Shown here: piece by piece, positions 1-64,000 of the stretch | How the letters are laid out: each line of letters begins with the position of its first letter | Position numbering within the stretch: position 1 is the first letter of the stretch | Source: Candidatus Uhrbacteria bacterium | Lineage (GTDB): Bacteria; Patescibacteriota; Patescibacteriia; UBA9934; GWF2-40-263 | Assembly (NCBI GenBank): GCA_037131775.1 | Contig: JBAXQK010000002.1 | Span: 23,472-87,471, forward strand | Reading direction: 5' to 3' | Length of the DNA: 64,000 bases | Notes under the pieces: generated by a model | Told to the model about the DNA's origin: nothing | The model's input: only the letters and a program-made list of their open reading frames with translations | The model's database searches: none | Translations under genes and position numbers: made by a program

Positions 1-210
1 TCCCCCAAAAGAAAAAGCACCCCGACGTTCGTCGAGGCGCAGCGTGTCAGCCGATCTTTCCGGTGTCGAACGCGGACAGCGCGTACCAGCCCACGAGCCA
101 GGTGGCAAGGCCGACAGGAAGCTCGTCGGGCGGGTCGCCGGACGTTTCCGGGAGGACGCCTCGCTGGAAGTACGGGATCGAGGCGGCCGCGCGGCCGGCG
201 GCGATAGGGG

Positions 211-471
211 TCAATTCTCCGTATCGTCTCGCGACAGCTCCGCCTGCCCATGACGGCGGCGCCGACCGCGAGGCGGGAATTCTGCCAGAGCGGCATCATG
301 ATCCCGAAAGCAGGCCTCGTGCACCGAACCGGCCGAGATCATCCGGACCGGATCCGTGTGAGTGTCGGTGATCGGCTTCCTACAGAGGACGCAGTCTCGG
401 ACCGGCTTCACGGTAGGCCATCCCATCAGGGTTCTCAGATCCGCAGCCATAAACTCTTTAAGGGTCCACAT
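211..471 (-). CDS. hypothetical small Cys/His-containing protein (86 aa)
   Basis: ATG at 471 is preceded by an AGGAGA Shine-Dalgarno 6 nt upstream. The protein contains C-x-x-C and H/C residues that suggest a zinc-ribbon. No family recognised. Confidence 0.4.
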   Translation of the reverse strand: MWTLKEFMAADLRTLMGWPTVKPVRDCVLCRKPITDTHTDPVRMISAGSVHEACFRDHDAALAEFPPRGRRRRHGQAELSRDDTEN

Positions 472-606
472 CGTTTCTCTCCTGGCGGATTTCTATCACA
501 AACCATCAAAAATGGCCACAACGCCGTACATTCCCGCTATCCCCAGCCCCCTTGCCACCCTTTTCTCCCCGTGATACTATTTCGTCGTTCGGGAGCAGAT
601 CCTGAT

Positions 607-684
607 GGACCGGTGGTGTAGTCCGGTTAACATGTCTCCCTGTCACGGAGAAGATCGAGGGTTCGAATCCCTTCCGGTCCGCCA
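607..684 (+). tRNA. tRNA-Asp (anticodon GTC)
   Basis: Cloverleaf seen in sequence: acceptor GGACCGG/CCGGTCC, anticodon stem TCTCC/GGAGA with loop CTGTCAC, T-loop TTCGAAT, and an encoded 3' CCA. Confidence 0.9.
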
Positions 685-695
685 GGATCTGCTAT

Positions 696-738
696 CGAAA
701 AACGGTCCCGTCTCGCAAGAGGCGGGGCCGTTTTGTTT
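696..738. terminator. bidirectional intrinsic terminator
   Basis: A 12-bp GC-rich stem (CGGTCCCGTCTC GCAA GAGGCGGGGCCG) is flanked by an A-run upstream and TTTTGTTT downstream. It lies between tRNA-Asp and the stop of the minus-strand permease gene. Confidence 0.55.
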
Positions 739-741
739 GGA

Positions 742-1974
742 TTACTCGTATCGCAGCGCCTCGATGGCGTCGAGGCGGGCGGCGCGCCTTGCGGGATAAT
801 ACCCGAAGGCAATTCCGGTAATCGTCGCGACGGCGGCGCTGACCGCGACTCCCGAGGGCGGGACGATGAACTGCCAGACCGGGACGAATTGACGGATGAC
901 CACCGACGCCGCGAACGAGCCGCCGATGCCGAGCGCGATGCCAAGGACGCCGCCGAGCAGCGTGAGCATCACGGCCTCGAGGAGGAACTGCTGGAGCACC
1001 TCGGACTGCGTCGCGCCGATGGCCTTCCGAAGCCCGATCTCCCTCGTCCGTTCCGTAACGGATACGAGCATCATGTTCATGATCCCGATTCCGCCCACCA
1101 GGAGCGAGATGGCCGCGATGGACGACAGGAGCGCGGTGAGCGCGAATCCGACCGCGCCAATGATGGCCACGGCGTCGGCCTGACTCGATACGTGGAAGTC
1201 GTCCTTCGACAGGTCCTGCTCCGGGTTGTCGATGTTGTGCGCGTCGCGGAGAATCGCGCGCGCGTCGTCCTTGGCCTGCTCGATGTCGCCCGTCGCCTTC
1301 GCCGCGATGTAATGGACGTAATCGACGCCAAGCAGCTCGCGCTGGCCCGTCGTGACCGGAATATACACGCGCTTGTCGAGGTTCTGGAAGAACTTGCTTC
1401 CCTGCGGGTCGAGCACCCCCACCACGCGCACGGCAAGCCGCTTCACGAGCATGCGCTGTCCGATCGGATCCTGGTCGCCGAACAGGTCGGCGGCGATCTC
1501 GCTCCCAAGCACGGCCACGCGCGCATGGCTTGCCACGTCCTCGGCCTCGACGAACCGTCCCGACGCGACGGTTGCCGGGAACACTTCGAGCTGAAGTTCG
1601 TCGACGCCGGCGATCTCTGTGAACGCGCTGTTCTCCCCCACGGAAACCGCCGTGCTCGTAATCACCACCGATGACGCGTATTCGAACGGACCCTGCGCCA
1701 CGAGCGCCGCCGCGTCCTCGAGCCGAAGCGACTGGTCGGTAAACGGCGACGGCGGGCCTCCCTCATTGCTGCCGCTGCCCGCCTCCACGAACATGACGTC
1801 CGAACCCAGCGCCGACACCTGGTTGAGCACGTACGCCTGCGCCCCCTGCCCGAGCGACAGCATCAAAATGACGGCCGCGATCCCAATGACGATGCCAAGG
1901 ACCGTCAGAAGCGAGCGGGACACGTTCCGGCGCAATGACTCGTACGCGGTCGTCGTGAGGTCAATCAGGCGCAT
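742..1974 (-). CDS. ABC transporter permease, MacB/FtsX family (N-terminal TM, periplasmic domain, C-terminal FtsX 3-TM bundle)
   Basis: 410 aa. Architecture and motifs are typical of MacB/LolC/FtsX-like permeases. It directly follows the ATPase gene with a 1-nt gap. Confidence 0.85.
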   Translation of the reverse strand: MRLIDLTTTAYESLRRNVSRSLLTVLGIVIGIAAVILMLSLGQGAQAYVLNQVSALGSDVMFVEAGSGSNEGGPPSPFTDQSLRLEDAAALVAQGPFEYASSVVITSTAVSVGENSAFTEIAGVDELQLEVFPATVASGRFVEAEDVASHARVAVLGSEIAADLFGDQDPIGQRMLVKRLAVRVVGVLDPQGSKFFQNLDKRVYIPVTTGQRELLGVDYVHYIAAKATGDIEQAKDDARAILRDAHNIDNPEQDLSKDDFHVSSQADAVAIIGAVGFALTALLSSIAAISLLVGGIGIMNMMLVSVTERTREIGLRKAIGATQSEVLQQFLLEAVMLTLLGGVLGIALGIGGSFAASVVIRQFVPVWQFIVPPSGVAVSAAVATITGIAFGYYPARRAARLDAIEALRYE

Positions 1975-1975
1975 A

Positions 1976-2650
1976 TTATAAAATTTTTCCGTCCCGGATT
2001 CGAATCACCCGGTCGCTGAATGCGGCGGCCTCTTCCTCGTGGGTGACCATCACCACGGTACGGCCGTCCTTCTTGCACAGGTCCCGGAGGATGTTCAGTA
2101 CCTGCTCGCTCGACTTCGAGTCGAGGTTTCCGGTCGGCTCGTCCGCGAACAAAACCGTCGGATTGTTTACGAGCGCCCTTGCGATTGCCACGCGCTGCTT
2201 CTGGCCTCCCGACAGCTGGGACGGAAGAAAGTCCTCGCGGTCGGACAGTCCGACGTCGGCGAGCACCGCCTTGGCACGGGCAAGACGGCTCGCCGGCTTG
2301 TCCGTCGTGTACAGCAGCGGCAGCATGACATTTTCGACGGCGGTCAGGCGAGGCAGCAGGTGGAACGCCTGGAACACGAACCCGATCTTTTCCAGGCGAA
2401 GCTTCGCGCACTCCACGTCGGAACGCTTCGTCACGTCGATTCCGTCGAACAGGTATGTCCCGGAGGTCGGCCGGTCGAGCAGGCTCACGATGTGCATGAG
2501 GGTCGATTTTCCCGACCCGCTCGGCCCCATGAGCGACACGAACTCACCCGCGTTCACGACCAGGTCGACGCCATGAAGAACGGGCGTCTCCACGTCGCCG
2601 TTCACATATGTCTTCGTGATGCCGCGTAGTTCTACTTTGGGAAGCGGCAT
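1976..2650 (-). CDS. ABC transporter ATP-binding protein (MacB/LolD-like)
   Basis: Walker A GPSGSGKST, ABC signature LSGGQKQRVAIARAL and Walker B LLFADEPTGNLD are present. Confidence 0.9.
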   Translation of the reverse strand: MPLPKVELRGITKTYVNGDVETPVLHGVDLVVNAGEFVSLMGPSGSGKSTLMHIVSLLDRPTSGTYLFDGIDVTKRSDVECAKLRLEKIGFVFQAFHLLPRLTAVENVMLPLLYTTDKPASRLARAKAVLADVGLSDREDFLPSQLSGGQKQRVAIARALVNNPTVLFADEPTGNLDSKSSEQVLNILRDLCKKDGRTVVMVTHEEEAAAFSDRVIRIRDGKIL

Positions 2651-2651
2651 A

Positions 2652-4442
2652 CTAGGGCTTTGACAGGGAAACGACCACCGCCTCGCCCTCTTCCAATCCG
2701 CTCAGAATCTCCGTCCTCCCTCCGTCCGCGTGCAAACCGACCATAACCGTTCGTTCCTCGATCGTCCCGTCCGCGGCTTGGAGCCGGACGTACTTGTAAC
2801 CGTCCTTGGCGAGCACGGAGCGCGACGGCACGGAGATGGCGTCGGCGCGTTCCGCGGCGCGGACCGTCACGTTCGACGACATTCCGGGGCGCACGAGCGA
2901 CAGGTCCTGGCCGGCCGCGAGGGAAACCGTTGCCTCGTAATAGACGACGCCCTCGATGAGCTTCTGGGCAGGATCGATCTTCACGACCGCCCCCTCGAAC
3001 GCACGGGCGTCGCCAAGCGCGTCGAACGTGATGCCGGCCGCATTGCCCACGGAAATCTTGGAAACGTCGGATTCCGGGACGTCCATGGACACCTCGTACG
3101 CGGTGCCGCTCGAAAGCACCGTTATCGCCGTGACGCCGGCCGAGGCGGACTCGCCCGCGTCGAACGCGATCGCGGTCACGATCCCGTCGATGGGCGCGAT
3201 GACCTGCGTCTTTTGGAGGCGGGCGACCGCGCCGGCAAGGTCGGCCTGCGCCGCGGCGATGGAGGCGCGAAGCGAGGCGACGTCCACGTTGCGCGGGGCG
3301 ACGATGAGGCTTGCGAGCGACGCGTTGGCGCGGACGAGGTCGGCGGAGCGGGACGCGACGGCGGAGGCGGCGGTTGCCTCGGCGCGGTCGCGGGTGGCCC
3401 TGGCCGTCGCGAGCGCATTCGTCGAGGACGAGACGTCATCGGTCAGCGCGGCCTGCGCGTCTGCGAGGGACTGCTTCGCGTTCGTCAGCGCGGTGCCATT
3501 GGAGATCAGCGTCGAGAGCGACGAGGCGATGGTCGTCTTGTACGCCTTGGTATCGTCAAGGGAGAAGTCGGCCGAGTCCGAGACGGTCGCGTCAAGCACG
3601 CGCGCGGTCTGCAGCAGCGTCTCGGACGCGTCGCGGTACGACTGCTCGACGAGGACGACGACGGACGATACGGAAGAATCGGTCGAAGCGTCCATCGCGA
3701 GGAAGGCCGCCTCCGCCGCATCACGGCTCCGCGCGGCGACGGCGAACGCGTTCGTCGCGTCGAGCACGGTCTGCGATCCCTCGTTTCCAAGCATGTCCTC
3801 GAACGTCTGATTATAGAGCGTGTTCTCAATCCCAAGGACGGTATCCGCGTCCGCCAGCGCGTGGCGAACCTCCGCGACGGTCGACCGCGCGGACTCGACG
3901 AGATCCTCCCGAGACGACGAAAGCGTCCGCGCCGTGTCCGTCTTCGCCTGAGCCAACGACTGTTCCGCGCTTATCACGGCCGCGTCCTGGACGGCCTTCG
4001 CCTGGAGCTCGTCCGCCTGGGCCGCGGAAAGCGTGGCCTGGGCCACCGCCACGTCAGCCTGGGCCACCGCGACCTGCTCGGACGAAACCCCGGCAAGCTT
4101 CGCGTCGAGCTCGGCCTGCGCCCTCGTCACGGAATCCCGCGCCTGTGCCACCGCGGCCGAGAGATCGTCCGCGTTCAGCGAGGCAAGCGTCTCCCCCGCC
4201 ACGACGGTGTCCCCGACCGCGACCGCGATGGAATCAACCGTTCCCGACGCGTTGAACGCCAGGCTGACGTCGTTGATCGTTTCCACGGTCCCGGTCACCT
4301 CCACGGTCTGCGCGAGCGACCCCTTCTCGACGCGCGCCGTCACGGCCACGGGAATCGGCGCGGGACGCATAACGAGGTACCCGATCGCGCCGGCGACCAA
4401 AAGAATAATGACGAGAAGAACGATGCGGGAGCGTTTGATCAT
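2652..4442 (-). CDS. HlyD/membrane-fusion-protein family periplasmic adaptor with a very long coiled-coil hairpin
   Basis: The true start is MIKRSRIVLLVIILLVAG (TM anchor) at 4442. The track ORF extends further only because of stop-free antisense reading of the ABC-F gene. The protein has a biotinyl/lipoyl-like beta domain, then about 350 aa of Ala/Gln/Asp-rich heptad coiled coil, then a beta-barrel. Confidence 0.75.
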   Translation of the reverse strand: MIKRSRIVLLVIILLVAGAIGYLVMRPAPIPVAVTARVEKGSLAQTVEVTGTVETINDVSLAFNASGTVDSIAVAVGDTVVAGETLASLNADDLSAAVAQARDSVTRAQAELDAKLAGVSSEQVAVAQADVAVAQATLSAAQADELQAKAVQDAAVISAEQSLAQAKTDTARTLSSSREDLVESARSTVAEVRHALADADTVLGIENTLYNQTFEDMLGNEGSQTVLDATNAFAVAARSRDAAEAAFLAMDASTDSSVSSVVVLVEQSYRDASETLLQTARVLDATVSDSADFSLDDTKAYKTTIASSLSTLISNGTALTNAKQSLADAQAALTDDVSSSTNALATARATRDRAEATAASAVASRSADLVRANASLASLIVAPRNVDVASLRASIAAAQADLAGAVARLQKTQVIAPIDGIVTAIAFDAGESASAGVTAITVLSSGTAYEVSMDVPESDVSKISVGNAAGITFDALGDARAFEGAVVKIDPAQKLIEGVVYYEATVSLAAGQDLSLVRPGMSSNVTVRAAERADAISVPSRSVLAKDGYKYVRLQAADGTIEERTVMVGLHADGGRTEILSGLEEGEAVVVSLSKP

Positions 4443-4529
4443 ATCGACTGAAGTATACGGGAAAACGGGGTTGGAGTCAACGCGGAGGGGGTTGAGAAAT
4501 TGGGAGAGAAGGGGTAGAGTGCCGGGGTT

Positions 4530-6302
4530 ATGCGTCCCCTGCTCGAAGCCACCCAACTCCGGAAGCTCTACGGCCGCCAGCATGTGCTCGACGGGGTGTC
4601 TTTTGTCGTGTCGGAGGGCGCGCACATCGGGCTGGTCGGTCGCAACGGAGCCGGAAAGACGACGATGCTGAAGATCCTGGCGGGCGACGAGGAGGCGGAC
4701 TCCGGGACGGTGAAGCTGATGCCGTGGACGCGGCTCGGAGTTTTGCGACAGCATGAGATTCTGCCGGACGACGTGGCGACGCTCGCGTATCTCGCGTCGA
4801 CGAGCAGCCGGCCGGAATGGGACTGCTCGAAGCTTGCGGCGCGGTTCGGGATCAAGGGGAAGGAGCTTTCGCTTCCGCCGGCGTCGCTGTCGGGCGGATA
4901 CCAGATGCGCGTGAAGATCGTCGCGATGCTGTTGCAGAACCCGACACTTCTTTTGCTCGACGAACCGATGAACTATCTCGACCTTCCCACGCTCCTCCTG
5001 CTGGAGTCCTTTTTGCGCGACTATCCCGGCTCGTTCCTGATGACGTCGCACGACCGCGAGGCGATGCAGAACATCTGCACCGAGACGTGGGAGATCGCGA
5101 ACGGCGCGCTCGCCGAGTTCCCGGGCGACCTCGAGACGTACCTCGACTGGAAGGACGAGCAGGCCGAGTACGCGCGCCGCACCAACAAGCGCCTCCGCCG
5201 CGAGATGTCCGACGCCCAGGCGTTCGCCGACCGCTTTCGCGCCAAGGCGTCGCTCGCCTCGCGCGCCCAAAGCAAGCTCCGCCACATCGCCAAGCTTCGC
5301 AACCAGCTGAAGACGGTTGGATCGAACCTCCCCACCGCCGCATTCCGCATCCCCTGCCCGGCCGTCACCTCCGGTCCTGCGGTGCGCTGCGTCGACCTGT
5401 CGATCGGCTACGAGGGATACGCGCCCGTCGCGACCGGGATCAACGTCGAGATCCAGCGCGGGGCGAAGGTGGCGATCGTCGGCGAGAACGGTCGCGGGAA
5501 ATCTACGTTCCTAAAGACGCTCGGCGGGATCCTCGACCCGATCGCCGGCGAGGTCAAGTGGTGGCACCGCGCGAACATCGGGTATTTCTCCCAGCTGTCC
5601 GAGGACACGCTGTCGCCCGACGCGACCGTTCTTCAGGCACTCACCCAGGCCGCCGGCGACGCGTCCGGCGAGCGCATCCTGGCCGCGGCCGGCGCGTTCC
5701 TGTTCCGCAATGACGACCTCGAGAAGACCTGCCGGGTCCTCTCCGGCGGCGAGCGCGCCCGCGTTCGCCTGGCCCGGCTCGTCCTCCGCGAGCACAGCGT
5801 CCTCATCCTCGACGAGCCCACCAACCATCTCGACGCCGAAACCGTCGAAGTCCTCGCCCGCGCCCTCAAGGAATATCCCGGAACGGTCATCCTCGTCTCC
5901 CACGCCCGCACGTTCATGAACGCCATCATCGACACGATCTTCGAGGTTCGCGACGGGATGGTTCGGCATTACATCGGAACATACGAGGAGTATGTGAGCG
6001 ATTTGACGGACAAGGCGGAGGAGACGACGCGGGCGTCCGATAGCGCGACGACCACCCCTGACCCCTCCTGCCTATCAGGAGGGGAAACGTCGAGGAAAGA
6101 GCAGGCCGTCGCGAATCGCGAGAACAAGCGCGTGCAGCTTCGCATCGAGGACAAGATGAAAAAACTCGACCGTGAGAAGAGCGACATCCTGGCGTTCTTC
6201 TTTGAGAACCCGACCGATTATTCACCGGAAAAGAACCGCCGCCTGGCCGAGCTTGAGGAAGAGCTCGCGACCGCCGAGCGCGAGTGGCTGTCACACGTAT
6301 GA
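4530..6302 (+). CDS. ABC-F family ATPase (two tandem ABC domains, no TM; Uup/EttA-like)
   Basis: Two Walker A motifs (GRNGAGKTT, GENGRGKST) and two signatures (LSGGYQMRV, LSGGERARV) are present. An inter-domain linker and a C-terminal coiled-coil tail follow. An RBS GGAGAGAAGGGG lies upstream. Confidence 0.85.
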   Translation: MRPLLEATQLRKLYGRQHVLDGVSFVVSEGAHIGLVGRNGAGKTTMLKILAGDEEADSGTVKLMPWTRLGVLRQHEILPDDVATLAYLASTSSRPEWDCSKLAARFGIKGKELSLPPASLSGGYQMRVKIVAMLLQNPTLLLLDEPMNYLDLPTLLLLESFLRDYPGSFLMTSHDREAMQNICTETWEIANGALAEFPGDLETYLDWKDEQAEYARRTNKRLRREMSDAQAFADRFRAKASLASRAQSKLRHIAKLRNQLKTVGSNLPTAAFRIPCPAVTSGPAVRCVDLSIGYEGYAPVATGINVEIQRGAKVAIVGENGRGKSTFLKTLGGILDPIAGEVKWWHRANIGYFSQLSEDTLSPDATVLQALTQAAGDASGERILAAAGAFLFRNDDLEKTCRVLSGGERARVRLARLVLREHSVLILDEPTNHLDAETVEVLARALKEYPGTVILVSHARTFMNAIIDTIFEVRDGMVRHYIGTYEEYVSDLTDKAEETTRASDSATTTPDPSCLSGGETSRKEQAVANRENKRVQLRIEDKMKKLDREKSDILAFFFENPTDYSPEKNRRLAELEEELATAEREWLSHV

Positions 6303-7573
6303 TGCGAGTCGCGATCATCGGAGGGGGCGCGGCCGGGCTGATGGCCGCCGCGACGCTGCACGAGGACGATCCGTCCGTCGAGATCTTTTTGATTGAGCGC
6401 AACGACGGGCTCGGGAAGAAGGTCATCATCTCCGGTGGCGGGCGGTGCAACGTCACGACGGGCATTCGCGATGTGAAGACCGTCCTCACCAAATACCCGC
6501 GCGGCGGCAAGTTCCTCACCTCCGCCATGTACGCCTTCCCGCCCGAGGCGGTCGAGGCCTGGTTCGAATCGCACGGCGTCCCGCTCAAGACGCAGGCCGA
6601 CCTCCGCGTATTCCCCGTCTCCGACGACGGCCACGACATCGTCCGGGCGTTCGAGGAGCTGTTCGCGCTATCGAACGTCCACATCCTTTTGAAAACTTCC
6701 GCGACCCGCGTTGAGAAGCGCGGCGATGAATTTTTTATCTTTACGAAAGAGTCGCCCGACCCGATCGTCGCGGACCGTCTCGTCCTCACGACAGGCGGTC
6801 AGGCATACCGACACACGGGTTCGACCGGCGACGGCTACGCGTTTGCGACGGCGCTCGGACACACGATCACGCCGCTCGCCCCGAGCCTCAACGCATTCTT
6901 TACGAGCGAGACCTGGCCGAAGGAAATCTCAGGCCTCTCATTCGAGCGCGCGACGATCACCGCACATCGCCGTCCCAACAACCTGACCCCTTCGACCCCC
7001 TTGACCCCCCTGAACCCCTCTTTCACCGGTCCCTTCCTCTTCACCCACAAGGGCGTGAGCGGCCCGGCGGTTTTCGCGCTCTCGTCGATCGTCGCCTTCG
7101 AACCGTACGACGCGGCCAATCCGCTTGAAATCGCCATCGACCTGTTCCCCGACGAGACATCCGACGCCCTTCGATCCCGCGTCGAAACGGTCGCGACGAC
7201 AAACCCGAATAAGCGGTTCGACAACGTCCTCGGCCTCCTCGTTCCCAAGTCCCTGGCCGACATCGTCGTCGACCAGCTTGGAATTTCCAAAACAAAGAGC
7301 GCGAACCAGGTCGCCAAAAAGGACATGGCACGAACGGCCGGATGGCTCAAGTCGATCCCGCTCCACGTGGTCCAGCGCGGCGCCGGCGACGAGTTCGTGA
7401 CCGCGGGCGGGGTCGATCTTTCCGAAGTGGACCCGACCACCATGGAATCGCGCGTTTGCCCCGGATTGTACTTCGCCGGGGAGATTTTGGACGTGGACGG
7501 TTTCACCGGCGGCTTCAACCTCCAGGCGTCATGGGCGGCCGGGCATCTGGTAGGAAAATCGATTGTCCATTGA
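6299..7573 (+). CDS. FAD-dependent flavoprotein, HI0933/BaiN (aminoacetone-oxidase-like) family
   Basis: N-terminal dinucleotide fold RVAIIGGGAAGLMAA and a C-terminal GEILDVDGFTGGFNLQ motif are present. The start overlaps the ABC-F stop (ATGA). A low-complexity insert reads PNNLTPSTPLTPLNPS. Confidence 0.8.
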   Translation: MMRVAIIGGGAAGLMAAATLHEDDPSVEIFLIERNDGLGKKVIISGGGRCNVTTGIRDVKTVLTKYPRGGKFLTSAMYAFPPEAVEAWFESHGVPLKTQADLRVFPVSDDGHDIVRAFEELFALSNVHILLKTSATRVEKRGDEFFIFTKESPDPIVADRLVLTTGGQAYRHTGSTGDGYAFATALGHTITPLAPSLNAFFTSETWPKEISGLSFERATITAHRRPNNLTPSTPLTPLNPSFTGPFLFTHKGVSGPAVFALSSIVAFEPYDAANPLEIAIDLFPDETSDALRSRVETVATTNPNKRFDNVLGLLVPKSLADIVVDQLGISKTKSANQVAKKDMARTAGWLKSIPLHVVQRGAGDEFVTAGGVDLSEVDPTTMESRVCPGLYFAGEILDVDGFTGGFNLQASWAAGHLVGKSIVH

Positions 7574-7598
7574 CATTCGGCTCGGCTCGGCCTATTCT
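7570..7598 (+). promoter_or_regulatory. sigma70-like promoter (TTGACA-17-TATTCT)
   Basis: A consensus -35 hexamer and a 17-nt spacer start right after the flavoprotein stop, upstream of ORF 7666. Confidence 0.4.
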
Positions 7599-7665
7599 GT
7601 CGGTGTTCAGAGCATCGTGCCTTGGACATCAGCGCAGACAACCCCCGCTCAATCAGTGAGACTCA

Positions 7666-8037
7666 ATGCCTCAGCCCGCCGTCCTACCCCCCACTCCCGT
7701 CCACCACGCCGGCCCAGCCAAGTCCTTCGAGGACATTCGCCGCGAAAGCAGGCTCCCGATCGTCCTTCAGTTCAAGCGGATCCTCGACGGTGTCGATGGT
7801 CTCAACCCGAAGGCCAGGACGGACATGCTCCGCGAACTCGGCGCCTGGATCGGAGACCTGGGCTCCGAAGCCAACGCCATGGTCCACCGCGCCTTCGTCC
7901 TCGCCGACGCGCTCGGCCTGAACGAAGAGGCGCTGTCCTGGCCGAGCGTCCCCATCCACCACCTCCTCAACTTCGTCCTGCCCGAGCTCGAGGCGCGCAC
8001 TGCCGCCGCCGCGAACGCAAAGGGACCCGCCCACTAG
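7666..8037 (+). CDS. hypothetical protein (123 aa)
   Basis: The ORF is flanked by the candidate promoter and by its own downstream intrinsic terminator. No family recognised. Confidence 0.4.
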   Translation: MPQPAVLPPTPVHHAGPAKSFEDIRRESRLPIVLQFKRILDGVDGLNPKARTDMLRELGAWIGDLGSEANAMVHRAFVLADALGLNEEALSWPSVPIHHLLNFVLPELEARTAAAANAKGPAH

Positions 8038-8065
8038 CGGATCCCCGGACGAACGTCTCTCCACG

Positions 8066-8091
8066 CCGTGCTGCTTGCACGGCCTTTTTTT
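8066..8091 (+). terminator. intrinsic terminator
   Basis: Hairpin CCGTGC-TGCTT-GCACGG followed by a T7 run. Confidence 0.5.
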
Positions 8092-9466
8092 ATCTCGCCA
8101 CCGCCACGTCGAACCCGGCGCCCTTCTCATCCCCCGTGACGACTGCGAGGTGCGCGCCCTTCTTGACCCACTTGCGGGCCCGCAGCTCGGCGATCGCCTT
8201 CTCGGCGAACCCGACGGACGACTTCGACTTCAGCACGAATGCACGGACGCCCCAGCGGATGCCGACCTGCCGCGCCTCGGCTTCCGTGGCGCAGCCAAGG
8301 AACAGCGGAACCTCGGGCCGCGCGATCATGAGCCTCTCCGCCCAGGGGGCGAACGAATGCGACGCGACGATTCCCGAGATGAGATCTCCCGCCACGAACG
8401 CCTTCAGCGTCTCGCTGAGCGCGCCGACTCCGGACCCCGCGATCTCTTCGGCGGCCACGTCGTCGAACTTCGACGCCTCGGTCTCCGCGATGATCTTTGC
8501 CATCGTCGCCACCGCCTGCTTCGGATACTTCCCCGTCGCGGACTCGCCCGAGAGCATCACCGCGTCCGCGTGGTCAATCACCGCGTTCGCAACGTCGGAC
8601 ACCTCGGCGCGCGTCGGCCGCGGGTTGCGGGTCATCGAGTCGAGCATCTGCGTCGCGACGACGACGGGCTTTCCCGCAAGGCGGCACTTCTCAACGATCT
8701 CCTTCTGTCGCAGCGGAACGTCCTCGGCCGGCGTCTCAACCCCGAGATCGCCACGCGCGACCATCACCGCGTCCGTCGCGGCCAGAATCTCGTCGAAGTT
8801 CTCGAGCGCCTCGTGCTTCTCGATCTTGACGATGATCTTCGGGAGTGACTGAGTGATGGAGTGATTGAGTGATGGAGAAGCTGCCGCGATCAGACGACGA
8901 AGCGTCTTCACGTCCTTTGCGGACGTAACGAACGACAGTGCCATCCAATCCACTCCCTGCTGAACACCAAAAATAATATCCTCCTTGTCCTTCGCGGTCA
9001 GCGACGAGACGCGCAAGGTCGAATCCGGGAAGTTCATCCCCTTGTGCGACGTGACCGTCCCGCCGTTCACGACCTTGGCCGTCATGAACCCGGCCTTCCC
9101 GCTCACGTACGACACCTCGATGATCCCGTCGTCGATCATGACTCGGTCGCCCCTCTTCACGTCCTTGTACAGCGCCGAGTACGTCACCGGAAGCGTAACC
9201 GTCTCGCCGTTCCTCAGAACGACTCCGGCGTCCGGCACGACCCCGATCCGAATCTTCGGTCCCTGCAGGTCGCCGAGGATCGCGACCGTCTCGCCCGCCT
9301 TCTTCGCCGTCGCACGAATCGTCCGCACGAGCTTCGCGTGCCCGGCGTGCGTGCCGTGCGAAAAGTTAAGACGCGCGACGTTCATCCCCGACTTGATCAT
9401 CGCGGACAATGTCGCGGGAGTGTCGGACGCCGGGCCGATGGTGCAGACGATCTTTGTGCGCTTCAT
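8090..9466 (-). CDS. pyk: pyruvate kinase
   Basis: N-terminal [11 protein letters not shown]+/substrate motifs and [10 protein letters not shown] are present. The protein is 458 aa. It carries an in-frame repeat-encoded insertion [13 protein letters not shown]. Confidence 0.9.
8842..8875. repeat. family-A 8-mer tandem repeat (GGAGTGAT/ATCACTCC units) embedded in-frame in pyk
   Basis: The sequence ggagtgactgagtgatggagtgattgagtgatgg was seen. It is related to the copies at 11214, 48253 and 50759. Confidence 0.7.
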
Positions 9467-9467
9467 A

Positions 9468-10727
9468 CTATTGTGCCTTTAATTCTTCAAGCGCCACGCT
9501 CAGGTCGAATGCCTCCTCGCCGCGCGCAACTTTCAGCGAAACCGTGTCTCCGGGATTGTACTGGCTGATGACGGAGCCGAGCGTCTGATGGTCGGTAAGC
9601 TTCTGGCCGTTCACGGACAGGATCACGTCCCCCTCCCTGATACCCGCCTTTTCCGCCGGAGAACCCGGAGAGACGGCCGGCTCGGTGGTCGGATCGTTTC
9701 CATACGTGACGTAGACGCCATAGTCCACGGACAGGTTCTCGTCCGACGCCAGCTGCTTGTCGACCTCGAGATAGCGCACGCCGAGCCACGGGCGAACGAT
9801 GCGTCCGAACTTCCCGATGTCGTCCACGATCTTCTTGACGTCGTTGATCGGAATCGCGAACCCGATGGACTGGCCGTCGTAGCTGACGGCCGAGTTGATG
9901 CCGATGACCTCGCCGAGCAGGTCGATGAGCGGACCGCCCGAGTTGCCCGGGTTGATCGCCGCGTCGGTCTGGATCGCGCGGTCGATCACCTCGTCGGAGC
10001 CATAGTCGTCGCCGGCGGTCACGCTGCGGTTGATTCCGGAGATGACGCCCTTCGTGACGGTATTGCGATACTCGGAAAGGGTGTTGCCGATGGCGATCAC
10101 CGTCGAGCCGATGCGAATCTTGTCGGAATCGCCAAGCGTCGCCACCGGATATCCGTCTCCCGCCACGTCGAGCACGGCGATATCAAGGAACGCGTCCCGC
10201 GCCACGACCTTCGCGGGAAGCTCGACGCCATCGTTCGTCACGACCGTGTAGGTTGCGCCGTCATCGCTCACCACGTGCCGGTTCGTGACGATGTAGCCGT
10301 CGGACGACATGAAGAACCCGGATCCGCCGCCGATCTCGACGAGCTCGTTCGGATCCTGGTTTGGCGGGATGTCCGGAAGGGGCGGCGCGTTGAGCGGGTC
10401 GAAAAAACCGGAGTTTGACTGGTTCGCCTCATCGGCCCGCACCGCGCCCCACGGCTTCTTGATGATGACGCTGACCACCGACGGGGCCACGGTATCCACC
10501 ACGGAGATACTCGCGCTCTCCTCCTCGATCATCTGGACGATGCGCCGGTCGGTCACAACGGAAGCCTTTGGGGTTCCGGATATTCGCGCCACGATGTCCG
10601 ACCCGTTGATGGCGCCCGTCATAAGAACGGCCCCGACCGCGCCGGAAACCGAGCCGATCACGGCGGCAAGCGCGACGGCGACGACGAGGATCGTCTGATG
10701 AATTCCCGATGGTCGCTTTGCATCCAT
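9468..10727 (-). CDS. htrA: HtrA/DegP-family serine protease with C-terminal PDZ domain
   Basis: The catalytic triad context (VTNRHVV, DIAVLDV, GNSGGPL) is present. It has an N-terminal TM anchor and a C-terminal PDZ domain. Confidence 0.85.
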
Positions 10728-10729
10728 AG

Positions 10730-11206
10730 CTATTTTTTCTTTTTTCCCGCCTTCGGTGCTGCGATGAGCGAGCGCAGCAGCTCCTCGAACGTCTTCACGT
10801 CGTCAAACGACTGGTACACCGACGCGAACCGTATGTACGCCACCTTGTCGAACGCCTTCAGTTGCTTCATGAGAAGCTCGCCAATGTCCTTCGCCGTCAG
10901 TTCCCCGCGCCGCTTCTTCTGGATGTCGCGCTCGATCTTGTGCACGATCTGCCGCAAATCGGCCTCCGTGTACGGCCGCTTTTCCAACGACTTCTCCAAC
11001 CCCTTGATCAACTTGTCCCGCGAATAGCTCTCCCGCCTCCCGTCCCGCTTCACCACGGTCAGGTCCAGCAGTTCCATTTCCTCGAGCGTCGAAAACCGAA
11101 ACTCGCACTTCTCGCACTCGCGTCGACGCCGAATGTTCATCCCGTCGGTGGATAACCGGGAGTCGACGACCTTCGTGTCGGAATTGTTGCAGACGGGACA
11201 GCGCAT
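10730..11206 (-). CDS. nrdR: transcriptional repressor NrdR
   Basis: Starts MRCPVCNN with the zinc ribbon CPVC...CEKC, followed by an ATP-cone. The longer track ORF N-terminus is repeat read-through. Confidence 0.9.
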   Translation of the reverse strand: MRCPVCNNSDTKVVDSRLSTDGMNIRRRRECEKCEFRFSTLEEMELLDLTVVKRDGRRESYSRDKLIKGLEKSLEKRPYTEADLRQIVHKIERDIQKKRRGELTAKDIGELLMKQLKAFDKVAYIRFASVYQSFDDVKTFEELLRSLIAAPKAGKKKK

Positions 11207-11213
11207 AAAAAAA

Positions 11214-11290
11214 GTGGTGGAGTGATGGAGTGGTGGAGTGGTGGAGTTTAACACTCAATCACTCAATCACTTCATCACTCCATCACTATT
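11214..11290. repeat. family-A palindromic repeat element (two arms of 8-mer units around loop TTAACA)
   Basis: GGTGGAGTGATGGAGTGGTGGAGTGGTGGAGT ... CTCAATCACTCAATCACTTCATCACTCCATCACT was seen. It lies between the ftsZ stop and the nrdR start. Confidence 0.75.
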
Positions 11291-11295
11291 ATACA

Positions 11296-12648
11296 CTACA
11301 TCATCTTCTTCCGGATAAACGCCGGGATCTCGATCTCCTCTTCCTCGGTTTGCTGCTTCTGCTGCGCCATCGGCTGCGGCGGAGGCGGCATGTACTGGGA
11401 GCTCGTCGGGGCCTGGCGCGCCTGGAAGCTCGGGGCACCGCTCTGCTGGATCGGGCTGCTCATGGTCGGCAGCGCGTACGACGGCTGGACGTATGCCGGC
11501 TGTGGCTGCTGGACCGGCATCGGCGGCGGCATCATCGGGCGCATGGGAGCCGGCTGGGGCTGCGGCTGAGGATAGCTTACCGGGGCCTTCTGCTGACGAC
11601 GGGCCTGGTCGTCTTCGCGAACGCGGAGCGGGGCCGGGGTCCAGGTGTTCTGGGCCGGGATCTCGACCACTCCGGGGGCGGCCATGCGTCGGTCGCGCGA
11701 GTCAAATCCCGTGGCAACGACGGTGATGCGAACCTCCTCGCCCATGCTCTCGTCGATGTTGGCGCCGAAGATGACGCGCGCGTCCTCGTCGGCCGAGCCG
11801 GTGATGATCTTGGCGGCCTCCGCGACCTCGTGCATGCCGAGGTCCGTTCCGCCCGTGATCGTGAACAGGATCCCCTTGGCGCCGTCGATGGCGACCTCGA
11901 GGAGCGGTGAGGCGATCGCCTGCTTGGCGGCCTCCACGGCGCGGTTCTCGCCGGTGGCGCGGCCGATGCCCATGAGCGCGGAGCCGGAGTTCTGCATGAT
12001 GGCCTTCACGTCGGCGAAGTCGACGTTGATGAGTCCCGGGATGGTGATGAGCTCGGAGATTCCCTGCACGCCCTGGCGGAGCACGTCGTCCACCACCTTG
12101 AACGCGTCGAGGAGCGAGGTCTTCTTGTCGATGATCTGGAGCACGCGGTCGTTCGGGATGGTAATGATCGTGTCCACGTACTGGAGAAGCTGCTGATACC
12201 CTTCCTCGGCGATGCGTCGGCGCTGGGCGCCCTCGAACGAGAATGGCTTCGTGACCACGGCGATGGTAAGCGCGCCGATTTCCTTCGCGACCTTCGCCAC
12301 CTCCGGCGTTGCCCCCGTTCCGGTTCCGCCTCCGAGCCCGCACGTCACGAACACCATGTCCGCGCCGTTGAGCACCGTGCGAATCTCGTTGACGCTTTCC
12401 TCGGCCGCGTGTCGACCGACTTCCGGGTTCATGCCGGCGCCAAGGCCGCGCGTTACCGTCTTTCCGATCGGAATCTTGTTCGGCGCGAGATTCTGATGGA
12501 GCGCCTGCACGTCCGTATTCACGACGATAAACTCGACGCCCTTGATCTTGTCCGAAATCATGCGGTTCACCGCCGCGCCTCCGCCCCCACCAATGCCAAC
12601 CACCTTGATCTTGGCAAACGTCTCAATGTCGGGTTTCACTTCGGCCAT
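11296..12648 (-). CDS. ftsZ: cell division GTPase FtsZ with long Pro/Gln-rich C-terminal linker
   Basis: The tubulin motif GGGTGTG is present. The protein is 450 aa with a C-terminal conserved peptide. Confidence 0.95.
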
Positions 12649-12727
12649 ATAGGTGGGATCAGCGTGTTCAAGGTGAGCAAAGGAATTGTTCGAGGGCTCG
12701 GGATGTGAACACGGGGATTATGGGGAT

Positions 12728-12756
12728 ACTTTAGGTTGATGGGGACGTGATGTCAA
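12728..12756 (-). promoter_or_regulatory. candidate ftsZ promoter (TTGACA-17-TAAAGT)
   Basis: On the minus strand, a consensus -35 and a moderate -10 sit about 70 nt upstream of the ftsZ ATG. They partly overlap the family-B palindrome. Confidence 0.3.
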
Positions 12757-12765
12757 GGAGAAAAT

Positions 12766-12884
12766 GGATACGAAGCAACGAATTTCCTACCAAACTACGA
12801 AACAACAAAACGCTACAAAATACAGTGAATTTGTAGCGTTTTAAAATTCTGTAGTTTGGTAGCGGATTCGTGGATTGGTATCCC
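12766..12884. repeat. family-B long imperfect palindrome (GGATACGAA...CTACCAAACTACGAAAC // GTAGTTTGGTAG...TTGGTATCC)
   Basis: About 118 bp in the ftsA-ftsZ intergenic region. Half-copies occur at 16651 and 59596. Confidence 0.7.
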
Positions 12885-12888
12885 TTCG

Positions 12889-14151
12889 TCACGGCTTCAA
12901 CGACTTCAGCATTTTCTTGAATCCGCTCGTCCACTTATCCACACCCTTGAACTTGGCGAGGATGTTCCCGAACCGCCCGCCGTCGCCCGCCGTCTTCACG
13001 TTTTGTCCCCAAAGCACCAGTCCGATCGCCGTGGACATGGCCGGGTCGTGGGCACGCTCGATGACGGAGGAAATCCCGATCGGCGTCCCGAGCGAAACGG
13101 GGAGACGCAGCACGTCCTTCGCGATCTCGAGGATCCCGCACAGCTTCGCGCAGCCGCCGGTCAGCACCATGCCTGCCGGAAGCATCCCGGAGCGCTCGAC
13201 CTTCTTCAGCTCGCGGTCGACCATCTGAAAAATTTCCTCGATCCTCGCCTCGGTAATGTCGGCGACGAATCGGCGTCCGACGGCCTCGGATTCCGTCGCG
13301 CCGAAGTCGGCAAGGTCAATCTCGTCCTTCTTCGAGACCTCGTCGGGACGGCAGGTCGCGCAGTGCAGCTTCACCTGCTCCGCGACCTCGAGCGACGTCC
13401 GAAGCCCGAGCGCGATGTCGTTCGTGACGTGCGCTCCGCCGACGGGAAGGACGGCCGTGTGCAGTACCTCGCCCTCCTCGTACACGGCGACGCTGGTGGT
13501 AGACGCCCCGATGTTCACGACGCAGACCCCGAGTTCCTTCTGGCGATTCGTCACGACCGCCTCGGCCGTCGCCAATACCGAGTACACGAGGTCCTCGATG
13601 TCGAGCCCGGTCCGGTACACGCACTTGGTCAGATTCTTGATCTGCGACGAAAGTCCCTGGATGATCAGCGCGTCCACTTCCAGACGGATCCCGTTCATGC
13701 CGATCGCGTCCTTGATGCCGCGCTGGCCGTCGACGATGAACGTCTTCGGGATCACGTGGAGAATCTCGTAGTTGGTCGGCGTCGCGACCGTCCTTGCCGC
13801 CTCGATGGCGCGCTCCACGTCCTCCTCGCGGATCTCGCCGTCCGAGCGCGACACGCCCACGACGCCGCGGCTTTCCTGCGAGATGATATGGCTTCCCGAG
13901 ATGGCGACCCAGGCTGACGCGAGCGGGAGGCCGGTCAGCCGTTCTGCCTGTTCGAGCGCCTTGGATACCGAAGACACCGCGTCCTCGATCCCGGTGATCG
14001 TCCCGCGGTTCACGCCCATGCTCGGCACCTCGACGGCCCCGATGACATGCACCTGTGATTTTCCGTCGGCCGCGGACGGAACGCCCTTTCCAACCGCGAC
14101 GCGGATGGCGTGCGACCCAATGTCGAGACCAACGTAGATATCTTCGGCCAT
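12889..14151 (-). CDS. ftsA: cell division protein FtsA
   Basis: The true start is MAEDIYVGLDIGS at 14151. The protein has an actin-like fold and a C-terminal amphipathic helix. Confidence 0.9.
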   Translation of the reverse strand: MAEDIYVGLDIGSHAIRVAVGKGVPSAADGKSQVHVIGAVEVPSMGVNRGTITGIEDAVSSVSKALEQAERLTGLPLASAWVAISGSHIISQESRGVVGVSRSDGEIREEDVERAIEAARTVATPTNYEILHVIPKTFIVDGQRGIKDAIGMNGIRLEVDALIIQGLSSQIKNLTKCVYRTGLDIEDLVYSVLATAEAVVTNRQKELGVCVVNIGASTTSVAVYEEGEVLHTAVLPVGGAHVTNDIALGLRTSLEVAEQVKLHCATCRPDEVSKKDEIDLADFGATESEAVGRRFVADITEARIEEIFQMVDRELKKVERSGMLPAGMVLTGGCAKLCGILEIAKDVLRLPVSLGTPIGISSVIERAHDPAMSTAIGLVLWGQNVKTAGDGGRFGNILAKFKGVDKWTSGFKKMLKSLKP

Positions 14152-14161
14152 AGTGATGAGA

Positions 14162-14530
14162 TTATAGCACAGTCTCGACGAAGTACGGCCAGAAGATGAC
14201 GATTCCCGCAACGAGGGAGACGATCGAGGCAATGAGGACGGCCCCGGCCATGATGTCCTTGATGTCGCGGACGATCGGATGAATGCGAGGCTGGAAGCTG
14301 TCGACGAGCCGTTCAAAAATGGTGTTGACGATCTCCAGCGTGAGGACGGCGCCGATCAGCAGGAGGATAATGAGAAACTGGTTGGTGGAGATTCGATAGA
14401 TCGCCGCGAGGACGATTGCCGCGACCGCGCCGCAGACCTGGATGCGAAACGACTGTTCTGCCTTGAAGACAACGGACACGCCTCGCAGTGCGTGCCGCAC
14501 GCTTGAACACAAATTTTGTATGTGGATCAT
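14162..14530 (-). CDS. dgkA: diacylglycerol/undecaprenol kinase (DgkA family)
   Basis: 122 aa with 3 TM segments. The E..N.IE..VD motif (EIVNTIFERLVD) is present. It overlaps ybeY by 4 nt. Confidence 0.8.
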   Translation of the reverse strand: MIHIQNLCSSVRHALRGVSVVFKAEQSFRIQVCGAVAAIVLAAIYRISTNQFLIILLLIGAVLTLEIVNTIFERLVDSFQPRIHPIVRDIKDIMAGAVLIASIVSLVAGIVIFWPYFVETVL

Positions 14531-14949
14531 ATTCGAGTGTCAACACCGAGTGTTGACAGGATGCGCGTCTGGCGCGGAAACATCTTCTTCGCGTCTTTCG
14601 GCTCGATATGGTCGTATCCGAACGTATGCAGAATACCGTGGACGATCAGGAACACCAGCTCGTCGCGCGTCGAATGCCCCATCTCCTTCGCCTGCCGGAC
14701 GGCCTGCGGATAGCAGAGCAGGATCTCGTTCGACGTCTCAAAAGAAAGCACATCGGTCACGTAGTCGTGCCCGCGCCACTTCTTGTTCAAGGCCCGCATC
14801 TCGCGCTCGCCAACGAACGCGATCGAGAGTTCGACGTCCTTCCGCGGCTTCAGCTCCGCGTCGCAAGCCGCCAGCGCCCTGGCAACCAAAGCGTGCGGCA
14901 GGCACTGGCCCCCTCGCAGCTTCGATTGATTTATCTCGAAGGAAATCAC
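14527..14949 (-). CDS. ybeY: rRNA maturation endoribonuclease YbeY
   Basis: The metal-binding motif HGILHTFGYDH is present. Confidence 0.9.
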   Translation of the reverse strand: MISFEINQSKLRGGQCLPHALVARALAACDAELKPRKDVELSIAFVGEREMRALNKKWRGHDYVTDVLSFETSNEILLCYPQAVRQAKEMGHSTRDELVFLIVHGILHTFGYDHIEPKDAKKMFPRQTRILSTLGVDTRI

Positions 14950-15986
14950 AGCCAGGTCACGCTATTGATCATCATCTTGAACGTCTGGAGATAGTCGACG
15001 GTCGCCTTGGCCGCCGTGGCCATCTTGATCGTCATGACGAAATCGGTCCCAAGGACATAGCCGGTCAACTGGTCCTCGCTGATAAATATCTGGTAACCGT
15101 TCTTCGTGACCGTCTTCGTGACGGCCGCCGTCAGCCCCTGGGCCTTGTACCATGCGGAAAGGTCGGAGACGAGGGCTCCTCCCCCCTTCGCGAGCGCGAT
15201 CGTAACGGTCTCTCCGGTGGTCGACACGATCGTGACCGGGCTGTCATTCGATTCCGACACGGCCGGCTTGACCGACCAGACCGCGGGATAAAACAGGGAG
15301 TAGGACAGATTGCCCGGAAGTTCGCGCGTAGAGACGGTCGGCCCTTGGTATACCTTCACGAGTCCTGCGGCATAAAGCGTTCCCGGGGACGTCCCTGCCG
15401 GGTTGTAGCGGTGGTACACCTCGTTCCCGTCCAGGAATCCGTCGGAGTCCGTGTCCGGAAGCTTCGGGTTCGTTCCATAGATGAGCGTCTCTTCCAGGTC
15501 GGACAGTCCGTCGGAGTCCGTGTCCTTTCCCGGGGCGACCGCCGTCGGGAACGGGCTTTCCGCGGGCTTGGGAGTCTCGACCGGCTTGGGAGTCTCGACG
15601 GGCTTGGGCGTGGGCTTCGGGACGGGGGTCGGCTTCACGACAGCCACCGGGACCTCGACGGGCTTCGCGACCGGCTTCTGCGTCCCGCTCACGATGACAA
15701 TTGCCGCGACGATGAGACCGACGATCAGGATTCCTCCCGCGCCGATCATGATTTTCATCCCCTTCGAGAGTTTCTTTTTCTTCGGCACCCCTGCGACGGC
15801 CGGATTCGCGGCAACCACCGGCGGAGCCGTCACGGGACGAGCCGCCGCTGCCGGAACCGCCATCTTCTTCCCCGTCGCGCCGTGCCGATATTCCTCCGGC
15901 ATCACGAACATCGCCGGTTCCGCGAGGGGAACGGTCGAGGTCAGCGGTTTCTCCAACTGTTGTTGAGGATTCGGCGCGTCAGACAT
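14946..15986 (-). CDS. type-II membrane protein with Pro/Val-rich stalk and TSP3-like Asp-rich repeats (paralog A)
   Basis: A single TM segment is followed by repeats DTDSDGLSDLEE and NPKLPDTDSDGFLDGNEVYHRYNP, then a C-terminal beta domain. Confidence 0.6.
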   Translation of the reverse strand: MSDAPNPQQQLEKPLTSTVPLAEPAMFVMPEEYRHGATGKKMAVPAAAARPVTAPPVVAANPAVAGVPKKKKLSKGMKIMIGAGGILIVGLIVAAIVIVSGTQKPVAKPVEVPVAVVKPTPVPKPTPKPVETPKPVETPKPAESPFPTAVAPGKDTDSDGLSDLEETLIYGTNPKLPDTDSDGFLDGNEVYHRYNPAGTSPGTLYAAGLVKVYQGPTVSTRELPGNLSYSLFYPAVWSVKPAVSESNDSPVTIVSTTGETVTIALAKGGGALVSDLSAWYKAQGLTAAVTKTVTKNGYQIFISEDQLTGYVLGTDFVMTIKMATAAKATVDYLQTFKMMINSVTWL

Positions 15987-15998
15987 ATGAAAGGTTCG

Positions 15999-16640
15999 TT
16001 ACGGGGTGGTGGTCGTTCCAAAAAGTTTTCCAGGGCCGTTCGGATTGTATCCCTTCTTCACCTCGGCGCCGTCGAGATACGTGTCGCCGTCGGTATCCGG
16101 GTTCAGCGGGTTCGTGTGATAGGTGTAAACCTCCTCCTTGTCGAACAGCCCGTCCGCGTCCGTGTCCGCAGAGGTCGGGCTCGTGCCAAGCTTGGCTTCC
16201 TCCGAGTCAGTCAGCCCGTCCTTGTCGCGGTCGACGATATCGGACATCGGCTTCGGCCCGTCCGTCACCACGTCCGGGACAACCGCGGCGTCATTCGAAA
16301 CGACGGGCGCCGGCTTCGTAACGACCGGAGGAGTCACGGCAGCCGGCGGAGTCACGATCGCTGGAGCGGCGACCGTCGACGTATCGGGCTCCACGGGAAC
16401 GGACGATCCCTTTGCCGCGAGCATGAAGTACGCGATGGCCCCCGCCGCGCCGACCACGACCAGGACCGTGGCGACGATAACGATCGGCTTCCACGAAACG
16501 GACCGAGGCGCGAACGGCATCGAATCCGATACGGGCATCGCCGGCGTCTCCGGAAGGTCTTTGGGAACTAGCGCAGACGGAGGGGCGATCGGCTCGACGT
16601 TAGCGAAGATATCCTCGGGGGGTTTAACATTCTCGAACAT
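15999..16640 (-). CDS. type-II membrane protein with TSP3-like Asp-rich repeats (paralog B)
   Basis: TM segment followed by DRDKDGLTDSEE and NPLNPDTDGDTYLDGAEVKKGYNPNGPGKL. Confidence 0.6.
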   Translation of the reverse strand: MFENVKPPEDIFANVEPIAPPSALVPKDLPETPAMPVSDSMPFAPRSVSWKPIVIVATVLVVVGAAGAIAYFMLAAKGSSVPVEPDTSTVAAPAIVTPPAAVTPPVVTKPAPVVSNDAAVVPDVVTDGPKPMSDIVDRDKDGLTDSEEAKLGTSPTSADTDADGLFDKEEVYTYHTNPLNPDTDGDTYLDGAEVKKGYNPNGPGKLFGTTTTP

Positions 16641-16650
16641 ATGGGAAGGT

Positions 16651-16688
16651 GGATACGAACCTACGAATTAGCTACGAAACTACGAACC
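16651..16688. repeat. family-B half-copy
   Basis: GGATACGAACCTACGAATTAGCTACGAAACTACGAACC was seen between the TSP3 paralogs B and C. It overlaps the stop of paralog C. Confidence 0.6.
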
Positions 16689-17489
16689 GAGTTTTCCGGC
16701 GCCGTTCGGGTTGTATCCGCCGTCGATCTCCACCTTGTCGGAGTAGCCGTCGCCGTCGGTGTCGGGATTCGTATCTGATGATCCGTATGACCGCTCCTCG
16801 TCCGCCATGAGCCCGTCAAGGTCAACGTCTCCGGTCCCAACAAGATCCGCGCAACGGCTCTGTTCCGTCTCATCGGAGAGCTCCAAGCATTTGCTCGGAT
16901 CCTTTGCCGCCACCGCCGCTTCGAACTGAGCGAGCTTGTCACAGACCGTCTGATCCGTTCCACGTTCCACACAGTTGGCCTCGGTAAGCGGACCGTCGAC
17001 CGAATTCCTGCATCCGTCTTGTTTGGCCGCGTCCTGAACCTTGTCGCAGAAAGAGGGGTCTTTCTGCGAGAGGGCAAGACGAACGTTGATCTGGTCGGAG
17101 CACATCTTCGCACGTTCGACGTCGGAAATCGCCGCGCAGCTCTCCGGATCCTCTCTGTCCTTTGCGACGGTCCAGACACAGGAGTCATGATCGGATCCAG
17201 TCAGCTGTTCGCAGACGGTCGACGCGCCGGTCGCCTTGGCCGCGAGCAACACCTTCTTGTTTCGACACTCCTCTGGGTCCGGTTCCTGAGCGCACCCAGC
17301 CAATGACGACGCAAGTTGCGTCTCAATGCGATCCATGTTCTGTGAAGCAATCTCCACTTTTTGGCGACTGCGCACGAACAGAACGGCCCCGATGATCAGC
17401 GCGACCGCAACTACCGCCGCCCCCGCAACGAGGGCGACGATTTTCCATGGCGGACGCGTCGAATCGGATGTTTGGTCGAAGCCGTTCAT
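16680..17489 (-). CDS. type-II membrane protein with Cys-rich region and TSP3-like repeats (paralog C)
   Basis: TM segment, a 12-Cys extracellular region, and a C-terminal NPDTDGDGYSDKVEIDGGYNPNGAGKL. Confidence 0.6.
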   Translation of the reverse strand: MNGFDQTSDSTRPPWKIVALVAGAAVVAVALIIGAVLFVRSRQKVEIASQNMDRIETQLASSLAGCAQEPDPEECRNKKVLLAAKATGASTVCEQLTGSDHDSCVWTVAKDREDPESCAAISDVERAKMCSDQINVRLALSQKDPSFCDKVQDAAKQDGCRNSVDGPLTEANCVERGTDQTVCDKLAQFEAAVAAKDPSKCLELSDETEQSRCADLVGTGDVDLDGLMADEERSYGSSDTNPDTDGDGYSDKVEIDGGYNPNGAGKLGS

Positions 17490-17493
17490 AGGA

Positions 17494-20400
17494 TTATGGT
17501 GCGGGACAATACGTGAAGTTGATGTTACTGAAGGTTACATATCCGGTTCCAGTAAAGGTCGTGGACATCGGGATGGACATGTCCGACCCGGTGCACTGGA
17601 AATCCGGCGGAAACGGAAGCGTCTTGTCATTGCCGTCCGAAACGTTTCCAGTCGTCGTCACGGACGTCCCGGTCGAAGATTCCGTCGTAAGTCCGACGGT
17701 CACATTGATGATCGAGCTGATAATCGAATCGTACATCCCGGCCACGCCGTCCTCGTCCTGGGCAGAGAACGCGTATGTGCCTGTCGTGCAGTCGTTGATA
17801 TCCGCATACAGATGTCCACACGTTTCGCTGGACATGTGTGCCATATACGATGCGTATACGTCGTCGGTCGTCGCCGTTATCGCGGCCGTGTAGACGCTGA
17901 CGTCACCGCTTCCGCGGACGGCTCCATTCTCATCGTCGGCCGAACAGGTGCTCAGCAGTCCTTTGTCGACCTGTTTTGTACAGCAGTAGTAATTGGACGT
18001 TGTTTCGTCATCGAGGGTGGTCGAGGCATCGTTGCCGCAGCTCGGATGCGTTGTACCATCCTCGCACACTCCGGCGGTGGTAGAGTTCGTACACATCGTA
18101 CTCGTCTTACTGATGTAGGTCTGTCCATCCGACAAAAGAATGATCAGTTTCACGTCAGCGGAGGATGCATCAAGCTCAGTAATCGCCGCCTTCATCCCCT
18201 GATAGATTGGCGGCCCCCAGCCAAGGTCTGACTCAAGCGCGTATCCTTCAACGGTTGCGATGAGATCATTTTCATCCATCGACCCGAGCGCCGCGTCGAT
18301 CGTATACCCATCCCCGCCATAAACGCCGGATCTAACTGCGGAACTTCCAATTCGCATGAGTCCGACTTGCAAATCGCCGGACGAGAGCGAGTCATAGAGC
18401 GTTTGAATGGCAGTAGACTCCGACGCACTGACGATATCCATGCGGCTATATCCCGACGGAGGAGTAGACGTACACGTTCCACCGGTCCCGCACTCAGAAG
18501 AAGTTGTGCAGTCCGTCCCGACGACGGCGGTTCCCGCTCCGTCACAATGATTATTCCCATCGACCCAGTCGCCCATGGTTCCCGTATAATCCGTAATGAA
18601 GTACACGGCCACGCTCGGCGGGGTCACGTTCGAGGTCGTGTCTACGTCGGCCGTGATCTGGGTTCCCACGCTGCATGCCGGGATGTACAGGACGGCGCTG
18701 TCCGGGTTCAAGTCAGAGTCGGACGGGTAGCTGTAGAGGTTGATGGTATCCGACGCCGTTCCGCCCGCCTCGCTGGTCTGGCCGAGGACGGAAACGGTCT
18801 GGTAGCTGAACGGGCAGGAGGTGGAGCAGGTAGAGTCGCAGGTTGGGACGACGCATTCCGAATCCGCCCCGCAGGCGTTCCTGTCCTCCGTCGTGCTCGT
18901 GTGACCGGAAACGACCGTGCAGCGTTCGCCTTGCTTGGATCCTCCATTGCACACCCCAAGCTCGCGACAGGTGAAACCGGAATCGCATCCCGCCGAAGAG
19001 CCTTCCGTTCCTTCATTGACGGAACCGCACGTTCCGCCGAGGTCCGTCGCGCTGGTGCCACCCTCGCCGTCCGCGTTGTCGAAGCAGTAAAACGGAATGT
19101 CCGCCCCGTCGCACAGCTCCGTGCCATTGATCGCGCCGTCGCCGCAGTAGGCGCCCGACTTGGTCTTGTACTGGCAGTTGATGGTGCAGTAGTGGCACAT
19201 CCCCTCGTAGACGGCCGTACAGTCGTCGCCGTTGAGCGATCCGTCGTCGCAGGATTCCACCCCGGAATAAACGAGCTCGTCGCCGCAGACGTTCGCCTTG
19301 CAGTCGTTGGTGCAGGCGTCGGTGTTGTCGGTGTTACCGTCGTCGCAGACCTCGGTGCCGTCGACCGTGCCGTTGCCGCAATAGTCGGCGCTGACGCATG
19401 CGGTCCAGGTTCCCCAGGTGCAGGCGGACGTCGAGCAGGTTTGGGAACGGGCGAGGTCGTAGACGACCGTTCCGCAAGAACCGTTGCCGTCCGCGAGGTT
19501 AATGGCGTCGCAGGACGTTCCGTCGACCTTCAGGCCGGTCGAACTGTCGCAGATGCTACCGGAGTCAATGTCGGTGATCGAGTCGGCGTTTCCATCCGTC
19601 GCGCACACCGTGCTCGATCCGCACGACGCTCCGCCGTCGCCGCAGGAAGAACCGTCGGTGCAGTCCGCGTTCGTCGTGCATTCCGTTGCGTCCGCGCACA
19701 GTGCCCCGGACCATTTCTGATAGCCGCCGTCGCACTGCTCGGACCCATTCACCTCCCCGTCACCGCAGCTCGGGCCGGGGCTCTTGCAGTCGTAGGAGCA
19801 CGTTCCGGTCGGGCTGGTGGCGTACTGTCCGTTCGAAACCGCGCAATGGTTGAGCCGTGCCCAGCTCGGGGTCGTATCATACATGACCGCCGTGAAGTTC
19901 GCCGAAACGCCGCAGTCGCACTGCTCGCCGCCGGCAAGGTAACCGTCGCCGCAGGAAAAGGCGGAAGTGAGGGTGCAGTCATCGCCGCAGTGGCCGTAGG
20001 TCCCGTTAAGAGACCCATCGTCGCAGGTCTCGGTCGCGCCGTCCACGACGCCGTTGCCGCAGGAGTACGGCGTACAGACGCCGCCCGCGGCGACCGCGGT
20101 CGTCTCGTCCTGGAACGCGGAGCAGTCGGATAGGCACGTTGCAAGCATCGTTCCTGCCACGCCGTCAGAATCCGTACAGTCGACGGTCGTCGTGTCCCCG
20201 ATCTCGCACGCCTCGTATCCCTCGGCGGACGGATCTGTTTCCTTCGTATTCACTACCCCGTCGCCACAGATCGACGACGTTCCAAGGGTCACGCCGTAGC
20301 AGAATGCGGCCGGGTCCGTAGAAGAGACGAAGTTCGTCGGCGAGGCCGTGCCGGACGGGTGGTACTCCGCGGTCACCGTGCCAAGCGTGGACGGATTAAG

Positions 20401-23400
20401 CTCCTTCGCCCAAGTTCCCGCATCGAACTCAAGCTCCGTCGACAGCTCGAAGGACGTGCCGCCGACGCTTCGGTAACCGTAGACATGGGACTCGTCGGGA
20501 CAGGTGAAGGTGGCCGCGACCGAGTTCCAGCAGGTGGCGGACTCGTAGTTCTCGCCGTCGCAATTCATGAACTCGTTCACCGGGTCGGTGGGAAGCGACG
20601 TGCCGAGCGCGTTGCCAAGCCCCGCCGTCCACGACGGCCAGGTGCTTGTGGAGTACGAGCTGACAAAGGTGCCGTCCGCGAGCTTCGGAACGGAAGGCTC
20701 GCACGTTTCGGTTCCCGGACACTCGTCGTCCGCCGTACAGGTCTGGTTCGTGGTCACCGAGCAGAGGCCGTTCGCGGCGCCGTAGCCGTCGAGTTCGCCC
20801 GCGATCACGACGACGTCCTCCAGGCGGCGCATGTCGCGCGTGAGCTTGGCCTTGTCGGCGTCGCAAATTTGGCCGGAGGCGCAGTCGCCGTCCCAGACGC
20901 ACGGAATGAGGTCGCCCGTGGTCACGTCCGTCGGATAGCTTCCGTCCGTGCTCGACTGGCAGAGGTTGATGTCCGTGACGACGTCGTCATTGGCGTTGAA
21001 CGACCAGTTCGCCAGGATCTGCGCGAAAATTTCCTGCGAGGAAGCCTCCGCGTTCTCCGTATAGGAGATGGCGTACACGTTCGGGTAGATGGTCCCGGAA
21101 TTGGTGACGTTCGTGGCCGCGACGTACGTGGTGTTGCCGTCCGTGATCGCCTCGTAACCGTCTACCGTCGTGCTCGACGGGGATCCTCCGGTGAATCCCT
21201 GCGCGACATACCAGGCGGACGGGGTGAGGTACGAGGAATTCGGAAGCACACGGACGCCGATGGCGTCGGAAGTTCCCTCCACCTTGAAGATCAGGTCCTG
21301 GATGATGTCGGACGTATAGGATTCGACCGCGATTGGCGTCTCAAGCTCGGGAAGATCGTCGGTTGTGTCCTTCGCCACGCCGGCATCCTGGCAGTAGAAG
21401 AAGCTGAAATTTGAGTCGGCATCGAGATACAGGCCGTTCGAATTCTCGACGGTCGGGACGTTGTCGCAGACGTTTACGACGACCTTCAGGGTTCCGCTTA
21501 CCCCTCCGCTCGTTTCGCCGAAGGTGTTGGTCGCGCTGAACGCCGCGGTTGCCACGACGGATTCCTGGCCCGTCTTGTCGGAAGCGGTCACGGTGGATGC
21601 GGCGTCCGTCGAACTCGCCGACGAAACGATGTTTTCCGTATCCGCGTCAATGACGGTCGAGTCCCACGTCCAGCTCCAGCCGTAGCTCGCCGTCGGCTGA
21701 ATTTCCTCCTCGCGCCCGCCACGGACGGTGTTTGGAATCGACACGAACGCGTGCTGCTCGCCGGAAGCCGTGAACGATCCGACGCTTGGGTCGACGATGT
21801 CGCTCGCGGGAGTCACGCCCGTGTCCTCCACGGTCACGGAATCAAGACCGCAAATTTCCGTACCCGTCTGAAAGGTTACCGCGTATTTACCGTCCGGCGC
21901 CCCATTCGCGTCTACGCCAACGGCATGGGCGGAAAGAACGCCGTCGTTCAGGCCGTCGACCGCGTCGGTCAGGTCGGCGTCCTCCACCACGACAAGGGTG
22001 TAGTAGGAATTGGCCTCCAGAACGTCCGTAATGTTGAGCGAGACGCGCGAGCCGCCGAACTCGTTCGCCGTCAGCGAGTACGTCACGGGAGTCAGGCAGT
22101 AGGCCGTCGTATCCGCGGCCTGCGCGGTTCCACCGAACATGCCCGTGACGGAACGCACGACCCAATTCCAAGCGCGCGCGATCCACGAACGGCTCGCCGT
22201 GTCGCCGTACGCAAGCAGGCTTGCCTGGAGATAGCCGGACGGACAGTCGGCAATGTCGATCGCGTCGCCCGTCGACGTCGTCAGGGCGAGGTACAGGTTC
22301 TGGTGGCCTTCGCCGTAATCGAATACGCCCGTGTTCGGTCCCGCCGTATCGTCCCACGACATCAGCGAATTCGAGTCCATCACGTCCGAGAAGTCCACGT
22401 AGATCGCCGCGTTCAGGCACACGTTCGTCTCCCCGATTCCCTGGGAAACGGCCTCGACGGTCGGGCGCTCGAAGCAGCAGGAGGATGTCCCGCAGCCGTA
22501 CGCGTCGTCGCCGCACTGCGCATCGTTCTCACAGGAACAGGTCAGCGTAAGCGTTCCGCTTCCCTCCACGCCGCTCGTCGTTTCCGTTGCCGTAATCGAC
22601 GACTCCGCCGTGTGCGTGGTCGCGTCCACGTCCAAGACCGCCTCTGGATTCACGTAGGAGACGCCCCAATATCCAAAGGCGGTATCCCCGGACGGATCCG
22701 TTGCCGCGTCGCACTCCTCGGCACCCGTGTCAATGACAGCCCCGTTATACTCGTTCGTCCCCGTACGATGCGTCGTACCGTCGCCGCAGTAGCTCGACGT
22801 GCCCAATGACGATCCCTCGTCCACGCAGGATGAGGAACACCCGTCTCCGTTCGTGGTATTGCCATCGTCACAATCCTCGGCGCGAGGGCTCCAGGCGCCG
22901 GTTACGCCGCGGTAATCAATGCGTCCGTCGCCGCAGCACGGCGAAACGACAGGGAGACAGGCATCGGTGGCGCTTCCGCAGTATGTCGACGCGTCGGCCC
23001 CGATTCCCGGACAGTCGCTGGTGGGATTGTCGCGACAGGCGAACGCGCAGACGTTTGCCCCCTCAAACAGACAGATCGAAGAACATCCGTCTCCGCTGGC
23101 AACGTTGCCATCATCGCAGTCCTCACCGGAATCGATGTTGCTGTTTCCGCAGATTGAATTGTATCCGGAACGAGCCACGGTTCCCTCGTTCAGACAGTCA
23201 GAAGAGCATCCCGCGGTGCCGTCGCAATCCTCGCCTCCGTCGCTCGCCGACTGGTCGACAGTCGATCCGTCGCAGGAGGTGCCGGCCTTTCGCGCTCCGT
23301 TATTCAGACAGACGGAAGAGCATCCGTCGGAGTTGTCCGTGTTCGAGTCGTCACACTCCTCTCCGGTTCCGACCGCGCCGTCGCCGCACACGCTCGGGGA

Positions 23401-26400
23401 GCGGTAGTCCGCCGAAGCTCCCTCGTGCAGACAGGTGGTCGTGGAACACCCTTCTCCCCCGTCGCAATCCTCTCCTGGCTCCACCAGGCCGTTTCCGCAG
23501 AAATAGTCGCTTGTGGTCGCCTCCGATCCCGTGTTCAGGCAGTTCGAAGAACATCCGGTCTGAAGAACGGAAGTGATGCGAAGCGGGTCGGACGCGCTGT
23601 TCAGCATGGTCGCGACGTCGCCAAGGGAGGGGCCGGTCGCGTCGACGGCAGTCCACGCGTCCCAGCCGTAGCTCAGCGGGTCAAGCTCCTGGCCGTTCAC
23701 GGAGCAGCTGTCCCGGGCGCCGAACGGAATGGCCTGCCAAAGCGCCTCCTCGCCGATATGCGTTGCGGACGAAGATTTCGGGTCGGTCTCAATCCGATCG
23801 ACCGCGCACGGCTCGTCGGAATCCTTGGTCTTGAATTTCCAAGAAAAGTCGTTCGAGAACTCAGAATACCCGTTGTCCTCGGAAGGATAGTTGCTTCCCG
23901 ACTCCGACAGGGCCACGCCGGAGAGCGATTCGACGTCTCCGGAAATCACGACGCGGTACCAGGTGTTCTTGGTAAAGGGCTCCGAGTGCGTGAAGGTGAC
24001 GGACCTCGAGTCGGCGGAAAGGTCATACGAGACCACGTTGTCCCAGAGCGTCATCTCGCCCGAGTCGGTCGAGCAGAGCGAATCCTGGCAAGAGTAGATC
24101 GTGACGGTGCTGTCGGAAAAATTTTTCGATCCCAAAGCTGTCTCGTCCGCCATGACCGTGTTGAAGTCGGCGGTAATCCCTCCGTTCAAACACACCGAAT
24201 CGCAGCTCGGCGTCCAGCTGGTGACCTCCGGGTCGGTGAAGTTGATCGTAAGCTGTCCGGCGTCGCTCGGCTCGTCGCCCGTCGGGTTCACGGCCTGCGC
24301 GGTGATGTCTACCGGGGATCCGCTGGTGGTTTCGGCGATGGCGGTGGCGAGGGTGGCGCAGGAGCCGGTCGCGGAGGTCGTCGGTTCTACCGACGCAAGC
24401 TGCGACTGCGAGGAGTCCCACGTCCAGCCGTAATTCGTGCAATCCAACGCGACGCAGAAGTCATTCTGCGACAGCGCCAGTGCCGAATACGATTGGGTCT
24501 GCCCAGCCTCCGTTATCGTGTGCGCGGACGGACTGACGACGACGGATCCGATGTTACACGGCTCGGTCGTGGCGGCGGTCGTAAACGTCCAGGAATAGTC
24601 GTTCGCCATGAAGATTCCGTCCTCCGACGTAATTCCCGCGGCGTCGAGGGTCACGGTATACGTGGCGCTCGGCAGGAAGTCGCCTCCCGTCGGACTCCAG
24701 CTGAACGTATATCCGCCCGGCGTTTCGCCGTCCGCCATCACTCCCGCGATGTCCGCGCCGTCCGGATCCGTGACGTGGAGGTACGGGGCAAGGTCATCCC
24801 ATTTCATCATCGGCATGTCGAACGTCGCCGTGACGGCGGCGTTCACGCAGATGTTCTTCGACTCGCTCCAATTGTTCCACGGTGACGGGGACGTAACCAC
24901 GCCCTCGCTGCAGTCGACGACCACCTTCGGCGTCGCGGGAATCGTGGTGGTCGAGAACATCCAGGAGTAATGCGACTCCTGGGGCTCATCCGCGCAGATG
25001 GCCGCGCATTGACCGTTCGAGCAGCAGCTCGTTCCCTCTACGTCGCAGAAACCGTCGCCGTCGGCCAGACAGCTTCCAACCTTGAAATTCAGCTCGTTCG
25101 ATCGATACCCATTCGCGTCGGTCACGTACACGGGTCCGGTTTCGGCCGAGGCGGGCACGGTTGCCGTGACGGAAGAGAGCGACGAGTCCCAGCTCAGGAC
25201 GGACGCGCTTTCGGAAGACGAGAACGTCACGGACGCGGATCCCGTGTGCCTTCCGAGGTTGTCGCCCGCGATGTCGACGTTCGTGGTGGTCACGGGCCCC
25301 GAGACAGGATCAAGATTACAGATGCCCGGGCCCGGAGTGTCGTCGAGAACGGTAAAGTCCGTCGCCTCCGACGAGGCCGATCCCGTCTCGACGGTAAGCG
25401 AGTACGTCGCACCGAGCCCGATCGCCGAGCCGTCCGTGAACGTCGCGGGAACCTTCACGATGATTTCCGTATCGCCCCACGTGTCGGATCCGCAGGCCTC
25501 CGGAAAATCCGTATCGCCCCACGCGACGCTTCCGCTGGTGTCCTGCGCGGAAAAATGGACCGTGCCGGCCGTCGAGCCGAATCCGGTTCCGTTGATGGTC
25601 ACGTACTGCCCGATCGGCCCCCACGTGTCCTGGTCGTCGCACGTGTCTCCCGGATTGACCGCGGAACAGTCCGCATCGGCCGAGCAGCGGGTTCCCATCG
25701 CCTTGCATGCGGTCCAGCCCGAAACGACGGACGCGATGACCGGAGTGGTTCCTTCGGACGAGTCGACGACGGTGAATGACACCTTGTTCGATCCCTGGCG
25801 CAGCGAAACGCAGGATCCGTCCGTTCCGCAGTCGGAGTCCGTCTCGCAGAATGCGTCGGAACCGGAGCAGCGCATGGTTGCGCACGATTCGCCTGATGTC
25901 GTGTCACAGTCCGCGTCCGTCGCGCATGTGACCTGTGGCGTCACGGCCCCCTGGGTCGTCGCGCAAACGTAATCCCCCACCCAAACCTGAGTGTCATAAT
26001 CGCGAGCGTTCAGGAGCGGAACCTGGACGGATAGCGCGGCGGAGGCCCAGCTGTAGTAATCCGATGCCTCGTAGTTTCCAAAGTAGACCGTCGAGGTCCC
26101 TTGGCTCGATTCGCTCGATGAGGTGAAATTATTTCCCGAGAGTCCGACCGTCGAGTGACCGATTCCGGACGTCGGATCCGGCGGACACAGACCCGGACGC
26201 ACCACGGAGTTCACGTCAAAGTCACTGACGGTAGCCCCGTAGTCGTCGTTGGTGGCGTCGACGTACGCGTCGGGATGGGTCGCGTCGGTTCCGGTCGTGA
26301 CGCGAATCGGGCCGTCCTTCATGGAACCGGAAACCTGGACGATAATCTGCGTGTCCGTCCAGGTGGAACCGGTCTCGCACTGGTACTCGGACGCGGTCAC

Positions 26401-27882
26401 GGGGTTCGAGTACGTACCGTTCGTGTCGACGGCGCCAAGGAACTGCACGGTTCCCGGCGTCGATCCAAAACCGCTTCCAATGATGGAGATGATGTTTCCT
26501 TCCGTTCCATCGCCAGGCGAAACAGAGGTGATTTCCGGAACGCTCTCGCAAACGCCATCGACGACAAGTCCCGTCTCGGGATCAATTTCTCCGGAGCAGT
26601 ACCCGCTCGAGCAGTCGGCATTGGACGTGCACGGCGACCCGTCGCACGCGCCGCACTCGCTCGTTCCGCCGCAGTCGCCAGGCGGATCCGCCTCGCCATT
26701 GTTTGCAACGCCGTCGTTGCAGGAAGCGGGATAGACCTCAATGCTTACCCCGGAAGACGTGCTGGCGTGTCCGGCACAGTCCGTTCCCCTTGCGCGAATG
26801 GTATGGCTTCCCGTCGCGTAATCCGAAGAGACATACCACTCCGATCCGTCCGCGGTCGAGAAAAAATTTTCCGACGAAAGGGATCCGGCGGTCGAGTCCG
26901 TCGAGAGCGCCGCGTCGTAGATCGAATCCCCGTTGTCGATCGTAAAGGCAAGGCTCGAGACGCCCGTGTCGTCGACCGTGTACGCCTGCAGCGGTCGGAT
27001 CTCGTTCGTATAGACGGCCGATCCTTCTTCCGGGGCCGAAATTTCCATCGTGGTCGGGCCTTCCGTGTCCACGGCCGTCCCGGTCGTGAAGTCGAACGAG
27101 CACGGGTATGTCGTGTCGCACTTGTACGCCAAATCCGTCGAGCTCTTCAACGTTGTCGTACTCAGCTCAATCGTATAATCCGCGCCCGCGTCATAGCAAT
27201 GCTCGGTCGGAAATCCATCGGCGGAACAGTCCTGCGTCGGGGTGAACGTGGCCACCGTTCCGGCAACGGCGAACGTTCCCGGGACGTCCGTTCCAGACTG
27301 CTGTACGCGGATCCCACCATTGTTAATGGATTCGAGGCTGGGACTTTTACTGAAGGTAAACTGCAGGTTTACGTTTTTAATCGCGTACGCGCACTCGAGG
27401 TTGACGTCCGTCAAGACGAATTGACTCGACGTGCCTCCCCCGTCGCCGTATCCCCCGCCGTTCCCGCCGCTGCCCGACGACGTGCTCGTCCCGTTCAGTG
27501 CGCCCATCAGCTGGCCGAGGATAAACTGGACGATGGCGAATGCGGAAAGAATGATGACGAGACCGACGATCGCCGACGAGAACAGTTTCTTCGCGCTCTT
27601 GATCTTGTCGTCGTTCCCTCCCGACGTCATGTAGCGGAACCCCCCGACGAGAATCAGGACGACGGCGATGATGCCGAGGATCGAGATGACCGTTCGAATG
27701 AGCCTGGCGATGGTGATCGTGAGCGTCTCGCCCGTCGCAAGACCCGCGGTTTCCGCGAAGGAGCTCAGTCCCGAGGTCGGGTCCACGACCTGCGCGAACG
27801 CATGCGGGGCAATCGCAAGAGCTCCGACCGTTACGAAGACGGCAAAGAGGATCGAGAGCAGGCTCTTGCGGGAAAATATCAT
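17494..27882 (-). CDS. giant secreted/surface protein (3462 aa) with an N-terminal pilin-like module, IPT/TIG and Ig-like domains, Cys-rich repeats and a C-terminal vWA domain
   Basis: A 10.4 kb stop-free ORF. It has an N-terminal signal peptide plus a VirB2/TrbC-like two-helix module, then a Gly-rich linker. Further domains are IPT/TIG (ITSVSPGDG...GSGFG), many C-x-C-DDGN-x-NGDGCS-x-C repeats, and a C-terminal vWA domain (KLIILLSDGQ). Confidence 0.85.
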   Translation of the reverse strand: MIFSRKSLLSILFAVFVTVGALAIAPHAFAQVVDPTSGLSSFAETAGLATGETLTITIARLIRTVISILGIIAVVLILVGGFRYMTSGGNDDKIKSAKKLFSSAIVGLVIILSAFAIVQFILGQLMGALNGTSTSSGSGGNGGGYGDGGGTSSQFVLTDVNLECAYAIKNVNLQFTFSKSPSLESINNGGIRVQQSGTDVPGTFAVAGTVATFTPTQDCSADGFPTEHCYDAGADYTIELSTTTLKSSTDLAYKCDTTYPCSFDFTTGTAVDTEGPTTMEISAPEEGSAVYTNEIRPLQAYTVDDTGVSSLAFTIDNGDSIYDAALSTDSTAGSLSSENFFSTADGSEWYVSSDYATGSHTIRARGTDCAGHASTSSGVSIEVYPASCNDGVANNGEADPPGDCGGTSECGACDGSPCTSNADCSSGYCSGEIDPETGLVVDGVCESVPEITSVSPGDGTEGNIISIIGSGFGSTPGTVQFLGAVDTNGTYSNPVTASEYQCETGSTWTDTQIIVQVSGSMKDGPIRVTTGTDATHPDAYVDATNDDYGATVSDFDVNSVVRPGLCPPDPTSGIGHSTVGLSGNNFTSSSESSQGTSTVYFGNYEASDYYSWASAALSVQVPLLNARDYDTQVWVGDYVCATTQGAVTPQVTCATDADCDTTSGESCATMRCSGSDAFCETDSDCGTDGSCVSLRQGSNKVSFTVVDSSEGTTPVIASVVSGWTACKAMGTRCSADADCSAVNPGDTCDDQDTWGPIGQYVTINGTGFGSTAGTVHFSAQDTSGSVAWGDTDFPEACGSDTWGDTEIIVKVPATFTDGSAIGLGATYSLTVETGSASSEATDFTVLDDTPGPGICNLDPVSGPVTTTNVDIAGDNLGRHTGSASVTFSSSESASVLSWDSSLSSVTATVPASAETGPVYVTDANGYRSNELNFKVGSCLADGDGFCDVEGTSCCSNGQCAAICADEPQESHYSWMFSTTTIPATPKVVVDCSEGVVTSPSPWNNWSESKNICVNAAVTATFDMPMMKWDDLAPYLHVTDPDGADIAGVMADGETPGGYTFSWSPTGGDFLPSATYTVTLDAAGITSEDGIFMANDYSWTFTTAATTEPCNIGSVVVSPSAHTITEAGQTQSYSALALSQNDFCVALDCTNYGWTWDSSQSQLASVEPTTSATGSCATLATAIAETTSGSPVDITAQAVNPTGDEPSDAGQLTINFTDPEVTSWTPSCDSVCLNGGITADFNTVMADETALGSKNFSDSTVTIYSCQDSLCSTDSGEMTLWDNVVSYDLSADSRSVTFTHSEPFTKNTWYRVVISGDVESLSGVALSESGSNYPSEDNGYSEFSNDFSWKFKTKDSDEPCAVDRIETDPKSSSATHIGEEALWQAIPFGARDSCSVNGQELDPLSYGWDAWTAVDATGPSLGDVATMLNSASDPLRITSVLQTGCSSNCLNTGSEATTSDYFCGNGLVEPGEDCDGGEGCSTTTCLHEGASADYRSPSVCGDGAVGTGEECDDSNTDNSDGCSSVCLNNGARKAGTSCDGSTVDQSASDGGEDCDGTAGCSSDCLNEGTVARSGYNSICGNSNIDSGEDCDDGNVASGDGCSSICLFEGANVCAFACRDNPTSDCPGIGADASTYCGSATDACLPVVSPCCGDGRIDYRGVTGAWSPRAEDCDDGNTTNGDGCSSSCVDEGSSLGTSSYCGDGTTHRTGTNEYNGAVIDTGAEECDAATDPSGDTAFGYWGVSYVNPEAVLDVDATTHTAESSITATETTSGVEGSGTLTLTCSCENDAQCGDDAYGCGTSSCCFERPTVEAVSQGIGETNVCLNAAIYVDFSDVMDSNSLMSWDDTAGPNTGVFDYGEGHQNLYLALTTSTGDAIDIADCPSGYLQASLLAYGDTASRSWIARAWNWVVRSVTGMFGGTAQAADTTAYCLTPVTYSLTANEFGGSRVSLNITDVLEANSYYTLVVVEDADLTDAVDGLNDGVLSAHAVGVDANGAPDGKYAVTFQTGTEICGLDSVTVEDTGVTPASDIVDPSVGSFTASGEQHAFVSIPNTVRGGREEEIQPTASYGWSWTWDSTVIDADTENIVSSASSTDAASTVTASDKTGQESVVATAAFSATNTFGETSGGVSGTLKVVVNVCDNVPTVENSNGLYLDADSNFSFFYCQDAGVAKDTTDDLPELETPIAVESYTSDIIQDLIFKVEGTSDAIGVRVLPNSSYLTPSAWYVAQGFTGGSPSSTTVDGYEAITDGNTTYVAATNVTNSGTIYPNVYAISYTENAEASSQEIFAQILANWSFNANDDVVTDINLCQSSTDGSYPTDVTTGDLIPCVWDGDCASGQICDADKAKLTRDMRRLEDVVVIAGELDGYGAANGLCSVTTNQTCTADDECPGTETCEPSVPKLADGTFVSSYSTSTWPSWTAGLGNALGTSLPTDPVNEFMNCDGENYESATCWNSVAATFTCPDESHVYGYRSVGGTSFELSTELEFDAGTWAKELNPSTLGTVTAEYHPSGTASPTNFVSSTDPAAFCYGVTLGTSSICGDGVVNTKETDPSAEGYEACEIGDTTTVDCTDSDGVAGTMLATCLSDCSAFQDETTAVAAGGVCTPYSCGNGVVDGATETCDDGSLNGTYGHCGDDCTLTSAFSCGDGYLAGGEQCDCGVSANFTAVMYDTTPSWARLNHCAVSNGQYATSPTGTCSYDCKSPGPSCGDGEVNGSEQCDGGYQKWSGALCADATECTTNADCTDGSSCGDGGASCGSSTVCATDGNADSITDIDSGSICDSSTGLKVDGTSCDAINLADGNGSCGTVVYDLARSQTCSTSACTWGTWTACVSADYCGNGTVDGTEVCDDGNTDNTDACTNDCKANVCGDELVYSGVESCDDGSLNGDDCTAVYEGMCHYCTINCQYKTKSGAYCGDGAINGTELCDGADIPFYCFDNADGEGGTSATDLGGTCGSVNEGTEGSSAGCDSGFTCRELGVCNGGSKQGERCTVVSGHTSTTEDRNACGADSECVVPTCDSTCSTSCPFSYQTVSVLGQTSEAGGTASDTINLYSYPSDSDLNPDSAVLYIPACSVGTQITADVDTTSNVTPPSVAVYFITDYTGTMGDWVDGNNHCDGAGTAVVGTDCTTSSECGTGGTCTSTPPSGYSRMDIVSASESTAIQTLYDSLSSGDLQVGLMRIGSSAVRSGVYGGDGYTIDAALGSMDENDLIATVEGYALESDLGWGPPIYQGMKAAITELDASSADVKLIILLSDGQTYISKTSTMCTNSTTAGVCEDGTTHPSCGNDASTTLDDETTSNYYCCTKQVDKGLLSTCSADDENGAVRGSGDVSVYTAAITATTDDVYASYMAHMSSETCGHLYADINDCTTGTYAFSAQDEDGVAGMYDSIISSIINVTVGLTTESSTGTSVTTTGNVSDGNDKTLPFPPDFQCTGSDMSIPMSTTFTGTGYVTFSNINFTYCPAP

Positions 27883-27888
27883 AGCGCG

Positions 27889-29793
27889 CTAATTGGAAGA
27901 TTCTGGATTTGAGTCTGGAAGTTCCACGGTCGCCGGAGTCGTAAGCGTCGTATCAAGATTTGTCGTGTGGCAGGCCCTTTCGGATGGAAAGCCATTGCAG
28001 CAATACCTGGCCGTCGTCGTGCTCGTTCCGCACATCCCCGTTCCGGCCGCGTTCGGACCGTCCACGGGATACGCGCAGATTTGGTACGCGGACTTCACGT
28101 CACGCGTAATGACCGGGTCGTAGTCCCATCCGTTGTCCTCGTTGCTGACAAGACCCGGATGCGCGATCTCCACGGTCGTGTTGATCGTCTCGTCGTCGAC
28201 GACCAGGTCCGTCTTGCTCGTCGTAAACCAGAACTCATACCACGGGTCTGCCCACAGCGAGACGTTTGTCGTATTGAGCGTCGAGGATTTCATCGGAACG
28301 GAGAACGTCGCGGTTACGTTCGCCGACGGCGATGACAGCCCCTCGAGGATGCCCGGATGCATCTCGGTAATGGTCGGGACGGTGTCGTTTATCTCGTCGT
28401 TGGTCTGGAATCCCCAGACGTAGTTATCGTCGTCGGGACCCGTCCCCTCGTCATCGCCGTTTCCGTCGAGCGAGTTCGCGGACGCGTCCTCCAGGCCGTT
28501 TGCCGGCACGAAGATCGGATCGGCCTGCGGCGGCTCGTCGCCGACGCTCGCCGCCTTGGCCGTGACCTCGATCGCGTTCGTGCTCGCGCTGCCGCCCGGA
28601 GCCGGAAGGCAGTAGATGGTGTCGCCGCACGGATCGACGCCGCACGCCTCGGTCGGCGTGAACTCGATCGTCTTGTACGCGTTGGAAATTGAGAACGTCC
28701 CGTCCACGTATCCGCTCGCCGCGGTCGAGGAACCGACGGTGATGTTGCTGAACGTCTGCGTCGGGTTCGGATTTGACTCCGTCGGCGCCACGTACGTCCC
28801 CGTTCCGGCCACCGGGTCCATCGCCTCGTCGAACGTGATGGAAACGGTGATGTTTCGCGCATCGGTGGCGGAGGCACGCGGGATGACGGACACGACCTTC
28901 GGAGGAGTGAGGTCGACCTCCGTGGAAACCTCGAACGTCCACTCGTACCCATCCTGATTCGACGCGGTGAACGCGGCCGTTTTGTCCGCCTTCTTGATGC
29001 TGTTCGTCAGTTTGACGGTATAGTTCGTGTCGTCCGTCGAGCTGCCAAGGAGATCGACCGGGTCGAAGACGAAGATGGTGTGATCCGCGTTCATGGTCAC
29101 GGAAACGGCGCTTGCCCCCAGCTTCAGCGTATCCACGCTCGCCTCGTCCGCGGTCTTGTAGATCAGAACGTTCGCGGAATTCAGATCGGTGGAAGTCGGG
29201 CTCAGGTCGTAGCCGGAGATGATCGAGGCCGGATCGATCGGCTCCTTGAACGTCACCATGATGCGCGTGTTGCGCGGAATGCCGATCGCGTTGCGCTCCG
29301 GATAGTGCGACTCGATGATGCCCGCGCCGAGCGATCCGGAAAGCGGCTCGCTGTACCGGTCGGCGACGGACGTGCTTCCCGTCGCACCGCCCCAGTTGTC
29401 CAGCAGGCTGTTCAGGATGTAACTCGCGATCGTGAACGAAAAGATACAGAGGATCATTCCGATCACTCCGTTCTTGATCATGTCCTTCGCCTTCTTCAGC
29501 TTGGTGTCGTCGCCCTGCGCCGTCATGTAGATCCATCCGGCATAGAGGACGACGATCGTGAAGATGATCCCGAGCGTTCCGAGGAAGACGCGGATGACCT
29601 TCGCGATGATGATCGGCAGGCTGTTGGTGGACGCGCCGGCAGCCGCGGCCGACGTGGCGAGCTGCGTCGCCGCGCTCTGGACGGACTGCGCGAGCGCTGG
29701 GTGCGCGGCGGCAATAACGCAAACGGCGAGCACGCCAAAGGCGGCTCCGGCGGCGAGGCGGCTGCGCATAGTGTTTGGGAGAAAACGCATCAT
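27889..29793 (-). CDS. secreted protein (634 aa) with an N-terminal pilin-like two-helix module followed by SbsA/Big-type Ig-like domains
   Basis: The signal peptide ends AAHPALAQ. It is followed by helix-loop(GDDTKLKKAKD)-helix and Ig-like repeats (PPKVVSVIPRASATDARNITVSITFDEAMDP). Confidence 0.7.
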   Translation of the reverse strand: MMRFLPNTMRSRLAAGAAFGVLAVCVIAAAHPALAQSVQSAATQLATSAAAAGASTNSLPIIIAKVIRVFLGTLGIIFTIVVLYAGWIYMTAQGDDTKLKKAKDMIKNGVIGMILCIFSFTIASYILNSLLDNWGGATGSTSVADRYSEPLSGSLGAGIIESHYPERNAIGIPRNTRIMVTFKEPIDPASIISGYDLSPTSTDLNSANVLIYKTADEASVDTLKLGASAVSVTMNADHTIFVFDPVDLLGSSTDDTNYTVKLTNSIKKADKTAAFTASNQDGYEWTFEVSTEVDLTPPKVVSVIPRASATDARNITVSITFDEAMDPVAGTGTYVAPTESNPNPTQTFSNITVGSSTAASGYVDGTFSISNAYKTIEFTPTEACGVDPCGDTIYCLPAPGGSASTNAIEVTAKAASVGDEPPQADPIFVPANGLEDASANSLDGNGDDEGTGPDDDNYVWGFQTNDEINDTVPTITEMHPGILEGLSSPSANVTATFSVPMKSSTLNTTNVSLWADPWYEFWFTTSKTDLVVDDETINTTVEIAHPGLVSNEDNGWDYDPVITRDVKSAYQICAYPVDGPNAAGTGMCGTSTTTARYCCNGFPSERACHTTNLDTTLTTPATVELPDSNPESSN

Positions 29794-29873
29794 CGAGACG
29801 CTTATTTCGTCGCTCTCATTCTACAACAAAACCGCGTGCACGGATACACGCGGCATTTGAAAGTCTGTGGATA

Positions 29874-30614
29874 TCACCCGAGCTTCTGAATCGTCGCGGT
29901 CGCGATGGCAATGAGCCCCGCCATGAGGATCGTTCCGAAGATTCCGACGCCGATCTGCTGGAGGCCGTGATGGTGTCCGTGGTCGCGTCCCGACGACGTC
30001 ATCACGGTCACGGCGCCCATGATGATGAACAGGACGGACACGAGACCCATGAGCATGAGGAACACGCGGGCGATGCGCGCGCCGGACACGATCATCGACG
30101 CGTCCTTCGCGGCAGCGACCGTGGCGGCGAGCGCCGGATGCGCGTGCGCGAATCCGACGGCGGCGACGACGGACGCCGCGAGGATCGACTCGACGACCGC
30201 CTTCACGCGCGATCCGTCGGCGCGTCCTCCCACGGCCTTCATCGCCGCGCCCATCGCCTTCCCCGTGTCGGCCTTCGTCGTGGCCCCGGCGATCTGCAGC
30301 GCGTCCTTCACCACCTGCGACAGCGTCACGTCGTCCATCTGCGTCGGGAGATATTTCTCCAGGAGCGCGATCTCCTTCTTCGCCGCCTCGACCGTCTCGG
30401 GACGCCCCGCCGTCTCCGCCACGTCGCTCGCCTCGCGCAACTGCTTCACCTGCATCTTGATAATGGCGACGACGTCCTCGTCGGCAAGTTCCTTCTGCGC
30501 GTCGATCTCCTTGTTCTTCACCGCGGACTTCAGCATCCGCAGCGTGGAAAGGGTGTCCGCGTCCTTGGCCTTCATCGCTTCCTTCAGGTCGTTTGAGATT
30601 TGTTCGATAAGCAT
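29874..30614 (-). CDS. yqeY: YqeY/GatB-domain protein fused in-frame to a C-terminal pilin-like (signal peptide + two-helix) module
   Basis: The N-terminal 150 aa match YqeY (MLIEQISNDLKEAMKAKD...KAMGAAMKAVGGRADGSRVKAVVESIL). The C-terminal 100 aa carry AHAHPALA plus two hydrophobic helices, paralogous to the N-termini of the next two genes. Confidence 0.65.
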   Translation of the reverse strand: MLIEQISNDLKEAMKAKDADTLSTLRMLKSAVKNKEIDAQKELADEDVVAIIKMQVKQLREASDVAETAGRPETVEAAKKEIALLEKYLPTQMDDVTLSQVVKDALQIAGATTKADTGKAMGAAMKAVGGRADGSRVKAVVESILAASVVAAVGFAHAHPALAATVAAAKDASMIVSGARIARVFLMLMGLVSVLFIIMGAVTVMTSSGRDHGHHHGLQQIGVGIFGTILMAGLIAIATATIQKLG

Positions 30615-30620
30615 ATTGGT

Positions 30621-30653
30621 TTGATTATAACACAAAAGGGATCGAAGGGGTCA
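30621..30653 (-). promoter_or_regulatory. strong extended -10 promoter (TGACCC-18-TGtTATAAT) giving a near-leaderless transcript
   Basis: On the minus strand the sequence ctgaccccttcgatcccttttgtgttataatcaaaccaatATG was seen. The -10 ends about 10 nt before the start codon at 30614. Confidence 0.5.
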
Positions 30654-30717
30654 GAGGGATCGAGGGGATCCGTTCCCCATTTTCCCTTGAACCCTTCGAA
30701 CCCTTCGAAACCCCCGA

Positions 30718-30963
30718 CTACCGTCGTCCTCCGGTCTTTCGCGGCTCTTCCACGAACTTTCCGGCCTTGATCAGATACTCGCGGTCATCCTTGATTTCCA
30801 ATCGGCGGAGCGCGCTGGCGCGGCCGCGGTTGCGGGTCGGATCCTTCTTGTGGAACCGAAGCTTGCGCGCCTCGAGCATGTTTCCACTCTGCTGGATGCG
30901 TCGCGAAAAGCGGCGCAACAGCGATTCGAAGCTTTCTCCTTTTCGGCGTTTTACGTCTACCAC
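30718..30963 (-). CDS. rpsU: 30S ribosomal protein S21
   Basis: The N-terminus matches S21 (VDVKRRKGESFESLLRRFSRR). It has a GTG start with an AAGGAAGGTGA Shine-Dalgarno. Confidence 0.85.
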   Translation of the reverse strand: MVDVKRRKGESFESLLRRFSRRIQQSGNMLEARKLRFHKKDPTRNRGRASALRRLEIKDDREYLIKAGKFVEEPRKTGGRR

Positions 30964-31023
30964 ACTATTTTCACCTTCCTTTCATTGATTAAGATACCGG
31001 GAGGATAACAGGGGGGAGATAAA

Positions 31024-31141
31024 GAGTCAAGAATCAAGAATGCAAGATGCAAGGAAGACTTAAAATTCAAAGGTAAAAATTGAAATTTAAGATTTTACCC
31101 TTGATTCTTCCTTGTTTCTTGCCCTTCTTGTATCTTGAGTC
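31024..31141 (-). promoter_or_regulatory. long imperfect hairpin of inverted TTCTTG-type units with an AT-rich loop in the hisS-rpsU spacer
   Basis: Arm GAGTCAAGAATCAAGAATGCAAGATGCAAGGAAGA faces arm TCTTCCTTGTTTCTTGCCCTTCTTGTATCTTGAGTC. It could be a processing or attenuation structure. Confidence 0.3.
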
Positions 31142-31146
31142 TTTTT

Positions 31147-32556
31147 CTATTGCACCACGTCCTGGCTCGGCCGCGTGACGCCTTCCGCCTTCGCGAGTTT
31201 GCGCTTCATGATGGACACGATCTTTCCGGAATCGACGATTTCCTGGGCTCCCGAGTCCATGTCGCGGATGATGATCGTGCCGTCGAGGACCTCCTTCTGG
31301 CCGAGCAGGAGCGCGTATGGGACCGCGAGCTTGTTCGCGACCTCGAGCTGGGCCTTCAGCGCGTTCTTGCCGAACGCCTCGGCCACCGGGATTCCCGCCA
31401 CGCGGAACTCCTCGAACAGGCGCAGGCCGACGCGTCGCGCGCCGTCGCCGAGCTGGCAGAAGAACACGAGCGGCTTGGCGCGGGCCTCCGGGGCGATGTT
31501 GCGGTCGGCCATGGCTTTCGCGACGCGCTCCATGCCGATGGCGAATCCGCACGCCGGGGTCGGCCGTCCGCCGATGAGCTCCACCAGCCCGTCGTAGCGT
31601 CCGCCGCCTCCGAGCGCGTTCTGCGCGCGCTCGCCCTCGTCGCCCGACTCCCAGATCTCAAACACGGTGCGCGTGTAGTAGTCGAGCCCGCGCACGAGGT
31701 GCGGGTTGAGCTGATACGAAACTTCCACCTCGTCGAGGTACTCGAGCACCTTCATGAAGTGCTGCTTCGATTCCTCGTCGAGCCAGTCCACGATCTGCGG
31801 CGCGCCGGCGAGCAGCTCGACGGTGGCCGGGTCCTTGCTGTCGAGGAGGCGAAGCGGGCTCTTCTGGAGGCGGCGCTTGTCGTCCTCGCTCAGCTTGTTG
31901 CGGTGCGGGCGGAAGTAGCTCGCGAGCTCCGTGAGGTAGCTCTGGCGCGACTCGGGCGTGCCGATGGAGTTGATCTGAATGGTCACGTCGATGCCGAGCT
32001 CCTTGAACGTGCGCGCGGCGATGAGGATGAGCTGCGCGTCCACGACCGCGTCGGGAACGCCGAGCGACTCGAATCCGAACTGGTTGAACTGGCGGTAGCG
32101 CCCGGCCTGCGGACGATCGTGCCGGAACATCGGACCCTCGTACCACAGCTTCACCGGCTGCGGCAGGTTGAACATCCCGTGGTTCACGAACGCGCGCGCG
32201 ACAGAGGCCGTGGCCTCCGGACGCATCGCGACCAGGTCGCCCGACGGGTCCTCGAACGCGTACATTTCCTTTTCGATCACGTCTGTCTGCTTCCCGAGCG
32301 TGCGCTGAAACAAATCCGCGCGCTCCAAAAGCGGCAGCTCGATGCGGTCAAAGCTGTACGCGTCGGCCATCTCGCGCACCTTCGCGCGAATCAGGCTCCA
32401 GCGGGCCTGTTCCTCCGGCAGGATGTCGCGGAACCCGCGCAAGAGCTCCGGCGGCGCCTTCCCCTTCTTCACGGGAGCCTCCGACGCGGCGGCGGGCTTC
32501 TCCGCTTTCTCGTCCTTCTCCTCGGACTCTTTCGCTGCGGTTGTTTTCTTTGGCAT
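31147..32556 (-). CDS. hisS: histidyl-tRNA synthetase (possible Lys/Glu-rich N-terminal extension, or alternative TTG start about 120 nt downstream)
   Basis: Class II motifs, a HisA-like catalytic domain and a C-terminal anticodon-binding domain are present. The first 40 aa are low complexity. Confidence 0.9.
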   Translation of the reverse strand: MPKKTTAAKESEEKDEKAEKPAAASEAPVKKGKAPPELLRGFRDILPEEQARWSLIRAKVREMADAYSFDRIELPLLERADLFQRTLGKQTDVIEKEMYAFEDPSGDLVAMRPEATASVARAFVNHGMFNLPQPVKLWYEGPMFRHDRPQAGRYRQFNQFGFESLGVPDAVVDAQLILIAARTFKELGIDVTIQINSIGTPESRQSYLTELASYFRPHRNKLSEDDKRRLQKSPLRLLDSKDPATVELLAGAPQIVDWLDEESKQHFMKVLEYLDEVEVSYQLNPHLVRGLDYYTRTVFEIWESGDEGERAQNALGGGGRYDGLVELIGGRPTPACGFAIGMERVAKAMADRNIAPEARAKPLVFFCQLGDGARRVGLRLFEEFRVAGIPVAEAFGKNALKAQLEVANKLAVPYALLLGQKEVLDGTIIIRDMDSGAQEIVDSGKIVSIMKRKLAKAEGVTRPSQDVVQ

Positions 32557-32668
32557 AGTCGTGAGATTAGGCTTAAGGCTGAAAGGCAGAAGGCTTAAGA
32601 AAATGCAGAACGGCGCCGGAAACGTCTCCCGTATGCCTTACGCCTTTCAGCCTTAAGCCTCTCGATTT

Positions 32669-33298
32669 CTACAAACTGTACGTCGGCGCCTCGAACGTTC
32701 CTACGCGCGACAGCGGCAACCCGCGCACCCAGACGCGGCCGACGATCGCGGACTTGCTAATCGGTCCGAAGCTTCGCGAGTCGAGGCTTTCGTCGCGATT
32801 GTCTCCCATGACGAAATATTCGTCGGTGCCGAGCGTGACCTTTTTCTTTCCCTGCGAGAGCGTGCTTCCGAGGTAAAGCTTCTCGTCGAGGATCTGTCCG
32901 TTCGGATGCGCGTCGTTGTAGATGACGACCGCGCCGCCGGTGATCTCGACCGTCTCCCCCGGAAGCCCGACCAGCCGCTTGATGAAGAACTGGCTTGGGT
33001 CGCGCGGATAGCGGAACACGATGATCTCTCCCCGCTCCGGCTCGCGCATGCGGAAGGTGAGCTCGTCGATGATCAGGTATTCCCTGTCGTAGAAGTTTGG
33101 CTCCATGCTCGCGCCCTTCACGTAGAACGGCTGCACGAGGAAGTACCGGATCGGCACGATGATCGCCGCCGAGATGATGACGATCTGCAAAACCTCCAGA
33201 ATAAAAACCGCCATCGACCCAACCACCGGCCCGAAGCGCCGATGCCAGACCGTGTCGAGCGGATCGTCGTGTTCCTTGCGCTTGGCGAATGAAAACAT
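32669..33298 (-). CDS. lepB: signal peptidase I
   Basis: The catalytic Ser context GASMEPN, GDNRDESLDSR and an N-terminal TM segment are present. The start was reassigned to MFSFAKRK. Confidence 0.85.
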   Translation of the reverse strand: MFSFAKRKEHDDPLDTVWHRRFGPVVGSMAVFILEVLQIVIISAAIIVPIRYFLVQPFYVKGASMEPNFYDREYLIIDELTFRMREPERGEIIVFRYPRDPSQFFIKRLVGLPGETVEITGGAVVIYNDAHPNGQILDEKLYLGSTLSQGKKKVTLGTDEYFVMGDNRDESLDSRSFGPISKSAIVGRVWVRGLPLSRVGTFEAPTYSL

Positions 33299-33407
33299 GT
33301 GGGGGATCAATAAATCTTTTCTAGGATACCACGGTTTTTGGCAGGGATCAAGGGAGCCACTTGAACCGTCCCACATCGTATGGTATCCTCCCGCACGTGG
33401 ACAATAC

Positions 33408-33484
33408 GGATGTTTAGCTCAGCTGGTTAGAGCGCACCGTTCACATCGGTGAGGTCGGTGGTTCGAGCCCACCAACATCCACCA
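33408..33484 (+). tRNA. tRNA-Val (anticodon CAC)
   Basis: Acceptor GGATGTT/AACATCC, anticodon stem CACCG/CGGTG with loop TTCACAT, T-loop GGTTCGAGCCC, and an encoded CCA. Confidence 0.9.
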
Positions 33485-33488
33485 AAAG

Positions 33489-33516
33489 CACCCCTTCACA
33501 AGAGGGGTGTTTTTGT
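33489..33516 (+). terminator. intrinsic terminator after tRNA-Val
   Basis: Hairpin CACCCCTTCACAAGAGGGGTG followed by TTTTTGTT. Confidence 0.6.
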
Positions 33517-33536
33517 TATACTGTGAGGGTTCATCT

Positions 33537-35123
33537 ATGGAGAAAATCAAGATCGACCTTTTGCGCCAAAAATACCAGATTCCCGCTTCTCCCAAGAGGC
33601 CCTTTGTTGTGTTTGGGCGAATTCTACTGGCAATGGTCGTGTTCGTGTCCGTTGCGGGCGCGACGATGTCGTACAACGTGGACGCGTCGGCCGACGTGTC
33701 GGGATTCCCCCATTTCTCGCTGTTTTCTACCATACGCCACCTCGTGGGCGCCGGCGACCGGCAGCTGAAGGGAGAAAAGGACGATCGGATCAACTTCCTC
33801 CTGCTTGGGATCGGCGGCGCGGGACACGACGGCCCGATGCTCACAGACACCATCGTCTTCGCCTCCTACAAGCCAAGCACGAACGAAGTCGGAATGCTCT
33901 CCATCCCGCGCGACATGGCCGTGCCGATTCCCGACGAGGGGTGGCGCAAGGTGAACCACGCGAACTACTTCGGCGAGGAAAAGCAGGCGGGCGCCGGTCC
34001 GGTTATGGCGAGCGAGGTGATCGGCGGGGTCATCGGGCAGAACGTGGACTACTATCTGCGCGTTGACTTCGACGGGTTCGGAAAGCTCATCGACGACGTC
34101 GGCGGCGTGGACGTGGTCGTGGACACCACATTCACCGACGCCGAGTACCCGATTCTCGGCAGCGAGTACAAGGACTGCGGAACGTCCGTGACGCAGAACC
34201 AAACGAACCCGGACACGGGCGAGGTTGAGAGCGTTCAGGTTCCCACCTACGCCTGCCGATACGAAATCATCACGTTCACGAAGGGCCCGATGCATCTCGA
34301 CGGAACGACGGCGCTCAAGTACGTACGATCCCGCCACGGCAACAACGGCGAGGGTTCCGATTTCGAGCGCGCCAAGCGCCAGCAGAAGGTCATCGCCGGC
34401 GTGAAGGAAAAGATGATGTCCTCGGGGACGCTGCTCAACCCGGCGCGCATCAGCCACATCATGGATACGCTCAAGGAAAACGTCGCCACGAACATTTCCG
34501 CGTGGGAACTCCTCCAGCTCGCGGGCAAACTAAAGAACGTGGACACGTCGAAGATTACGACCAAGGTGCTCGACGACTCCACGGCCTCGCCGCTCTACGC
34601 GACGTCACTAAACGGCGCCTACGTGCTCCTTCCGAAGAACGACGACTGGGGGCCCGTCCGCCAGATGGCCGCGAACCTCCTCGTCCCGGACGGATCGTCC
34701 CCCACCGTCGCGACGACCTCGACGACAAAGAAATCCTCGGCCCCCGCGACCCCTTCGACGCCCTCCACCAAGATCGAAATTCAAAACGGAACCACTATTA
34801 CAGGCCTCGCTTTCCGCGCCTCGCAGCTGCTCGACGGGAACGGCTACGACGTCACGAAGATCGGCAATGCCGCGGAGCGCGCCTACAAGCACACGGTCAT
34901 TTACGACCTGTCCAATGGGAAGAAGCAAGCCGAGCTGAAGGCACTCCAGGACTCCCTCCAAGCCGACGTCACTATGTCCGCTACCGGCTACATGATGTCC
35001 GGAAACGTCGTTCCACAAGGCATTTCCATCTCTTCCGACGATTATCAGTCCCTGGCCACGGCCAAGAACATTGACTTTTTGGTGATTTTGGGAGAAAGTT
35101 CGGCAAACTTAGCACTAAAATAG
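33537..35123 (+). CDS. LytR-CpsA-Psr (LCP) family cell-envelope phosphotransferase with C-terminal LytR_C-like domain
   Basis: An N-terminal TM segment and the LCP core (LLLGIGGAGHDGPMLTDTIVFA...SIPRD...) are present. The start was set at MEKIKIDLL, which has a GAGGG RBS. Confidence 0.85.
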   Translation: MEKIKIDLLRQKYQIPASPKRPFVVFGRILLAMVVFVSVAGATMSYNVDASADVSGFPHFSLFSTIRHLVGAGDRQLKGEKDDRINFLLLGIGGAGHDGPMLTDTIVFASYKPSTNEVGMLSIPRDMAVPIPDEGWRKVNHANYFGEEKQAGAGPVMASEVIGGVIGQNVDYYLRVDFDGFGKLIDDVGGVDVVVDTTFTDAEYPILGSEYKDCGTSVTQNQTNPDTGEVESVQVPTYACRYEIITFTKGPMHLDGTTALKYVRSRHGNNGEGSDFERAKRQQKVIAGVKEKMMSSGTLLNPARISHIMDTLKENVATNISAWELLQLAGKLKNVDTSKITTKVLDDSTASPLYATSLNGAYVLLPKNDDWGPVRQMAANLLVPDGSSPTVATTSTTKKSSAPATPSTPSTKIEIQNGTTITGLAFRASQLLDGNGYDVTKIGNAAERAYKHTVIYDLSNGKKQAELKALQDSLQADVTMSATGYMMSGNVVPQGISISSDDYQSLATAKNIDFLVILGESSANLALK

Positions 35124-35124
35124 T

Positions 35125-36492
35125 ATGCCACAAGCCCACATCCCCATCGTCGCGCTCATCGGGCGCACAAACGTGGGCAAATCGACGCTGTTCAACCGCC
35201 TCCTGGAACGGCAGGCTTCCATCGTTTCCAAGGTGGCCGGCACCACGCGCGACCGAAAGGAAGGCGTGTGCCTTTGGCGCGGCTTGGTCATCAAGCTGAT
35301 CGACACCGGCGGCCTCGACATGGACCACGAGGACGAGATCGAGAAGAACGTCGTGCGGCAGGCCGAGAAGGCCATCGCCAAGGCCGACGTGATTTTGTTC
35401 GTGGTCGACATGAAGCAGGGCGCGCTTCCGCAGGAACGCGAGCTGGCCGCGATGCTCATGAAGTCGGGCAAGCCGGTTATCGTGGTCGGCAACAAGGCCG
35501 AGACCCCGGCCATCCGCAACTCGGCGATGGACCCGTCGTGGCGCCTGCTCGCCCTTCCCTCCCCGATTCCGGTTTCCGGACTGCGTGGCACGGGCACCGG
35601 CGATTTGCTCGACGTGATTTACGACAAGCTCGAGACGATCAAGATGAAGCCGGCCGAGCTCCAAGAGATCACCGCCGTCCGCGTCGCCGTCGTCGGAAAG
35701 CCGAACGTGGGCAAGAGTTCGCTCATCAACGCAATTCTCGGCGAGGAGCGGTTCATCGTCAGCCCGGTGGCGCACACCACGCGCGAGCCGAACGACGTGA
35801 TGATCGAGTACAAGGACCGCGAGTATCTTCTCATCGACACGGCGGGACTTCTGAAGGCCGCCAAGATGAAGAAGCAGGGCGAGCTTGAGGAGCAGGGCGC
35901 GTTTCGCACGGAGCGCGTACTGCCGAAGGCGAACGTGGCGCTGTTCGTGGTCGACGTGACCGAGCCGGTCGGGACGCAGGACAAGATGATCGCCGGCATG
36001 GTCAAGAGCGCCGGCACCGGAGTCATCATCGTCGCCAACAAGTGGGACCTCGTGAAGGACAAGAACCCCACCACCATCAACCGCGTCCGCGAGATGATCG
36101 CGGGAGGCCTCCCCTTCATCGCCTGGGCGCCGACCGTGTTCGTCTCCGCCAAGACCACCCAGCGCATCCCCGAGCTGTTCACGCTCATCGACGAGGTGGA
36201 AAAGGCCCGCCACGCGCAGATCCCAGAGCGCGACCTGGAAACGTTCTGGCGCTCCGCCGTGCGCGCCCACCTTCCCAGCCGCGGAAAGGGCCCGAAGCCA
36301 CCGGAAATCATGGGCATGCAGCAGACCGGCACCGCGCCCCCGACGTTCAACCTCCACATCAAGGCCAAGCGCCTCGACGTGCTGCACCCGAGCTACCTGC
36401 GATTCTTGGAAAACCGCATGCGCATCCACTTCAAGCTGACGGGAACGCCAATCGTGATCAACATCGTCGGAATGACTGCTCGCGCGAAGTAA
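35125..36492 (+). CDS. der: ribosome-biogenesis GTPase Der (EngA), two tandem GTPase domains plus KH-like domain
   Basis: Two G1 motifs (GRTNVGKST, GKPNVGKSS) are present. Confidence 0.9.
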   Translation: MPQAHIPIVALIGRTNVGKSTLFNRLLERQASIVSKVAGTTRDRKEGVCLWRGLVIKLIDTGGLDMDHEDEIEKNVVRQAEKAIAKADVILFVVDMKQGALPQERELAAMLMKSGKPVIVVGNKAETPAIRNSAMDPSWRLLALPSPIPVSGLRGTGTGDLLDVIYDKLETIKMKPAELQEITAVRVAVVGKPNVGKSSLINAILGEERFIVSPVAHTTREPNDVMIEYKDREYLLIDTAGLLKAAKMKKQGELEEQGAFRTERVLPKANVALFVVDVTEPVGTQDKMIAGMVKSAGTGVIIVANKWDLVKDKNPTTINRVREMIAGGLPFIAWAPTVFVSAKTTQRIPELFTLIDEVEKARHAQIPERDLETFWRSAVRAHLPSRGKGPKPPEIMGMQQTGTAPPTFNLHIKAKRLDVLHPSYLRFLENRMRIHFKLTGTPIVINIVGMTARAK

Positions 36493-36493
36493 T

Positions 36494-36967
36494 ATGAAAC
36501 TCATCGTAGGCCTCGGCAACCCAGGACCCGAATACGCGCAGACCCGACATAACGTGGGCTTTCTCGTCGTCGACGAGCTCGTTCGTCGCGGACTCGACCG
36601 CGCCAAGGCGCGGACGCTGAAGCCGGACACGTTCATGAACCTGTCGGGGACTGCGGTCGCGGCGGCATTGCGGCAATCGAACATGACGGCGAGGGACGTG
36701 ATCGTGGCGTACGACGACGCCGACCTCGTATTCGGAGACATCCGCGTGCGGACGGAAGGCGGAAGCGCCGGACACAACGGGATCAAGTCGCTCATCGAGC
36801 ACCTCGGCACGCCGGAGTTCACCCGCATACGCGTGGGGATCGGACGGTCCGAGAATCCGAACGTTCCGCTCGAGGACTGGGTGCTTGGGAAGTGGTCGGG
36901 CGACGAGCAGGAAAAGATGTCCGACATCGTCGGTCGCGCCGCGGACGAGATTGAAAAAATGCTTTAG
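36494..36967 (+). CDS. pth: peptidyl-tRNA hydrolase (short form, 157 aa)
   Basis: N-terminal MKLIVGLGNPGPEYAQTRHNVGF. Confidence 0.9.
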   Translation: MKLIVGLGNPGPEYAQTRHNVGFLVVDELVRRGLDRAKARTLKPDTFMNLSGTAVAAALRQSNMTARDVIVAYDDADLVFGDIRVRTEGGSAGHNGIKSLIEHLGTPEFTRIRVGIGRSENPNVPLEDWVLGKWSGDEQEKMSDIVGRAADEIEKML

Positions 36968-36973
36968 GACGAT

Positions 36974-38053
36974 ATGGACGACACGAAATTCTGGATCTCC
37001 CTCGTCCGCTTTCCAAAGTTCGGGCCGGTCCGCATCAAGAAACTGGCCGCCGCCTTCCACTCGATGGAGGCGGCGTTTTCGTCTTCGCGCAATGAACTGG
37101 TTGCCGCGGGAATTGAGCCGCACATCGCGGACCAGTTCATCTTTGAACGCGCGTCGATCAACCCAGACGAGGAAGCCGCGAAGCTCGTCGCGCACAACGT
37201 AACCGCCGTGACGTTCCAGGACGACGCGTACCCTCCCGATTTGAAAACGATCTTCGATCCCCCGCCCGTCCTGTTCGTCCGCGGCGTCCTCCCCGACCCC
37301 AAGCGCGTCCACCTCGCCGTCGTCGGCACGCGCAAGCCGTCGCAGTACGGTCTCCAGGTCACGCAGGAGTTCGTCGGTCCGATCGCCAAAAGCGGCGTCG
37401 TCATTGTCAGCGGACTCGCGTACGGCATCGACGCAGCGGCGCACGAGGCGACACTCGAGGCGGGCGGCACAACCGTCGCGATCCTCGGCGGCGGGCTCGA
37501 CGACGACAACGTCTATCCGTCCCAGCACCGCGCCCTCGCGTCGAGAATCGTCGCCGGCGGCGGCGCGGTCATCTCCGAGTTCCCCGTCGGCACCCACCCC
37601 ATGCCGCAAAACTTCCCGTTCCGCAACCGCATCATCGCCGGCATGACCCGCGGCACGCTCGTCACCGAGGCCCTGATCAAATCGGGATCGCTGATCACGG
37701 CCCGCGTCGCCATCGAACTCGGCCGCGACATCTTCGCCGTCCCCGGCTCGATCCACGCGCCGATGTCGGAGGGACCGAACAATCTGATCAAGACGGGCTC
37801 GTTCCCCGTGACGACGCCGGAGGACGTGCTATCGCGTTTGGGAATGGTCGTCCGCGAGACGAAGCCGGATTACGTCCCGGGAAGCGCGGAGGAAAAGACG
37901 GTGTACGACGCGCTGACGCGAGAGCCGCTGCACGTCGACGAGCTGACCGTCGCAACGGGGATGGAGCCAAAAACGATTACGTCGACGCTGACGCTGATGG
38001 AACTGAAGGGCTCGGCGCGGCATTTGGGCGGGCTGTATTACGTGAGGGGATAA
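36974..38053 (+). CDS. dprA: DNA processing protein DprA (Smf)
   Basis: A Rossmann-like DprA core (VVSGLAYGIDAAAHEA...GSLITA) and a C-terminal winged-helix-like domain are present. Confidence 0.85.
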   Translation: MDDTKFWISLVRFPKFGPVRIKKLAAAFHSMEAAFSSSRNELVAAGIEPHIADQFIFERASINPDEEAAKLVAHNVTAVTFQDDAYPPDLKTIFDPPPVLFVRGVLPDPKRVHLAVVGTRKPSQYGLQVTQEFVGPIAKSGVVIVSGLAYGIDAAAHEATLEAGGTTVAILGGGLDDDNVYPSQHRALASRIVAGGGAVISEFPVGTHPMPQNFPFRNRIIAGMTRGTLVTEALIKSGSLITARVAIELGRDIFAVPGSIHAPMSEGPNNLIKTGSFPVTTPEDVLSRLGMVVRETKPDYVPGSAEEKTVYDALTREPLHVDELTVATGMEPKTITSTLTLMELKGSARHLGGLYYVRG

Positions 38054-38069
38054 TTTAAAATGCAATCGT

Positions 38070-38321
38070 ATGTCTGAACAAACTCCCGGAACAGAATCAG
38101 ATCGCGCGTTCGACGCAAAGCTCGAGGCGTTCTATTCCAAAGGCGATTGCATCGCAATGATCAAACACGCGAAGGCTCAGGGGATCGACCTCCACGCCTT
38201 TCCGCGATACGACAGGCGGATACGCGGAGTCATCCAAAGCTATCGCGAAGAGGAAGGCATGGAGCATGAGGCAGACGAGATCGCGGGCGCGTACGGCATT
38301 TCAGACGAGAAAACCCCGTAG
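38070..38321 (+). CDS. hypothetical protein (83 aa)
   Basis: Followed by its own intrinsic terminator. No family recognised. Confidence 0.4.
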   Translation: MSEQTPGTESDRAFDAKLEAFYSKGDCIAMIKHAKAQGIDLHAFPRYDRRIRGVIQSYREEEGMEHEADEIAGAYGISDEKTP

Positions 38322-38326
38322 GGACC

Positions 38327-38360
38327 AGGACGCGCCATAGGTGGCACGTCCTTTTCTTTT
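38327..38360 (+). terminator. intrinsic terminator
   Basis: Hairpin AGGACG-n14-CGTCCT followed by TTTTCTTTT. Confidence 0.5.
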
Positions 38361-38433
38361 ACATCGACTCCAAAATTGAAAACAAAAATACGGCCCGTCG
38401 TGAGACGAACCGCGAAGACAATCGAGCAAAGAT

Positions 38434-38820
38434 CTAGGTCAGCCACTCCAGACAGGTAAGTTCTCTCCAGATCCCGCGGGCCTCCTCGTCCCAGAACTCC
38501 GGATCATGGCTTGTCTCCTCAAGAAAATCCTCGAGGGAAAACTCGCCAAGAATGCCAGGGTTGTGGCTCCAGTAGCCCGCTCGCTCAAGGAGAGGAAATA
38601 CCTTGTAGTAGATCCACTCGTAGGCGCTCTTCGCCTCCTCCTTCTGGTCATACCACCGTTCCTCCGTCATCCACAGGAAGGCCGGCGTGCGCCTCCACAT
38701 GGCAGGCGCGAGTTCGCCTCGATCCGTATGACGGATGCTCTTCCTCCGTTGCTTTTCGTTCTTTGACACGTTCGCTCCGTTCGCCCTAAGGCGGTTTGAG
38801 TTCGACGTGCTTGTGATCAA
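38434..38820 (-). CDS. hypothetical protein (TTG start in track; alternative ATG start at 38700)
   Basis: Trp/Glu-rich and acidic. No family recognised. Confidence 0.35.
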   Translation of the reverse strand: MITSTSNSNRLRANGANVSKNEKQRRKSIRHTDRGELAPAMWRRTPAFLWMTEERWYDQKEEAKSAYEWIYYKVFPLLERAGYWSHNPGILGEFSLEDFLEETSHDPEFWDEEARGIWRELTCLEWLT

Positions 38821-38918
38821 TCATTCTGCCTCCATCGCGCGGCTCGACTTGGATCGTCGAGCGGCGGGATAAAAGGGGGAGCCGGCGGGCGCTCCCCAGG
38901 GGATGTTCGCGGTTCTTG

Positions 38919-39311
38919 CTACCAGCAGCGCGCCTCGTAGGGAATCTCGTGCAGCGCTTCCAGCCAGTACATTTCCTCCTCGAATGTAGTGGCCCAGAGA
39001 TCGTTCTCGCAATCGTCTGCCCAGATTTCAAGGGCCAGGACGGTCGCGAAGACTTCGCGCTCTGGTTCTGACGAGCGGCTCAGGCGCTCCAGGCTCTGTT
39101 GGACGTTGTCACCAATGCCGTAGTCCAGGCCCAGGTGGTATTGGACCCACCCGTCTCGCGGCTGGCTGAGCTCGGCCCCAATCTTGTGGTAGATGACGCA
39201 CAGCGCCCTGTTGAGCGCTCTCTCCGCCTCTTCGGCAGGATCGAGTACGGTGCGCGCCTCCTGGGTGGAGGTTCGGATCGAGACGCGGCCCTGCTTGCTT
39301 ACTTTTGACAT
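38919..39311 (-). CDS. hypothetical protein (130 aa)
   Basis: An AAGGAG Shine-Dalgarno lies 5 nt upstream of the ATG. A candidate TTGACA -35 sits about 100 nt upstream. No family recognised. Confidence 0.5.
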   Translation of the reverse strand: MSKVSKQGRVSIRTSTQEARTVLDPAEEAERALNRALCVIYHKIGAELSQPRDGWVQYHLGLDYGIGDNVQQSLERLSRSSEPEREVFATVLALEIWADDCENDLWATTFEEEMYWLEALHEIPYEARCW

Positions 39312-39436
39312 GTGCTCCTTCGCTAGCCGGACGGGATGTCCTCGCTAGTCGATGGTTGCTTTTTCATGATGCCTCCGGATGAAATCGTTCGCCGAGGCTA
39401 TCACGATTTTGCGACTTTGTCAATCGCGCGTGCCAA

Positions 39437-39460
39437 AGAAAAAAGACGGCGAGTGCCGTC
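39437..39460 (-). terminator. intrinsic terminator (minus strand)
   Basis: On the minus strand, hairpin GACGGCACTCGCCGTC is followed by TTTTTTCTTTG. Confidence 0.6.
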
Positions 39461-39627
39461 AGCGTGCCTTGTACTCGAGTTCAAGGCGCTCGATGCGCGC
39501 GCGGTACTTACCGGTCTCTTCCTCGGCCTCCTTGACCGCCGCGCGGATATCCTGACCATGCCACGAGGTCGGAGGGACGTCGACGCGTTCGTACGCAGCC
39601 GGCACGCGTGCGAGACCTCGAACCATG
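39459..39627 (-). CDS. small hypothetical ORF (about 56 aa, basic/acidic helical)
   Basis: Reads MVRGLARVPAAYERVDVPPTSWHGQDIRAAVKEAEEETGKYRARIERLELEYKAR and ends in the terminator. Below the track size cut-off. Confidence 0.3.
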
Positions 39628-39659
39628 TCAGGCCCCTTCCATTCCGCCCGGAGGCGCAG

Positions 39660-39828
39660 TCACAACTCGTTTCCACTCAGCTCGACGACATGTCCGTAAA
39701 GATGGTCTCCATGAAGCTGCGCGATCCCGGTCCAGAAGTACGATGACTTCTTGGAAGCATCCGCACCGATGGGAAAATACCAACCGGGCGCAGGCGCGCC
39801 CTTGATCTCGAGTGGCATAACGTTCTCC
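39660..39828 (-). CDS. small hypothetical ORF (about 55 aa)
   Basis: Starts MPLEIKGAPAPGWYFPIG... The upstream sequence TTCTGAAGGAGAAC, containing an AAGGAG Shine-Dalgarno, is identical to the context upstream of the gene at 40523. Confidence 0.3.
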
Positions 39829-39908
39829 TTCAGAACGCGTCGAACCTATCATTTTTTTATAAGGCCGTCAACCTTGCTGGGGGCCGGAGATTTTCACTAA
39901 GCCACTAT

Positions 39909-39931
39909 GAAAAAAGACGGCGAATGCCGTC
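39909..39931 (-). terminator. intrinsic terminator (minus strand)
   Basis: On the minus strand, hairpin GACGGCATTCGCCGTC is followed by TTTTTTCAT. It overlaps the stop of the upstream gene. Confidence 0.6.
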
Positions 39932-40523
39932 AGGGCGAGTCGGGCACGGAACGCTCGAGGGTGAATCGTCCGTGGTCGATGGCAAGGACCGTCGTGTCGG
40001 AGATCCGGATCCGTTCGGCCTTGTCCGCCATCTCGGTGCGGAGAGTCGTGACGAACGCGGCGTAGAGCGTGCGGATGCGATCGACGGTGAGATACTGGTA
40101 CATCATCTCGATCGTTGAGCGCGAAGCCTCGCAGATCTCGTCGTCGACTTCGGCCGGATCCGGCATCAGGTCGTATGCGAGCACGACCGGAACGGGATCA
40201 TCCACGATGTCACGGACCTCGTCCATTGCCTTGAGCCAGAGCGCGGCAAGCTGTCGGCACCGAAGGTCGGCCTGCTCTTCCGCGACACGCTGCCGACGAA
40301 GCGGCCGCGACACCCCTCCGACAATCGCGTCGATCAGCGGCTTTACGCCGCGTTCCGCAACGGTGACAGCGAGGAACCCTCCGAACATCAGCGCGATCTT
40401 TGCCCGGTCCTCGAGCGAAACCGGCTCGCGCTCCTGCTGCGCAACCAAGTCCTTCGCCACGCCCCGGGGAACATACCCCGCAAACCGCTCTCCCACTTTC
40501 GCCTTATCGAACGTCGCTCGCAT
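39930..40523 (-). CDS. hypothetical protein (about 197 aa)
   Basis: Start reassigned to MRATFDKAKV, which has an AAGGAGA Shine-Dalgarno 6 nt upstream. No family recognised. Confidence 0.5.
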   Translation of the reverse strand: MRATFDKAKVGERFAGYVPRGVAKDLVAQQEREPVSLEDRAKIALMFGGFLAVTVAERGVKPLIDAIVGGVSRPLRRQRVAEEQADLRCRQLAALWLKAMDEVRDIVDDPVPVVLAYDLMPDPAEVDDEICEASRSTIEMMYQYLTVDRIRTLYAAFVTTLRTEMADKAERIRISDTTVLAIDHGRFTLERSVPDSP

Positions 40524-40595
40524 GTGTTCTCCTTCAGAACTCCCACACTGCATCATTTTTTGACAAAACCGTCAATCCACGGCATTATCTGTCGC

Positions 40596-42878
40596 ATGCC
40601 ACACACACTTGTCATCGTCGAGTCTCCGACGAAAGCGAAAACGATTACGAAGTTTCTTGGGAAGGACTACAAGGTCCTTTCGTCTTTTGGTCACATCCGC
40701 GACCTTCCCGCGAGCAAGACGGGCGTCGACGTGAAGAACCATTTCGCGCCGACCTACGTCGTCCCCGACAAGGCGAAGGATCACGTGAAGGAACTAAAGA
40801 CGGCTGCGAAGGGGATGACGGACATTATCCTTGCGACGGACGAAGACAGAGAGGGAGAGGCCATCGCGTGGCACATTGCGGAAACGCTTGGGCTTGATCC
40901 CGAGACGGCGAAGCGGATTACGTTTCACGAGATCACGAAGACGGCGATCGACCATGCGATTTCCGCGCCACGGACGATCGACATGAACCTGGTGAACGCG
41001 CAGCAGACGCGGCGCATCCTGGACCGTCTCGTCGGCTACGAGCTGTCGCCGTTTCTCTGGGCGAAGGTCCGTCGCGGCCTGTCCGCAGGTCGCGTGCAGT
41101 CCGTCGCGCTGCGCCTCGTCGTCGAACGCGAGCGCGAGCGACTCGCCTTCAAGATCGACGAGTACTGGACGATCGACGGAGAATTTCAGAAGGACGGAGT
41201 CGCCTTCCCGGGCGCGCTATTTTCGATCGACGGGAAGAAGGTGGACAAGCTCGACGTGAAGACGGGCGATGACGCGGCGAAGATCGTCGCGACGCTTTCC
41301 GGGCAGAAGTTCGAGGTGACGAAGATCGAGACGAAGGAGGTTTCGAAGAACCCGCCCACCCCGTTCACCACCTCTTCCCTGCAGATCGAGGCAAACGGAC
41401 GGCTCGGGTTCGGCGCGAAGCAGACGATGACGCTGGCACAGAAGCTGTACGAGACGGGACGCATCACCTACATGCGTACCGACTCGGTAAACCTTGCGAA
41501 CGCGTTCCTCGACGAGACGCAGGCGTACGTCGCCTCCGAGTTCGGAAAGGCATACGCCGTCGGATCAAAAAAATACGCGACCAAGGCGAAGGACGCGCAA
41601 GAGGCGCACGAGGCAATCCGTCCGACCGACGTGACCGCGCATCCCGACTCGCTCAAGGGGACGCTCGAGTCCGGCATGTGGAAGCTGTACGACCTCATTT
41701 GGCGCCGAACCGTCGGCTCCCAGCTCCCGCCCGCGAAGGTGGAGCGCACGGCCGTCGACCTCGACGCCGCGAAGCACTCCTTCCGCGCCAACGGCAGCAT
41801 GGTGAAGTTTGATGGGTTCATGAAGGTGTATCACGCCTCGCAGGAGAAGATCCTCCCGACGCTCGCCGTCGGCAACGCGGTGGACGTCACGTCCGTCGTC
41901 CCGACCCAGCACTTCACCGAGCCGACCGCGCGGTATTCCGACGCGACGCTCGTGAAGGCCATGGAAGAGTTCGGCATCGGGCGTCCGTCGACCTACGCGC
42001 CGACGATCGCGACGATCGAGGCGCGGCAGTACGTCGAGCGCGACGACAACAAGAAGCTTTTCCCGACGGACACGGGAATGATCGTGAACGACGTGCTCGT
42101 GGAGCACTTCCCGAATGTCGTCGACTTCGGCTTCACCGCCACGATGGAGAACACGCTCGACGAGATCGCCGAGGGAAAAGTCGAATGGGTCCCAACGCTC
42201 GAGGCGTTCTACGGGCCGTTCCACTCGCTGATCGAGGAGAAGGTCACCGGCGTATCGCGCGAGGACATCATGAAGGAACGGATCCTCGGCGACGATCCGA
42301 AGACGGGAAAGCCCGTCATCGTCCGCTCCGGCCGCTTCGGCCCGTTTGCGCAGCTTGGCGAGTGGACGGCGGAGGATAAGAAGGCAAAGGTCCCGAAGCC
42401 GAAGAGCGCGTCGCTGCCGAAGGGCGCGAACATCGACACGGTGACGATGGAGGAAATTCTCCCGCTGTTCGAGATGCCGCGCGTGGTCGGAAAGACGGAG
42501 GCGGGCGAGGAAATCGTCGCGCACCTTGGACGCTTCGGCCCGTACCTCAAGACCGAGACGCTCACCGCATCGCTTCCTCCGGACTTTAACCCCGGAACGA
42601 TCTCGGAGACGGACGCGCGGTTCGTCCTCGCCAACAAGGAGGCGCTCAAGGCCAAGCAGATGGCCCCGATGGCCGACCTCGGCGCGGGCCCCGACGGCAA
42701 ACCCGTCGTCATCCGCAACGGCCGGTTCGGCCCGTACCTCACGGACGGGACCACGAACGTGTCCGTCCCAAAGAAGCTCGACCCGATGGAAATCACACTC
42801 GACGTGGCGCTCGCCATGCTCGAGAAGAAACGAACGTCGCCGCCGCGTGTCTTCCCAAAGAAAAAGTCGAAAACGTAG
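40596..42878 (+). CDS. topA: DNA topoisomerase I (type IA) with C-terminal RFGPY/RFGPF repeat domain
   Basis: The Toprim N-terminus (LVIVESPTKAKTI) is present. The C-terminus carries four GRFGP(Y/F) repeats. Confidence 0.95.
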   Translation: MPHTLVIVESPTKAKTITKFLGKDYKVLSSFGHIRDLPASKTGVDVKNHFAPTYVVPDKAKDHVKELKTAAKGMTDIILATDEDREGEAIAWHIAETLGLDPETAKRITFHEITKTAIDHAISAPRTIDMNLVNAQQTRRILDRLVGYELSPFLWAKVRRGLSAGRVQSVALRLVVERERERLAFKIDEYWTIDGEFQKDGVAFPGALFSIDGKKVDKLDVKTGDDAAKIVATLSGQKFEVTKIETKEVSKNPPTPFTTSSLQIEANGRLGFGAKQTMTLAQKLYETGRITYMRTDSVNLANAFLDETQAYVASEFGKAYAVGSKKYATKAKDAQEAHEAIRPTDVTAHPDSLKGTLESGMWKLYDLIWRRTVGSQLPPAKVERTAVDLDAAKHSFRANGSMVKFDGFMKVYHASQEKILPTLAVGNAVDVTSVVPTQHFTEPTARYSDATLVKAMEEFGIGRPSTYAPTIATIEARQYVERDDNKKLFPTDTGMIVNDVLVEHFPNVVDFGFTATMENTLDEIAEGKVEWVPTLEAFYGPFHSLIEEKVTGVSREDIMKERILGDDPKTGKPVIVRSGRFGPFAQLGEWTAEDKKAKVPKPKSASLPKGANIDTVTMEEILPLFEMPRVVGKTEAGEEIVAHLGRFGPYLKTETLTASLPPDFNPGTISETDARFVLANKEALKAKQMAPMADLGAGPDGKPVVIRNGRFGPYLTDGTTNVSVPKKLDPMEITLDVALAMLEKKRTSPPRVFPKKKSKT

Positions 42879-42885
42879 CAAGAAA

Positions 42886-42912
42886 AGAACCCGATGGGGT
42901 TCTTTTCATTTT
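42886..42912 (+). terminator. intrinsic terminator after topA
   Basis: Hairpin AGAACCC-GATG-GGGTTCT followed by TTTCATTTT. Confidence 0.55.
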
Positions 42913-42937
42913 CGACGATCTGTACTACTCTGGACGG

Positions 42938-44422
42938 ATGCCTGACAATGCGCGAACCTACGACGAGCTGACGCGGCTGATCGCGTCTACCTACGAGAAT
43001 CCCGACCTCGGGCTTGTTTCTCGCGCGTATGAGATGGCCGAGGGAGCACATCAGGGCATCATCCGGCTGACCGGCGACCCGTACATCGTTCACCCGCTGG
43101 CCGTGGCATACAAGCTGGCCGAGATGGGATCGAACCTGAACGTGGTCGCGGCAGGGCTCCTGCACGACGTCGTTGAGGACTCGGAGATCACTGTCGAGGA
43201 AGTGTCGGCCAAGTTCGGGGAAGACATCGCGTCGCTCGTCGATTCGCTCACCAAGCTGAAGAAGGTGAAGTACTCGGGGACGGACCGGTACGCGGAAAAC
43301 ATGCGCAAGATGTTTCTGGCGATGGCCAGCGACGTGCGCGTGGTGTTCATCAAGTTTGCGGACCGGCTGCACAACCTGAAGACGCTCTATGCCCAGCCGC
43401 GCCACAAGCAGGAACGCATCGCCAAGGAGTCGCTCGAAATCTACGCGCCGATCGCGGGACGCCTCGGCATGAGCGAGTTCAAGGGAGAGATCGAGGACCT
43501 GTGCTTCGAGTACCTGTACCCGCGCGACTACGAGCGCGTGCGCGACATGATCACGGCCAAGGTGCGCGAAAAGGGGGCGTACGTCTCACGCATCATCGAC
43601 CAGACCGAAAAGTTTCTCGCCGAGTTCAACATCGTGGACGCGGCGGTGCACGGCCGGGTCAAGCGCCTGTACAGCCTGTTCAAGAAGCTTGGAAAGTACG
43701 ACGACGACCTCTCGAAGGTCTACGACCTTATCGCCATCCGCGTCATCGTAAAGGACGTGGAGGAGTGCTACGGCGTGCTCGGGATCCTCCACCAGAAGTT
43801 CACGCCGATGCCGGGACGCATCAAGGACTACCTCGCCCAGCCGAAGCCGAACGGATACCAGAGTCTCCACACGACGGTGTTTACCGACGACGGCGAGATC
43901 GTCGAGTTCCAAATTCGCACGCAGGAAATGCACGAGCTTGCCGAGTTCGGCGTGGCCGCGCACTGGCGCTACAAGGAGGCCGGCATGTCCCCGCTCAAGA
44001 ACCTGTACTGGATGGAGGAGCTCGCCAAGATCCAGAAAGAGCTGTCCGGAAAGAAGGACTTCATGGAGCAGCTGGAGATCATGAAGATCGACGTATTCAA
44101 GGACCGCATCTTCGTGTTCACCCCGAACGGCGACGTCATCGACCTCCCCGAGGGCGCCTCCCCGGTCGATTTCGCCTACGCCATCCACACCGAGCTCGGC
44201 AACAAGTGCTCGGCCGCTCGCGTGAACGGCGTCATGCGCAACCTAGACACCGCGCTGCGCTCGAACGACGTCGTCGAGATCGTCACCGACAAGAACCGCC
44301 GCGGCCCGAACCCCGACTGGATCAAGTTCGTAAAGACGCACCACGCCAGGTCAAAAATAAAGGACGCGGCCAAATCGACCGTGTCCGGCTGGCTGAGGGG
44401 GATGATTTCAAGGAAAGCCTAG
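42938..44422 (+). CDS. rel: bifunctional (p)ppGpp synthetase/hydrolase, short Rel/SpoT homolog (HD + synthetase + TGS; no ACT domain)
   Basis: The HD motif (HPLAVA...LLHDVVEDS), synthetase core (RVKRLYSLFKKL, IAIRVIV) and a TGS domain are present. The protein is only 494 aa. Confidence 0.85.
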   Translation: MPDNARTYDELTRLIASTYENPDLGLVSRAYEMAEGAHQGIIRLTGDPYIVHPLAVAYKLAEMGSNLNVVAAGLLHDVVEDSEITVEEVSAKFGEDIASLVDSLTKLKKVKYSGTDRYAENMRKMFLAMASDVRVVFIKFADRLHNLKTLYAQPRHKQERIAKESLEIYAPIAGRLGMSEFKGEIEDLCFEYLYPRDYERVRDMITAKVREKGAYVSRIIDQTEKFLAEFNIVDAAVHGRVKRLYSLFKKLGKYDDDLSKVYDLIAIRVIVKDVEECYGVLGILHQKFTPMPGRIKDYLAQPKPNGYQSLHTTVFTDDGEIVEFQIRTQEMHELAEFGVAAHWRYKEAGMSPLKNLYWMEELAKIQKELSGKKDFMEQLEIMKIDVFKDRIFVFTPNGDVIDLPEGASPVDFAYAIHTELGNKCSAARVNGVMRNLDTALRSNDVVEIVTDKNRRGPNPDWIKFVKTHHARSKIKDAAKSTVSGWLRGMISRKA

Positions 44423-45294
44423 ACGTCGGACAGGCGACCGAGGAGCTCGAGGAGCTCCTCTTTCGAATAGAAGCTGATCGCGACGGTTCCCTTTCCGCCT
44501 TTCTCGGTGATCTCGACCTTCGTACCGAAGATTTCGCGGAGCCGATTTTCATGCGCCGCGACGTTCGGATCCTTCGTCGTCTTTACGCCGTCGATTTTCT
44601 TTCCTTTCGATCCGAGTCCGACGCGCTCTTCCATCTCGCGGACGGACATTCCGCCGTTCAGCATCTGCTGGAACAACGAGCGTCGACGAACGGGATCGGC
44701 TTCGGCGAGAAGCGTGCGAGCATGCGACTTCGTCAGCTTCCCGTCGCGCAGCGCATCGAGGACGTCGTCCGGAAGGTCGAGAAGCCTCAAGATATTTGCC
44801 ACGTTGCTGCGACTCTTTCCGACGCGCGCCGCGACCGCCTCCTGGGTCAATCCGAATTCGTCGACGAGCGCCTTATACGCGATCGCTTCTTCAACGGCGT
44901 TCAGGTCCTGGCGCTGGATGTTCTCAATGAGCGCGAGCTCAAGCTTCTGCTGCTCGCTTGCCTCGCGACAAATCGCCGGGATCGTCTTCAACCCAAGCGC
45001 CGAGCACGCGCGGAACCGTCGCTCGCCCGCGATCAGCTCGTAGCCGTTCGCCACGCGCGTGACCGTCACGGGCTGCATGATGCCATGTTCCTTGATCGAC
45101 GCGATCAGATCCTCGAGCTCGGCCGGCGAAAAGTGACTCCGCGGCTGGCGCGGGTTCGGGACGATCTGGTCGAGCGGGACGTCCAAGATCTCCCGTCGCG
45201 CCGATGGGATGATCTGCTCCGTCATCGTGCGCGGAGCCTGGCCGTTTGGAATGAGCGATCCGAGACCGCGGCCGAGAGCGGGTTTCATCATCAT
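44419..45294 (-). CDS. parB: chromosome partitioning protein ParB/Spo0J
   Basis: ParB box GERRFRA and an HTH are present. Its 3' end overlaps the convergent rel gene by 4 nt. Confidence 0.9.
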   Translation of the reverse strand: MMMKPALGRGLGSLIPNGQAPRTMTEQIIPSARREILDVPLDQIVPNPRQPRSHFSPAELEDLIASIKEHGIMQPVTVTRVANGYELIAGERRFRACSALGLKTIPAICREASEQQKLELALIENIQRQDLNAVEEAIAYKALVDEFGLTQEAVAARVGKSRSNVANILRLLDLPDDVLDALRDGKLTKSHARTLLAEADPVRRRSLFQQMLNGGMSVREMEERVGLGSKGKKIDGVKTTKDPNVAAHENRLREIFGTKVEITEKGGKGTVAISFYSKEELLELLGRLSDV

Positions 45295-46064
45295 ACGTTT
45301 CCTTCTTCGCGCAGAATGAATTCGCGTGCCAGCCGCTCGTACGCCTTCGCCGCCTTTGAGGACGGATCGTAACCGAGAATCGTCTTGCCGAACGACGGAG
45401 CCTCGGCGAGGCGGACGGAGCGCGGGATGACGGAGCGAAAAATCTTGTCCGGGAAATAGCGGTACAGCTCCTCGAGAACTTCCTGCGACAACCGCGTGCG
45501 CGAGTCGAACATCGTAATCACCGCGCCCATCACGTTCAGCTCCGGCTTCAGGTTTTCCTTGATTAGGTTCACGGTGTTCATCAGCTGGCCGAGCCCCTCG
45601 AGCGCGAAATATTCTGCCTGGACGGGGATGAGAACGGAGTCGGACGCGACGAGGCCGTTGATCGTGAGCAATCCGAGCGTCGGCGGGTTATCGATGAGGA
45701 TGTAATCGTAGTCGTTGCGGATCTCCAGCAGTGCCTTCCGAAGAAAGTGCTCGCGCTCCTCCACGTTAACAAGCTCGATCGCCGCGCCCGCGAGCGCCTG
45801 CGTCGCCGGGATGACCTTCAGCCCTTCGTGAGCCGTCGGATGAATCACGTCGCGCATGGACTTCTGCCCGATGATCCCCTCGTAGATCCCATGCTCCAAC
45901 TCCGCATGCGCGATCCCAAGCCCGGAAGTGGCGTTCGCCTGCGGGTCGAGGTCGATCACAAGGACAAACTTCCCCTGCTCCGCCAAATACGCGGCCAAAT
46001 TCAACGTCGTCGTGGTCTTTCCCACGCCTCCCTTCTGGTTAACGACGGATACGATGTGTGCCAT
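45291..46064 (-). CDS. parA: chromosome partitioning ATPase ParA/Soj
   Basis: A deviant Walker A (KGGVGKTTT) is present. The start was reassigned to MAHIVSVVN. Confidence 0.9.
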   Translation of the reverse strand: MAHIVSVVNQKGGVGKTTTTLNLAAYLAEQGKFVLVIDLDPQANATSGLGIAHAELEHGIYEGIIGQKSMRDVIHPTAHEGLKVIPATQALAGAAIELVNVEEREHFLRKALLEIRNDYDYILIDNPPTLGLLTINGLVASDSVLIPVQAEYFALEGLGQLMNTVNLIKENLKPELNVMGAVITMFDSRTRLSQEVLEELYRYFPDKIFRSVIPRSVRLAEAPSFGKTILGYDPSSKAAKAYERLAREFILREEGNV

Positions 46065-46099
46065 AGAACGAATGCAGTATACCAAATGAAACCACAAAC

Positions 46100-46130
46100 A
46101 AAAAGATCCGTCGCGATGACGGATCTTTTT
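46100..46130. terminator. palindromic intrinsic terminator downstream of the minus-strand tRNA cluster
   Basis: AAAAAGATCCGTCGCGATGACGGATCTTTTT. On the minus strand the hairpin is followed by T5. Confidence 0.6.
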
Positions 46131-46206
46131 GGTTGCGGGGGTCGGATTTGAACCGACGACCTCCAGGTTATGAGCCTGGCGAGCTGCCTGGCTGCTCTAC
46201 CCCGCG
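46130..46206 (-). tRNA. tRNA-Met (CAT), initiator-like (C1:A72 mismatch)
   Basis: The reverse complement is CGCGGGGTAGAGCAGCCAGGCAGCTCGCCAGGCTCATAACCTGGAGGTCGTCGGTTCAAATCCGACCCCCGCAACCA. Its acceptor and T-arm closely resemble the E. coli initiator tRNA. Confidence 0.8.
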
Positions 46207-46256
46207 GCCTGCGTCCGTAAAGGCGCACGCCGCGAGCGATCAGTCTGAATCAGCTT

Positions 46257-46333
46257 TGGTAGCTGGGGGCGGAATCGAACCGCCGACCTAGGGCTTATGA
46301 GTCCCTCGCTCTAACCGACTGAGCTACCCAGCC
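46257..46333 (-). tRNA. tRNA-Met (CAT) elongator (or tRNA-Ile2 if lysidinylated)
   Basis: The reverse complement is GGCTGGGTAGCTCAGTCGGTTAGAGCGAGGGACTCATAAGCCCTAGGTCGGCGGTTCGATTCCGCCCCCAGCTACCA. Confidence 0.8.
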
Positions 46334-46388
46334 TCGATGTGCCAGGATGATACCAGACACGGTGCCGCTTGGCAAGCATTTATCCTCC

Positions 46389-46474
46389 TGGTGGGCGAGG
46401 AGGGACTCGAACCCTCAAGCCCTTGCGGACACGGGATTTTGAGTCCCGCGCGTATACCATTCCGCCACTCGCCC
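46389..46474 (-). tRNA. tRNA-Leu (anticodon CAA), type II with long variable arm
   Basis: The reverse complement is GGGCGAGTGGCGGAATGGTATACGCGCGGGACTCAAAATCCCGTGTCCGCAAGGGCTTGAGGGTTCGAGTCCCTCCTCGCCCACCA. Confidence 0.85.
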
Positions 46475-46542
46475 ATTGGTCGCTTGCGGGAGAATGGTAG
46501 CAGAATGCCAGTGGAATGCCAAGTGCGACGATCTTCTTTTTA

Positions 46543-46571
46543 TTGCCAAAATCCTCCCAATATGGCATAAT
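46543..46571 (+). promoter_or_regulatory. sigma70-like promoter (TTGCCA-17-CATAAT), near-leaderless
   Basis: The -10 ends about 10 nt upstream of the ATG at 46582. Confidence 0.4.
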
Positions 46572-46581
46572 TCCGGCAACT

Positions 46582-47046
46582 ATGACTTTGACAACGCACG
46601 CGACGCTCGGGGCGGTCATTGGCCACGCGGTTGGAAATCCGGTGGTTGCCTTCGTCCTTGGGTTCATTTCCCACTTCATGATCGACATGATCCCGCACGG
46701 CGACACCGGAATCTCGGACAACTTTCGCGTCCACAAGACGCGCCAAACCCAAGCCGTGGCCTACGTGGCCGTCGACGCCATCGTCGCGCTCCTCTTCGTT
46801 CTCCTCCTCGCCAACACCCGCGACATCGACCACGTCCGCACGTTTACCTGGGGCATTATCGGCAGCGTCCTCCCCGATTTGATCGTCGGCGTCTACGAAG
46901 TCACCAAGACCCCGCTGCTGCGATGGTTCAACACGATGCATTTCTACTTCCATGATTTCTTCGTAAAGAGGCGCGGAGAGGTTCCGCTGTATTATGCCTT
47001 GTTGGCGCAGGTGGTGTTGATTGCTTATTTGCAGACGAAGTTGTAA
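46582..47046 (+). CDS. membrane-bound metal-dependent hydrolase-like protein (YdjM/DUF457-like)
   Basis: Starts MTLTTHATLGAVIGHAV...HFMIDMIPHGD. It has 4 TM segments and conserved His/Asp residues. Confidence 0.55.
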   Translation: MTLTTHATLGAVIGHAVGNPVVAFVLGFISHFMIDMIPHGDTGISDNFRVHKTRQTQAVAYVAVDAIVALLFVLLLANTRDIDHVRTFTWGIIGSVLPDLIVGVYEVTKTPLLRWFNTMHFYFHDFFVKRRGEVPLYYALLAQVVLIAYLQTKL

Positions 47047-47051
47047 TCGCG

Positions 47052-47080
47052 AAAAAAAGAACTCCGTAAGGAGTTTTTTT
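47052..47080. terminator. bidirectional intrinsic terminator
   Basis: AAAAAAAGAACTCCGTAAGGAGTTTTTTT. Confidence 0.6.
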
Positions 47081-47089
47081 GTGGCTTGC

Positions 47090-47660
47090 CGCCACACCGC
47101 GTCACTTTCTTTCAGCCGTGAAAGAAAGTAACCAAAGAAACCGTCCGCCCGGTCTCCATGGCGGGCCGGGACGGAAAAGGCGGCCTCGGCTGCGGAACTC
47201 GCTAGTCCGCCAAGTAAAACAAAAAGAGCGGAACTTCGCTCAGACAATCCTCGCCCGTCCTGATGGACCCGGCCGCCTTTTCCGTCCCGTCTCCATCCGT
47301 CATTCCGACAGGGCGGGTTATCCGGGCGGTGTTGCGATGGTTATTTTTGGCTGAGGCCGTAATAACTTTCAACGTTTCCCCTCCTCATAGGGAGGAGGGG
47401 TCAGGGGTGGCCGTCGCGCCATAAACAAAAAACTTCCATCCGGTCGCCGCCCTGCCGGAGCGACCCAGCCAGGACGTGAAAAATTGGCGGGTGCATCAGC
47501 ACGGGCGAGGATTGTCTGAGCGTGCGAGCCCGTAGGCGAGAAGCGAGTTCCGCAGCCGAGCCAATTTTTCGCGTTCTGGCGTAGGAGCGGATGGCCGGGC
47601 GGAAGGCTCTCTTTGCCTACTTTCTCTGTCCGCCCCACAGAGAAAGTAGGTCGGGTGCAG
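47090..47660. other. approximately 570-bp noncoding region dense in nested inverted repeats and hairpins (candidate structured RNA, or a MITE-like repeat pile-up)
   Basis: Terminal hairpins are CACTTTCTTTCA-GCCG-TGAAAGAAAGT (47107-47135) and CCTACTTTCTCTGT-CCGCCC-CACAGAGAAAGTAGG (47617-47651). Internal pairs include GGACGGAAAAGGCGGCC with GGCCGCCTTTTCCGTCC, CTCGGCTGCGGAACTCGC with GCGAGTTCCGCAGCCGAG, and CAGACAATCCTCGCCCGT with ACGGGCGAGGATTGTCTG. It also contains one family-C hairpin. Confidence 0.5.
47373..47418 (+). repeat. family-C GC-hairpin repeat (copy 1)
   Basis: GTTTCCCCTCCTCATAGGGAGGAGGGGTCAGGGGTGGCCGTCGCG, with a 9-bp perfect stem CCCCTCCTC/GAGGAGGGG. Confidence 0.75.
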
Positions 47661-47687
47661 GGCGAAGCGCCTGCGGAAAAAACATCC

Positions 47688-48731
47688 CTAAACCTTTTCG
47701 ATTATCGAAACAATCCCCCGAGCACACCGCTCCCAGGTAAACTCCCCTGCCCGCGCCTTTGCCGCGGCAATCATCTCCCCGAGCGCCTCCGGCATCATCA
47801 CGCACTGGGCGATCGCAAACGCCATCTGCTCGGCATCGTCGGGATCGACGTACATCACCGCGTCGCCCCCAACCTCCGGCAATGCGCCGCGGTTCGACGT
47901 GACGACCGGAACCCCGGCCGACATCGCCTCTAGGACCGGCAGGCCGAACCCTTCCTCCCACGACGGAAAGAAAAAGCACGACGCCTGCGCGTACAGGTTC
48001 GCCTTCTCGTCCTCGGTCACGTATCCGACCTGCCGCACGACATTTCCTCCCGCGACCGACCGCCACGCATCGTTCGTCTGCGCGATCGCCTCGAGGATTG
48101 GCTCGGCGTTCCAACCGATGCCGCCGGCGATTACGAATCGCGTCGTCGCGGCGCGATCCTTGTGCATGCGCAGGAACGCGTCGAACGCGGCGAGCGCGTT
48201 GACGAGGTTCTTGCGCGGCTCGAGGGTGCCGACGAAGAGGATCGTGTCGGAGGTGAGTAGTGAGTGATTGGTAGTTTGTAGTTTGGAGACACCCGGATAT
48301 ACCACGACCACCTTGTCGACGACATCCGGAAACACTCGTCCAATCTGTCGCTTCGTCGCCTCGGAGATCGCGATGACCGCGTCCGCCCGTCGCAGCGACC
48401 TAGGGACGAGGAACTTCGCGGCGAAGTCGAGCTTCGTCGCCGGGAACCATTCGGGGTGCTCGTAGATGGTCAGGTCGTGAACCGTCACGACGGTCTTTCC
48501 CGTCCAGCACAGTGGCGACTGATTGGCCGGGCAGAACAGGACGTCCGTCATCTTCATCGTCGCGACGAGCGCCAGGTTCACGTGGCGCGTCAGAAACGGG
48601 ACGCGGCGCTTTGGGTTCCAAACGAAGAGATCCGTTCCAAGAACGGATCGCATGGCCGTGACGACGGAGCGCGTGTACGTGCCGATTCCCGCGCCGTCCC
48701 GCATCGTGGTGCCGTCGACCGCGATCCTCAT
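47688..48731 (-). CDS. glycosyltransferase family 4 (GT-B fold)
   Basis: The start was reassigned to MRIAVDGTT (ATG 48731). The C-terminal motif is EGFGLPVLEAMSAGVPVV. A repeat-encoded in-frame insert KLQTTNHSLLTSDT sits at the inter-domain linker. Confidence 0.8.
   Translation of the reverse strand: MRIAVDGTTMRDGAGIGTYTRSVVTAMRSVLGTDLFVWNPKRRVPFLTRHVNLALVATMKMTDVLFCPANQSPLCWTGKTVVTVHDLTIYEHPEWFPATKLDFAAKFLVPRSLRRADAVIAISEATKRQIGRVFPDVVDKVVVVYPGVSKLQTTNHSLLTSDTILFVGTLEPRKNLVNALAAFDAFLRMHKDRAATTRFVIAGGIGWNAEPILEAIAQTNDAWRSVAGGNVVRQVGYVTEDEKANLYAQASCFFFPSWEEGFGLPVLEAMSAGVPVVTSNRGALPEVGGDAVMYVDPDDAEQMAFAIAQCVMMPEALGEMIAAAKARAGEFTWERCARGIVSIIEKV
48253..48287. repeat. composite family-A/family-B repeat fragment embedded in-frame in the GT4 gene
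   Basis: GTGAGTAGTGAGTGATTGG followed by TAGTTTGTAGTTTGGAG. Confidence 0.6.
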
Positions 48732-49192
48732 AGCGCGATCGCCTTGATCGTCCCGGTCGTCACGAGAACGACGAGCACGCTCGCGACCACGTGGCCGATG
48801 ATAATCGCCGGGATCGCATAACGAGCCTTGATGTCGAAAAGGACCGCGAGCGCCGTCCCCGTCCAGATGCCGGCTCCCGGAAGCGGAAGCGCGCCGAGGA
48901 TCGCGAGGGCGAACGCGCCGAACCGCTGGTACGTGGCCATGTGCTTCTGCTCCAGCGCGCGCAGCTTCTTGTTCAGGAACGCATGAAGGCGAGGCATGTG
49001 CTTTTCCGCCCAGGCGAGGAGCGCCGGCATCCCCCACCAAAGAAACGGGATCGGAACGAGGTTCCCGAACAACGCGAGCGACCACGCCTTGAACGCCGAA
49101 AAATGAAACAGGGTGATCGCGATCGGGATGGAAGCGCGCAGTTCCGTCACGGGGAGCGCGGAAAGAATCAGAATGACAATTTCTTGTTTCAT
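48728..49192 (-). CDS. small integral membrane protein (4 TM, uncharacterised; small multidrug-export-like family?)
   Basis: 154 aa, hydrophobic. The start overlaps the GT4 start by 4 nt. Confidence 0.5.
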   Translation of the reverse strand: MKQEIVILILSALPVTELRASIPIAITLFHFSAFKAWSLALFGNLVPIPFLWWGMPALLAWAEKHMPRLHAFLNKKLRALEQKHMATYQRFGAFALAILGALPLPGAGIWTGTALAVLFDIKARYAIPAIIIGHVVASVLVVLVTTGTIKAIAL

Positions 49193-50181
49193 AGGGTTGA
49201 GGTCTTTTCGTCCGGCCATTCGAAAACCTTGTAGGTCCAGGCAGACAGCGCCTTTACGTCCTGAAATCGCCCCGTGATCGTCTCAGAGCCAAGGACGACG
49301 ACGACAATCTCATGCGCGTCCTTTTCCGAAACGAGCGACCCGAGGCAGTACCCCGCTTCTGGCAAGAATCCCGTCTTGCCTCCAACGACCTTGTACGGCG
49401 CCTGGTTCAGGAAGCTGTTCAGCAGCTCGTCGGTCGTGTCGATCGAATACACTCTGCCGGATGATCCGACGAACGTCGTCACGGGTTGCTCGGTTGCCTC
49501 GCGGATAACGCCTACCTTCATGGCCGCGTCAAGGAGTCGCACGAGATCGGACGGGATCGAACGGTTGTCCGCGGAAAGACCCGTGGGATCCAGGAACGTC
49601 GTTGCTCGCATGCCAAGCTCGGCAGCGGTTTCATTCATCTTAGCCACAAAATTACCCTCGGACAGCCCCGACAGCCGCACGAGCGCCGCCGTCGCGGAGT
49701 TATCGGATCCGACGAGGCTCGCGTGAAGCAGGTTGTCGACCGTAACGGTGTCGCCGACGGAAACGTGCTGAACCCCGCCCGAGCGCACGTCGGATGCCTG
49801 AAGGGCAGTCGGCGAGGTGAGGTCCGGGTTTCCCTTGAGAAAGACGAACGCCGTCATCAGCTTGGTGATGCTTCCAATGGAGCGAGGTTCCTCGCCGTTC
49901 TTCTCGTACAGGACGGACCCGGTCGCACGGTCGACCACGATGGCGCTTACCGCGGACGTGACGACGCCGACGCTGTTCGGATCGATTTTTTTCGGGGCTC
50001 GGGATGCGTCGGGAGCCGCGGGAAGACCGGCGCGCAAAAGTGCCATCGCCTCGAACGCACCTGGCTGGCGAAGCTCGGACGACGGCAGCGTGGCGTAGCG
50101 CTCAACCATGCCCGCGTCGTATGGGTAAACCTGAAGCAAGGTCGTCGCGAGCAGCAGTTGTGCCATCAGTCGAAGGATCAC
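49189..50181 (-). CDS. dacC: D-alanyl-D-alanine carboxypeptidase (peptidase S11, PBP5/6-like)
   Basis: The SxxK (SITK), SxN (SDN) and KTG (GGKTGF) motifs are present, plus an N-terminal signal. Confidence 0.85.
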   Translation of the reverse strand: MILRLMAQLLLATTLLQVYPYDAGMVERYATLPSSELRQPGAFEAMALLRAGLPAAPDASRAPKKIDPNSVGVVTSAVSAIVVDRATGSVLYEKNGEEPRSIGSITKLMTAFVFLKGNPDLTSPTALQASDVRSGGVQHVSVGDTVTVDNLLHASLVGSDNSATAALVRLSGLSEGNFVAKMNETAAELGMRATTFLDPTGLSADNRSIPSDLVRLLDAAMKVGVIREATEQPVTTFVGSSGRVYSIDTTDELLNSFLNQAPYKVVGGKTGFLPEAGYCLGSLVSEKDAHEIVVVVLGSETITGRFQDVKALSAWTYKVFEWPDEKTSTL

Positions 50182-50750
50182 AGGGCGGAGTCATTGAGCG
50201 AGGAGGTCATCGAGTCGCTGAGCGAGTCGACGAGCTCCGTCATCTTCTTGTCGTCGTGCAGGTCGAGATAGTCGGGAAGGTCCGCGATCGAGTGGATCCC
50301 AAGGTGCCGCACGAAGTCCGCGGACACGGTAAACACCGGCTGCAGACGCTCGATGTCGTCGACCTCGTCCACGAGTCCTCGCATAGAGAGGTTACGCAGG
50401 ATGAGCGAGCAGTTCACGCCGCGAATCTGCTCGATCTCCGGCTTCGTGATCGGCCCGCGGTATGCGATGATGGTCAGCGTCTCAAGCGACGGCCGCGACA
50501 GTTCCCCGCTCACCTCCTCCTTCAAAAGCGCCGCGACGACCGCGGACTCGGACGGGTTCGTAACGAACTGCAGCTTCCCCCCGTGCTCGACCACGTGGAT
50601 GCCGGACGCGTCGACGTTGAATCGCACCTTCACGTCCGCGATCGCCTCGAGAAGCACCTCGTCGGAAACGTTCAGCGACTTTTTCAAAACCGAAATCGCG
50701 ACCGGCTTTGCCGACGCGAATAGGATCGATTCGAGGGAGGTCGTGAGCAT
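50178..50750 (-). CDS. scpB: segregation and condensation protein B
   Basis: Tandem winged helices are present (LETLTIIAYRGPITKPEIEQIRGV). Confidence 0.9.
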   Translation of the reverse strand: MLTTSLESILFASAKPVAISVLKKSLNVSDEVLLEAIADVKVRFNVDASGIHVVEHGGKLQFVTNPSESAVVAALLKEEVSGELSRPSLETLTIIAYRGPITKPEIEQIRGVNCSLILRNLSMRGLVDEVDDIERLQPVFTVSADFVRHLGIHSIADLPDYLDLHDDKKMTELVDSLSDSMTSSLNDSAL

Positions 50751-50758
50751 AGGGGAAA

Positions 50759-50828
50759 GTGGTGGAGTGACGGAGTGATGGAGTACCTAACCACTCCACG
50801 ACTTCATCACTTCATCACTCAATCACTC
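50759..50828. repeat. family-A palindromic repeat element
   Basis: GGTGGAGTGACGGAGTGATGGAGT-ACCTAA-CCACTCCACGACTTCATCACTTCATCACTCAATCACTC was seen. It encodes the last two codons of scpA. Confidence 0.7.
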
Positions 50829-51514
50829 TTCGTAATCAGTATATCGTGAAACGACCCTCCTTGGACAGCCTTCACCACGCGCTGCTTCATGAGCTCGAGG
50901 AGCGCGAGGAAACTGACGACGACCTCGACCTTCGACGCGCCGCTCGCGACCATCTCGTGGAACAGGACCTTCGATCGGTCGACCATCGCGGCCTGGAGCT
51001 GCTTCATGCGCTCCTGGATGGACACGACGCGCTCGATCGACGACTGTCGCAGCGCGAAGAACGGCTCGAGGCGCTTCTGCACGGCCTGGAACAGCTCGCG
51101 GAGAATCGGCGGCGTCACGTTCTTCGGCGGAAGGAACTGACGCACCTTCGCGATCGACGCCTTCTCCCGCGCGAACATGTCCTTCCCCGCCCCGAACATC
51201 TCCTCGATCATCGCCGACGCGTGCACGAAACGCTTGTACATCCGCAGCTGATCGGCAAGCTTCGCCCCGTCCTCCTCCGCGTCGAGGTTCAGCTGCGGAA
51301 GGATGGCGTGCGACTTGATGAGCAGCAACTTCGTCGCGACGACGAGGAAATCCGCCAGCTCTTCAGCGGGAACCTCGTGCTCGTTCACGTGCCTCAGATA
51401 GTCCTCGGTGACCTTCGCAAGAGAAACCTCCGTAATCGGAAGTTTCTCTTGCTCGATCAGGTCGAGAAGAAGTTGGAGAGGGCCGGAGTATTGGTCGAGG
51501 GTGACTTGGAACAT
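50819..51514 (-). CDS. scpA: segregation and condensation protein A
   Basis: Starts MFQVTLDQYSGPLQLLLDLIEQEKLPITEVSLAKVTEDYL. The start was reassigned. Confidence 0.85.
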   Translation of the reverse strand: MFQVTLDQYSGPLQLLLDLIEQEKLPITEVSLAKVTEDYLRHVNEHEVPAEELADFLVVATKLLLIKSHAILPQLNLDAEEDGAKLADQLRMYKRFVHASAMIEEMFGAGKDMFAREKASIAKVRQFLPPKNVTPPILRELFQAVQKRLEPFFALRQSSIERVVSIQERMKQLQAAMVDRSKVLFHEMVASGASKVEVVVSFLALLELMKQRVVKAVQGGSFHDILITKSD

Positions 51515-51610
51515 AGGGCGCATGGGGCTCATTAGGCACATTTGGCGCATGGGGAATGACGCGGTGGCCAATGAGCCTTATGCGCCCCATGAGCCCCGTG
51601 CGCCCATCCT

Positions 51611-53005
51611 CTACGTTACCCGAATATGCGCGTCGTTCAGGGCCTTCTCCGGCAACGCACTCGGCGCGTCCATGACGGACGTGTGGGCGGAGCCGGTCAT
51701 TGGGAACGCCTGGACTTCGCGCAGGAACGTCTCGCCCGTAAGGATCATGATCATGCGCTCGACGCCGAGGCCGATCCCTCCGTGCGGCGGCGCGCCGTAC
51801 TTGAACGCCTCCAGCATGTGGCCGACCGATTCTGCGATCTCCTCGTCGGAATATCCCATCGTCTTGTATGTCGCCCGAAGCGTCTTCGGATCGTGCGCGC
51901 GAATGCTTCCGCCGCCCGTCTCGTAGCCGTTGCACACGAGGTCGTACTGGGTCGTCAGGATGTTCTCGATGTTCGTGCCGGCAAGATGGTCTTCCAAAAA
52001 CTCCGGCTTCGGCTGCGAGAACGGGTTGTGCGTGAACGTCCAGCCACCTTCCTCTGTCTTCTCAAAGAACGGAAAGTCCACGACCCACGCGTAGGCGAGC
52101 ACGTTGTTCTTCTTGTCCTCCTCCGTGCGCATGTCGAACTTGTCGGCGCCGTACCGCTCCATCGATTCCTTGTACGTGAGCCGCGGGAACGGCTTCTCCT
52201 TGATCGTGAACCCGAGCGACTCCACGGCCTTCGTGATCATCGCCTCGATCGCCTGCATCACGTCCTCGCGCTCGACGAAGCTCATCTCGATATCGATCTG
52301 CGTGTGCTCGAACCCGCGGTCCGCGCGAGGATCCTCGTCGCGGAAGCAGCGCGCCGTCTGGAAGTACCGCTCGAACCCGGCGACCATCGCCAACTGCTTG
52401 TACTGCTGCGGGCTCTGCGGAAGCGCGAAGAACTTTCCCGGCTGCAGGCGCGACGGAACAATGAAGTCGCGCGACCCTTCCGGCGTCGCCTTCGTCAGGT
52501 ACGGCGTCTCGATCTCGACGAACCGATCCTTCAGCAGATGCTGGCGGCACGCCTGAACGTAAAGATTACGAAGACGAAGATGGTGCTGAAGACGCTCCGA
52601 CCGCAAGTCGAGATACCGGTACTTCAACCGCAGTTCCTCATTCACTCCCATCGTATCCTTGTCCACCTCGAACGGGGGAGTCTCGGAGGCGTTTAGTATC
52701 TTCAACGACTTCACCCCAAGTTCGACGGTCCCTGTGGGTAAGTCGGCTTTGATCTGCTTTTCACCCCTTTTATTCACGATTCCTTCGATTTCGACGACAT
52801 ATTCCGACGACAATTCATCGACGGCCTTGTTCGTCGCCTCGTCCAAATCCGGCTTGTAGCACACGACCTGAACGATCCCCGTCCCGTCGCGAAGGTCGAT
52901 GAAGGCAAGTTTGTCGCCCATGCGCCGAATGTTCTGCACCCATCCGTTCACCTTGATTGTCTCGCCGACGTGCGTCGGCGTCTCGATGTTCCAAGTTCGT
53001 TGCAT
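51611..53005 (-). CDS. aspS: aspartyl-tRNA synthetase, bacterial-type signature but lacking the GAD insertion domain (about 465 aa)
   Basis: N-terminal OB fold, QSPQQYKQL motif and class II motifs 2/3 are present. The start was reassigned to MQRTWNIE (within 1 nt). Confidence 0.9.
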   Translation of the reverse strand: MQRTWNIETPTHVGETIKVNGWVQNIRRMGDKLAFIDLRDGTGIVQVVCYKPDLDEATNKAVDELSSEYVVEIEGIVNKRGEKQIKADLPTGTVELGVKSLKILNASETPPFEVDKDTMGVNEELRLKYRYLDLRSERLQHHLRLRNLYVQACRQHLLKDRFVEIETPYLTKATPEGSRDFIVPSRLQPGKFFALPQSPQQYKQLAMVAGFERYFQTARCFRDEDPRADRGFEHTQIDIEMSFVEREDVMQAIEAMITKAVESLGFTIKEKPFPRLTYKESMERYGADKFDMRTEEDKKNNVLAYAWVVDFPFFEKTEEGGWTFTHNPFSQPKPEFLEDHLAGTNIENILTTQYDLVCNGYETGGGSIRAHDPKTLRATYKTMGYSDEEIAESVGHMLEAFKYGAPPHGGIGLGVERMIMILTGETFLREVQAFPMTGSAHTSVMDAPSALPEKALNDAHIRVT

Positions 53006-53020
53006 AGAATTTTTCTTTAC

Positions 53021-53067
53021 ACGTTTCCCCTCCTCATAGGGAGGAGGGGTCAGGGGTGGTCGTCGCG
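53021..53067 (+). repeat. family-C GC-hairpin repeat (copy 2), in the aspS 5' leader
   Basis: Nearly identical to copy 1; TGGTCGTCGCG variant. Confidence 0.75.
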
Positions 53068-53075
53068 CTTCGGGT

Positions 53076-54107
53076 CTATCGTACGACCCCGAGATACTCG
53101 ACGGTCGCGTCCGTTTCATGAGTGAGCTGCGTTTCCGTCTTGGTCGCCAGGTCGTACAGGAACAGATTCCCGTCGCGATCGACGACCAACGTATCTCCGA
53201 ACCAGTCCTTGACGACGCCGTTCACGGTCGCGACGGGCGGGCCCTTGATGCTTGTAATCGTCGAAACGGGAGATCCGTACAGATGGACCGCATATTCCAT
53301 TCCGTCTTCGGACACCATCGGATTTTCTACCACGGCGTTCGTCGACGCGACGACGGCTCCGGCGAGAAGACGCGCCTTGTTGGTATCGAGATCGACGAGA
53401 TACGCGGACGACGGCCCGGTCGGATCCGCCCCAAGGTTTTCCGGTGGTGTAAACGTCACGCCAACAAGCGTCTTTTGTTGGGTGTTGATCTCATACTGAT
53501 ACAGGTTGCGCTTGCGAACGTCCGTGATTTCCGTAATTACCCCCGACGGCACGTCGAGCCTCCACAGGCCCGCGACGAACGATTCGGTCTCGACGCGACG
53601 ACCGAGATAGATCGCGCTCTTGTCTTCGGCCGCCGCCACGGGAACGAGATATCCCTCGGCCCCCGACGGAAAGATGCCGAGTGCGACAGGATCAATCGTC
53701 TTCTTCAACAACTGCGGCCCGCCGTCCCCGTCAAACACGGTCAGTTTCAAAATGCCAAGATCGTTCGCTTCGCAGTCGAGAGCGAGCGACGAGACGACGT
53801 ACGCCGGGTTGCATAGGTTCGACGCCTGATTGAACCGAACGATTCCCGGACCTTCGAACCCTTCAACTGGCCCAGTCGTTTTCTTCGACGAAAGCGAGTA
53901 GGCATACCCCTTCGCGTCCTCATTGCCAGACGCCGCGACGGACCACATGACGACCGGACGATCGTTCGCGACCGACGGGCCCTGCGATTTTACCGTAGTA
54001 TCCGTCGCAACGACGACCTTCTTCCCCGCGTTTATCCGCCAAAATAACGCCCCGGCAAACGCAAGGACAATGGCGGCAACGACGATGGCGGGAAGGATTT
54101 TTTTCAC
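53076..54107 (-). CDS. hypothetical secreted/membrane-anchored protein (343 aa)
   Basis: N-terminal signal/TM segment (MKKILPAIVVAAIVLAFAGALF) and a beta-rich body. No family recognised. Confidence 0.6.
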   Translation of the reverse strand: MKKILPAIVVAAIVLAFAGALFWRINAGKKVVVATDTTVKSQGPSVANDRPVVMWSVAASGNEDAKGYAYSLSSKKTTGPVEGFEGPGIVRFNQASNLCNPAYVVSSLALDCEANDLGILKLTVFDGDGGPQLLKKTIDPVALGIFPSGAEGYLVPVAAAEDKSAIYLGRRVETESFVAGLWRLDVPSGVITEITDVRKRNLYQYEINTQQKTLVGVTFTPPENLGADPTGPSSAYLVDLDTNKARLLAGAVVASTNAVVENPMVSEDGMEYAVHLYGSPVSTITSIKGPPVATVNGVVKDWFGDTLVVDRDGNLFLYDLATKTETQLTHETDATVEYLGVVR

Positions 54108-54109
54108 AA

Positions 54110-55408
54110 TTACGGCGTAATCCGGTTAATCAATCTCGGAAACGGAATCGTCTCCCGAATATGCTGCAAGCCGCAGACCCACGCGACGATACGCTCCAAC
54201 CCGTAGCCGAACCCGGAATGCGGGACGGATCCAAACCGTCGCAGATCGAGATACCACTGGTACGGCTCGGTCGGGACGTTGTGGTCCTTCATGCGCTGGA
54301 GGAGCTGATCGTAATCGTCCTCGCGCTGGGAGCCGCCGATGATCTCGCCGTATCCTTCCGGGGCAAGCATGTCGGCGTTGAGGACGCGGGTAGGATCCAT
54401 CGGGTCGCGCTTCATATAGAACGCCTTCACGACGGCCGGGTATTTCTCGACGAAGATCGGACGGTCGTACAGTTTCGTCAGCACCGTCTCGTCGTCTCCG
54501 CCAAGGTCGTCCATGTCGCCGATGTCGCTCCCAAGCTCGCGGAGCTTCGCGACCGCCTCGGCGTGTGTCATGCGGACGAACGGGGCCTGGACCTTTTCGA
54601 GGGCCGGGACGTCGCGCTCGAGGATGGCGAGCTCGGCGCGGTTCTTTTCGAGAACGTCCTTCACGATGCGGCAGACGAGCCCTTCCTGCACGGCGAGGTT
54701 TCCCTCGTGATCGACGAAAGCGGCCTCGGCGTCCATCATCCAGAACTCGGTGAGGTGGCGGCGGGTCTTGCTCTTCTCGGCGCGGAACACCGGGCCGAAG
54801 TCGAACGCGCGGCCGAGGCTCATGATGCCGGCCTCTAGGTACAGCTGGCCCGACTGCGACAGGTACGCGTTGCCCATGTCGAAGTACTCGATCGAGAACA
54901 GCTCGGTCGTTCCCTCGCACGCGGTCGGCGTGAGGATCGGCGTGTCAAATTTCACGTAGCCGTTCTCGTTGAAGTACGCGAACGTCGCGTTGATAATCGT
55001 GTTGCGCACGCGCTGGATCGCCCACTGCGATTCGGAGCGGAGCCAGAGGCTGCGTTGGTCGAGGAGGAAGTCCGGGCCGTGTTCCTTCTTGCCGATCGGA
55101 AAGTCCTCCGTCGGGATCTGGATCGCGGCGAACGAGACTCCGGTCAGCTCGAACCCGGACGCCGATCGTGCCTCGGCTTTCACCGTTCCGCGAACGATCA
55201 CCGACGATTCGATGCGAACCGTGTCGAGTACGTTCCACTGGTCCTCCGGCAACTCGGCCTTCGAATAGACGACCTGGACGCGCCCGGTTCCATCGCGCAG
55301 CTGCAAAAAGAAAATTTTCCCGCTCGACCGGAAATTATACGCCCATCCCTTCAACTCAACTTCTTGGCCAACGTAAGCGCCGATTTGGGATATGGTTGTG
55401 GTGATCAT
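54110..55408 (-). CDS. asnS: asparaginyl-tRNA synthetase
   Basis: The C-terminal region GGSQREDDYDQL...DLRRFGSVPHSGFGYGLERIVAWVCGLQHIRETIPFPR matches AsnRS. The start was reassigned to MITTTISQIG. Confidence 0.9.
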   Translation of the reverse strand: MITTTISQIGAYVGQEVELKGWAYNFRSSGKIFFLQLRDGTGRVQVVYSKAELPEDQWNVLDTVRIESSVIVRGTVKAEARSASGFELTGVSFAAIQIPTEDFPIGKKEHGPDFLLDQRSLWLRSESQWAIQRVRNTIINATFAYFNENGYVKFDTPILTPTACEGTTELFSIEYFDMGNAYLSQSGQLYLEAGIMSLGRAFDFGPVFRAEKSKTRRHLTEFWMMDAEAAFVDHEGNLAVQEGLVCRIVKDVLEKNRAELAILERDVPALEKVQAPFVRMTHAEAVAKLRELGSDIGDMDDLGGDDETVLTKLYDRPIFVEKYPAVVKAFYMKRDPMDPTRVLNADMLAPEGYGEIIGGSQREDDYDQLLQRMKDHNVPTEPYQWYLDLRRFGSVPHSGFGYGLERIVAWVCGLQHIRETIPFPRLINRITP

Positions 55409-55423
55409 AACGGAGAGATTGTA

Positions 55424-55454
55424 CCAAAAAACGACCGTATGACGCAACGGTCGT
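55424..55454 (-). terminator. intrinsic terminator after recO (minus strand)
   Basis: On the minus strand, hairpin ACGACCGTTGCGTCATACGGTCGT is followed by TTTTTTGGT. Confidence 0.6.
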
Positions 55455-55460
55455 CGTCTG

Positions 55461-56234
55461 TCAAAGGGAACAAGCGGCCCGAAGCGAGTTTGCGGGAATC
55501 ACGGGGAAATGCGAGATCATAAGGCCCTCGACCGCCTCGTGAAACTCGTTGAGCGCGACGACGGGGAGCAGTGGTCGAAGATGCGACTCGAACGGTTCGG
55601 AGAGGCCGAAGCGAAGGAGCTTGAGGGTGTCGTCGGAGATGGCGCGGGCGGCGAACCACTGGCGGTTGTCGCGCGTGACGCACGGGCTGCACACGACGCC
55701 GCCCTTGAGCGCGTGCCATCGATACTGTCCCGCGACGATTGTCGTCTTGCAATCGAGGCAGCGCGACACCTCGGGACGATACCCGATCGCCGCGAGCAGT
55801 TTGAGTGCGAACCCGGCCAGGAGAAATCCGGCGCGGTCGGAGCTGACGGACGGCGCCGCGTCGATGGCGGCGAGCCAGGCAAGGACGATCGCGTATAGCG
55901 TCGGGTCGGCCTCCTCCTGGCGCGTGGCGATGTCGACGAGGTACAGAGCGTTGCGGACGAGGAGAAGGCGCGAGACGTCGGCGTATAGTCCCGGGAACGC
56001 GACGCGCCTGTCCGTCCCCGCGACGGTATTGAACTGACGTCCGTTCACGACGTGAAAGTCGATCACCGCCGGCATCTCGAGGTGCGGGGTAAGCTTCGCG
56101 AGCATCTTGTGTCCTCCGCGGGCGAGGAGTTCAATCTTCCCATGCTCACGCGTCAAAACAGAATACCACCGATCCGCTTCCCCGCGGTCGCGACGGGACA
56201 AAACGATTCCGGTGGTATTATACAACGTCGCCAT
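55461..56234 (-). CDS. recO: DNA repair protein RecO
   Basis: N-terminal OB fold and a C-terminal zinc motif CLDC...CSPC are present. Confidence 0.85.
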   Translation of the reverse strand: MATLYNTTGIVLSRRDRGEADRWYSVLTREHGKIELLARGGHKMLAKLTPHLEMPAVIDFHVVNGRQFNTVAGTDRRVAFPGLYADVSRLLLVRNALYLVDIATRQEEADPTLYAIVLAWLAAIDAAPSVSSDRAGFLLAGFALKLLAAIGYRPEVSRCLDCKTTIVAGQYRWHALKGGVVCSPCVTRDNRQWFAARAISDDTLKLLRFGLSEPFESHLRPLLPVVALNEFHEAVEGLMISHFPVIPANSLRAACSL

Positions 56235-56246
56235 TTTCTTTTTTCT

Positions 56247-56292
56247 CGTTCCCCCTCCTCATAGGGAGGAGGGGTCAGGGGTGGTCGTCGCG
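56247..56292 (+). repeat. family-C GC-hairpin repeat (copy 3), between ruvX stop and recO start
   Basis: CCCCCTCCTCATAGGGAGGAGGGGTCAGGGGTGGTCGTCGCG. Confidence 0.75.
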
Positions 56293-56299
56293 ACGGTCT

Positions 56300-56716
56300 T
56301 TACTCCATCCCGCTCGTCGTCGGATCAATCCGATCCATGTACGACTGCAAAATCAACATCGCGGCAAGCGCGTCCTCCTCGGCCTGCGCCCCTTCCTCGC
56401 GCTGCAACCGAATGCTCTCGCCCGTCGTATACGACTCATCCTCCTCGAGGACGGGAATCGGCGTCGCAGCCTCGAGCGATTTGATGAAGGCGCGAGCCTT
56501 GTCGAGCTGCTTGGAGCTATGATGAACGCCCGTCGAAAGCGGGACACCGACGATGATCGCGTCGATGTCCTCGGACTTCGCCCGCTTCGCGAACACGCGG
56601 ATCGTCTCGTCCCCGACGTTCGGAACGACGTCGAGCGGGACGGCAATGTTCGCCTCGGTGTCACCGAACGCAAGGCCGATCTTTTTGTCGCCGTAGTCAA
56701 TGCCTAAAAGTCTCAT
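56300..56716 (-). CDS. ruvX: Holliday-junction resolvase-like nuclease RuvX/YqgF
   Basis: Starts MRLLGIDYGDKKIGLAFGD (RNase H-like). The start was reassigned out of a longer antisense-extended ORF. Confidence 0.85.
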   Translation of the reverse strand: MRLLGIDYGDKKIGLAFGDTEANIAVPLDVVPNVGDETIRVFAKRAKSEDIDAIIVGVPLSTGVHHSSKQLDKARAFIKSLEAATPIPVLEEDESYTTGESIRLQREEGAQAEEDALAAMLILQSYMDRIDPTTSGME

Positions 56717-57489
56717 ACCGGCAAGGGCGTTAAAATCTCGATCCCCTCCTTCGTCACCGCGATCGTCACCTCGAAGTGCGCGCTGATCTTTCGGTCCTTC
56801 ATTACCACGGTCCACCCGTCCTCCGCGGTTTCCACCTCCCACGTTCCGATTCCAAGCATCGGCTCGATGGCGAGGCACATGCCTTCCACGACCGAAACCT
56901 TCGGATAGCGCTTGTCGACGTAATTCGGAACGTGCGGCCCCTCGTGCACCTTGTGGCCGACGCCGTGGCCGACGAGCGCCTGGACGATGCCGTAGCCGTG
57001 CGGTTCGACGATGGCGACGACTGCGTGCGACACGTCGCTGATCAACCCGCCGACGTGGACGGCATTCGCCCCGGCCAGGCACGCCTCGCGCGTCACGGCC
57101 ATCAGCTTGGTCGCCTCTTCTGAGACGGTTCCAACGGGGACGGTTACCGCCATGTCCGTGCACAACCCATGCAGCCACAGCCCGATGTCTAGCCCCACGA
57201 TGTCCCCTTCCTTCAGCGCGATCGGCCGATCCCCGCGCCCATGCACGACCTCCTCGTTCACGGAGATGCACATCGTCGTCGGAAACGGCTCGTCATCCGG
57301 ATGCGAGCGATACCCCATAAACGAAGGCTCGCCCCCGCCAGCACGAATCACGTCCGTCGCGATGACGTCGAGCTCGGGCAGAGTGATCCCGGGACGAACC
57401 GCGTCGACAGCCGCCTTGAGCGCGCGCGACAAGAGTTGTCCTCCTTCGCGCATCGCGTCGATTTCTTTTTGGGTTTTGGTCAGAGCCAC
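56713..57489 (-). CDS. map: methionine aminopeptidase type I
   Basis: A pita-bread fold with metal ligands in conserved context is present. Confidence 0.9.
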   Translation of the reverse strand: MALTKTQKEIDAMREGGQLLSRALKAAVDAVRPGITLPELDVIATDVIRAGGGEPSFMGYRSHPDDEPFPTTMCISVNEEVVHGRGDRPIALKEGDIVGLDIGLWLHGLCTDMAVTVPVGTVSEEATKLMAVTREACLAGANAVHVGGLISDVSHAVVAIVEPHGYGIVQALVGHGVGHKVHEGPHVPNYVDKRYPKVSVVEGMCLAIEPMLGIGTWEVETAEDGWTVVMKDRKISAHFEVTIAVTKEGIEILTPLPV

Positions 57490-57495
57490 AGATTT

Positions 57496-58128
57496 CTAAT
57501 TTCCCATTTCTAATTTATCAACGATCCTCTCCTGGACCTCCTCGACCGTGCCGACCCCGTCGACGCGGACCAGCACGCCCTTCTCCTCGAACCTCCCGAG
57601 CATCGGCGTGGTGTCGTTGTCGTAAATGTCGAGCCGGCGGCCGATGGCGGCCTCGGTGTCGTCGTCGCGCCGAACGAACGCTCCGCCGCACGCGCACGCG
57701 TCGCCTTCCTTTGCCCCGTCCTTCGTCGACGCGACCGCGCCGCAGCTCGAGCAAGTCAAGCGTCCGCCGAGACGATTCAACGATTCCTCGCGCGGAACCT
57801 CGATCACGATCACGTGCGTCGGCGCGTCGAACGTAAACGCCGCATACTGCTTCAAGTTGCGCGGATACCCGTCGAGGACATATCCGTTGATCGCGTCAGG
57901 ACGGGACAGACGCGCCTGGAGAACCTCCGCGGCGACTTCGTCGGACACCAGGTTCCCGGCCTTCAGAATCCCGTCGACCTTTAGCCCGACATCCGATCCC
58001 GCCGCGACTTCGTCACGCAGCAGCTGCCCCATCGCAAGTGCCGGAACGTTCAGCTTCTTCGACAAGATCTGCGCCTGCGTCCCTTTTCCGCTGCCCTGCG
58101 GGCCGAGAAGGATGATTTTATAGGTCAT
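57496..58128 (-). CDS. adk: adenylate kinase (with zinc-binding lid, CSSC...CACG)
   Basis: P-loop GPQGSGKGTQ and a Cys4 lid are present. Confidence 0.9.
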   Translation of the reverse strand: MTYKIILLGPQGSGKGTQAQILSKKLNVPALAMGQLLRDEVAAGSDVGLKVDGILKAGNLVSDEVAAEVLQARLSRPDAINGYVLDGYPRNLKQYAAFTFDAPTHVIVIEVPREESLNRLGGRLTCSSCGAVASTKDGAKEGDACACGGAFVRRDDDTEAAIGRRLDIYDNDTTPMLGRFEEKGVLVRVDGVGTVEEVQERIVDKLEMGN

Positions 58129-58133
58129 ATGTT

Positions 58134-58688
58134 CTAAGTTTTTTGGGTGGTGGAATTTTTGGGTGGATTGAATCTGCCCAGCACAATGTAGTAAAAAATA
58201 CGTGCAAAAATCCTAAACAACAATATCCAGATAAGTGGAAGACCGAGAAATGCCAAACTAATATTCAACCAACGTGGTTGTGTAATGATTGATAAGTTGT
58301 AAAGTCTGTGCTTATCAAAACATTCTGAATCTGTTAACTCACTTGATAAGAGACAGTCTGTCATTAAACGCCTGGATTCTGTTTCATCTCTGAAAGAAAA
58401 GTTACAATGCGTAAGAATTGATGTATCGTCTACATGAAGTTGCCCATTATACAGCCTAGAGAATATCTCATCAGAAGAGATTTTAGCATCTACGAGTGTG
58501 GATGATTTTCCAGAACCGCAACGAATGGTTGAATCATCGTAATTAATGGCAAGTCCGTTTTGATGAATAATAAATAAATAATAGCTTGCCGCAATCACAA
58601 ACAATAACACACAAACACTAACAACCTTCAGCAGGCGAAACCACACGCGTGTGTTCAGTTCTTGAATGGAGTGAATTTTATTACTCAT
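58134..58688 (-). CDS. hypothetical membrane protein (2 TM, Cys-containing extracytoplasmic loop) in the AT-rich island
   Basis: About 33% GC versus about 60% surroundings. It is translationally coupled to the upstream ORF by an ATGA overlap. Confidence 0.5.
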   Translation of the reverse strand: MSNKIHSIQELNTRVWFRLLKVVSVCVLLFVIAASYYLFIIHQNGLAINYDDSTIRCGSGKSSTLVDAKISSDEIFSRLYNGQLHVDDTSILTHCNFSFRDETESRRLMTDCLLSSELTDSECFDKHRLYNLSIITQPRWLNISLAFLGLPLIWILLFRIFARIFYYIVLGRFNPPKNSTTQKT

Positions 58689-59026
58689 AGAGATGTCGCT
58701 TTATTTGCGGCAAATTCATCCACTCCCGTTTTAATTTCGATTAGTTCTTGATATCGAATGGGCGACGGTATGTAAAAATCAAGAATGGAACTATTCGTCA
58801 GTATTAACTCTATCACCTCACGATCGGTCAGATTTTCAAAAAGAATTACCCGTAGCGCAACTTTAATATCAGCCTTTTGCCAAGGAAGCTCGTCTTCAAA
58901 AAAATATAGTCCAGGACGCCTATTCTCAAGATACAAAGCAAAATCACCTACAACTTCCCACGCGGTTTTAGAATCTAGATTTTTTTTAAGATCGTCTGCG
59001 AGAGATTTTTGAAAACTCATACGCAA
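58685..59026 (-). CDS. hypothetical protein (113 aa) in the AT-rich island
   Basis: AT-rich codon usage. Tightly packed in the operon. Confidence 0.5.
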   Translation of the reverse strand: MRMSFQKSLADDLKKNLDSKTAWEVVGDFALYLENRRPGLYFFEDELPWQKADIKVALRVILFENLTDREVIELILTNSSILDFYIPSPIRYQELIEIKTGVDEFAANKATSL

Positions 59027-59029
59027 TAA

Positions 59030-59320
59030 TCACCACAGCTGGATACAAATACCCCTTGCTGCGGAGATACAATAAACACTTCTAAAGGAGTGGCGAATTT
59101 TAATTGTTTTATGCATCATCTCGTGAATGTTTGTATTTGTCCATGGGAAAATTCCAAAGTTGATCAGTAATTGTAAGGTTTTTTGAGTATCTATTGAATA
59201 CTCTTCTGCCTTATGTCCCAAAGCCTCTCTTATCCTTATGGCATCATTTTGTATTCTCAACGCTGGAAGATCGAAAGACTCTCCACGTTCATATTTTTTT
59301 AATTGGGCGAGTTGAAACAT
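59030..59320 (-). CDS. hypothetical protein (96 aa) in the AT-rich island
   Basis: AT-rich. It overlaps the upstream ORF by 22 nt in another frame, so the two may be one frameshifted gene. Confidence 0.4.
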   Translation of the reverse strand: MFQLAQLKKYERGESFDLPALRIQNDAIRIREALGHKAEEYSIDTQKTLQLLINFGIFPWTNTNIHEMMHKTIKIRHSFRSVYCISAARGICIQLW

Positions 59321-59556
59321 ATTCCGGAATTCAGGCTCCTCAAATGGTGTATTCCGAACGGGAACAGCATAACAATTTGGACCATTAGATTATTTTCAAT
59401 TTCAGAATTCTTAATTTTAAAGAGAAGATCACACTCTGGTTCTAAATATTCTTGATCTTTAACTTCAAAAGAATACTTTGTGGAATTAATTTTATTGTAT
59501 GTAGAAACAAACAAATTGCCAATTTCCCTTAATTCATCACGGCTTGGTTCTGACAT
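59299..59556 (-). CDS. hypothetical protein (85 aa) in the AT-rich island
   Basis: AT-rich. First gene of the island. Confidence 0.35.
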   Translation of the reverse strand: MSEPSRDELREIGNLFVSTYNKINSTKYSFEVKDQEYLEPECDLLFKIKNSEIENNLMVQIVMLFPFGIHHLRSLNSGICFNSPN

Positions 59557-59595
59557 ATTTCCCGCTCATTATACCAGAAGACGAGGACTCTCGCC

Positions 59596-59657
59596 CCCGT
59601 CTTTGTAGCAATCCGTAGTATTTGTAGTTTAGCGGCCAATTCGTAGTTTCGTATCCC
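59596..59657. repeat. family-B half-copy at the secY-proximal boundary of the AT-rich island
   Basis: TTTGTAGCAATCCGTAGTATTTGTAGTTTAGCGGCCAATTCGTAGTTTCGTATCC. Confidence 0.6.
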
Positions 59658-59662
59658 TGTCT

Positions 59663-60937
59663 CTACATGTCGTACTCGTGCATGCTCATCTGCGCCTCCA
59701 TCTGCTTCATCGTCTCAATGACCACGTTCACCACGATCAGGACGGACGTTCCGCCGATCACGAGGGAGGCGTTGCCGGTCACCTGCTGGGCGACGAGCGG
59801 GAGGATGGCGATCATGGAGAGGAAGACGGCTCCCACGAGCAGGACGCGGTTGGTGACCCAGGCGATGTACTCGGCCGTAGGCTTGCCCGGACGGATGCCC
59901 GGGATGAAGCCGCTCTGCTTCTGGAGGTTTTCCGCCACGCGGTCCGGGTGGAAAATGACCGACGTATAGAAGTACGTGAAAGCGAACACCAGGCCGAAGT
60001 AGATGATGCCGTACACCAGCTGGTTCTGGAACACTTGGAGCACCCACTGCGCGGCGGTGCGCAGGGCCTCGGTTCGGGCGTTCAGGAAGAACTGGGCGAT
60101 GACGCGCGGGAAAAGGATAATGCTGATCGCGAAGATGATCGGGATCACGCCGGCGATGTTGAGCTTGATGGGGAGGTTGGACGGCACGGCTCCGGAGAGA
60201 CGCGTTCCGCGGGTCTGTCGGGCGTACTGCACCGGGATGTTGCGCTGCGCCTCGTGCATGACAACGACGGCGCCGAGCGTCACCACGACGAGGATGGCGA
60301 AAATGATCGCGGTGATCATCTGGGATCCGTCATAGAGCGCGAGCGACTGGCCGAAGTAGTTCGGAAGGCCGGCGATGATTCCGGCGAAAATCAGGATGGA
60401 CGTTCCATTGCCGAGGTTCTTCTCCGAGATGAGCTCTCCCATCCACATGAGGAAGATCGTTCCGGCCGTAAGCGTTCCCATTACGAGGACCGTGGTGAAC
60501 AGGTCGGCGGTTCCGGCCGTGAACAGCTTGGCGCCGGACTGCTGGTTGAACAGGAGCACGAGGCCGTATCCCTGCAGGAGGGCGAGCGGAACCGTGAGCA
60601 CGCGCGACCACTGGTTGATCCGCTGGCGTCCCTGCTCTTCCTTCTGCATCTCCTCAAGCTTCGGGATGATCATCCCGAGCAGCTGGAAGATAATGGAAGA
60701 CGTGATGAACGGCGCGAGGCCGAGCGCCACGATGGAGAAGTGCTGGAGCGTGCCGCCCGAGAAGATGTTCAGGAGGCCGAAAAACTGGTTGCCTTGAAAG
60801 TAATTCACGAGCGCGCTTGGGTCCACGCCCGGAACCGGGATGTGGGCCGCGACGCGGAAAATGACGAGCATCGCGAAGATGAACAACAGGCTGTTACGAA
60901 CCTCTTTGGTCTTCCAAACGCGCGTGAATGAAAACAT
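59663..60937 (-). CDS. secY: preprotein translocase subunit SecY
   Basis: 10-TM SecY with conserved plug and TM2/TM7 regions. Confidence 0.95.
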   Translation of the reverse strand: MFSFTRVWKTKEVRNSLLFIFAMLVIFRVAAHIPVPGVDPSALVNYFQGNQFFGLLNIFSGGTLQHFSIVALGLAPFITSSIIFQLLGMIIPKLEEMQKEEQGRQRINQWSRVLTVPLALLQGYGLVLLFNQQSGAKLFTAGTADLFTTVLVMGTLTAGTIFLMWMGELISEKNLGNGTSILIFAGIIAGLPNYFGQSLALYDGSQMITAIIFAILVVVTLGAVVVMHEAQRNIPVQYARQTRGTRLSGAVPSNLPIKLNIAGVIPIIFAISIILFPRVIAQFFLNARTEALRTAAQWVLQVFQNQLVYGIIYFGLVFAFTYFYTSVIFHPDRVAENLQKQSGFIPGIRPGKPTAEYIAWVTNRVLLVGAVFLSMIAILPLVAQQVTGNASLVIGGTSVLIVVNVVIETMKQMEAQMSMHEYDM

Positions 60938-60944
60938 ATTTGGT

Positions 60945-61379
60945 TTACAGGATGGAACCGCCGGCCTTCTCGATCTTTTCCTTCGCGGTCGCGGAGACCA
61001 TGCACCCCTCGACGACCAGCTTGATCGCGATAGCGCCGTCGCCGAGCAGCTTCACCTTGCCCTTGGCCGGAACGAGTCCCTTCTCAAGCAGCATGGCCGG
61101 GTTGACCTTGGCGCCGTCGGGGAAGTTCTTGGCGAGCATCGCCACGTTGACGACCATCGGCTTCTCGTGAATGCTCTTGAACCCGCGGTTCTTCTTGGTG
61201 GAAAGCATGATGTGGCGCAATCCCTTGAGCTGGAGGCCGGAGCGACCACCAGAGCGGGCGCGCTGACCCTTCACGCCGCGGCCCGAATAGGAACCGCCTT
61301 TGGAAAGGCCGCGACCGACGCGCTTGGCCGCCTTGCGCGCGCCTTTGGCCGGACGAATTGTGTTGAGGGTAAACGCCAT
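60945..61379 (-). CDS. rplO: 50S ribosomal protein L15
   Basis: Starts MAFTLNTIRPAKGARKAAKRVGRG. The start was reassigned. Confidence 0.9.
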   Translation of the reverse strand: MAFTLNTIRPAKGARKAAKRVGRGLSKGGSYSGRGVKGQRARSGGRSGLQLKGLRHIMLSTKKNRGFKSIHEKPMVVNVAMLAKNFPDGAKVNPAMLLEKGLVPAKGKVKLLGDGAIAIKLVVEGCMVSATAKEKIEKAGGSIL

Positions 61380-61384
61380 AGGGG

Positions 61385-61942
61385 TTATGCGGCCTTGGCT
61401 TCCGCCACGACCGGTTTCTTCGGAAGGCGAAGCTGCTTGATCGCTTCGAACGTGGCCTTCGCGATGTTGATTTTGTTGGAAGAGTTCAGAATCTTGGAGG
61501 AGGCGTTCGGAACGCCGGCGAACTCGAGCACCATGCGGACCGCTCCGCCGCACTTGAGACCGGTACCGCTCGGGGCCGGCTTCAGGAGAACCATGGCCGA
61601 ACCGAACTTCACCTGGATCGGATGCGGGATCGTCGCGTGGGTCATCGGAACGCGGATCACGTTCTTCTTGGCCTGGCGGTAGGCCTTGTCGATGGCAATC
61701 TGCACGTCGACACCCTTGGAAACGCCAAGTCCGACGCGGCCCTTCTTGTCACCGATGACGAGGGTGCAGCGAAACGACATGCGCTTTCCTCCGGCCGTGA
61801 CGCGCGTCACGCGGGAAAGGTCGAGGATCTTCTGCTCGAACTCCTTCGGCTCGGCATGACGGCCACCGCCTCCGGCTCGCGGCGGTCGGGCGCCTGGCGC
61901 GGCTCCGGTCCGGCCGCTCGGTTTTTTCTTTTGTTCTTCCAT
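61385..61942 (-). CDS. rpsE: 30S ribosomal protein S5 (with Gly/Arg-rich N-terminal extension)
   Basis: The S5 dsRBD and C-terminal domains are present. It is directly adjacent to rplO with no L30 gene between. Confidence 0.9.
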   Translation of the reverse strand: MEEQKKKPSGRTGAAPGARPPRAGGGGRHAEPKEFEQKILDLSRVTRVTAGGKRMSFRCTLVIGDKKGRVGLGVSKGVDVQIAIDKAYRQAKKNVIRVPMTHATIPHPIQVKFGSAMVLLKPAPSGTGLKCGGAVRMVLEFAGVPNASSKILNSSNKINIAKATFEAIKQLRLPKKPVVAEAKAA

Positions 61943-61948
61943 AGGAGG

Positions 61949-62305
61949 TTAAAAGATGAGTCCGCCCTCGCGCGCACCGTCGGCAAGCGCCGCGACGCGT
62001 CCGGTGTAGCGGTTCGAACCGCGGTCAAACACGACCAGGTCGATTCCGGCGGCCTTCGCCTTCTCGGCAAGCTTCGCGCCGACCGCCTTGGCGATCTCCA
62101 CGGGCTTGGCCTTCTCGGCCACGTCCTTGTCGGACGCGCTCGCGAGGGTGACGCCCGCGTTGTCGTCGATGAGCTGGCAGCGGATGTGCTTCAGGCTGCG
62201 ATGGACGCTCAGACGCGGGCACTCCTTCGTGCCGTGCATGCGCGCGCGCACGCGTTTGGCACGACGCACCGCTCGTTCCTTTTTTGCTTTGATCGTGTTT
62301 GGCAT
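61949..62305 (-). CDS. rplR: 50S ribosomal protein L18
   Basis: N-terminal [16 protein letters not shown]. Confidence 0.9.
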
Positions 62306-62310
62306 ATGTT

Positions 62311-62868
62311 CTATGCGCTCGCCTTCGCGGCCTTACCGGCCTTGCGGCGAATCACTTCGTCGATGTACTTGATACCCTTGCCCTTGTACGGTTCCGGCGG
62401 GCGAAGCTTACGGATGCGGGCGGCGGTGAGTCCGACCTCCTCGCGGTCGTTACCGGTCAGGGTCAGGACGTTCTTCTCGGCAACGGCGCTGACGCCTTCC
62501 GGAAGCTCGAAGTTTACGTCGTGGGAGAACCCGAGGTTCATTACGACTTTCTTCCCCTGGACGCTCACGCGGAACCCGACGCCGTTGATCTCGAGCACCT
62601 TCTTGAACCCCTCGGTCACGCCCGTCACCATATTGGCGATGTTGGCGCGCGCGGTTCCCCACTGGGCGCGGTCTGCCACGAGCTCCGGGTCGGCCACCGT
62701 GACGAGAATGCCCTTTCCGCCCTCGATGTCGGAGACGGTGGCGGTCACGTGCGCGTTGAGCGAGCGGACCAGGGTCCCTTTCGGTCCGGTGACGGTCACC
62801 GTTTGCCCGTCGATGACGACGTCAACCTTCGCGGGAATAAGGATCGGTTTTTTGCCAATGCGGGACAT
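62311..62868 (-). CDS. rplF: 50S ribosomal protein L6
   Basis: N-terminal [12 protein letters not shown]. Confidence 0.9.
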
Positions 62869-62871
62869 ATG

Positions 62872-63267
62872 TTAAAACACTTCGCAAATAACCTCTCCGC
62901 CGAGTTTGCGGGAGCGGGCCTCCTTGTTGGTCATCAGGCCGTTGGACGTGGAGATGATGGCGATGCCCATGTCGGACATGACGCGCGGCATCTCGTCGCA
63001 CTTGGCGTAGACGCGGTGGCCCGGCGTGCTCACGCGGTGCACCTCCGTGATGGAGGCGGCGCCGTCGCGGTACGTCAAACCGACGCGCAGCGCCGGGTGC
63101 GAGCCCTCGGGCGTTCGCTTTTCGATGCCGTTCACGAACCCTTCCTTCTCGAGGATCTTGGCAATCGCGAACTTGACGTTCGAGTATGGCAAGACAACCT
63201 CGCGCTTCTTTACTTTGAAGGCGTTGCGCAAACGGGTCAGCATGTCTGAGATCGGGTCGGTCATCAT
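62872..63267 (-). CDS. rpsH: 30S ribosomal protein S8
   Basis: N-terminal MMTDPISDMLTRLRNA. Confidence 0.9.
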   Translation of the reverse strand: MMTDPISDMLTRLRNAFKVKKREVVLPYSNVKFAIAKILEKEGFVNGIEKRTPEGSHPALRVGLTYRDGAASITEVHRVSTPGHRVYAKCDEMPRVMSDMGIAIISTSNGLMTNKEARSRKLGGEVICEVF

Positions 63268-63268
63268 A

Positions 63269-63454
63269 TTACCAGCTTGCTTTTACGATTCCGGGGATCT
63301 CTCCTCGGTTAGCCAATTCACGGAAACAGATGCGGCAAAGTTCAAACGCGCGCATGAACCCGTGCCGGCGTCCACACTTCCAGCAGCGATTCACCTTGCG
63401 GGTCGAGTACTTTGGTTTCCGCTTCGATTTTGCGATCTGATTCTCCGTTGCCAT
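63269..63454 (-). CDS. rpsZ: 30S ribosomal protein S14 type Z (zinc-binding, 61 aa)
   Basis: Zinc ribbon [20 protein letters not shown]. Confidence 0.9.
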
Positions 63455-63459
63455 ATGGC

Positions 63460-64000
63460 TTACGTGCGAGCTTTACCTTTTTTATCAACGTCCTGGACGG
63501 CGAACGGAAAGCCGAGATGCGTGAGAAGGGACTTTCCCTCGGCGGCCTTCGTGGTGCTCATCGAAATGGTCACCTGCAGGCCGTGGATCACCTCGATCTC
63601 ATCGGTGTGGATTTCCGGGAACGCGGTGTGCTCCGGGAATCCGAGGGTGTAGCTGCCCATCGCGTCGAATCCGGTCGGCGGAATGCCGCGGAAGTCGCGG
63701 ATGCGCGGAATGGAAACCTTTACGAGCTTCTCGAGGAAGTCCCACATGCGCTTTCCGCGCATGGTCACCTTCATTCCCACCACCATGCCCTCGCGAATCT
63801 TGAAGGCCGCGATGGACTTGCTCGCCTTGGTCTTGACCGGGAGCTGTCCGGAGATGCGCTTGAACGTGTTCTCGGCGGTCTCGAGGAACTTGGCGTCCTT
63901 GAGGCCCTTTCCAAGGCCGATGTTCAACGTCACCTTCAGCACCTTCGGTACCTGGTTGGGGTTCTTGTACCCGAACTCGGACATGAGCGCTGGGACGACG
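63460..64000 (-). CDS. rplE: 50S ribosomal protein L5 (5' end extends beyond window)
   Basis: Reading upstream of the track ATG gives ...[18 protein letters not shown], which matches the L5 consensus. The true start therefore lies beyond coordinate 64000. Confidence 0.85.

Follow-up and report, generated by a model that had tools for sequence, protein, structure and literature searches.

The window, i.e. the whole 64 kb stretch of Candidatus Uhrbacteria (CPR/Patescibacteria) DNA that was analysed, carries a gene of exceptional length, hereafter the giant gene, within the gene order HisRS-YqeY-p634-giant-p269-p213-p346-YbeY-DAGK-FtsA-FtsZ (Table 1). The p634 stop codon is located 6 nt ahead of the giant's ATG, and p269 starts 4 nt past the giant's stop codon. 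The Pfam scan of the 64 kb window covered its 38 larger predicted genes, about ten smaller ORFs being left out, and neither VirB4, VirB6, nor other T4SS genes were found among those 38.

Table 1. Coordinates of the giant gene, of its predicted parts and of the adjacent genes in the window
Feature	Residues (aa)	Position	Strand	Basis
Giant gene	3462 + stop	17494..27882	minus	10.4 kb ORF
Signal peptide	1-30	27793..27882	minus	hydropathy scan
VirB2/TrbC-like T4SS_pilin module	53-127	27502..27726	minus	PF18895
Gly/Ser linker and two Ig-like domains (Big_5-like, Big_7-like)	153-400	26683..27426	minus	borderline scores
Four IPT/TIG domains, Cys-rich knots between	449-934	25081..26538	minus	PF01833
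Big_5 (SbsA-type) Ig-like domains	997-1326	23905..24894	minus	profile match
Cys-rich repeat block 1 (DUF4215/TIGR02232)	1462-1725	22708..23499	minus	profiles and regex
Big_5-like/otherwise unmatched beta-rich region	1780-2124	21511..22545	minus	Big_5 29.4 bits at ~aa 1806
Central conserved domain	2125-2535	20278..21510	minus	conservation among orthologs
Cys-rich repeat block 2 (DUF4215-type) and Cys knots	2539-3023	18814..20268	minus	profiles and regex
preVWA, N-terminal half of terminal beta domain	3025-3085	18628..18810	minus	local family HMM
vWA domain, divergent allele	3086-3385	17728..18627	minus	leave-out HMM
Cend, C-terminal half of terminal beta domain, ends FTYCPAP	3386-3462	17497..17727	minus	local family HMM
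p634, T4SS_pilin N-terminus and Big_5 domains		27889..29793	minus	pilin-fused Ig protein upstream of giant
p269, signal-anchored, Cys-rich, TSP3-like C-terminus		16680..17489	minus	downstream gene
p213, membrane-anchored TSP3-repeat protein		15999..16640	minus	TSP3_bac 46.3 bits; syntenic
p346, membrane-anchored TSP3-repeat protein		14946..15986	minus	TSP3 match; syntenic
Divergent block of ~2 kb (vWA, Cend and whole p269 gene)		16680..18627	minus	blastn breakpoints, dS

The first-pass annotation had described a stop-free frame of 10.4 kb with a strong Thr/Ser/Gly/Asp/Cys bias, which is borne out by the coordinates and by the composition of the protein (T 12%, S 12%, G 10.9%, D 9.1%, C 4.9%). 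The GC content by codon position is 0.53/0.55/0.78 (GC3 of 0.78), a pattern shared by the neighbouring genes. At the local base composition, giving about 0.03 stops per codon, the chance of an open frame of 3462 codons is, as an arithmetic estimate, about e^-100. Besides, the comparison of the giant gene with that of a 94%-identical strain (L001) yields a dN/dS of 0.097 over 2,907 codons. Collapsed repeats, which the earlier annotation had named as a possible objection, are no concern, since the repeat search found neither tandem repeats nor long direct DNA repeats within the gene. The 10.4 kb ORF is a genuine gene, conserved in Uhrbacteria. An exact look-up of the protein sequence returned no recorded entry, and protein-database searches with the C-terminus, a C-terminal profile, and a central profile recovered fragments only. 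Automated gene callers can overlook the giant gene: that of one assembly predicted antisense ORFs inside it and merely its last 323 codons. In the same region, a 709-aa plus-strand ORF (14442-16571) was dismissed as an antisense artefact.

Domain organisation of the giant protein

The hydropathy scan detects three hydrophobic segments (aa 6-30, ~58-84, and ~99-127), all within aa 1-130. The first belongs to a classical Sec signal peptide, which would end with a cleavage-type site read off the sequence, AFA followed by Q, and the two others form the helices of the pilin module, linked by the charged loop TSGGNDDKIKSAKK. The VirB2-like N-terminus proposed earlier is well founded, given this signal peptide, the two-helix hairpin, and a PF18895 T4SS_pilin match at aa 53-121 scoring 35.6 bits in the whole protein and 38.5 bits in the segment, above the cut-off of 26.6; the NCBIfam model NF045849 scores 27.2, under its cut-off of 40. 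The T4SS_pilin match is found in 13/13 orthologs. The module ranks among the best-conserved stretches of the protein, with IARLIRT...GG..YMT.GG...AK as conserved signature residues. Such conservation exceeds what a plain anchor would require, and may reflect specific contacts of the module with a T4SS or other pilins.

The ~3,330 residues beyond the hairpin are acidic, Cys-rich, and devoid of hydrophobic segments, including at the C-terminus; the whole protein contains 170 Cys, and 471 D+E versus 97 K+R. No LPx[TSA]G sortase motif, no RTX motif GGxGxD, and no SLH or other S-layer anchoring domain was found anywhere in the protein, nor was a class III signal motif of the G[FMILV][TS]L[IVL]E type in its first 60 aa. 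This predicted topology fits that of a surface protein.

The ectodomain starts with two Ig-like domains of borderline score, a Big_5 at aa 171-267 that is weaker than the other Big_5 domains and a Big_7 at aa 278-364 (24.0 versus a cut-off of 24.1), in a region ('nterIg') conserved among orthologs according to a local family HMM. They are followed by four TIG domains (~aa 449-534, 572-639, 753-844, and 855-934), where at least three IPT/TIG-like segments had been announced; with 24.9-29.0 bits, all four exceed the cut-off of 20.9, and TIG is present in 11/13 orthologs. The SbsA-like Ig segments of the first-pass annotation correspond to several Big_5 domains above the cut-off of 23.6, among which those at aa 997-1102 and 1216-1326 (38.9 and 36.9 bits), PF13205 reaching 74.8 bits over the whole protein; we take PF13205 to be the 'SbsA Ig-like' entry of InterPro. 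Likewise, the Myxococcus-type Cys-rich repeats are recovered in two blocks by both DUF4215 (PF13948, 31.2-44.2 bits, cut-off 27) and TIGR02232 myxo_disulf_rpt (65.4 bits, cut-off 20.8, in 4 stretches), and a regular expression identifies ten CG[DN]G...ExC[DE] units at aa 1462-1600 and 2539-2925. Many Cys of the second block are invariant among orthologs. Between the two blocks, aa 1780-2124 gave no domain match outside the Big_5 at ~1806, and the central domain, although the best-conserved part of the ectodomain, gave none in Pfam and PDB sequence searches. Its AF2 model, built from a 10-sequence alignment, has a pLDDT of 46, with ~100 residues moderately confident; a Foldseek search of this pLDDT 46 model against the PDB returned PsbP/Mog1/SciW-like folds on top at a non-significant E~0.02, and no hit at E<=0.001.

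Finally, the distal part combines a beta domain and a vWA domain. The motifs VYFITDYTGTM and KLIILLSDGQ, on which the vWA assignment had been based, are present, while Pfam and PDB sequence searches with the window's own C-terminus returned no match. However, a leave-out HMM built from 30 orthologous domains matches the window vWA over its full length with 164.8 bits (E=1.5e-52), and the orthologous domains themselves match Pfam VWA in 7/13 cases (best 7.9e-10) and VWA_2 in 6/13, so that the window domain belongs to the vWA group by transitive homology. The proposed C-terminal vWA therefore stands as a domain, but not its location at the extreme end: it is nested in the terminal beta domain, whose two halves are directly fused in four vWA-less orthologs (L020, L021, L023, and L024). 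The best PDB sequence match of the vWA family profile is the vWA of PilB (PDB 7b7p, E=3.3e-5). Whereas the family consensus has a canonical MIDAS (DLSGSM / GTPT / LLSDG), the window allele reads DYTGT (DxTxT), has its MIDAS Thr replaced (GWGPPIY), keeps LSDG, and contains two Cys-rich insertions. The DxTxT, the absent Thr, and the insertions explain why this domain escapes Pfam, and the degenerate MIDAS together with the missing Pfam match makes metal-dependent binding by this particular allele uncertain. AF2 modelling of the C-terminus from a 2-sequence alignment gave a pLDDT of 38.5, too low for the model to be of use in assigning a fold.

Orthologs, synteny and the divergent block

End-to-end collinear orthologs show 33-62% identity, and collinear orthologs occur with the same gene surroundings on more than 30 independent contigs. 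They are recorded under names such as 'VWA domain-containing protein [Candidatus Uhrbacteria bacterium]', 'hypothetical protein', or 'cysteine-rich repeat protein'. A metagenome scan with window-specific peptides found no relatives, and a scan with the central-domain profile identified 38 loci carrying the giant family. In addition, 18 giant cluster representatives are found among the best 150 pilin-domain matches. Apparent 'small stand-alone pilins', with 45-55% identity to the N-terminus, were also recovered, at least one of which (P0041) proved to be a giant ortholog cut by a contig end, and such short matches can therefore not be counted as free pilins.

The gene p634 lies upstream of the giant at every related locus whose flank was compared (L002-L005, L044), and the pilin modules of the two proteins are 32% identical (E=5e-17). 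Downstream, p269 is present in nearly all loci that have Cend and enough flank, but absent from distant members without Cend. Full synteny is observed in L004 and its downstream portion in more than 20 metagenome loci, the position beside ftsA/ftsZ being invariant across species whose giants are just ~40% identical. The combination of pilin, stalk, and vWA is thus a syntenic core gene of Candidatus Uhrbacteria; the earlier judgement that it is uncommon holds for the literature, but not within this lineage, as the 38 metagenome loci illustrate.

The vWA head is the least conserved region across the family, and the window allele is only 36% identical to that of the 94%-identical strain. Within a block of ~2 kb, dS rises to 0.9-1.7, versus 0.05-0.24 in the flanks; for Cend, dS reaches 1.56 and dN 0.13 in comparison with L001, and the extreme C-terminus remains 77-82% identical. 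Such saturated synonymous divergence points to allele exchange, in which the vWA, the C-terminal end, and p269 would have been exchanged together between strains. A diversity-generating retroelement as the source of vWA variability was ruled out by the indels, the saturated dS, and the lack of a template repeat in the window. Besides, no second copy of the variable region was found in the 64 kb window, and no reverse transcriptase among its 38 larger genes scanned with Pfam.

Likeness to known systems and competing explanations

The N-terminal 130 aa correspond to the VirB2/TrbC-like pilins of Patescibacteria (PF18895; PMC12102498) in terms of signal peptide, two helices, and charged loop, and the tandem of p634 and the giant is reminiscent of the pilin arrays reported in this phylum (PMC12102498). 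However, the described pilins are small and mostly encoded near virB4 (PMC12102498), whereas p634 and the giant lie in a housekeeping locus, in a window where no T4SS gene was recognised, and their modules are followed by 500 and 3,330 aa, respectively. While a stand-alone T4SS_pilin subunit has ~100-150 aa, the module represents only the first 130 of the giant's 3462 aa. The fused form is not mentioned in PMC12102498.

Another point of comparison is the Streptococcus sanguinis PilB (PDB 7b7p; PMC8179133), in which a pilin module likewise bears a vWA/MIDAS adhesion module. PilB is a type IV pilin of 426 aa with a class III signal peptide, a single alpha1 helix, and a short-loop vWA (PMC8179133), whereas the giant has no class III motif, a hairpin of VirB2 type, and a stalk of ~2,950 aa between anchor and vWA. 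In the tip adhesins of the Porphyromonas Mfa5 type, to which the vWA profile gives a weak match (E=0.32), the vWA is also located at the distal fibre end and nested within a beta-sandwich domain. RrgA/GBS104-type proteins are further vWA pilus tip adhesins. In contrast to pilus tip adhesins, the giant lacks LPXTG and is made of one polypeptide chain instead of polymerised pilins. Finally, its very large size, acidic character, Ig-like stalk, and putative distal binding region are shared with SiiE, the RTX adhesins of LapA/MpIBP type, and the 7651-aa Mobiluncus adhesin. These giant adhesins have many near-identical tandem repeats and rely on T1SS export or sortase anchoring, whereas the Uhrbacteria protein shows no DNA-level repeats and no RTX motif, and combines a membrane hairpin at its N-terminus with extensive DUF4215 modules rich in disulfides.

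Among the explanations to be weighed against a giant adhesin, one is that of a modular VirB2-class pilin, in which a CPR T4SS would extract the N-terminal module together with p634 into a pilus, probably as a tip or rare subunit. This is rather unlikely, although several observations speak in its favour: the module passes PF18895 with signature residues among the most conserved of the protein, and it recurs in two adjacent genes with 32% identity between copies. Both ends of the pilin point to the outside in VirB2/F-type pili, and a C-terminal extension would hence be displayed. Moreover, among solved structures, the modular type IV pilin PilB provides the closest relative of the vWA, namely its own vWA module (PMC8179133), VirB4 is encoded by some Uhrbacteria genomes (PMC12102498 Table S1), and CPR VirB2-like pilins are widespread, as well as essential in Southlakia (PMC12102498; PMC10633639). 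Nevertheless, the Pfam scan of the 38 larger window genes revealed no T4SS gene, the housekeeping locus is syntenic independently of any T4SS cluster, and a 3,330-aa extension on a 75-aa core would sterically allow a terminal position only. The bolder form, in which the giant and p634 would be the first modular VirB2-class pilin, carrying a tip-loaded stalk of ~100 nm whose exchangeable vWA sets host specificity, has an equally modest chance of being right. If true, it would supply the adhesin that the CPR T4SS reportedly lacks, as 'no adhesins such as PrgB were detected' (PMC12102498; PMC10633639).

Alternatively, the giant could be a structural component of the envelope, i.e. a scaffold associated with an S-layer or forming surface fibres, needed for the shape or division of the cell, whose vWA would serve protein-protein assembly. 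The fixed end-to-end architecture with many invariant Cys, the invariant ftsA/ftsZ adjacency across species with ~40% identical giants, the SbsA-type Ig domains, and the strong purifying selection would fit such a role. It is nonetheless distinctly improbable, since the vWA is dispensable in some orthologs and exchanged between near-identical strains, which is typical of a variable external partner rather than of a structural lattice; in addition, no SLH or other S-layer anchoring domain was found, and the single N-terminal membrane anchor with a long modular build resembles fibrillar adhesins. The conserved body, with a divergent C-terminal domain exchanged as one block with the downstream gene, also recalls polymorphic toxin systems, the giant being the delivery protein of a variable effector and p269 the cognate immunity gene. 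This very unlikely reading was set aside on the identity of the variable domain, a vWA and no toxin fold, and on the type of p269, a signal-anchored, Cys-rich, TSP3-type extracellular protein rather than a cytoplasmic immunity protein; besides, the extreme C-terminus is conserved, and Pfam gave no toxin, Rhs, PT-HINT, or similar match. As for a false long frame created by a chimeric join, by collapsed repeats, or in a pseudogene, its only trace is a break shared by two related assemblies: the L002 contig ends at aa ~2907-2930, and L001 has a 100-N scaffold gap from aa ~2918, of which a supposed '79-aa deletion in L001' proved to be an artefact. Yet, collinearity through this point and the whole gene is observed in other samples on more than 25 independent contigs, the L001 gap keeps the frame (337 nt missing versus 100 N, both 1 mod 3), the gene is free of repeats, and its dN/dS is 0.1, which makes an assembly artefact or pseudogene extremely improbable.

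A putative host-attachment protein of Candidatus Uhrbacteria

The lifestyle of CPR/Patescibacteria is believed to be one of attachment to host cells. To our knowledge, the contact molecules of CPR outside Saccharibacteria are essentially unknown. In this context, the gene is probably inherited vertically and codes for a giant adhesin or tether on the cell surface of Candidatus Uhrbacteria, and the protein is likely a host-attachment determinant, the adhesin function itself being what we infer from its domain organisation. It would be exported through Sec, with cleavage of the signal peptide, and retained in the cytoplasmic membrane by the VirB2/TrbC-type two-helix hairpin. From there, an acidic and disulfide-rich stalk of ~3,330 residues, predicted to consist of ~30 modules in a fixed non-repetitive order (Ig-like domains, four TIG, Big_5, two DUF4215 blocks, and the conserved central domain), might reach, if extended, a length on the order of 100 nm, as a rough estimate. 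By analogy with the vWA domains of pilus-tip and other adhesins, the MIDAS-type vWA within the distal beta domain would act as ligand-binding head.

This head appears to be the evolvable part of the adhesin: conservation is lowest there, certain orthologs lack it, and it would be exchanged along with the C-terminal end and p269, which fits adaptation to differing host or surface ligands. The giant gene probably shares a transcript with p634 and the genes of the three membrane-anchored TSP3-repeat proteins; all of them would make up a conserved module of surface proteins next to the ftsA/ftsZ cluster. The end-to-end conservation and the housekeeping location are also compatible with a structural component of the envelope.

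Uhrbacteria assemblies have a size of 0.9-1.2 Mb (PMC12102498 Table S1), and the giant gene would, judged by these, occupy ~10 kb of a probably ~1 Mb genome. As a syntenic core gene taking such a share of the genome, with a head coupled to a pilin module and exchanged at the strain level, it represents a concrete candidate for how Candidatus Uhrbacteria recognise their hosts and vary in host range. Typing of the vWA alleles may thereby provide a bioinformatic marker for linking Uhrbacteria strains to their hosts in metagenomes.

An open frame under purifying selection

The giant surface-protein gene was recovered as an open frame of 3462 codons at the coordinates proposed in the first-pass annotation (Table). 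Since about 0.03 stops per codon are expected by simple arithmetic in a random frame at 62% GC, a chance origin of such a frame is impossible. Its GC content at the three codon positions (0.53/0.55/0.78) is biased at the third position in the same way as that of the housekeeping genes on either side. The Thr/Ser/Gly/Asp/Cys bias noticed earlier is borne out, T+S+G+D amounting to 44% and Cys to 4.9% (170 residues), with 471 acidic versus 97 basic residues. Besides, strong purifying selection acts on the giant in this frame, as measured over aa 1-2915 against L001, a syntenic ENA scaffold with about 94% DNA identity (dS 0.235, dN 0.023, dN/dS 0.097). The giant is a real, constrained, lineage-core gene.

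That the frame results from misassembly was tested and rejected, and is scarcely credible. TRF and a repeat finder detected neither tandem nor long direct DNA repeats within the gene, so that the giant is not a repeat-expansion protein and collapsed repeats are no issue. L002, a 96%-identical contig ('Candidatus Uhrbacteria bacterium LJ_bin-4636'), stops within the gene at aa ~2907-2930, and L001 carries a 100-N scaffold gap from aa ~2918. This gap stands for 337 window nt and, both lengths being 1 mod 3, the frame is kept across it; an apparent 79-aa deletion in L001 was discarded as an artefact of the gap. More distant orthologs are all collinear through the aa ~2918 break point, so that many independent assemblies corroborate the window join. 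The breaks in L001 and L002 probably reflect strain heterogeneity starting just downstream.

Regarding annotation, this high-GC genome contains long antisense ORFs, and one of them (709 aa, window 14442-16571, plus strand) lies opposite YbeY, p346 and p213. Within the giant of L001, the gene caller of the ENA assembly placed a series of antisense ORFs (971-9381, minus), and of the true giant it called no more than the final 323 codons (P0001). The FtsA ORF, 475 aa in the window (12889-14316, minus), seems shorter in L001 (14387-15454), where a second 100-N scaffold gap (14464-14563) is found, so this difference is probably an assembly artefact.

Coordinates of the features (aa, giant protein; other positions, window)
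Feature	Position	Remarks
Giant ORF	17494-27882 (-)	3462 codons, open frame
Signal peptide	aa 6-30	hydrophobic; ends AFA before Q
Two hydrophobic helical stretches	aa ~58-84, ~99-127	connecting loop TSGGNDDKIKSAKK
Big_7/Big_13 matches	aa 278-383	borderline; piecewise scan
IPT/TIG domains (n=4)	aa ~449-534, 572-639, 753-844, 855-934	each above cut-off; piecewise scan
Further Big_5 domains	aa ~997-1102, 1216-1326, ~1806	piecewise scan
CG[DN]G...ExC[DE] units (n=10, two blocks)	aa 1462-1600, 2539-2925	regex
p634	27889-29793	own T4SS_pilin module and Big_5 domains; ends 6 nt before giant ATG
p269		starts 4 nt beyond giant stop; signal-anchored, TSP3-type Ca-binding motifs
AATTCGTAGNTTCGTATCC sites	16651-16669 (-), 12766-12784 (-), 12865-12883 (+), 59638-59656 (+)	

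Predicted architecture and the exchanged head

The giant was scanned both whole and in pieces, the latter yielding additional domains (Table). The whole-protein scan supports the VirB2-like N-terminus of the first-pass annotation (T4SS_pilin PF18895, 35.6 bits, cut-off 26.6), its SbsA-like Ig segments (Big_5, E=1e-20) and its Myxococcus-type Cys-rich repeats (DUF4215 and TIGR02232 myxo_disulf_rpt, the latter with 65.4 bits, cut-off 20.8), while the IPT/TIG segments, read as at least three, number four. The only hydrophobic stretches in the entire giant are the signal peptide and the two helices, and this helix-loop-helix arrangement corresponds, as judged from sequence, to the VirB2/TrbC layout, which would place the residual 3,330 residues outside the cell. 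The protein is thus predicted to consist of an N-terminal VirB2-type hairpin followed by an extracellular, disulfide-rich, non-repetitive multidomain stalk. The best-conserved part of this ectodomain is a central domain (aa 2125-2535); both structure predictions for giant segments are of low confidence, and the one fold search, with the model of the central domain, returned no significant match. In P0085, a related protein, the central domain carries a CBM_4_9-type insertion.

The last 460 aa of the window giant matched neither Pfam nor any PDB sequence. Used as a search profile, an alignment of five orthologous C-termini matches the vWA module of S. sanguinis PilB (7b7p, E=3.3e-5), the aligned part extending between the DxSxS and LLTDG strands. 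Pfam VWA or VWA_2 is matched directly by three of these five orthologs and, in a wider sample of 13, by seven (best E-values 7.9e-10 and 3.5e-8), and the family consensus (VDIVFVTDLSGSM ... GTPT ... KIVVLLSDG ... FYSAAIT) is that of a canonical MIDAS, the metal-site motif. In addition, a profile of 30 orthologous domains, from which the window and its close relative were left out, gives a full-length match to window aa 3086-3385 (164.8 bits, E=1.5e-52). Taken together, these matches argue that the domain is a vWA by homology, as first suspected. The window allele is unusual and escapes Pfam because of its changed motifs (DYTGT instead of DxSxS, and GWGPPIY, where the MIDAS Thr is replaced) and two Cys-rich insertions.

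This vWA is the least conserved region family-wide, and the divergence pattern against L001 shifts abruptly at its border: the vWA shows dS 1.7, dN 0.64 and 36% protein identity, the last 77 aa dS 1.56 and dN 0.13, and p269 a dS of 0.93 overall and up to 1.37, whereas p213, p346, FtsZ and HtrA remain at the background level (dS 0.05-0.22). The raised dS indicates that a ~2 kb block (window ~16,680-18,630) differs in history from its flanks, which speaks for allele exchange by recombination and not merely for rapid in-place evolution. The L001 vWA is 54% identical to that of P0004, a 62%-identical ortholog, versus 36% to the window vWA, whose best match anywhere is 45%. A diversity-generating retroelement (DGR) target as the origin of the variable head was tested and rejected. 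Four orthologs (L020, L021, L023, L024) have no vWA, and in them the equivalents of aa 3025-3085 and 3386-3462 are directly joined; the vWA is thus an insertion in a terminal beta domain, and the head a nested, exchangeable vWA. Five others (L011, L012, L014, L017, L019) bear an extra 320-430-aa TSP3 and Cys-rich extension beyond this domain. p269 accompanies the giant at nearly all loci that have the terminal beta domain and sufficient flank, and is missing in distant members devoid of it, a correlation confounded by phylogeny.

Relatives and gene neighbourhood

A GTDB scan retrieved four related loci: L002, and L003, L004 and L005 with full-length orthologs (3366-3489 aa, 37-39% identity). 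Another 38 loci, many of which contain a complete gene (3300-3725 aa), came from scanning JGI metagenomes with a profile. An exhaustive phmmer search gave 39,882 pilin-module relatives; 18 of the 150 best are giants of 3223-4105 aa with a single N-terminal module, at least 12 of which can be aligned over their whole length with the window protein (33-56% identity). The orthologs are deposited as 'VWA domain-containing protein', 'hypothetical protein [Candidatus Uhrbacteria bacterium]' or 'cysteine-rich repeat protein', and the literature searched yielded no account of giant ectodomains fused to VirB2-type modules. The combination deemed uncommon is therefore undescribed there, but is not uncommon within the lineage.

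The gene order Der-LCP-SPase-HisRS-YqeY-p634-GIANT-p269-p213-p346-YbeY-DAGK-FtsA-FtsZ-NrdR-HtrA-PK is preserved in L004 despite a giant identity of only 37%, and its downstream part in more than 20 metagenome contigs. Such strict synteny argues for a vertically inherited core gene of this Uhrbacteria lineage rather than an island. The giant is tightly linked to other surface-protein genes: p269, p213 and p346 all encode signal-anchored proteins with TSP3-type Ca-binding motifs, and the pilin modules of p634 and the giant are 32% identical.

L004 (CAYMBX010000012.1) and L005 (CAYJVQ010000004.1) are titled 'uncultured Gammaproteobacteria'; the Uhrbacteria-type order around the giant is complete in the former and, in the latter, upstream until the contig end, and the label is probably wrong. 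Many pilin-module relatives (P0007, P0002, P0008 and others) string together 2-17 tandem VirB2-like modules in a single polypeptide, the sequence of P0007 (1775 aa, 17 modules) being continuous. Either such chains are genuine poly-pilins, or gene calling under a wrong genetic code has fused arrays of pilin genes.

Elsewhere in the window, a 1.5 kb low-GC island (58130-59610, GC 35-39% vs 62% background) between adk and secY holds four small minus-strand ORFs (184, 113, 96 and 85 aa). The 184-aa ORF has TM segments, and Pfam matches none of the four. The island resembles foreign DNA inserted into the conserved secY-adk-map block. The intergenic motif AATTCGTAGNTTCGTATCC, inside a TTCGTAG-rich element of ~36 nt, has four matches versus 0.07 expected, in the p269/p213 gap, twice and inverted in the ftsA/ftsZ gap, and at the island edge by secY; it may act as a promoter or operator.

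Known systems and proposed role

By profile and topology the giant belongs to PF18895, but described VirB2-like pilins are small, T4SS-linked subunits, and it is neither. It is conceptually similar to the PilB 'modular pilins' of type IV pili (PMC8179133), but the lack of a class III signal peptide excludes it from that family; a motif search found neither LPXTG nor RTX motifs. By analogy, it may work like pilus-tip and fibrillar vWA adhesins.

The main competing explanation, rather unlikely in our view, is that the pilin module functions as a pilin, the giant being a modular VirB2-class tip pilin of a CPR T4SS. The signature residues of the module rank with the best-conserved positions of the giant, two pilin-module genes (giant and p634) are adjacent, and a survey of Patescibacteria T4SS lists pilins and no adhesins (PMC12102498). 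Nevertheless, nothing points to polymerisation, and T4SS genes are unlinked to the locus: no recognisable T4SS component was found by Pfam among the 38 larger predicted window genes, about ten smaller ORFs lying outside that scan. Published tables list VirB4 for a part of the draft Uhrbacteria genomes (PMC12102498 Table S1). More doubtful still is a purely structural role in the envelope, with which the fixed architecture and the location adjoining ftsAZ agree, but not the dispensable, exchanged head. A polymorphic toxin, rejected after testing, is highly improbable.

We favour, with some confidence, an adhesin or tether. The hairpin would anchor the giant in the membrane, the stalk would project the head some 100 nm, and the head would bind a host-cell or surface ligand, while joint exchange of the head and p269 would tune specificity.

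Follow-up and report, generated by a model that had tools for sequence, protein, structure and literature searches.

YqeY proteins occur in many bacteria, where they are usually encoded next to ribosomal protein bS21, and we know of no function for them. The window analysed here, the whole 64 kb stretch of Candidatus Uhrbacteria DNA, contains a yqeY gene whose reading frame runs on beyond the YqeY domain, and the question it raises is whether the product is one protein, two proteins made from two start codons, a single chain that is subsequently cut, or a sequencing error. The minus-strand ORF begins with an ATG at 30614, ends with a stop at 29876-29874 and encodes 246 aa (Table 1). There is no stop after L145: the frame continues as ...ESIL-AASVVAAVGFAHAHPALA-ATVAAAKD... 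and then, in the same register, through two hydrophobic helices, so that it reads AASVVAAVGFAHAHPALA up to the predicted cleavage site and ATVAAAKDASMIVSGARIARV beyond it. This stop-free passage from YqeY into a signal-like segment and two TM helices had been described, with the correct coordinates, in an earlier note on this DNA.

Table 1. Coordinates of the fusion gene, its predicted parts and its neighbours in the window
Feature	Position	Strand	Basis or remarks
3462-aa giant surface protein, N-terminal signal peptide + PF18895 + TIG/Ig-like	17494..27882	(-)	downstream; Pfam
634-aa protein, cleavable signal peptide + PF18895 two-helix module + Big_5	27889..29793	(-)	downstream; Pfam
Terminator-like hairpin + T-run	29824..29854	(-)	pattern scan; starts 20 nt after the stop
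YqeY-pilin-module fusion CDS, complete	29874..30614	(-)	246 aa + TGA; ORF listing and sequence
Predicted mature two-helix pilin-like module, aa 164-246, 83 aa	29877..30125	(-)	profile homology and AF2
Polar c-region HAHPALA, aa 157-163	30126..30146	(-)	alignment of 91 fusions and AF2
Hydrophobic h-region, aa 144-156, ILAASVVAAVGFA	30147..30185	(-)	predicted membrane-spanning, inside to outside
YqeY domain, aa 1-145, predicted cytoplasmic	30180..30614	(-)	PF09424, AF2 and Foldseek
rpsU-yqeY intergenic hairpin + -10-like box	30624..30709	(-)	RNA fold and direct reading
rpsU (bS21), usual upstream yqeY partner	30718..30963	(-)	PF01165
Signal peptidase I (lepB), candidate processing enzyme	32669..33376	(-)	PF10502 Peptidase_S26, E 9e-42

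A complete YqeY domain at the N-terminus

Both the sequence and the predicted fold identify residues 1-145 as a complete YqeY domain. The Pfam YqeY profile (PF09424) aligns residues 4-145 with its positions 2-143 of 143 (E 1.3e-41, 142.5 bits against a cutoff of 27), in agreement with the whole-length alignment to YqeY that had been proposed from the letters for the first ~150 aa. In an AF2 model of the full protein, built on 91 orthologues (mean pLDDT 85.6), the YqeY part has pLDDT values above 90 over aa 1-90 and of 79-86 from there on to aa 145, and Foldseek matches the N-terminal half to 8XJE, 1NG6 and 8XJG (target TM 0.64-0.88), the comparison with the fold of 1NG6 and 8XJE giving E 5e-8 and target TM 0.80-0.88. 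The window protein thus shares the all-helical fold of the known YqeY proteins of Campylobacter jejuni (8XJE), Bacillus subtilis (1NG6) and Vibrio parahaemolyticus (8XJG). However, known YqeY proteins are soluble, stand-alone and ~147 aa long, whereas this one, with its 246 aa, adds a 101-aa membrane extension, in which a connector that is itself hydrophobic precedes two more hydrophobic helices. As in many bacteria, the gene lies directly downstream of rpsU, an operon arrangement that has been described (PMC13374519). The YqeY-domain fusions known to us join the domain to tRNA enzymes (GatB, Deinococcus GlnRS; PMC1865053) and not to membrane modules.

The fusion is a conserved gene of Uhrbacteria

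The identical 246-aa protein was found in two independent assemblies from different samples (ENA ERZ27300037 and Logan SRR7053541), and a 94%-identical protein is present on 16 contigs, which together exclude a frameshift or stop error. A homologue search returned more than 110 clusters of 240-255 aa that cover the whole query at identities falling from 94% to 39%; these clusters are drawn from NCBI, JGI, ENA and Logan, and their GC content ranges from ~40 to 63%. Both YqeY and the module are present in 115 of the 122 sequences formed by the window protein and its 121 best homologues. In a scan of one genome per species, the full-length fusion was identified in ~40 genomes, nearly all of them Candidatus Uhrbacteria, the closest relative among the species representatives being 94% identical (locus L005). 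In 41 loci YqeY and the module form a single uninterrupted ORF, with the frame open and in register. Moreover, the predicted mature module shows dN/dS values of 0.16-0.19 against four relatives, indicating that it is translated in this frame and constrained.

A merger of yqeY with a neighbouring small pilin gene, through a frameshift introduced in sequencing or assembly or through loss of a stop codon, would fit two observations, namely that stand-alone YqeY proteins stop exactly where the connector starts (...LL or LS, then stop) and that some relatives have the split arrangement. Such an artefact is nevertheless rejected, and we consider its probability negligible, because it would have to arise identically in two assemblies and again in more than 110 orthologous clusters across that range of GC content, and because purifying selection acts over the whole ORF. 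A conserved gene of Uhrbacteria therefore truly joins YqeY to a two-helix pilin-like module. Of the outcomes envisaged in the earlier note, it is the genuine, unusual fusion that the comparison of orthologous loci it had proposed bears out: the same in-frame fusion recurs consistently in the clusters and the 41 loci, and six relatives have separate genes.

Public records name these proteins by their YqeY half only, as 'GatB/YqeY domain-containing protein' of Patescibacteria or Candidatus Uhrbacteria, and leave the pilin-like half unrecognised. Both halves belong to known families; the architecture of YqeY followed by an internal signal peptide-like segment and a VirB2-like hairpin is undescribed in the papers that we searched, none of which combines YqeY with a pilin fusion of this kind.

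A divergent PF18895 homologue at the C-terminus

Few protein families have expanded as much in Patescibacteria as the VirB2-like modules, which presumably are important for living on host cells. The PF18895 family is treated as the 'VirB2-like pilins' of this phylum (PMC12102498), and profile homology identifies the C-terminal module as a divergent homologue of it, not a threshold-passing member. A direct assignment of the window C-terminus was tried and rejected, as nothing significant was found in Pfam or NCBIfam and PF18895 matched neither the whole protein nor its C-terminus when E values as high as 10 were admitted; the homology is consequently established through the family profile. Among 28 orthologous modules PF18895 (T4SS_pilin) was the top Pfam family, with matches for 7 at E<=1 (best E 1e-4), and PF04956 (TrbC/VirB2) matched twice, weakly. 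An HMM of the orthologous modules matches only three ORFs of the window, the fusion itself and the N-termini of the two genes immediately downstream. These two neighbours are PF18895-positive and are matched over nearly the full length (E 4.8e-13 and 7.1e-13); the HMM also matches their orthologues in almost every related locus. This homology to PF18895 modules makes the initial description of a 'pilin-sized signal-peptide + two-helix module' an apt one.

The module starts with an N-flank carrying the invariant R180 and R183 (RIARV), followed by a helix (aa 185-205), a loop and a second helix (aa 221-242); the joining loop, TSSGRDHGHHHGLQQ, is rich in histidine (SGRDHGHHHG). AF2 predicts a hairpin of helices 172-206 and 212-245 with pLDDT values of 87-94. 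The layout is that of PF18895-type proteins, with an A-x-A-ended signal, two hydrophobic helices and a predicted mature length of 83 aa (within ~70-110), except that the signal is internal. A Foldseek comparison of the hairpin with the PDB gave no match at E<=0.001, the hits being generic helical hairpins and no solved VirB2/TraA pilin, and the module profile found nothing significant among PDB sequences.

An exhaustive search of 1.84 billion representatives with the module profile gave 3984 matches, for the most part small stand-alone pilin-like proteins, tandem modules and giants with the module at the N-terminus; a word-indexed homologue search with the same profile gave one match only. The best 150 of the 3984 fall into small proteins that stand alone and bear a signal peptide of their own, polypeptides with two to eight modules in tandem, giant proteins with an N-terminal module, and the YqeY fusions. 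Among these 150, YqeY is the only cytoplasmic domain fused to the module. Two further candidates for a cytoplasmic fusion (P0201 and P0264) were discarded, as each has a signal peptide at its N-terminus as well as Cys-rich extracellular regions.

The connector resembles an internal signal peptide

The two halves are linked by a connector (residues 144-163) that resembles a cleavable signal peptide, placed here within the chain. It ends in AHPALA before a further alanine, and a signal peptidase I site is predicted after A163, between nt 30126 and 30125. In the alignment of 91 fusions, the columns of the h-region are hydrophobic yet variable, with a hydrophobic run of ~13 residues; a short h-region together with a -3/-1 motif sets cleaved signals apart from uncleaved anchors (PMC2120157). 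Position 163 (-1) is Ala in all 91 fusions and is among only 17 invariant columns. Position 161 (-3) is restricted to Ala (74 fusions), Val (13), Ile (2) and Thr (2), position 162 (-2) varies freely (L, H, F, Q, S, Y or W), position 164 (+1) is Ala in 79 of the 91, and positions 158-160 (-4 to -6) are rich in P, S, T, H, D and E. The segment accordingly displays the small residues at -1 and -3, the free -2, the polar helix-breaking c-region and the h-region length (within ~7-15) of signal peptidase I substrates. It departs from them in its location, as it begins at residue 144, behind a folded domain, and in its n-region, as R136 and K138 are the only positive charges nearby instead of a short basic stretch. 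A cleavable signal peptide behind a 143-residue folded domain would be unusual for bacteria.

In the AF2 model, aa 134-156 form one continuous helix that unites the last YqeY helix with the h-region. The sole low-confidence loop (pLDDT <50) lies at aa 163-169, just before the confident hairpin. The connector otherwise evolves fast (dN/dS 0.5-1.5), as expected for the core of a signal peptide. In addition, the module profile aligns it with the genuine signal peptide at the N-terminus of the next protein downstream, a peptide that likewise ends in the hexapeptide AHPALA. A signal peptidase I gene, lepB, sits three genes upstream of the fusion, and the order lepB-hisS-rpsU-yqeY recurs in two related loci (L001 and L085); this proximity may be mere synteny, and a link to processing is something that we infer.

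Relatives with separate genes

In six relatives the two halves are encoded separately, a stand-alone YqeY being followed by a two-helix protein from the module subfamily of the fusion, 76-92 aa long (~130-160 aa in L045). The two genes overlap by ATGA in L044 and L089 and are separated by gaps of 2 and 6 nt in L085 and L086, of ~100 nt in L045 and of ~210 nt in L088. The hydrophobic connector and its A-x-A are clearly missing in five of the six, L045 being ambiguous. These variants indicate that the halves are workable as separate polypeptides made in a coupled manner, the connector being required in fused proteins alone. Trees built by neighbour joining from the 145-aa YqeY domain changed between two runs, so that either the fused or the split state may be the ancestral one.

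Gene neighbourhood and transcription signals

The fusion belongs to a cassette consisting of rpsU, yqeY (with or without the module), a PF18895 and Big_5 protein of ~600-690 aa and a PF18895 giant of ~3400-3500 aa. It is present in almost every related locus, including those of the relatives with a stand-alone YqeY and one Magasanikbacteria genome. The 634-aa member in the window scores 27.9 bits with PF18895 (cutoff 26.6), its N-terminus matches NCBIfam NF045849 (mycoplasma ICE pilin-like conjugal transfer protein, E 1.6e-10), and its gene is syntenic in almost all related loci. The 3462-aa giant reaches 38.2 bits with PF18895, above the gathering score, and also carries TIG; its gene is likewise syntenic in related loci, where the orthologues have VWA domains.

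A putative terminator (10 pairs, 6 of them GC, then TTTGTTG) stands between the fusion gene and these two downstream genes, so that co-expression with them is not implied. On the other side, the rpsU-yqeY intergenic region contains a hairpin (30631-30709, then UUUUGUG; -44.5 kcal/mol, z -2.7) overlapped by an extended -10-like box, TGTTATAAT (30624-30632), which ends 9 nt before the ATG. Judging from these signals on both flanks, the fusion gene may be its own, nearly leaderless transcription unit.

The earlier note had regarded a separate small pilin gene, if there was one, as the obvious choice for the major subunit of the locus. When the main ORFs of the 64 kb window were scanned with Pfam, neither VirB4 nor VirB6 nor a coupling protein was found. 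The window therefore is not a pilus-assembly locus, no pilus or type IV secretion locus having been found in it, and a major-subunit role of the module is hypothetical. What the scans returned were housekeeping genes: ftsA, ftsZ, nrdR, htrA, pyk, lepB, hisS, rpsU, the gene of an LCP protein, der, pth, dprA, topA, relA, parAB, scpAB, lysS/asnS-type synthetases, recO, adk and secY.

One precursor and two products?

The reading that we favour, with a probability of roughly 55%, is that this single gene encodes a precursor which signal peptidase I would cut into a membrane-stubbed YqeY and an 83-aa pilin-like protein. The YqeY domain (aa 1-145) would fold in the cytoplasm, and the connector would enter the membrane in an N-in, C-out orientation. 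Next would come the hairpin, its two ends outside and its short loop inside, as in the signal-peptide-bearing paralogues, and signal peptidase I would cut behind Ala163. The cut would release a free pilin-like hairpin and leave YqeY with a short stub in the membrane, the two in a 1:1 ratio; relatives in which separate genes lie tightly side by side would arrive at this outcome by genetic means. This topology, the cleavage and any partnership in function between YqeY, the hairpin and the two surface proteins encoded downstream are what we infer from the features described above. A further interpretation, which we hold only tentatively and regard as rather doubtful, is that YqeY serves as a giant 'leader' of the pilin-like protein from which signal peptidase separates it after membrane insertion, making the gene a natural bacterial polyprotein and a Rosetta-stone link of YqeY to the membrane.

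On the side of cleavage are the invariant A163, the restriction of -3 to A, V, I or T, the ~13-residue h-region, the fast evolution of the rest of the connector next to a constrained mature part, the loop in the AF2 model and the match to the signal peptide of the next gene. On the other side, in addition to the unusual place of the signal, the invariant R180 and R183 would lie on the proposed outside, where the positive-inside rule would not put them, and the loop is close to neutral. Topology could also differ in the split variants, which have no signal peptide. The score of the window protein under the PF18895 threshold, the generic Foldseek hits of the hairpin, the window free of type IV secretion genes and the terminator-like hairpin that parts the fusion gene from the two downstream genes weigh against the model as well.

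The main rival is a protein that stays in one piece, the connector being the first TM helix of an intact three-helix anchor that holds YqeY at the inner face of the membrane, where it could act near the two-helix hairpin or near the secretion of the downstream giant proteins. This is possible, though we consider it less likely. The stability of the fusion over deep divergence is in line with it, as is the continuous helix by which the last YqeY helix passes into the h-region, and the tight coupling of the two genes in split relatives, with their overlaps and gaps of 2-6 nt, suggests that YqeY and the two-helix protein work together physically. However, a permanent anchor leaves unexplained the invariant Ala at -1, the restricted -3, the polar helix-breaking c-region and the core of ~13 residues, and the five split variants clearly devoid of a connector indicate that a covalent linkage of YqeY to the module is dispensable.

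An internal start would also yield a separate pre-pilin, beside or instead of the full-length protein, either from a GTG at V137 or from Met 121 or 125. In the window V137 is indeed encoded by GTG, the resulting M-K-A-V-V-E-S-I-L with the h-region and A-x-A would resemble a classical signal peptide, and pilins of type IV secretion systems often have long leaders (PMC3297438). Over 41 loci, however, the V137 codon is GTG in only 22, the others having GTA (11), GTC (3), GTT (2), ATC (2) or ATA (1), and none of the 41 has an SD-like motif upstream of it. Moreover, the YqeY fold accounts for the conservation of R136-V137-K138 and M121/M125, which is just as strong in the stand-alone YqeY proteins of Bacilli. 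Every fusion keeps the reading frame open and in register, and, with the -10-like box ending 9 nt ahead of the ATG, the mRNA may be nearly leaderless, which would favour initiation at the 5' end. We therefore rejected a conserved start at 'VKAVVESIL', the missed start that the earlier note had considered, as a general mechanism, and find this explanation improbable for the window as well; both it and the artefact are unlikely. The separate small gene that would have gone with such a start does exist in the six split relatives, in a form devoid of a signal peptide, and it is the second start within the fusion that lacks conservation. Here a free pilin-like product of ~83 aa would plausibly arise through cleavage by signal peptidase and not from a second start codon.

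Significance and comparison with known systems

The presence of the fusion in ~40 species-level Uhrbacteria genomes, together with coupled split versions, is a clue that YqeY and the module act jointly at the membrane. If the precursor is cut, it would be a rare bacterial case in which signal peptidase parts a cytoplasmic protein from a membrane protein of the same chain; if it is not, a membrane-tethered YqeY would still be a useful hint on where YqeY works. Should the polyprotein interpretation be true, it would place YqeY at the membrane with a VirB2-like hairpin and two giant surface proteins next door.

With the Patescibacteria PF18895 proteins and NF045849 (the Mbov_0395 family) the window protein shares an A-x-A signal, a basic amphipathic RxxR flank, two helices and a short loop. 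It differs in that its signal peptide-like segment is internal, behind a folded cytoplasmic domain, and in its score below the Pfam threshold. Many of the VirB2-like pilin genes of Patescibacteria lie near virB4 (PMC12102498), whereas neither virB4 nor another T4SS gene was found in the 64 kb window. The leaders of classical T4SS propilins (F TraA, RP4 TrbC and Ti VirB2) measure ~36-51 aa, whereas here the leader would be ~163 aa long and would contain a conserved housekeeping protein. Like the proposed precursor, these are two-helix pilins made from leader-bearing forms, the leader being removed in maturation (PMC3297438). For the window module, pilus formation, cyclisation and acetylation would be hypothetical, and its hairpin gave no structural match to solved pilins.

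The closest parallels to the proposed processing come from chains that contain an internal signal sequence. We know of no bacterial example apart from the cytochrome b-c1 precursor FbcH of Bradyrhizobium, and of none that involves YqeY or a pilin. Signal peptidase divides FbcH at an internal signal of this kind, as it does the polyproteins of flaviviruses and bunyaviruses. Cleavage in these systems has been proven experimentally, whereas that of the window protein is predicted. The logic proposed here is the same as theirs, in that one translation product with an internal signal would be cut on the outer face of the membrane to give two proteins.

Organization of yqeY and the two-helix module

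Natural split versions of the fusion gene, in which a stand-alone yqeY is followed by a separate small two-helix gene, are present at six loci from other genomes. The spacing between the two genes ranges from a 4-nt ATGA overlap up to about 210 nt, and the signal-peptide-like connector of the fusion is clearly missing from five of the six loci, L045 being ambiguous in this respect.

Features of the window, of related loci (L) and of homologous proteins from public collections (P)
Feature	Location	Strand	Remarks
rpsU-yqeY intergenic region with a long hairpin, followed by UUUUGUG	window 30624-30709	-	-44.5 kcal/mol, z -2.7 (RNA fold)
His-rich loop SGRDHGHHHG between the two membrane helices	window 29964-29993		aa 208-217 of the fusion protein
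Conserved surface-protein pair directly 3' of yqeY	window 17494-29793	-	
Small two-helix gene, split locus	L044 5435-5665		
Small two-helix gene, split locus	L089 428-658		
Small two-helix gene, split locus	L085 3001-3246		
Small two-helix gene, split locus	L086 2501-2746		
Small two-helix gene, split locus	L088 472-750		
Small two-helix gene, split locus	L045 5536-6018		
Tandem-module proteins	P0122, P0128, P0159 and others		public-collection proteins from outside the window

Upstream of the fusion gene, an extended -10-like box, TGTTATAAT, overlaps the region of the intergenic hairpin and ends 9 nt before the ATG. Hairpin and box could represent a terminator after rpsU combined with a nearly leaderless promoter of the fusion gene. 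Elsewhere in the window, a region of roughly 1.9 kb (38054-39929) contains no ORF of at least 150 aa on either strand, and no tRNA was found in it.

The His-richness of the loop between the membrane helices is a feature of the subclade of the window, and an "RD..H" pattern is kept more widely among the fusions. This may hint at metal or pH sensing.

Tandem modules and the downstream surface proteins

Among the best 147 new representatives matching the module profile in public collections, outside the window, 46 harbor from two to eight tandem two-helix PF18895-like modules in a single polypeptide (for example, six copies in 552 aa and eight in 820 aa). In the examples inspected, only the first copy is preceded by an N-terminal signal peptide.

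The surface-protein pair is kept across the Uhrbacteria and in one Magasanikbacteria genome, both at loci where YqeY is fused to the module and at those where it is not (window, L003, L005-L047, L085 and L086). Its first member, of about 600-690 aa, combines PF18895 with Big_5, and the second is a giant protein of roughly 3400-3500 aa harboring PF18895 plus TIG, VWA and Ig-like domains. Many contigs with a Uhrbacteria-type fusion and cassette (L009, L014, L016 and others), from binchicken/SRP co-assembly MAGs, are titled "uncultured Gammaproteobacteria bacterium", and another, L043, "Lentisphaerae bacterium"; these titles probably reflect wrong or placeholder taxonomy.

In the window, the N-terminal 133 aa (the module) of the 634-aa protein encoded at 27889-29793 match NCBIfam NF045849, the Mbov_0395 family of pilin-like conjugal transfer proteins from mycoplasma ICEs, with an E value of 1.6e-10 that lies barely over the cutoff of this family. 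This match connects the module family of the Patescibacteria with conjugation systems of monoderms.

Follow-up and report, generated by a model that had tools for sequence, protein, structure and literature searches.

Flexible islands, also called hypervariable replacement loci, are a general concept of population genomics and describe regions between core genes whose content is swapped through recombination in the flanks. A related form of gene turnover is found in the hyperplastic regions of T4-type phages, which are characterized by PeSL (promoter-early stem-loop) cassettes (Arbiol et al. 2010, PMC2839356; Comeau et al. 2014, PMC4122927). When the phages RB49 and phi1 are compared, ORFan192 is enclosed by two such modules where it is present, and a single chimeric module is found where the gene is absent (PMC2839356; PMC4122927). 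Phage morons, in turn, are independent transcription units that are inserted between two adjacent prophage genes (PMC3594210).

The spacer between dprA and topA of a Candidatus Uhrbacteria (CPR) genome (38054-40595, ~2.5 kb) can be compared with all three. It was studied within a window of 64 kb, which is the whole stretch of DNA that was analyzed. CPR bacteria have tiny genomes with a large fraction of genes of unknown function, and gene gain and loss are poorly documented in them. The dprA–topA locus provides a compact and well-bounded case of gene turnover between strains of a CPR lineage, and its breakpoints, which lie at regulatory repeats and at a duplicated gene end, can be read straight from the sequence. 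Three or four families of small orphan proteins without any known match are defined by it, and no established view is overturned.

Both flanks are conserved. On the left, dprA (36974..38053, plus strand) matches Pfam DNA_processg_A (PF02481, E = 1.6e-72) and also DprA_WH, and on the right, topA (from its ATG at 40596 to 42878, plus strand) matches PF01131 (E = 2.5e-127) and carries Toprim, Topoisom_bac, and Toprim_C_rpt; the wider surroundings include der, pth, dprA, topA, relA, and parB. Among close Ca. Uhrbacteria relatives (metagenome-assembled genomes, designated here by L numbers), DprA is 94-96% identical at the amino acid level (dN/dS 0.06-0.07) and the topA product 96-99% (dN/dS 0.03-0.06). 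Beyond the right flank, L001 has an extra 94-aa gene between topA and relA. Within the spacer, gene A (38070-38321, 83 aa, WCO25_01155) lies on the plus strand, and five ORFs can be read on the minus strand, namely B (38434-38769, 111 aa, GTG start, WCO25_01160, with a product exactly matching the deposited protein), C (38919-39311, 130 aa, WCO25_01165), D (39459-39626, 55 aa), E (39660-39818, 52 aa), and F (39930-40523, 197 aa, WCO25_01180), which is divergent from topA. As E and D belong to one gene (ED, see below), these five ORFs represent four genes, and the spacer contains five in total. The initial annotation had described a set of small, unrecognizable genes inserted between dprA and topA, and this description holds, since both genes are directly adjacent in L004 and L005 (relatives with 51-54% identical DprA). 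It had also placed the two tiny ORFs below the cut-off of the gene caller, but both are listed in the deposited annotation (WCO25_01170 and WCO25_01175). Gene A starts 16 nt past the dprA stop codon and has no promoter of its own; it is therefore probably co-transcribed with dprA. Its orthologue in L011 shares 67% amino acid identity (dN/dS 0.25), and a 3' fragment is found in L002.

The spacer is a strain-variable flexible island, whose gene content and alleles differ between strains with flanks that are ~90% identical. At least eight configurations occur at this site, while the flanks of the strains compared are 87-92% identical at the nucleotide level. The window carries A, B, C, the broken ED, and F. 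In L001 and L015, the island consists of B, G (a gene of 165-180 aa), ED, and F, and in L002 of B, G, a 186-aa lipoprotein-like gene, the A fragment, ED, and F. The island of L011 holds a 131-aa gene, A, and F; those of L017-L019 hold a divergent B allele (B'), G, and ED without F; that of L021 holds C and ED, also without F; and that of L020 holds B', G', and ED. In L003, an ED-like gene directly follows dprA. The complete islands compared measure 1.6-3 kb. Alleles are combined in a mosaic manner: ED of the window is closest to that of L021, whose topA is 99.6% identical to that of L017 but only 90% to that of the window, and B of the window is 93.5% identical to B of L002 and 50% to B'. As all of the relatives compared are metagenome assemblies, part of this mosaicism could stem from chimeric assembly.

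Terminator-like hairpins with a U-tract follow each of A, B, C, ED, and F. The hairpin after A (38327..38361, plus strand) consists of AGGACGCGCCATAGGTGGCACGTCC followed by TTTTCTTTT (-19.1 kcal/mol, z = -3.3), and the hairpin after B (38380..38413, minus strand) of a ten-pair stem followed by ATTTTTGTTT (folding z = -2.3). The one after C (38866..38897, minus strand) has a weak U-tract and a z of only -1.0, and it forms the conserved right boundary of the slot that is occupied by C or G. Terminator T1' after ED (39439..39462, minus strand; CTGACGGCACTCGCCGTC then T6, z = -3.0) and terminator T1 after F (39910..39933, minus strand; CTGACGGCATTCGCCGTC then T6, z = -2.9) share the pattern CTGACGGCA(C/T)TCGCCGTC followed by T6. 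Within the 64 kb, GACGGCnnnnGCCGTC has exactly two copies, at T1 and T1' only. The TGA stop codon of ED sits within the stem of T1', F likewise ends at a TGA inside its own terminator hairpin, and T1 is kept after F in L001, L010, and L002. Of the three terminators claimed initially, the pair with a shared hairpin is thus real, but the number of terminator-like sites rises to five, with that of C being weak. SD sites and start contexts, like the terminators, have been conserved between strains. The promoters of the island genes are putative and were deduced from conserved TTGAC(A/G)-N17-TAGxxT motifs; none of them was called by a consensus promoter scanner, and a recognizable promoter was not found for gene B. 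Together, the predicted promoters, SD sites, and terminators support the earlier view that the inserted genes have expression signals of their own.

A duplicated 14-nt RBS context had also been pointed out, and it proved to be a 15-nt exact repeat, GTTCTGAAGGAGAAC, which lies upstream of ED (39822-39836) and of F (40526-40540); shuffled sequence gave a mean of 0.13 matches to it, even with up to two mismatches allowed. The repeat is the 3' end of a 50-nt direct repeat (37/50 identical) that also comprises a TTGACG -35 box and the spacer/-10 region AAAAAATGAT. The first copy is the putative promoter and RBS of ED (39822..39871, minus strand; TTGACG, 17 nt, TGaTAGGTT, then GTTCTGAAGGAGAAC), and the second is that of F (40526..40575, minus strand), which overlaps a promoter-like site of topA face to face (40560-40588, plus strand; TTGACA-17-CATTAT). 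Gene F has only 8 protein clusters among 5.8 billion proteins and adjoins topA wherever its flank is known. It is absent from L017-L019 and L021 and present in some other close strains, and its presence or absence is bounded by this duplicated block: the F-less strains L021 and L017 carry a single copy, the left half of which resembles the topA-proximal copy and the right half the ED copy. The likeness of the two blocks could nevertheless go back to one old duplication, with no need for ongoing recombination.

The C/G slot is delimited in a comparable way. Judging from profile alignment, C is a divergent allele of the G gene that fills the same slot in other strains (hhalign probability 96%, E = 1.5e-9, 28% identity over ~100 columns), with a nucleotide identity of 48%. 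The replacement spans from the SD of an upstream ORF (39371) to 12 nt past the stop codon (38906) and lies between a conserved promoter and a conserved terminator. The putative promoter of the slot (39395..39423, minus strand; TTGACA, 17-nt spacer, TGaTAGCCT), recognized from sequence and conservation, is near-identical upstream of C (window and L021) and of G (L001, L002, L017, and L020), and the window becomes homologous to L001 and L002 again at 38906, just 5' of the hairpin after C. In L011, a repeat of the dprA 3' end (74 nt, 95% identical) flanks the extra gene. The boundaries of gene gain, loss, and replacement thus fall on repeated regulatory sequence or on the duplicated dprA 3' end.

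B, C, and G also have features in common. In B, the N terminus carries a basic motif (MSKxEKxxRKSIR), and the body behind it is acidic and Trp-rich; the first 20 residues have a pI of 10.9, and the remainder has a pI of 4.5 and contains 8 Trp. C starts with a motif of the same kind (MSKxSKxxRxSIRT). Orthologues of B are found in L001 and L002 and the divergent allele B' in L017 and L020 (dN/dS ~0.2). For C, no more than 4 protein clusters exist among 5.8 billion sequences. Each of the two genes is preceded by a short upstream ORF (uORF) with the SD GGAGGC on the minus strand. uORF-B (38786..38824; 12 codons, MIDHKHVELKPP and a stop) is separated from the B start codon by 15 nt and is identical or nearly so in the window, L001, L002, and L020, even though the body of B there can be only ~50% identical. 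uORF-C (39323..39367; 14 codons, MKKQPSTSEDIPSG and a stop) has its TAG stop codon 11 nt before the C start codon, and G genes are preceded by a uORF that agrees with it in length and position but differs in sequence. A weakly predicted RNA fold suggests that the main SD of C pairs inside uORF-C.

We consider it likely that the spacer is a chromosomal hyperplastic region, in which autonomous cassettes with orphan genes are shuffled by recombination at regulatory repeats. In most cassettes, a putative extended -10 promoter would be combined with a strong SD, a small ORF, and a terminator hairpin, and the cassettes would here carry five lineage-restricted, fast-evolving orphan genes (A, B, C, the inactivated or split ED, and F). 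Homologous recombination at the repeats and in the conserved flanks may then allow cassettes to be gained, lost, and swapped, a turnover that can be likened to that of PeSL cassettes and morons in phage genomes. Like a flexible island, the locus shows divergent gene sets and alleles in discordant combinations at the same chromosomal position, between flanks that are ~90% identical and without dedicated mobility genes. It differs in being very small, in containing only monocistronic genes for small proteins instead of glycosyltransferases, restriction-modification, or defence systems, and in having breakpoints at internal regulatory repeats as well as in the flanks. With low confidence, the proteins may be seen as cytoplasmic accessory factors that are not essential and evolve under diversifying or relaxed selection, and their role would most plausibly, though equally tentatively, lie in conflict or in strain-specific interaction with a phage, host, or competitor.

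The resemblance to PeSLs can be taken further. In both cases, a composite of an upstream stop codon, a stem-loop terminator, a sigma-70-like promoter, and an SD flanks small orphan genes, and the cassettes carry their own expression signals (predicted ones in the island). Such composites, with predicted promoters, are present at the junctions formed by T1, the ED promoter, and its SD (39822-39933) and by T1' and the C promoter (39395-39462). F, which is present in the window and L001 and missing from L021 and L017, matches the pattern of two modules versus a single chimeric module. On the other hand, the island is located in a CPR bacterial chromosome between housekeeping genes and not in a phage, its stem-loop precedes the promoter instead of forming part of it, and its modules have no sequence similarity to PeSLs. 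While PeSLs reach ~50 copies per phage genome, each repeat has only two copies in 64 kb here and is therefore not a genome-wide repeat family of that type, and excised mini-circles are a feature of the PeSLs. That a PeSL-like mechanism operates in this chromosome, with the terminator-promoter-SD modules and the duplicated gene end acting as portable recombination sites and the divergent alleles serving strain-level conflict, is a rather unlikely extension. Single small genes would then be moved in and out of a hotspot beside the transformation gene dprA, and divergent alleles of new families (ED, F, and the MSKxSK proteins B, C, and G with their uORFs) would thereby be maintained and take part in conflicts at the strain level, whether with phages, hosts, or competitors. 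If true, a mechanism so far described in T4-type phages only would extend to a CPR chromosome.

It is quite improbable that the genes are lineage-specific but functionally core, with F (or ED where F is absent) sharing the divergent promoter region and, for example, regulating topA or dprA or acting as a partner of either, and with the variability reflecting fast drift. Conserved orthologues with housekeeping annotations at the same site in relatives had been named as evidence against a cassette of inserted genes; orthologues were found there, but they have no housekeeping annotation, and the content is strain-variable. An HU/IHF fold was considered for F and rejected, as no profile or fold similarity to HU/IHF was found.

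A remnant prophage or integrative mobile element, integrated at the dprA 3' end and carrying the genes as morons or cargo, is decidedly improbable as an origin of the island. The layout is moron-like, with a predicted promoter and terminator per gene, the orphan genes vary between strains, and the 74-nt duplication in L011 is of the kind left by integration at a gene 3' end. F, the whole island, and the 94-aa gene of L001 each resemble morons as dispensable small units that lie between genes adjacent in relatives and, as single genes, have their own (predicted) promoter and terminator. But a prophage context is lacking, and neither an integrase or transposase nor a tRNA or phage structural gene was found at or beside the island. 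Searches for viral relatives gave none for F, ED, C, and B in IMG/VR, no match for F and ED among GenBank phages, no structural match for F in BFVD, and nothing significant for any island product in PHROGs. The base composition is nearly that of the flanks (GC 0.588 versus 0.611 for the window), and ED and F are resident at the site as far out as L022 (DprA 72% identical), with ED beside dprA in the more distant L023. The locus was also compared with integron gene-cassette arrays, and this candidate was rejected: no integrase is nearby, the cassettes, unlike the promoterless ones of integrons, have promoter-like sites of their own, and the shared hairpin, a 16-nt perfect stem-loop with a T-tract, is a terminator and does not resemble an attC site (57-141 bp).

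As the initial annotation had stated, the products are unrecognizable. A, B, C, ED, and F have no Pfam, NCBIfam, PHROG, PADLOC, or PDB match, the AF2 model of F (pLDDT 79) has no fold match, and neither defence-system homology nor enzymatic domains were found for the island products. The missing domains and the broken ED might suggest chance ORFs or decaying pseudogenes in a GC-rich spacer, where high GC gives many spurious long ORFs in all frames, but such a lack of function is highly unlikely. The reading frames are kept without frameshifts at 45-60% amino acid identity, with dN/dS of 0.2-0.6 at dS of 0.4-1.1 (0.33-0.6 for F and 0.3-0.6 for ED, compared with 0.03-0.07 in the flanks), the conserved SD sites, start contexts, and terminators point in the same direction, and AF2 models from shallow alignments are confident (89 for ED and 79 for F). 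The genes are thus clearly real and under selection. As to diversifying selection, a dN/dS that stays below 1 throughout fits merely relaxed constraint just as well.

E and D had been tentatively proposed to form a two-gene module of the toxin-antitoxin type, in which a stable toxin and a labile antidote would be co-transcribed from one promoter. In this genome, they do look like such a module: the small ORFs lie 33 nt apart on the same strand, with one promoter before and one terminator after them, and D retains an ATG with GGAAGGGG upstream. The alignments and the predicted structure refute this reading, which we regard as extremely unlikely, and indicate that E and D are the two parts of a single gene that one stop mutation has broken. 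They share one reading frame, their starts being 192 nt apart, and together span 119 codons (39459..39818, minus strand) that are split by an in-frame TGA at 39660-39662. In at least eight relatives, ED is read without interruption as one ORF of 109-119 aa (intact copies were seen in L001, L002, L010, L017, L020, L021, L022, and protein clusters P0009-P0016), and a single G-to-T change turns GGA (Gly53) of the closest allele, that of L021 (97-98% identical at the nucleotide level), into the TGA of the window. Among the full-length homologues compared, only the window allele is split. AF2 predicts one compact domain for intact ED (pLDDT 89), in which the position of the stop falls within a beta-sheet. 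Type II toxin-antitoxin systems are two separate proteins conserved as a pair, whereas E and D are halves of one gene and fold; they have no homology to known toxin or antitoxin families, and a type II toxin-antitoxin fold was not found. Relatives of ED comprise 8 clusters among 5.8 billion proteins and 11 true representatives among 1.84 billion.

UGA encodes Gly in Gracilibacteria and Absconditabacteria, and the TGA stands where the closest allele has a Gly codon, yet there is practically no room for an intact ED through read-through or recoding (as Gly under code 25 or as selenocysteine): GGA is among only ~8 sense codons that are one substitution away from TGA, so that the coincidence is unremarkable, under code 11, 90% of the window is covered by ORFs of at least 120 aa that do not overlap, TGA terminates 11 of these 43 as well as F and ED themselves in their terminator hairpins, and the sequence 3' of the TGA is the same in the GGA allele, so no SECIS-like element has evolved with it. 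Neither sense use of TGA elsewhere nor a SECIS element was found. The annotation should be corrected in this respect, as WCO25_01170 and WCO25_01175 are halves of one gene.

The spacer between dprA (36974-38053, plus strand) and topA (40596-42878, plus strand), whose assignments are both secure, runs from 38054 to 40595 and is filled with small ORFs. These are A on the plus strand (38070-38321, 83 aa) and, on the minus strand, B (38434-38769, 111 aa, GTG start), C (38919-39311, 130 aa), D (39459-39626, 55 aa), E (39660-39818, 52 aa), and F (39930-40523, 197 aa). Their products are deposited as WCO25_01155 to WCO25_01180, each under the name "hypothetical protein [Candidatus Uhrbacteria bacterium]". 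DprA relatives with 94-96% amino acid identity all come from Uhrbacteria MAGs (Patescibacteria/CPR), and a scan of JGI metagenomes with DprA found no close relatives. The presence of a small-gene cassette between dprA and topA, as described in the initial annotation, was confirmed. The idea that it had been inserted there is supported and can be sharpened, as dprA and topA are directly adjacent in two more distant Uhrbacteria-like relatives (L004 and L005, DprA 51-54% identical), and strains whose flanks are 87-92% identical at the nucleotide level carry different gene sets at the same site.

The window carries A, B, C, a broken gene made up of E and D (hereafter ED), and F. Other loci hold B, G (a gene occupying the C slot), ED, and F (L001 and L015); B, G, a lipoprotein-like 186-aa gene, an A fragment, ED, and F (L002); a 131-aa gene with an N-terminal hydrophobic segment, A, and F (L011); the B allele B', G, and ED without F (L017-L019); C and ED without F (L021); B', the G allele G', and ED (L020); or an ED-like gene immediately following dprA (L003). 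In L002 (9449-10211), the 186-aa gene, which has a lipoprotein-like signal (…LLLAIAC…), replaces the 5' half of A, while the 3' fragment of A and its terminator persist downstream. The allele relationships are discordant among the strains compared: the window ED is 97% identical to that of L021, yet the L021 topA is 99.6% identical to that of L017 and just 90% to that of the window. The window B is 93.5% identical to B of L002, 79% to B of L001, and 50% to B' of L017 and L020, and C and G share 48% nucleotide identity.

The two short ORFs E and D had initially been read as a possible toxin-antitoxin-like module, which is refuted by the comparison with relatives. Their start codons are separated by 192 nt, so both share one reading frame, and the corresponding stretch is an uninterrupted ORF of 109-119 aa in L001, L002, L010, L017, L020, L021, and L022. 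A profile search with ED returned eight clusters, each of 109-119 aa, and HMMER, run exhaustively over 1.84 billion representatives, returned 11 true members of 105-119 aa; a few long matches were spurious, being repetitive FN3-type proteins. The closest allele, that of L021 (98% identical to the window at the nucleotide level), has GAGTTGGGACTG at the point where GAGTTGTGACTG stands in the window, so that the Gly53 codon GGA has become TGA there. For the L021-type protein, AlphaFold2 predicts one compact domain (pLDDT 89, pTM 0.80) with strands at residues 12-16, 26-36, 39-50, 53-61, and 76-79, a helix at 63-70, and a long C-terminal helix at 92-118, and codon 53 falls within the predicted beta-sheet. 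The possibility that TGA is recoded as Gly or Sec was examined and dismissed; TGA serves as an ordinary stop in this genome, where it ends 11 of 43 long ORFs. Taken together, the shared frame, the single ORF in relatives, the nonsense change, the one-domain model, and the normal use of TGA establish that E and D are the two halves of a recently broken gene and not a toxin-antitoxin pair. D keeps its own ATG and an SD-like GGAAGGGG, from which a putative C-terminal ED fragment could be made. Distant ED homologues also occur outside the clade (L023, 5001-5336, and L024, 1068-1394), one of them again convergent with dprA, with topA not nearby, and the other flanked by rplJ and a gene for a PF04020 membrane protein. 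ED therefore represents an older small CPR protein family that extends beyond this island.

The two regulatory repeats noticed initially are borne out. The shared terminator, CTGACGGCA(C/T)TCGCCGTC followed by T6, lies at 39439-39462 (after ED) and 39910-39933 (after F); the 64 kb has no further exact copy of the hairpin, both copies are embedded in a 25-nt repeat with 96% identity, and the TGA stop codons of ED and F each form part of the terminator stem. A hairpin with a U-tract is also found downstream of A, B, and C, that of C being weak (z = -1.0). The duplicated RBS context proved to be an exact repeat of 15 nt. It is the terminal part of a longer repeat of 50 nt (identity 37/50), which also contains a TTGACG box and, as a conserved stretch, AAAAAATGAT. 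Upstream of C, there is a third promoter-like site, TTGACA-17-TGaTAGCCT. All island promoters are putative and proposed from conservation; the only promoter found by a consensus scanner is that of topA (40560-40588), which stands face to face with the putative F promoter. In this region (40547-40588), the putative F -35 (40570-40575, minus strand) and the promoter-like -35 of topA (40560-40565, plus strand) are 4 nt apart, and in strains without F the position of the putative F promoter is used by ED instead. No RNA element turned up at the island in scans with Rfam and for tRNAs.

The breakpoints between strains fall on such modules or, in one relative, on a repeat of the dprA 3' end. Where F is present, a copy of the 50-nt promoter/RBS block stands on either side of it, and the F-less L021 and L017 have a single block, whose left part corresponds to the topA-proximal copy (GGATTGACGGTTTTGTCAAAAA) and whose right part corresponds to the ED copy (TAGGT...TCGA.GCGTTCTGAAGGAGAACGTT). 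This is the pattern that would be expected for recombination between the two direct repeats, or for the reverse event. At the C slot, homology between the window and L001/L002 ends at 39371, in the SD of the upstream ORF, and restarts at 38906, 12 nt past the C stop and just before the terminator hairpin. The C and G proteins are distant homologues (hhalign probability 96%, E = 1.5e-9, 28% identity), and given these replacement limits, C and G are very divergent alleles set between nearly identical regulatory flanks. The 131-aa extra gene of L011 is bounded by a 74-nt direct repeat of the dprA 3' end (95% identical; copies at 1954-2027 and 2710-2783, or 832-905 and 76-149 in reverse-complement coordinates), and the arrangement resembles the footprint of an insertion at the dprA end, either Campbell-type or site-specific. 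The whole island is bracketed by a direct repeat of 12 nt without mismatches, AAAACGATTACG, with one copy at the 3' end of dprA (37970-37981) and the other at the 5' end of topA (40638-40649); it is probably due to chance, since about 0.2 repeats of this kind would be expected across the 2.8 kb that were searched, and KTIT is encoded by each copy.

The N-termini of B, C, and G have a basic motif in common, M/V-SK-x-S/E-K-xx-R/K-x-S-I/V-R (also given as MSKxSKxxRxS[IV]R[TR]), which is found at 38725-38769 and 39267-39311 (both minus strand) and in the G genes of L001, L002, L017, and L020, and which within the 64-kb window is confined to B and C. In these proteins, the first 20 residues have a pI of about 11, and the remainder is acidic and Trp-rich (pI 4.3-4.8); beyond the motif, no relatedness of B to C or G was detectable. 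Every B, C, and G gene is preceded by an upstream ORF of 12-14 codons with a strong SD (GGAGGC), located at 38786-38824 and 39323-39367 (minus strand) in the window and upstream of B, C, or G in L001, L002, L017, L020, and L021. It ends with TAG 11-16 nt ahead of the main start codon. The peptide upstream of B, MIDHKHVELKPP, which ends in Pro-Pro-stop, is retained also in strains whose B bodies share only 50% identity; for C and G, length and position are kept and the sequence is not. At most, translational coupling or control by the upstream ORF may reasonably be proposed. In the predicted folds of the C and G leaders, the main SD pairs inside the upstream ORF, with weak fold statistics (z = -2.5 for C), and as the B and G leaders fold no better than shuffled sequence, we do not claim a structural switch.

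The island genes are real but unrecognisable. Nei-Gojobori dN/dS values are 0.03-0.07 for dprA and topA, about 0.2 for B, 0.25 for A, 0.33-0.6 for F, and 0.3-0.6 for ED in comparisons with the window (reaching 0.95 for the ED alleles furthest apart), and at similar dS, dN is elevated about 4- to 15-fold in the island genes relative to the flanks. Searches of A-F and the relatives' cargo genes against Pfam, NCBIfam, PHROGs, and PADLOC gave no significant match except one, a PaaX_M/Cas2-like domain outside the window; it belongs to a 155-aa cargo protein of L022 (1070-1537, minus strand; DprA 72% identical). When profiles of the B, C, G, and F families were run against PDB sequences, no match fell below E = 0.03. 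The F model (pLDDT 79) is confident for residues 80-190 and poorly defined for residues 40-80, and a similarity of F to HU/IHF was ruled out by hhalign. The island proteins evolve fast, are present in some strains and absent from others, fall into deeply divergent alleles, and are orphans, which together suggests dispensable functions under diversifying or relaxed selection. A conflict-type role is the most likely single guess, which we offer with low confidence.

Four scans of IMG/VR and two tblastn searches of GenBank phages were all negative and gave no support to a viral origin. The shared hairpin was rejected as a site of integron attC-like recombination, as it is too small and too perfect, the cassettes carry putative promoters of their own, and an integrase is absent. 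The findings fit a small chromosomal hyperplastic region of autonomous cassettes, which would be exchanged through homologous recombination, with the repeated modules of regulatory sequence and the conserved flanks as its sites. Its closest described analogue is the promoter-early stem-loop (PeSL) system of T4-type phages, where an ORFan between two promoter/stem-loop modules corresponds to a single chimeric module in a close relative (PMC2839356). Phage morons, independent transcription units in prophages (PMC3594210), are a second analogue. Membership of the island in either class fails on context, as it is not a phage and its repeats have just two copies. The finding is well documented but of an ordinary type, a strain-variable island of hypothetical genes; its architecture is neat and points to a mechanism, and it adds a few new small protein families.

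The topA-relA spacer is a second single-gene insertion site in the lineage. L001 (7790-8200), L015, and also L016 carry an extra 94-aa orphan gene there, equipped with a promoter-like site, an SD, and a terminator-like hairpin of its own, and the window, which lacks this gene, has the matching empty site at 42879-42937.
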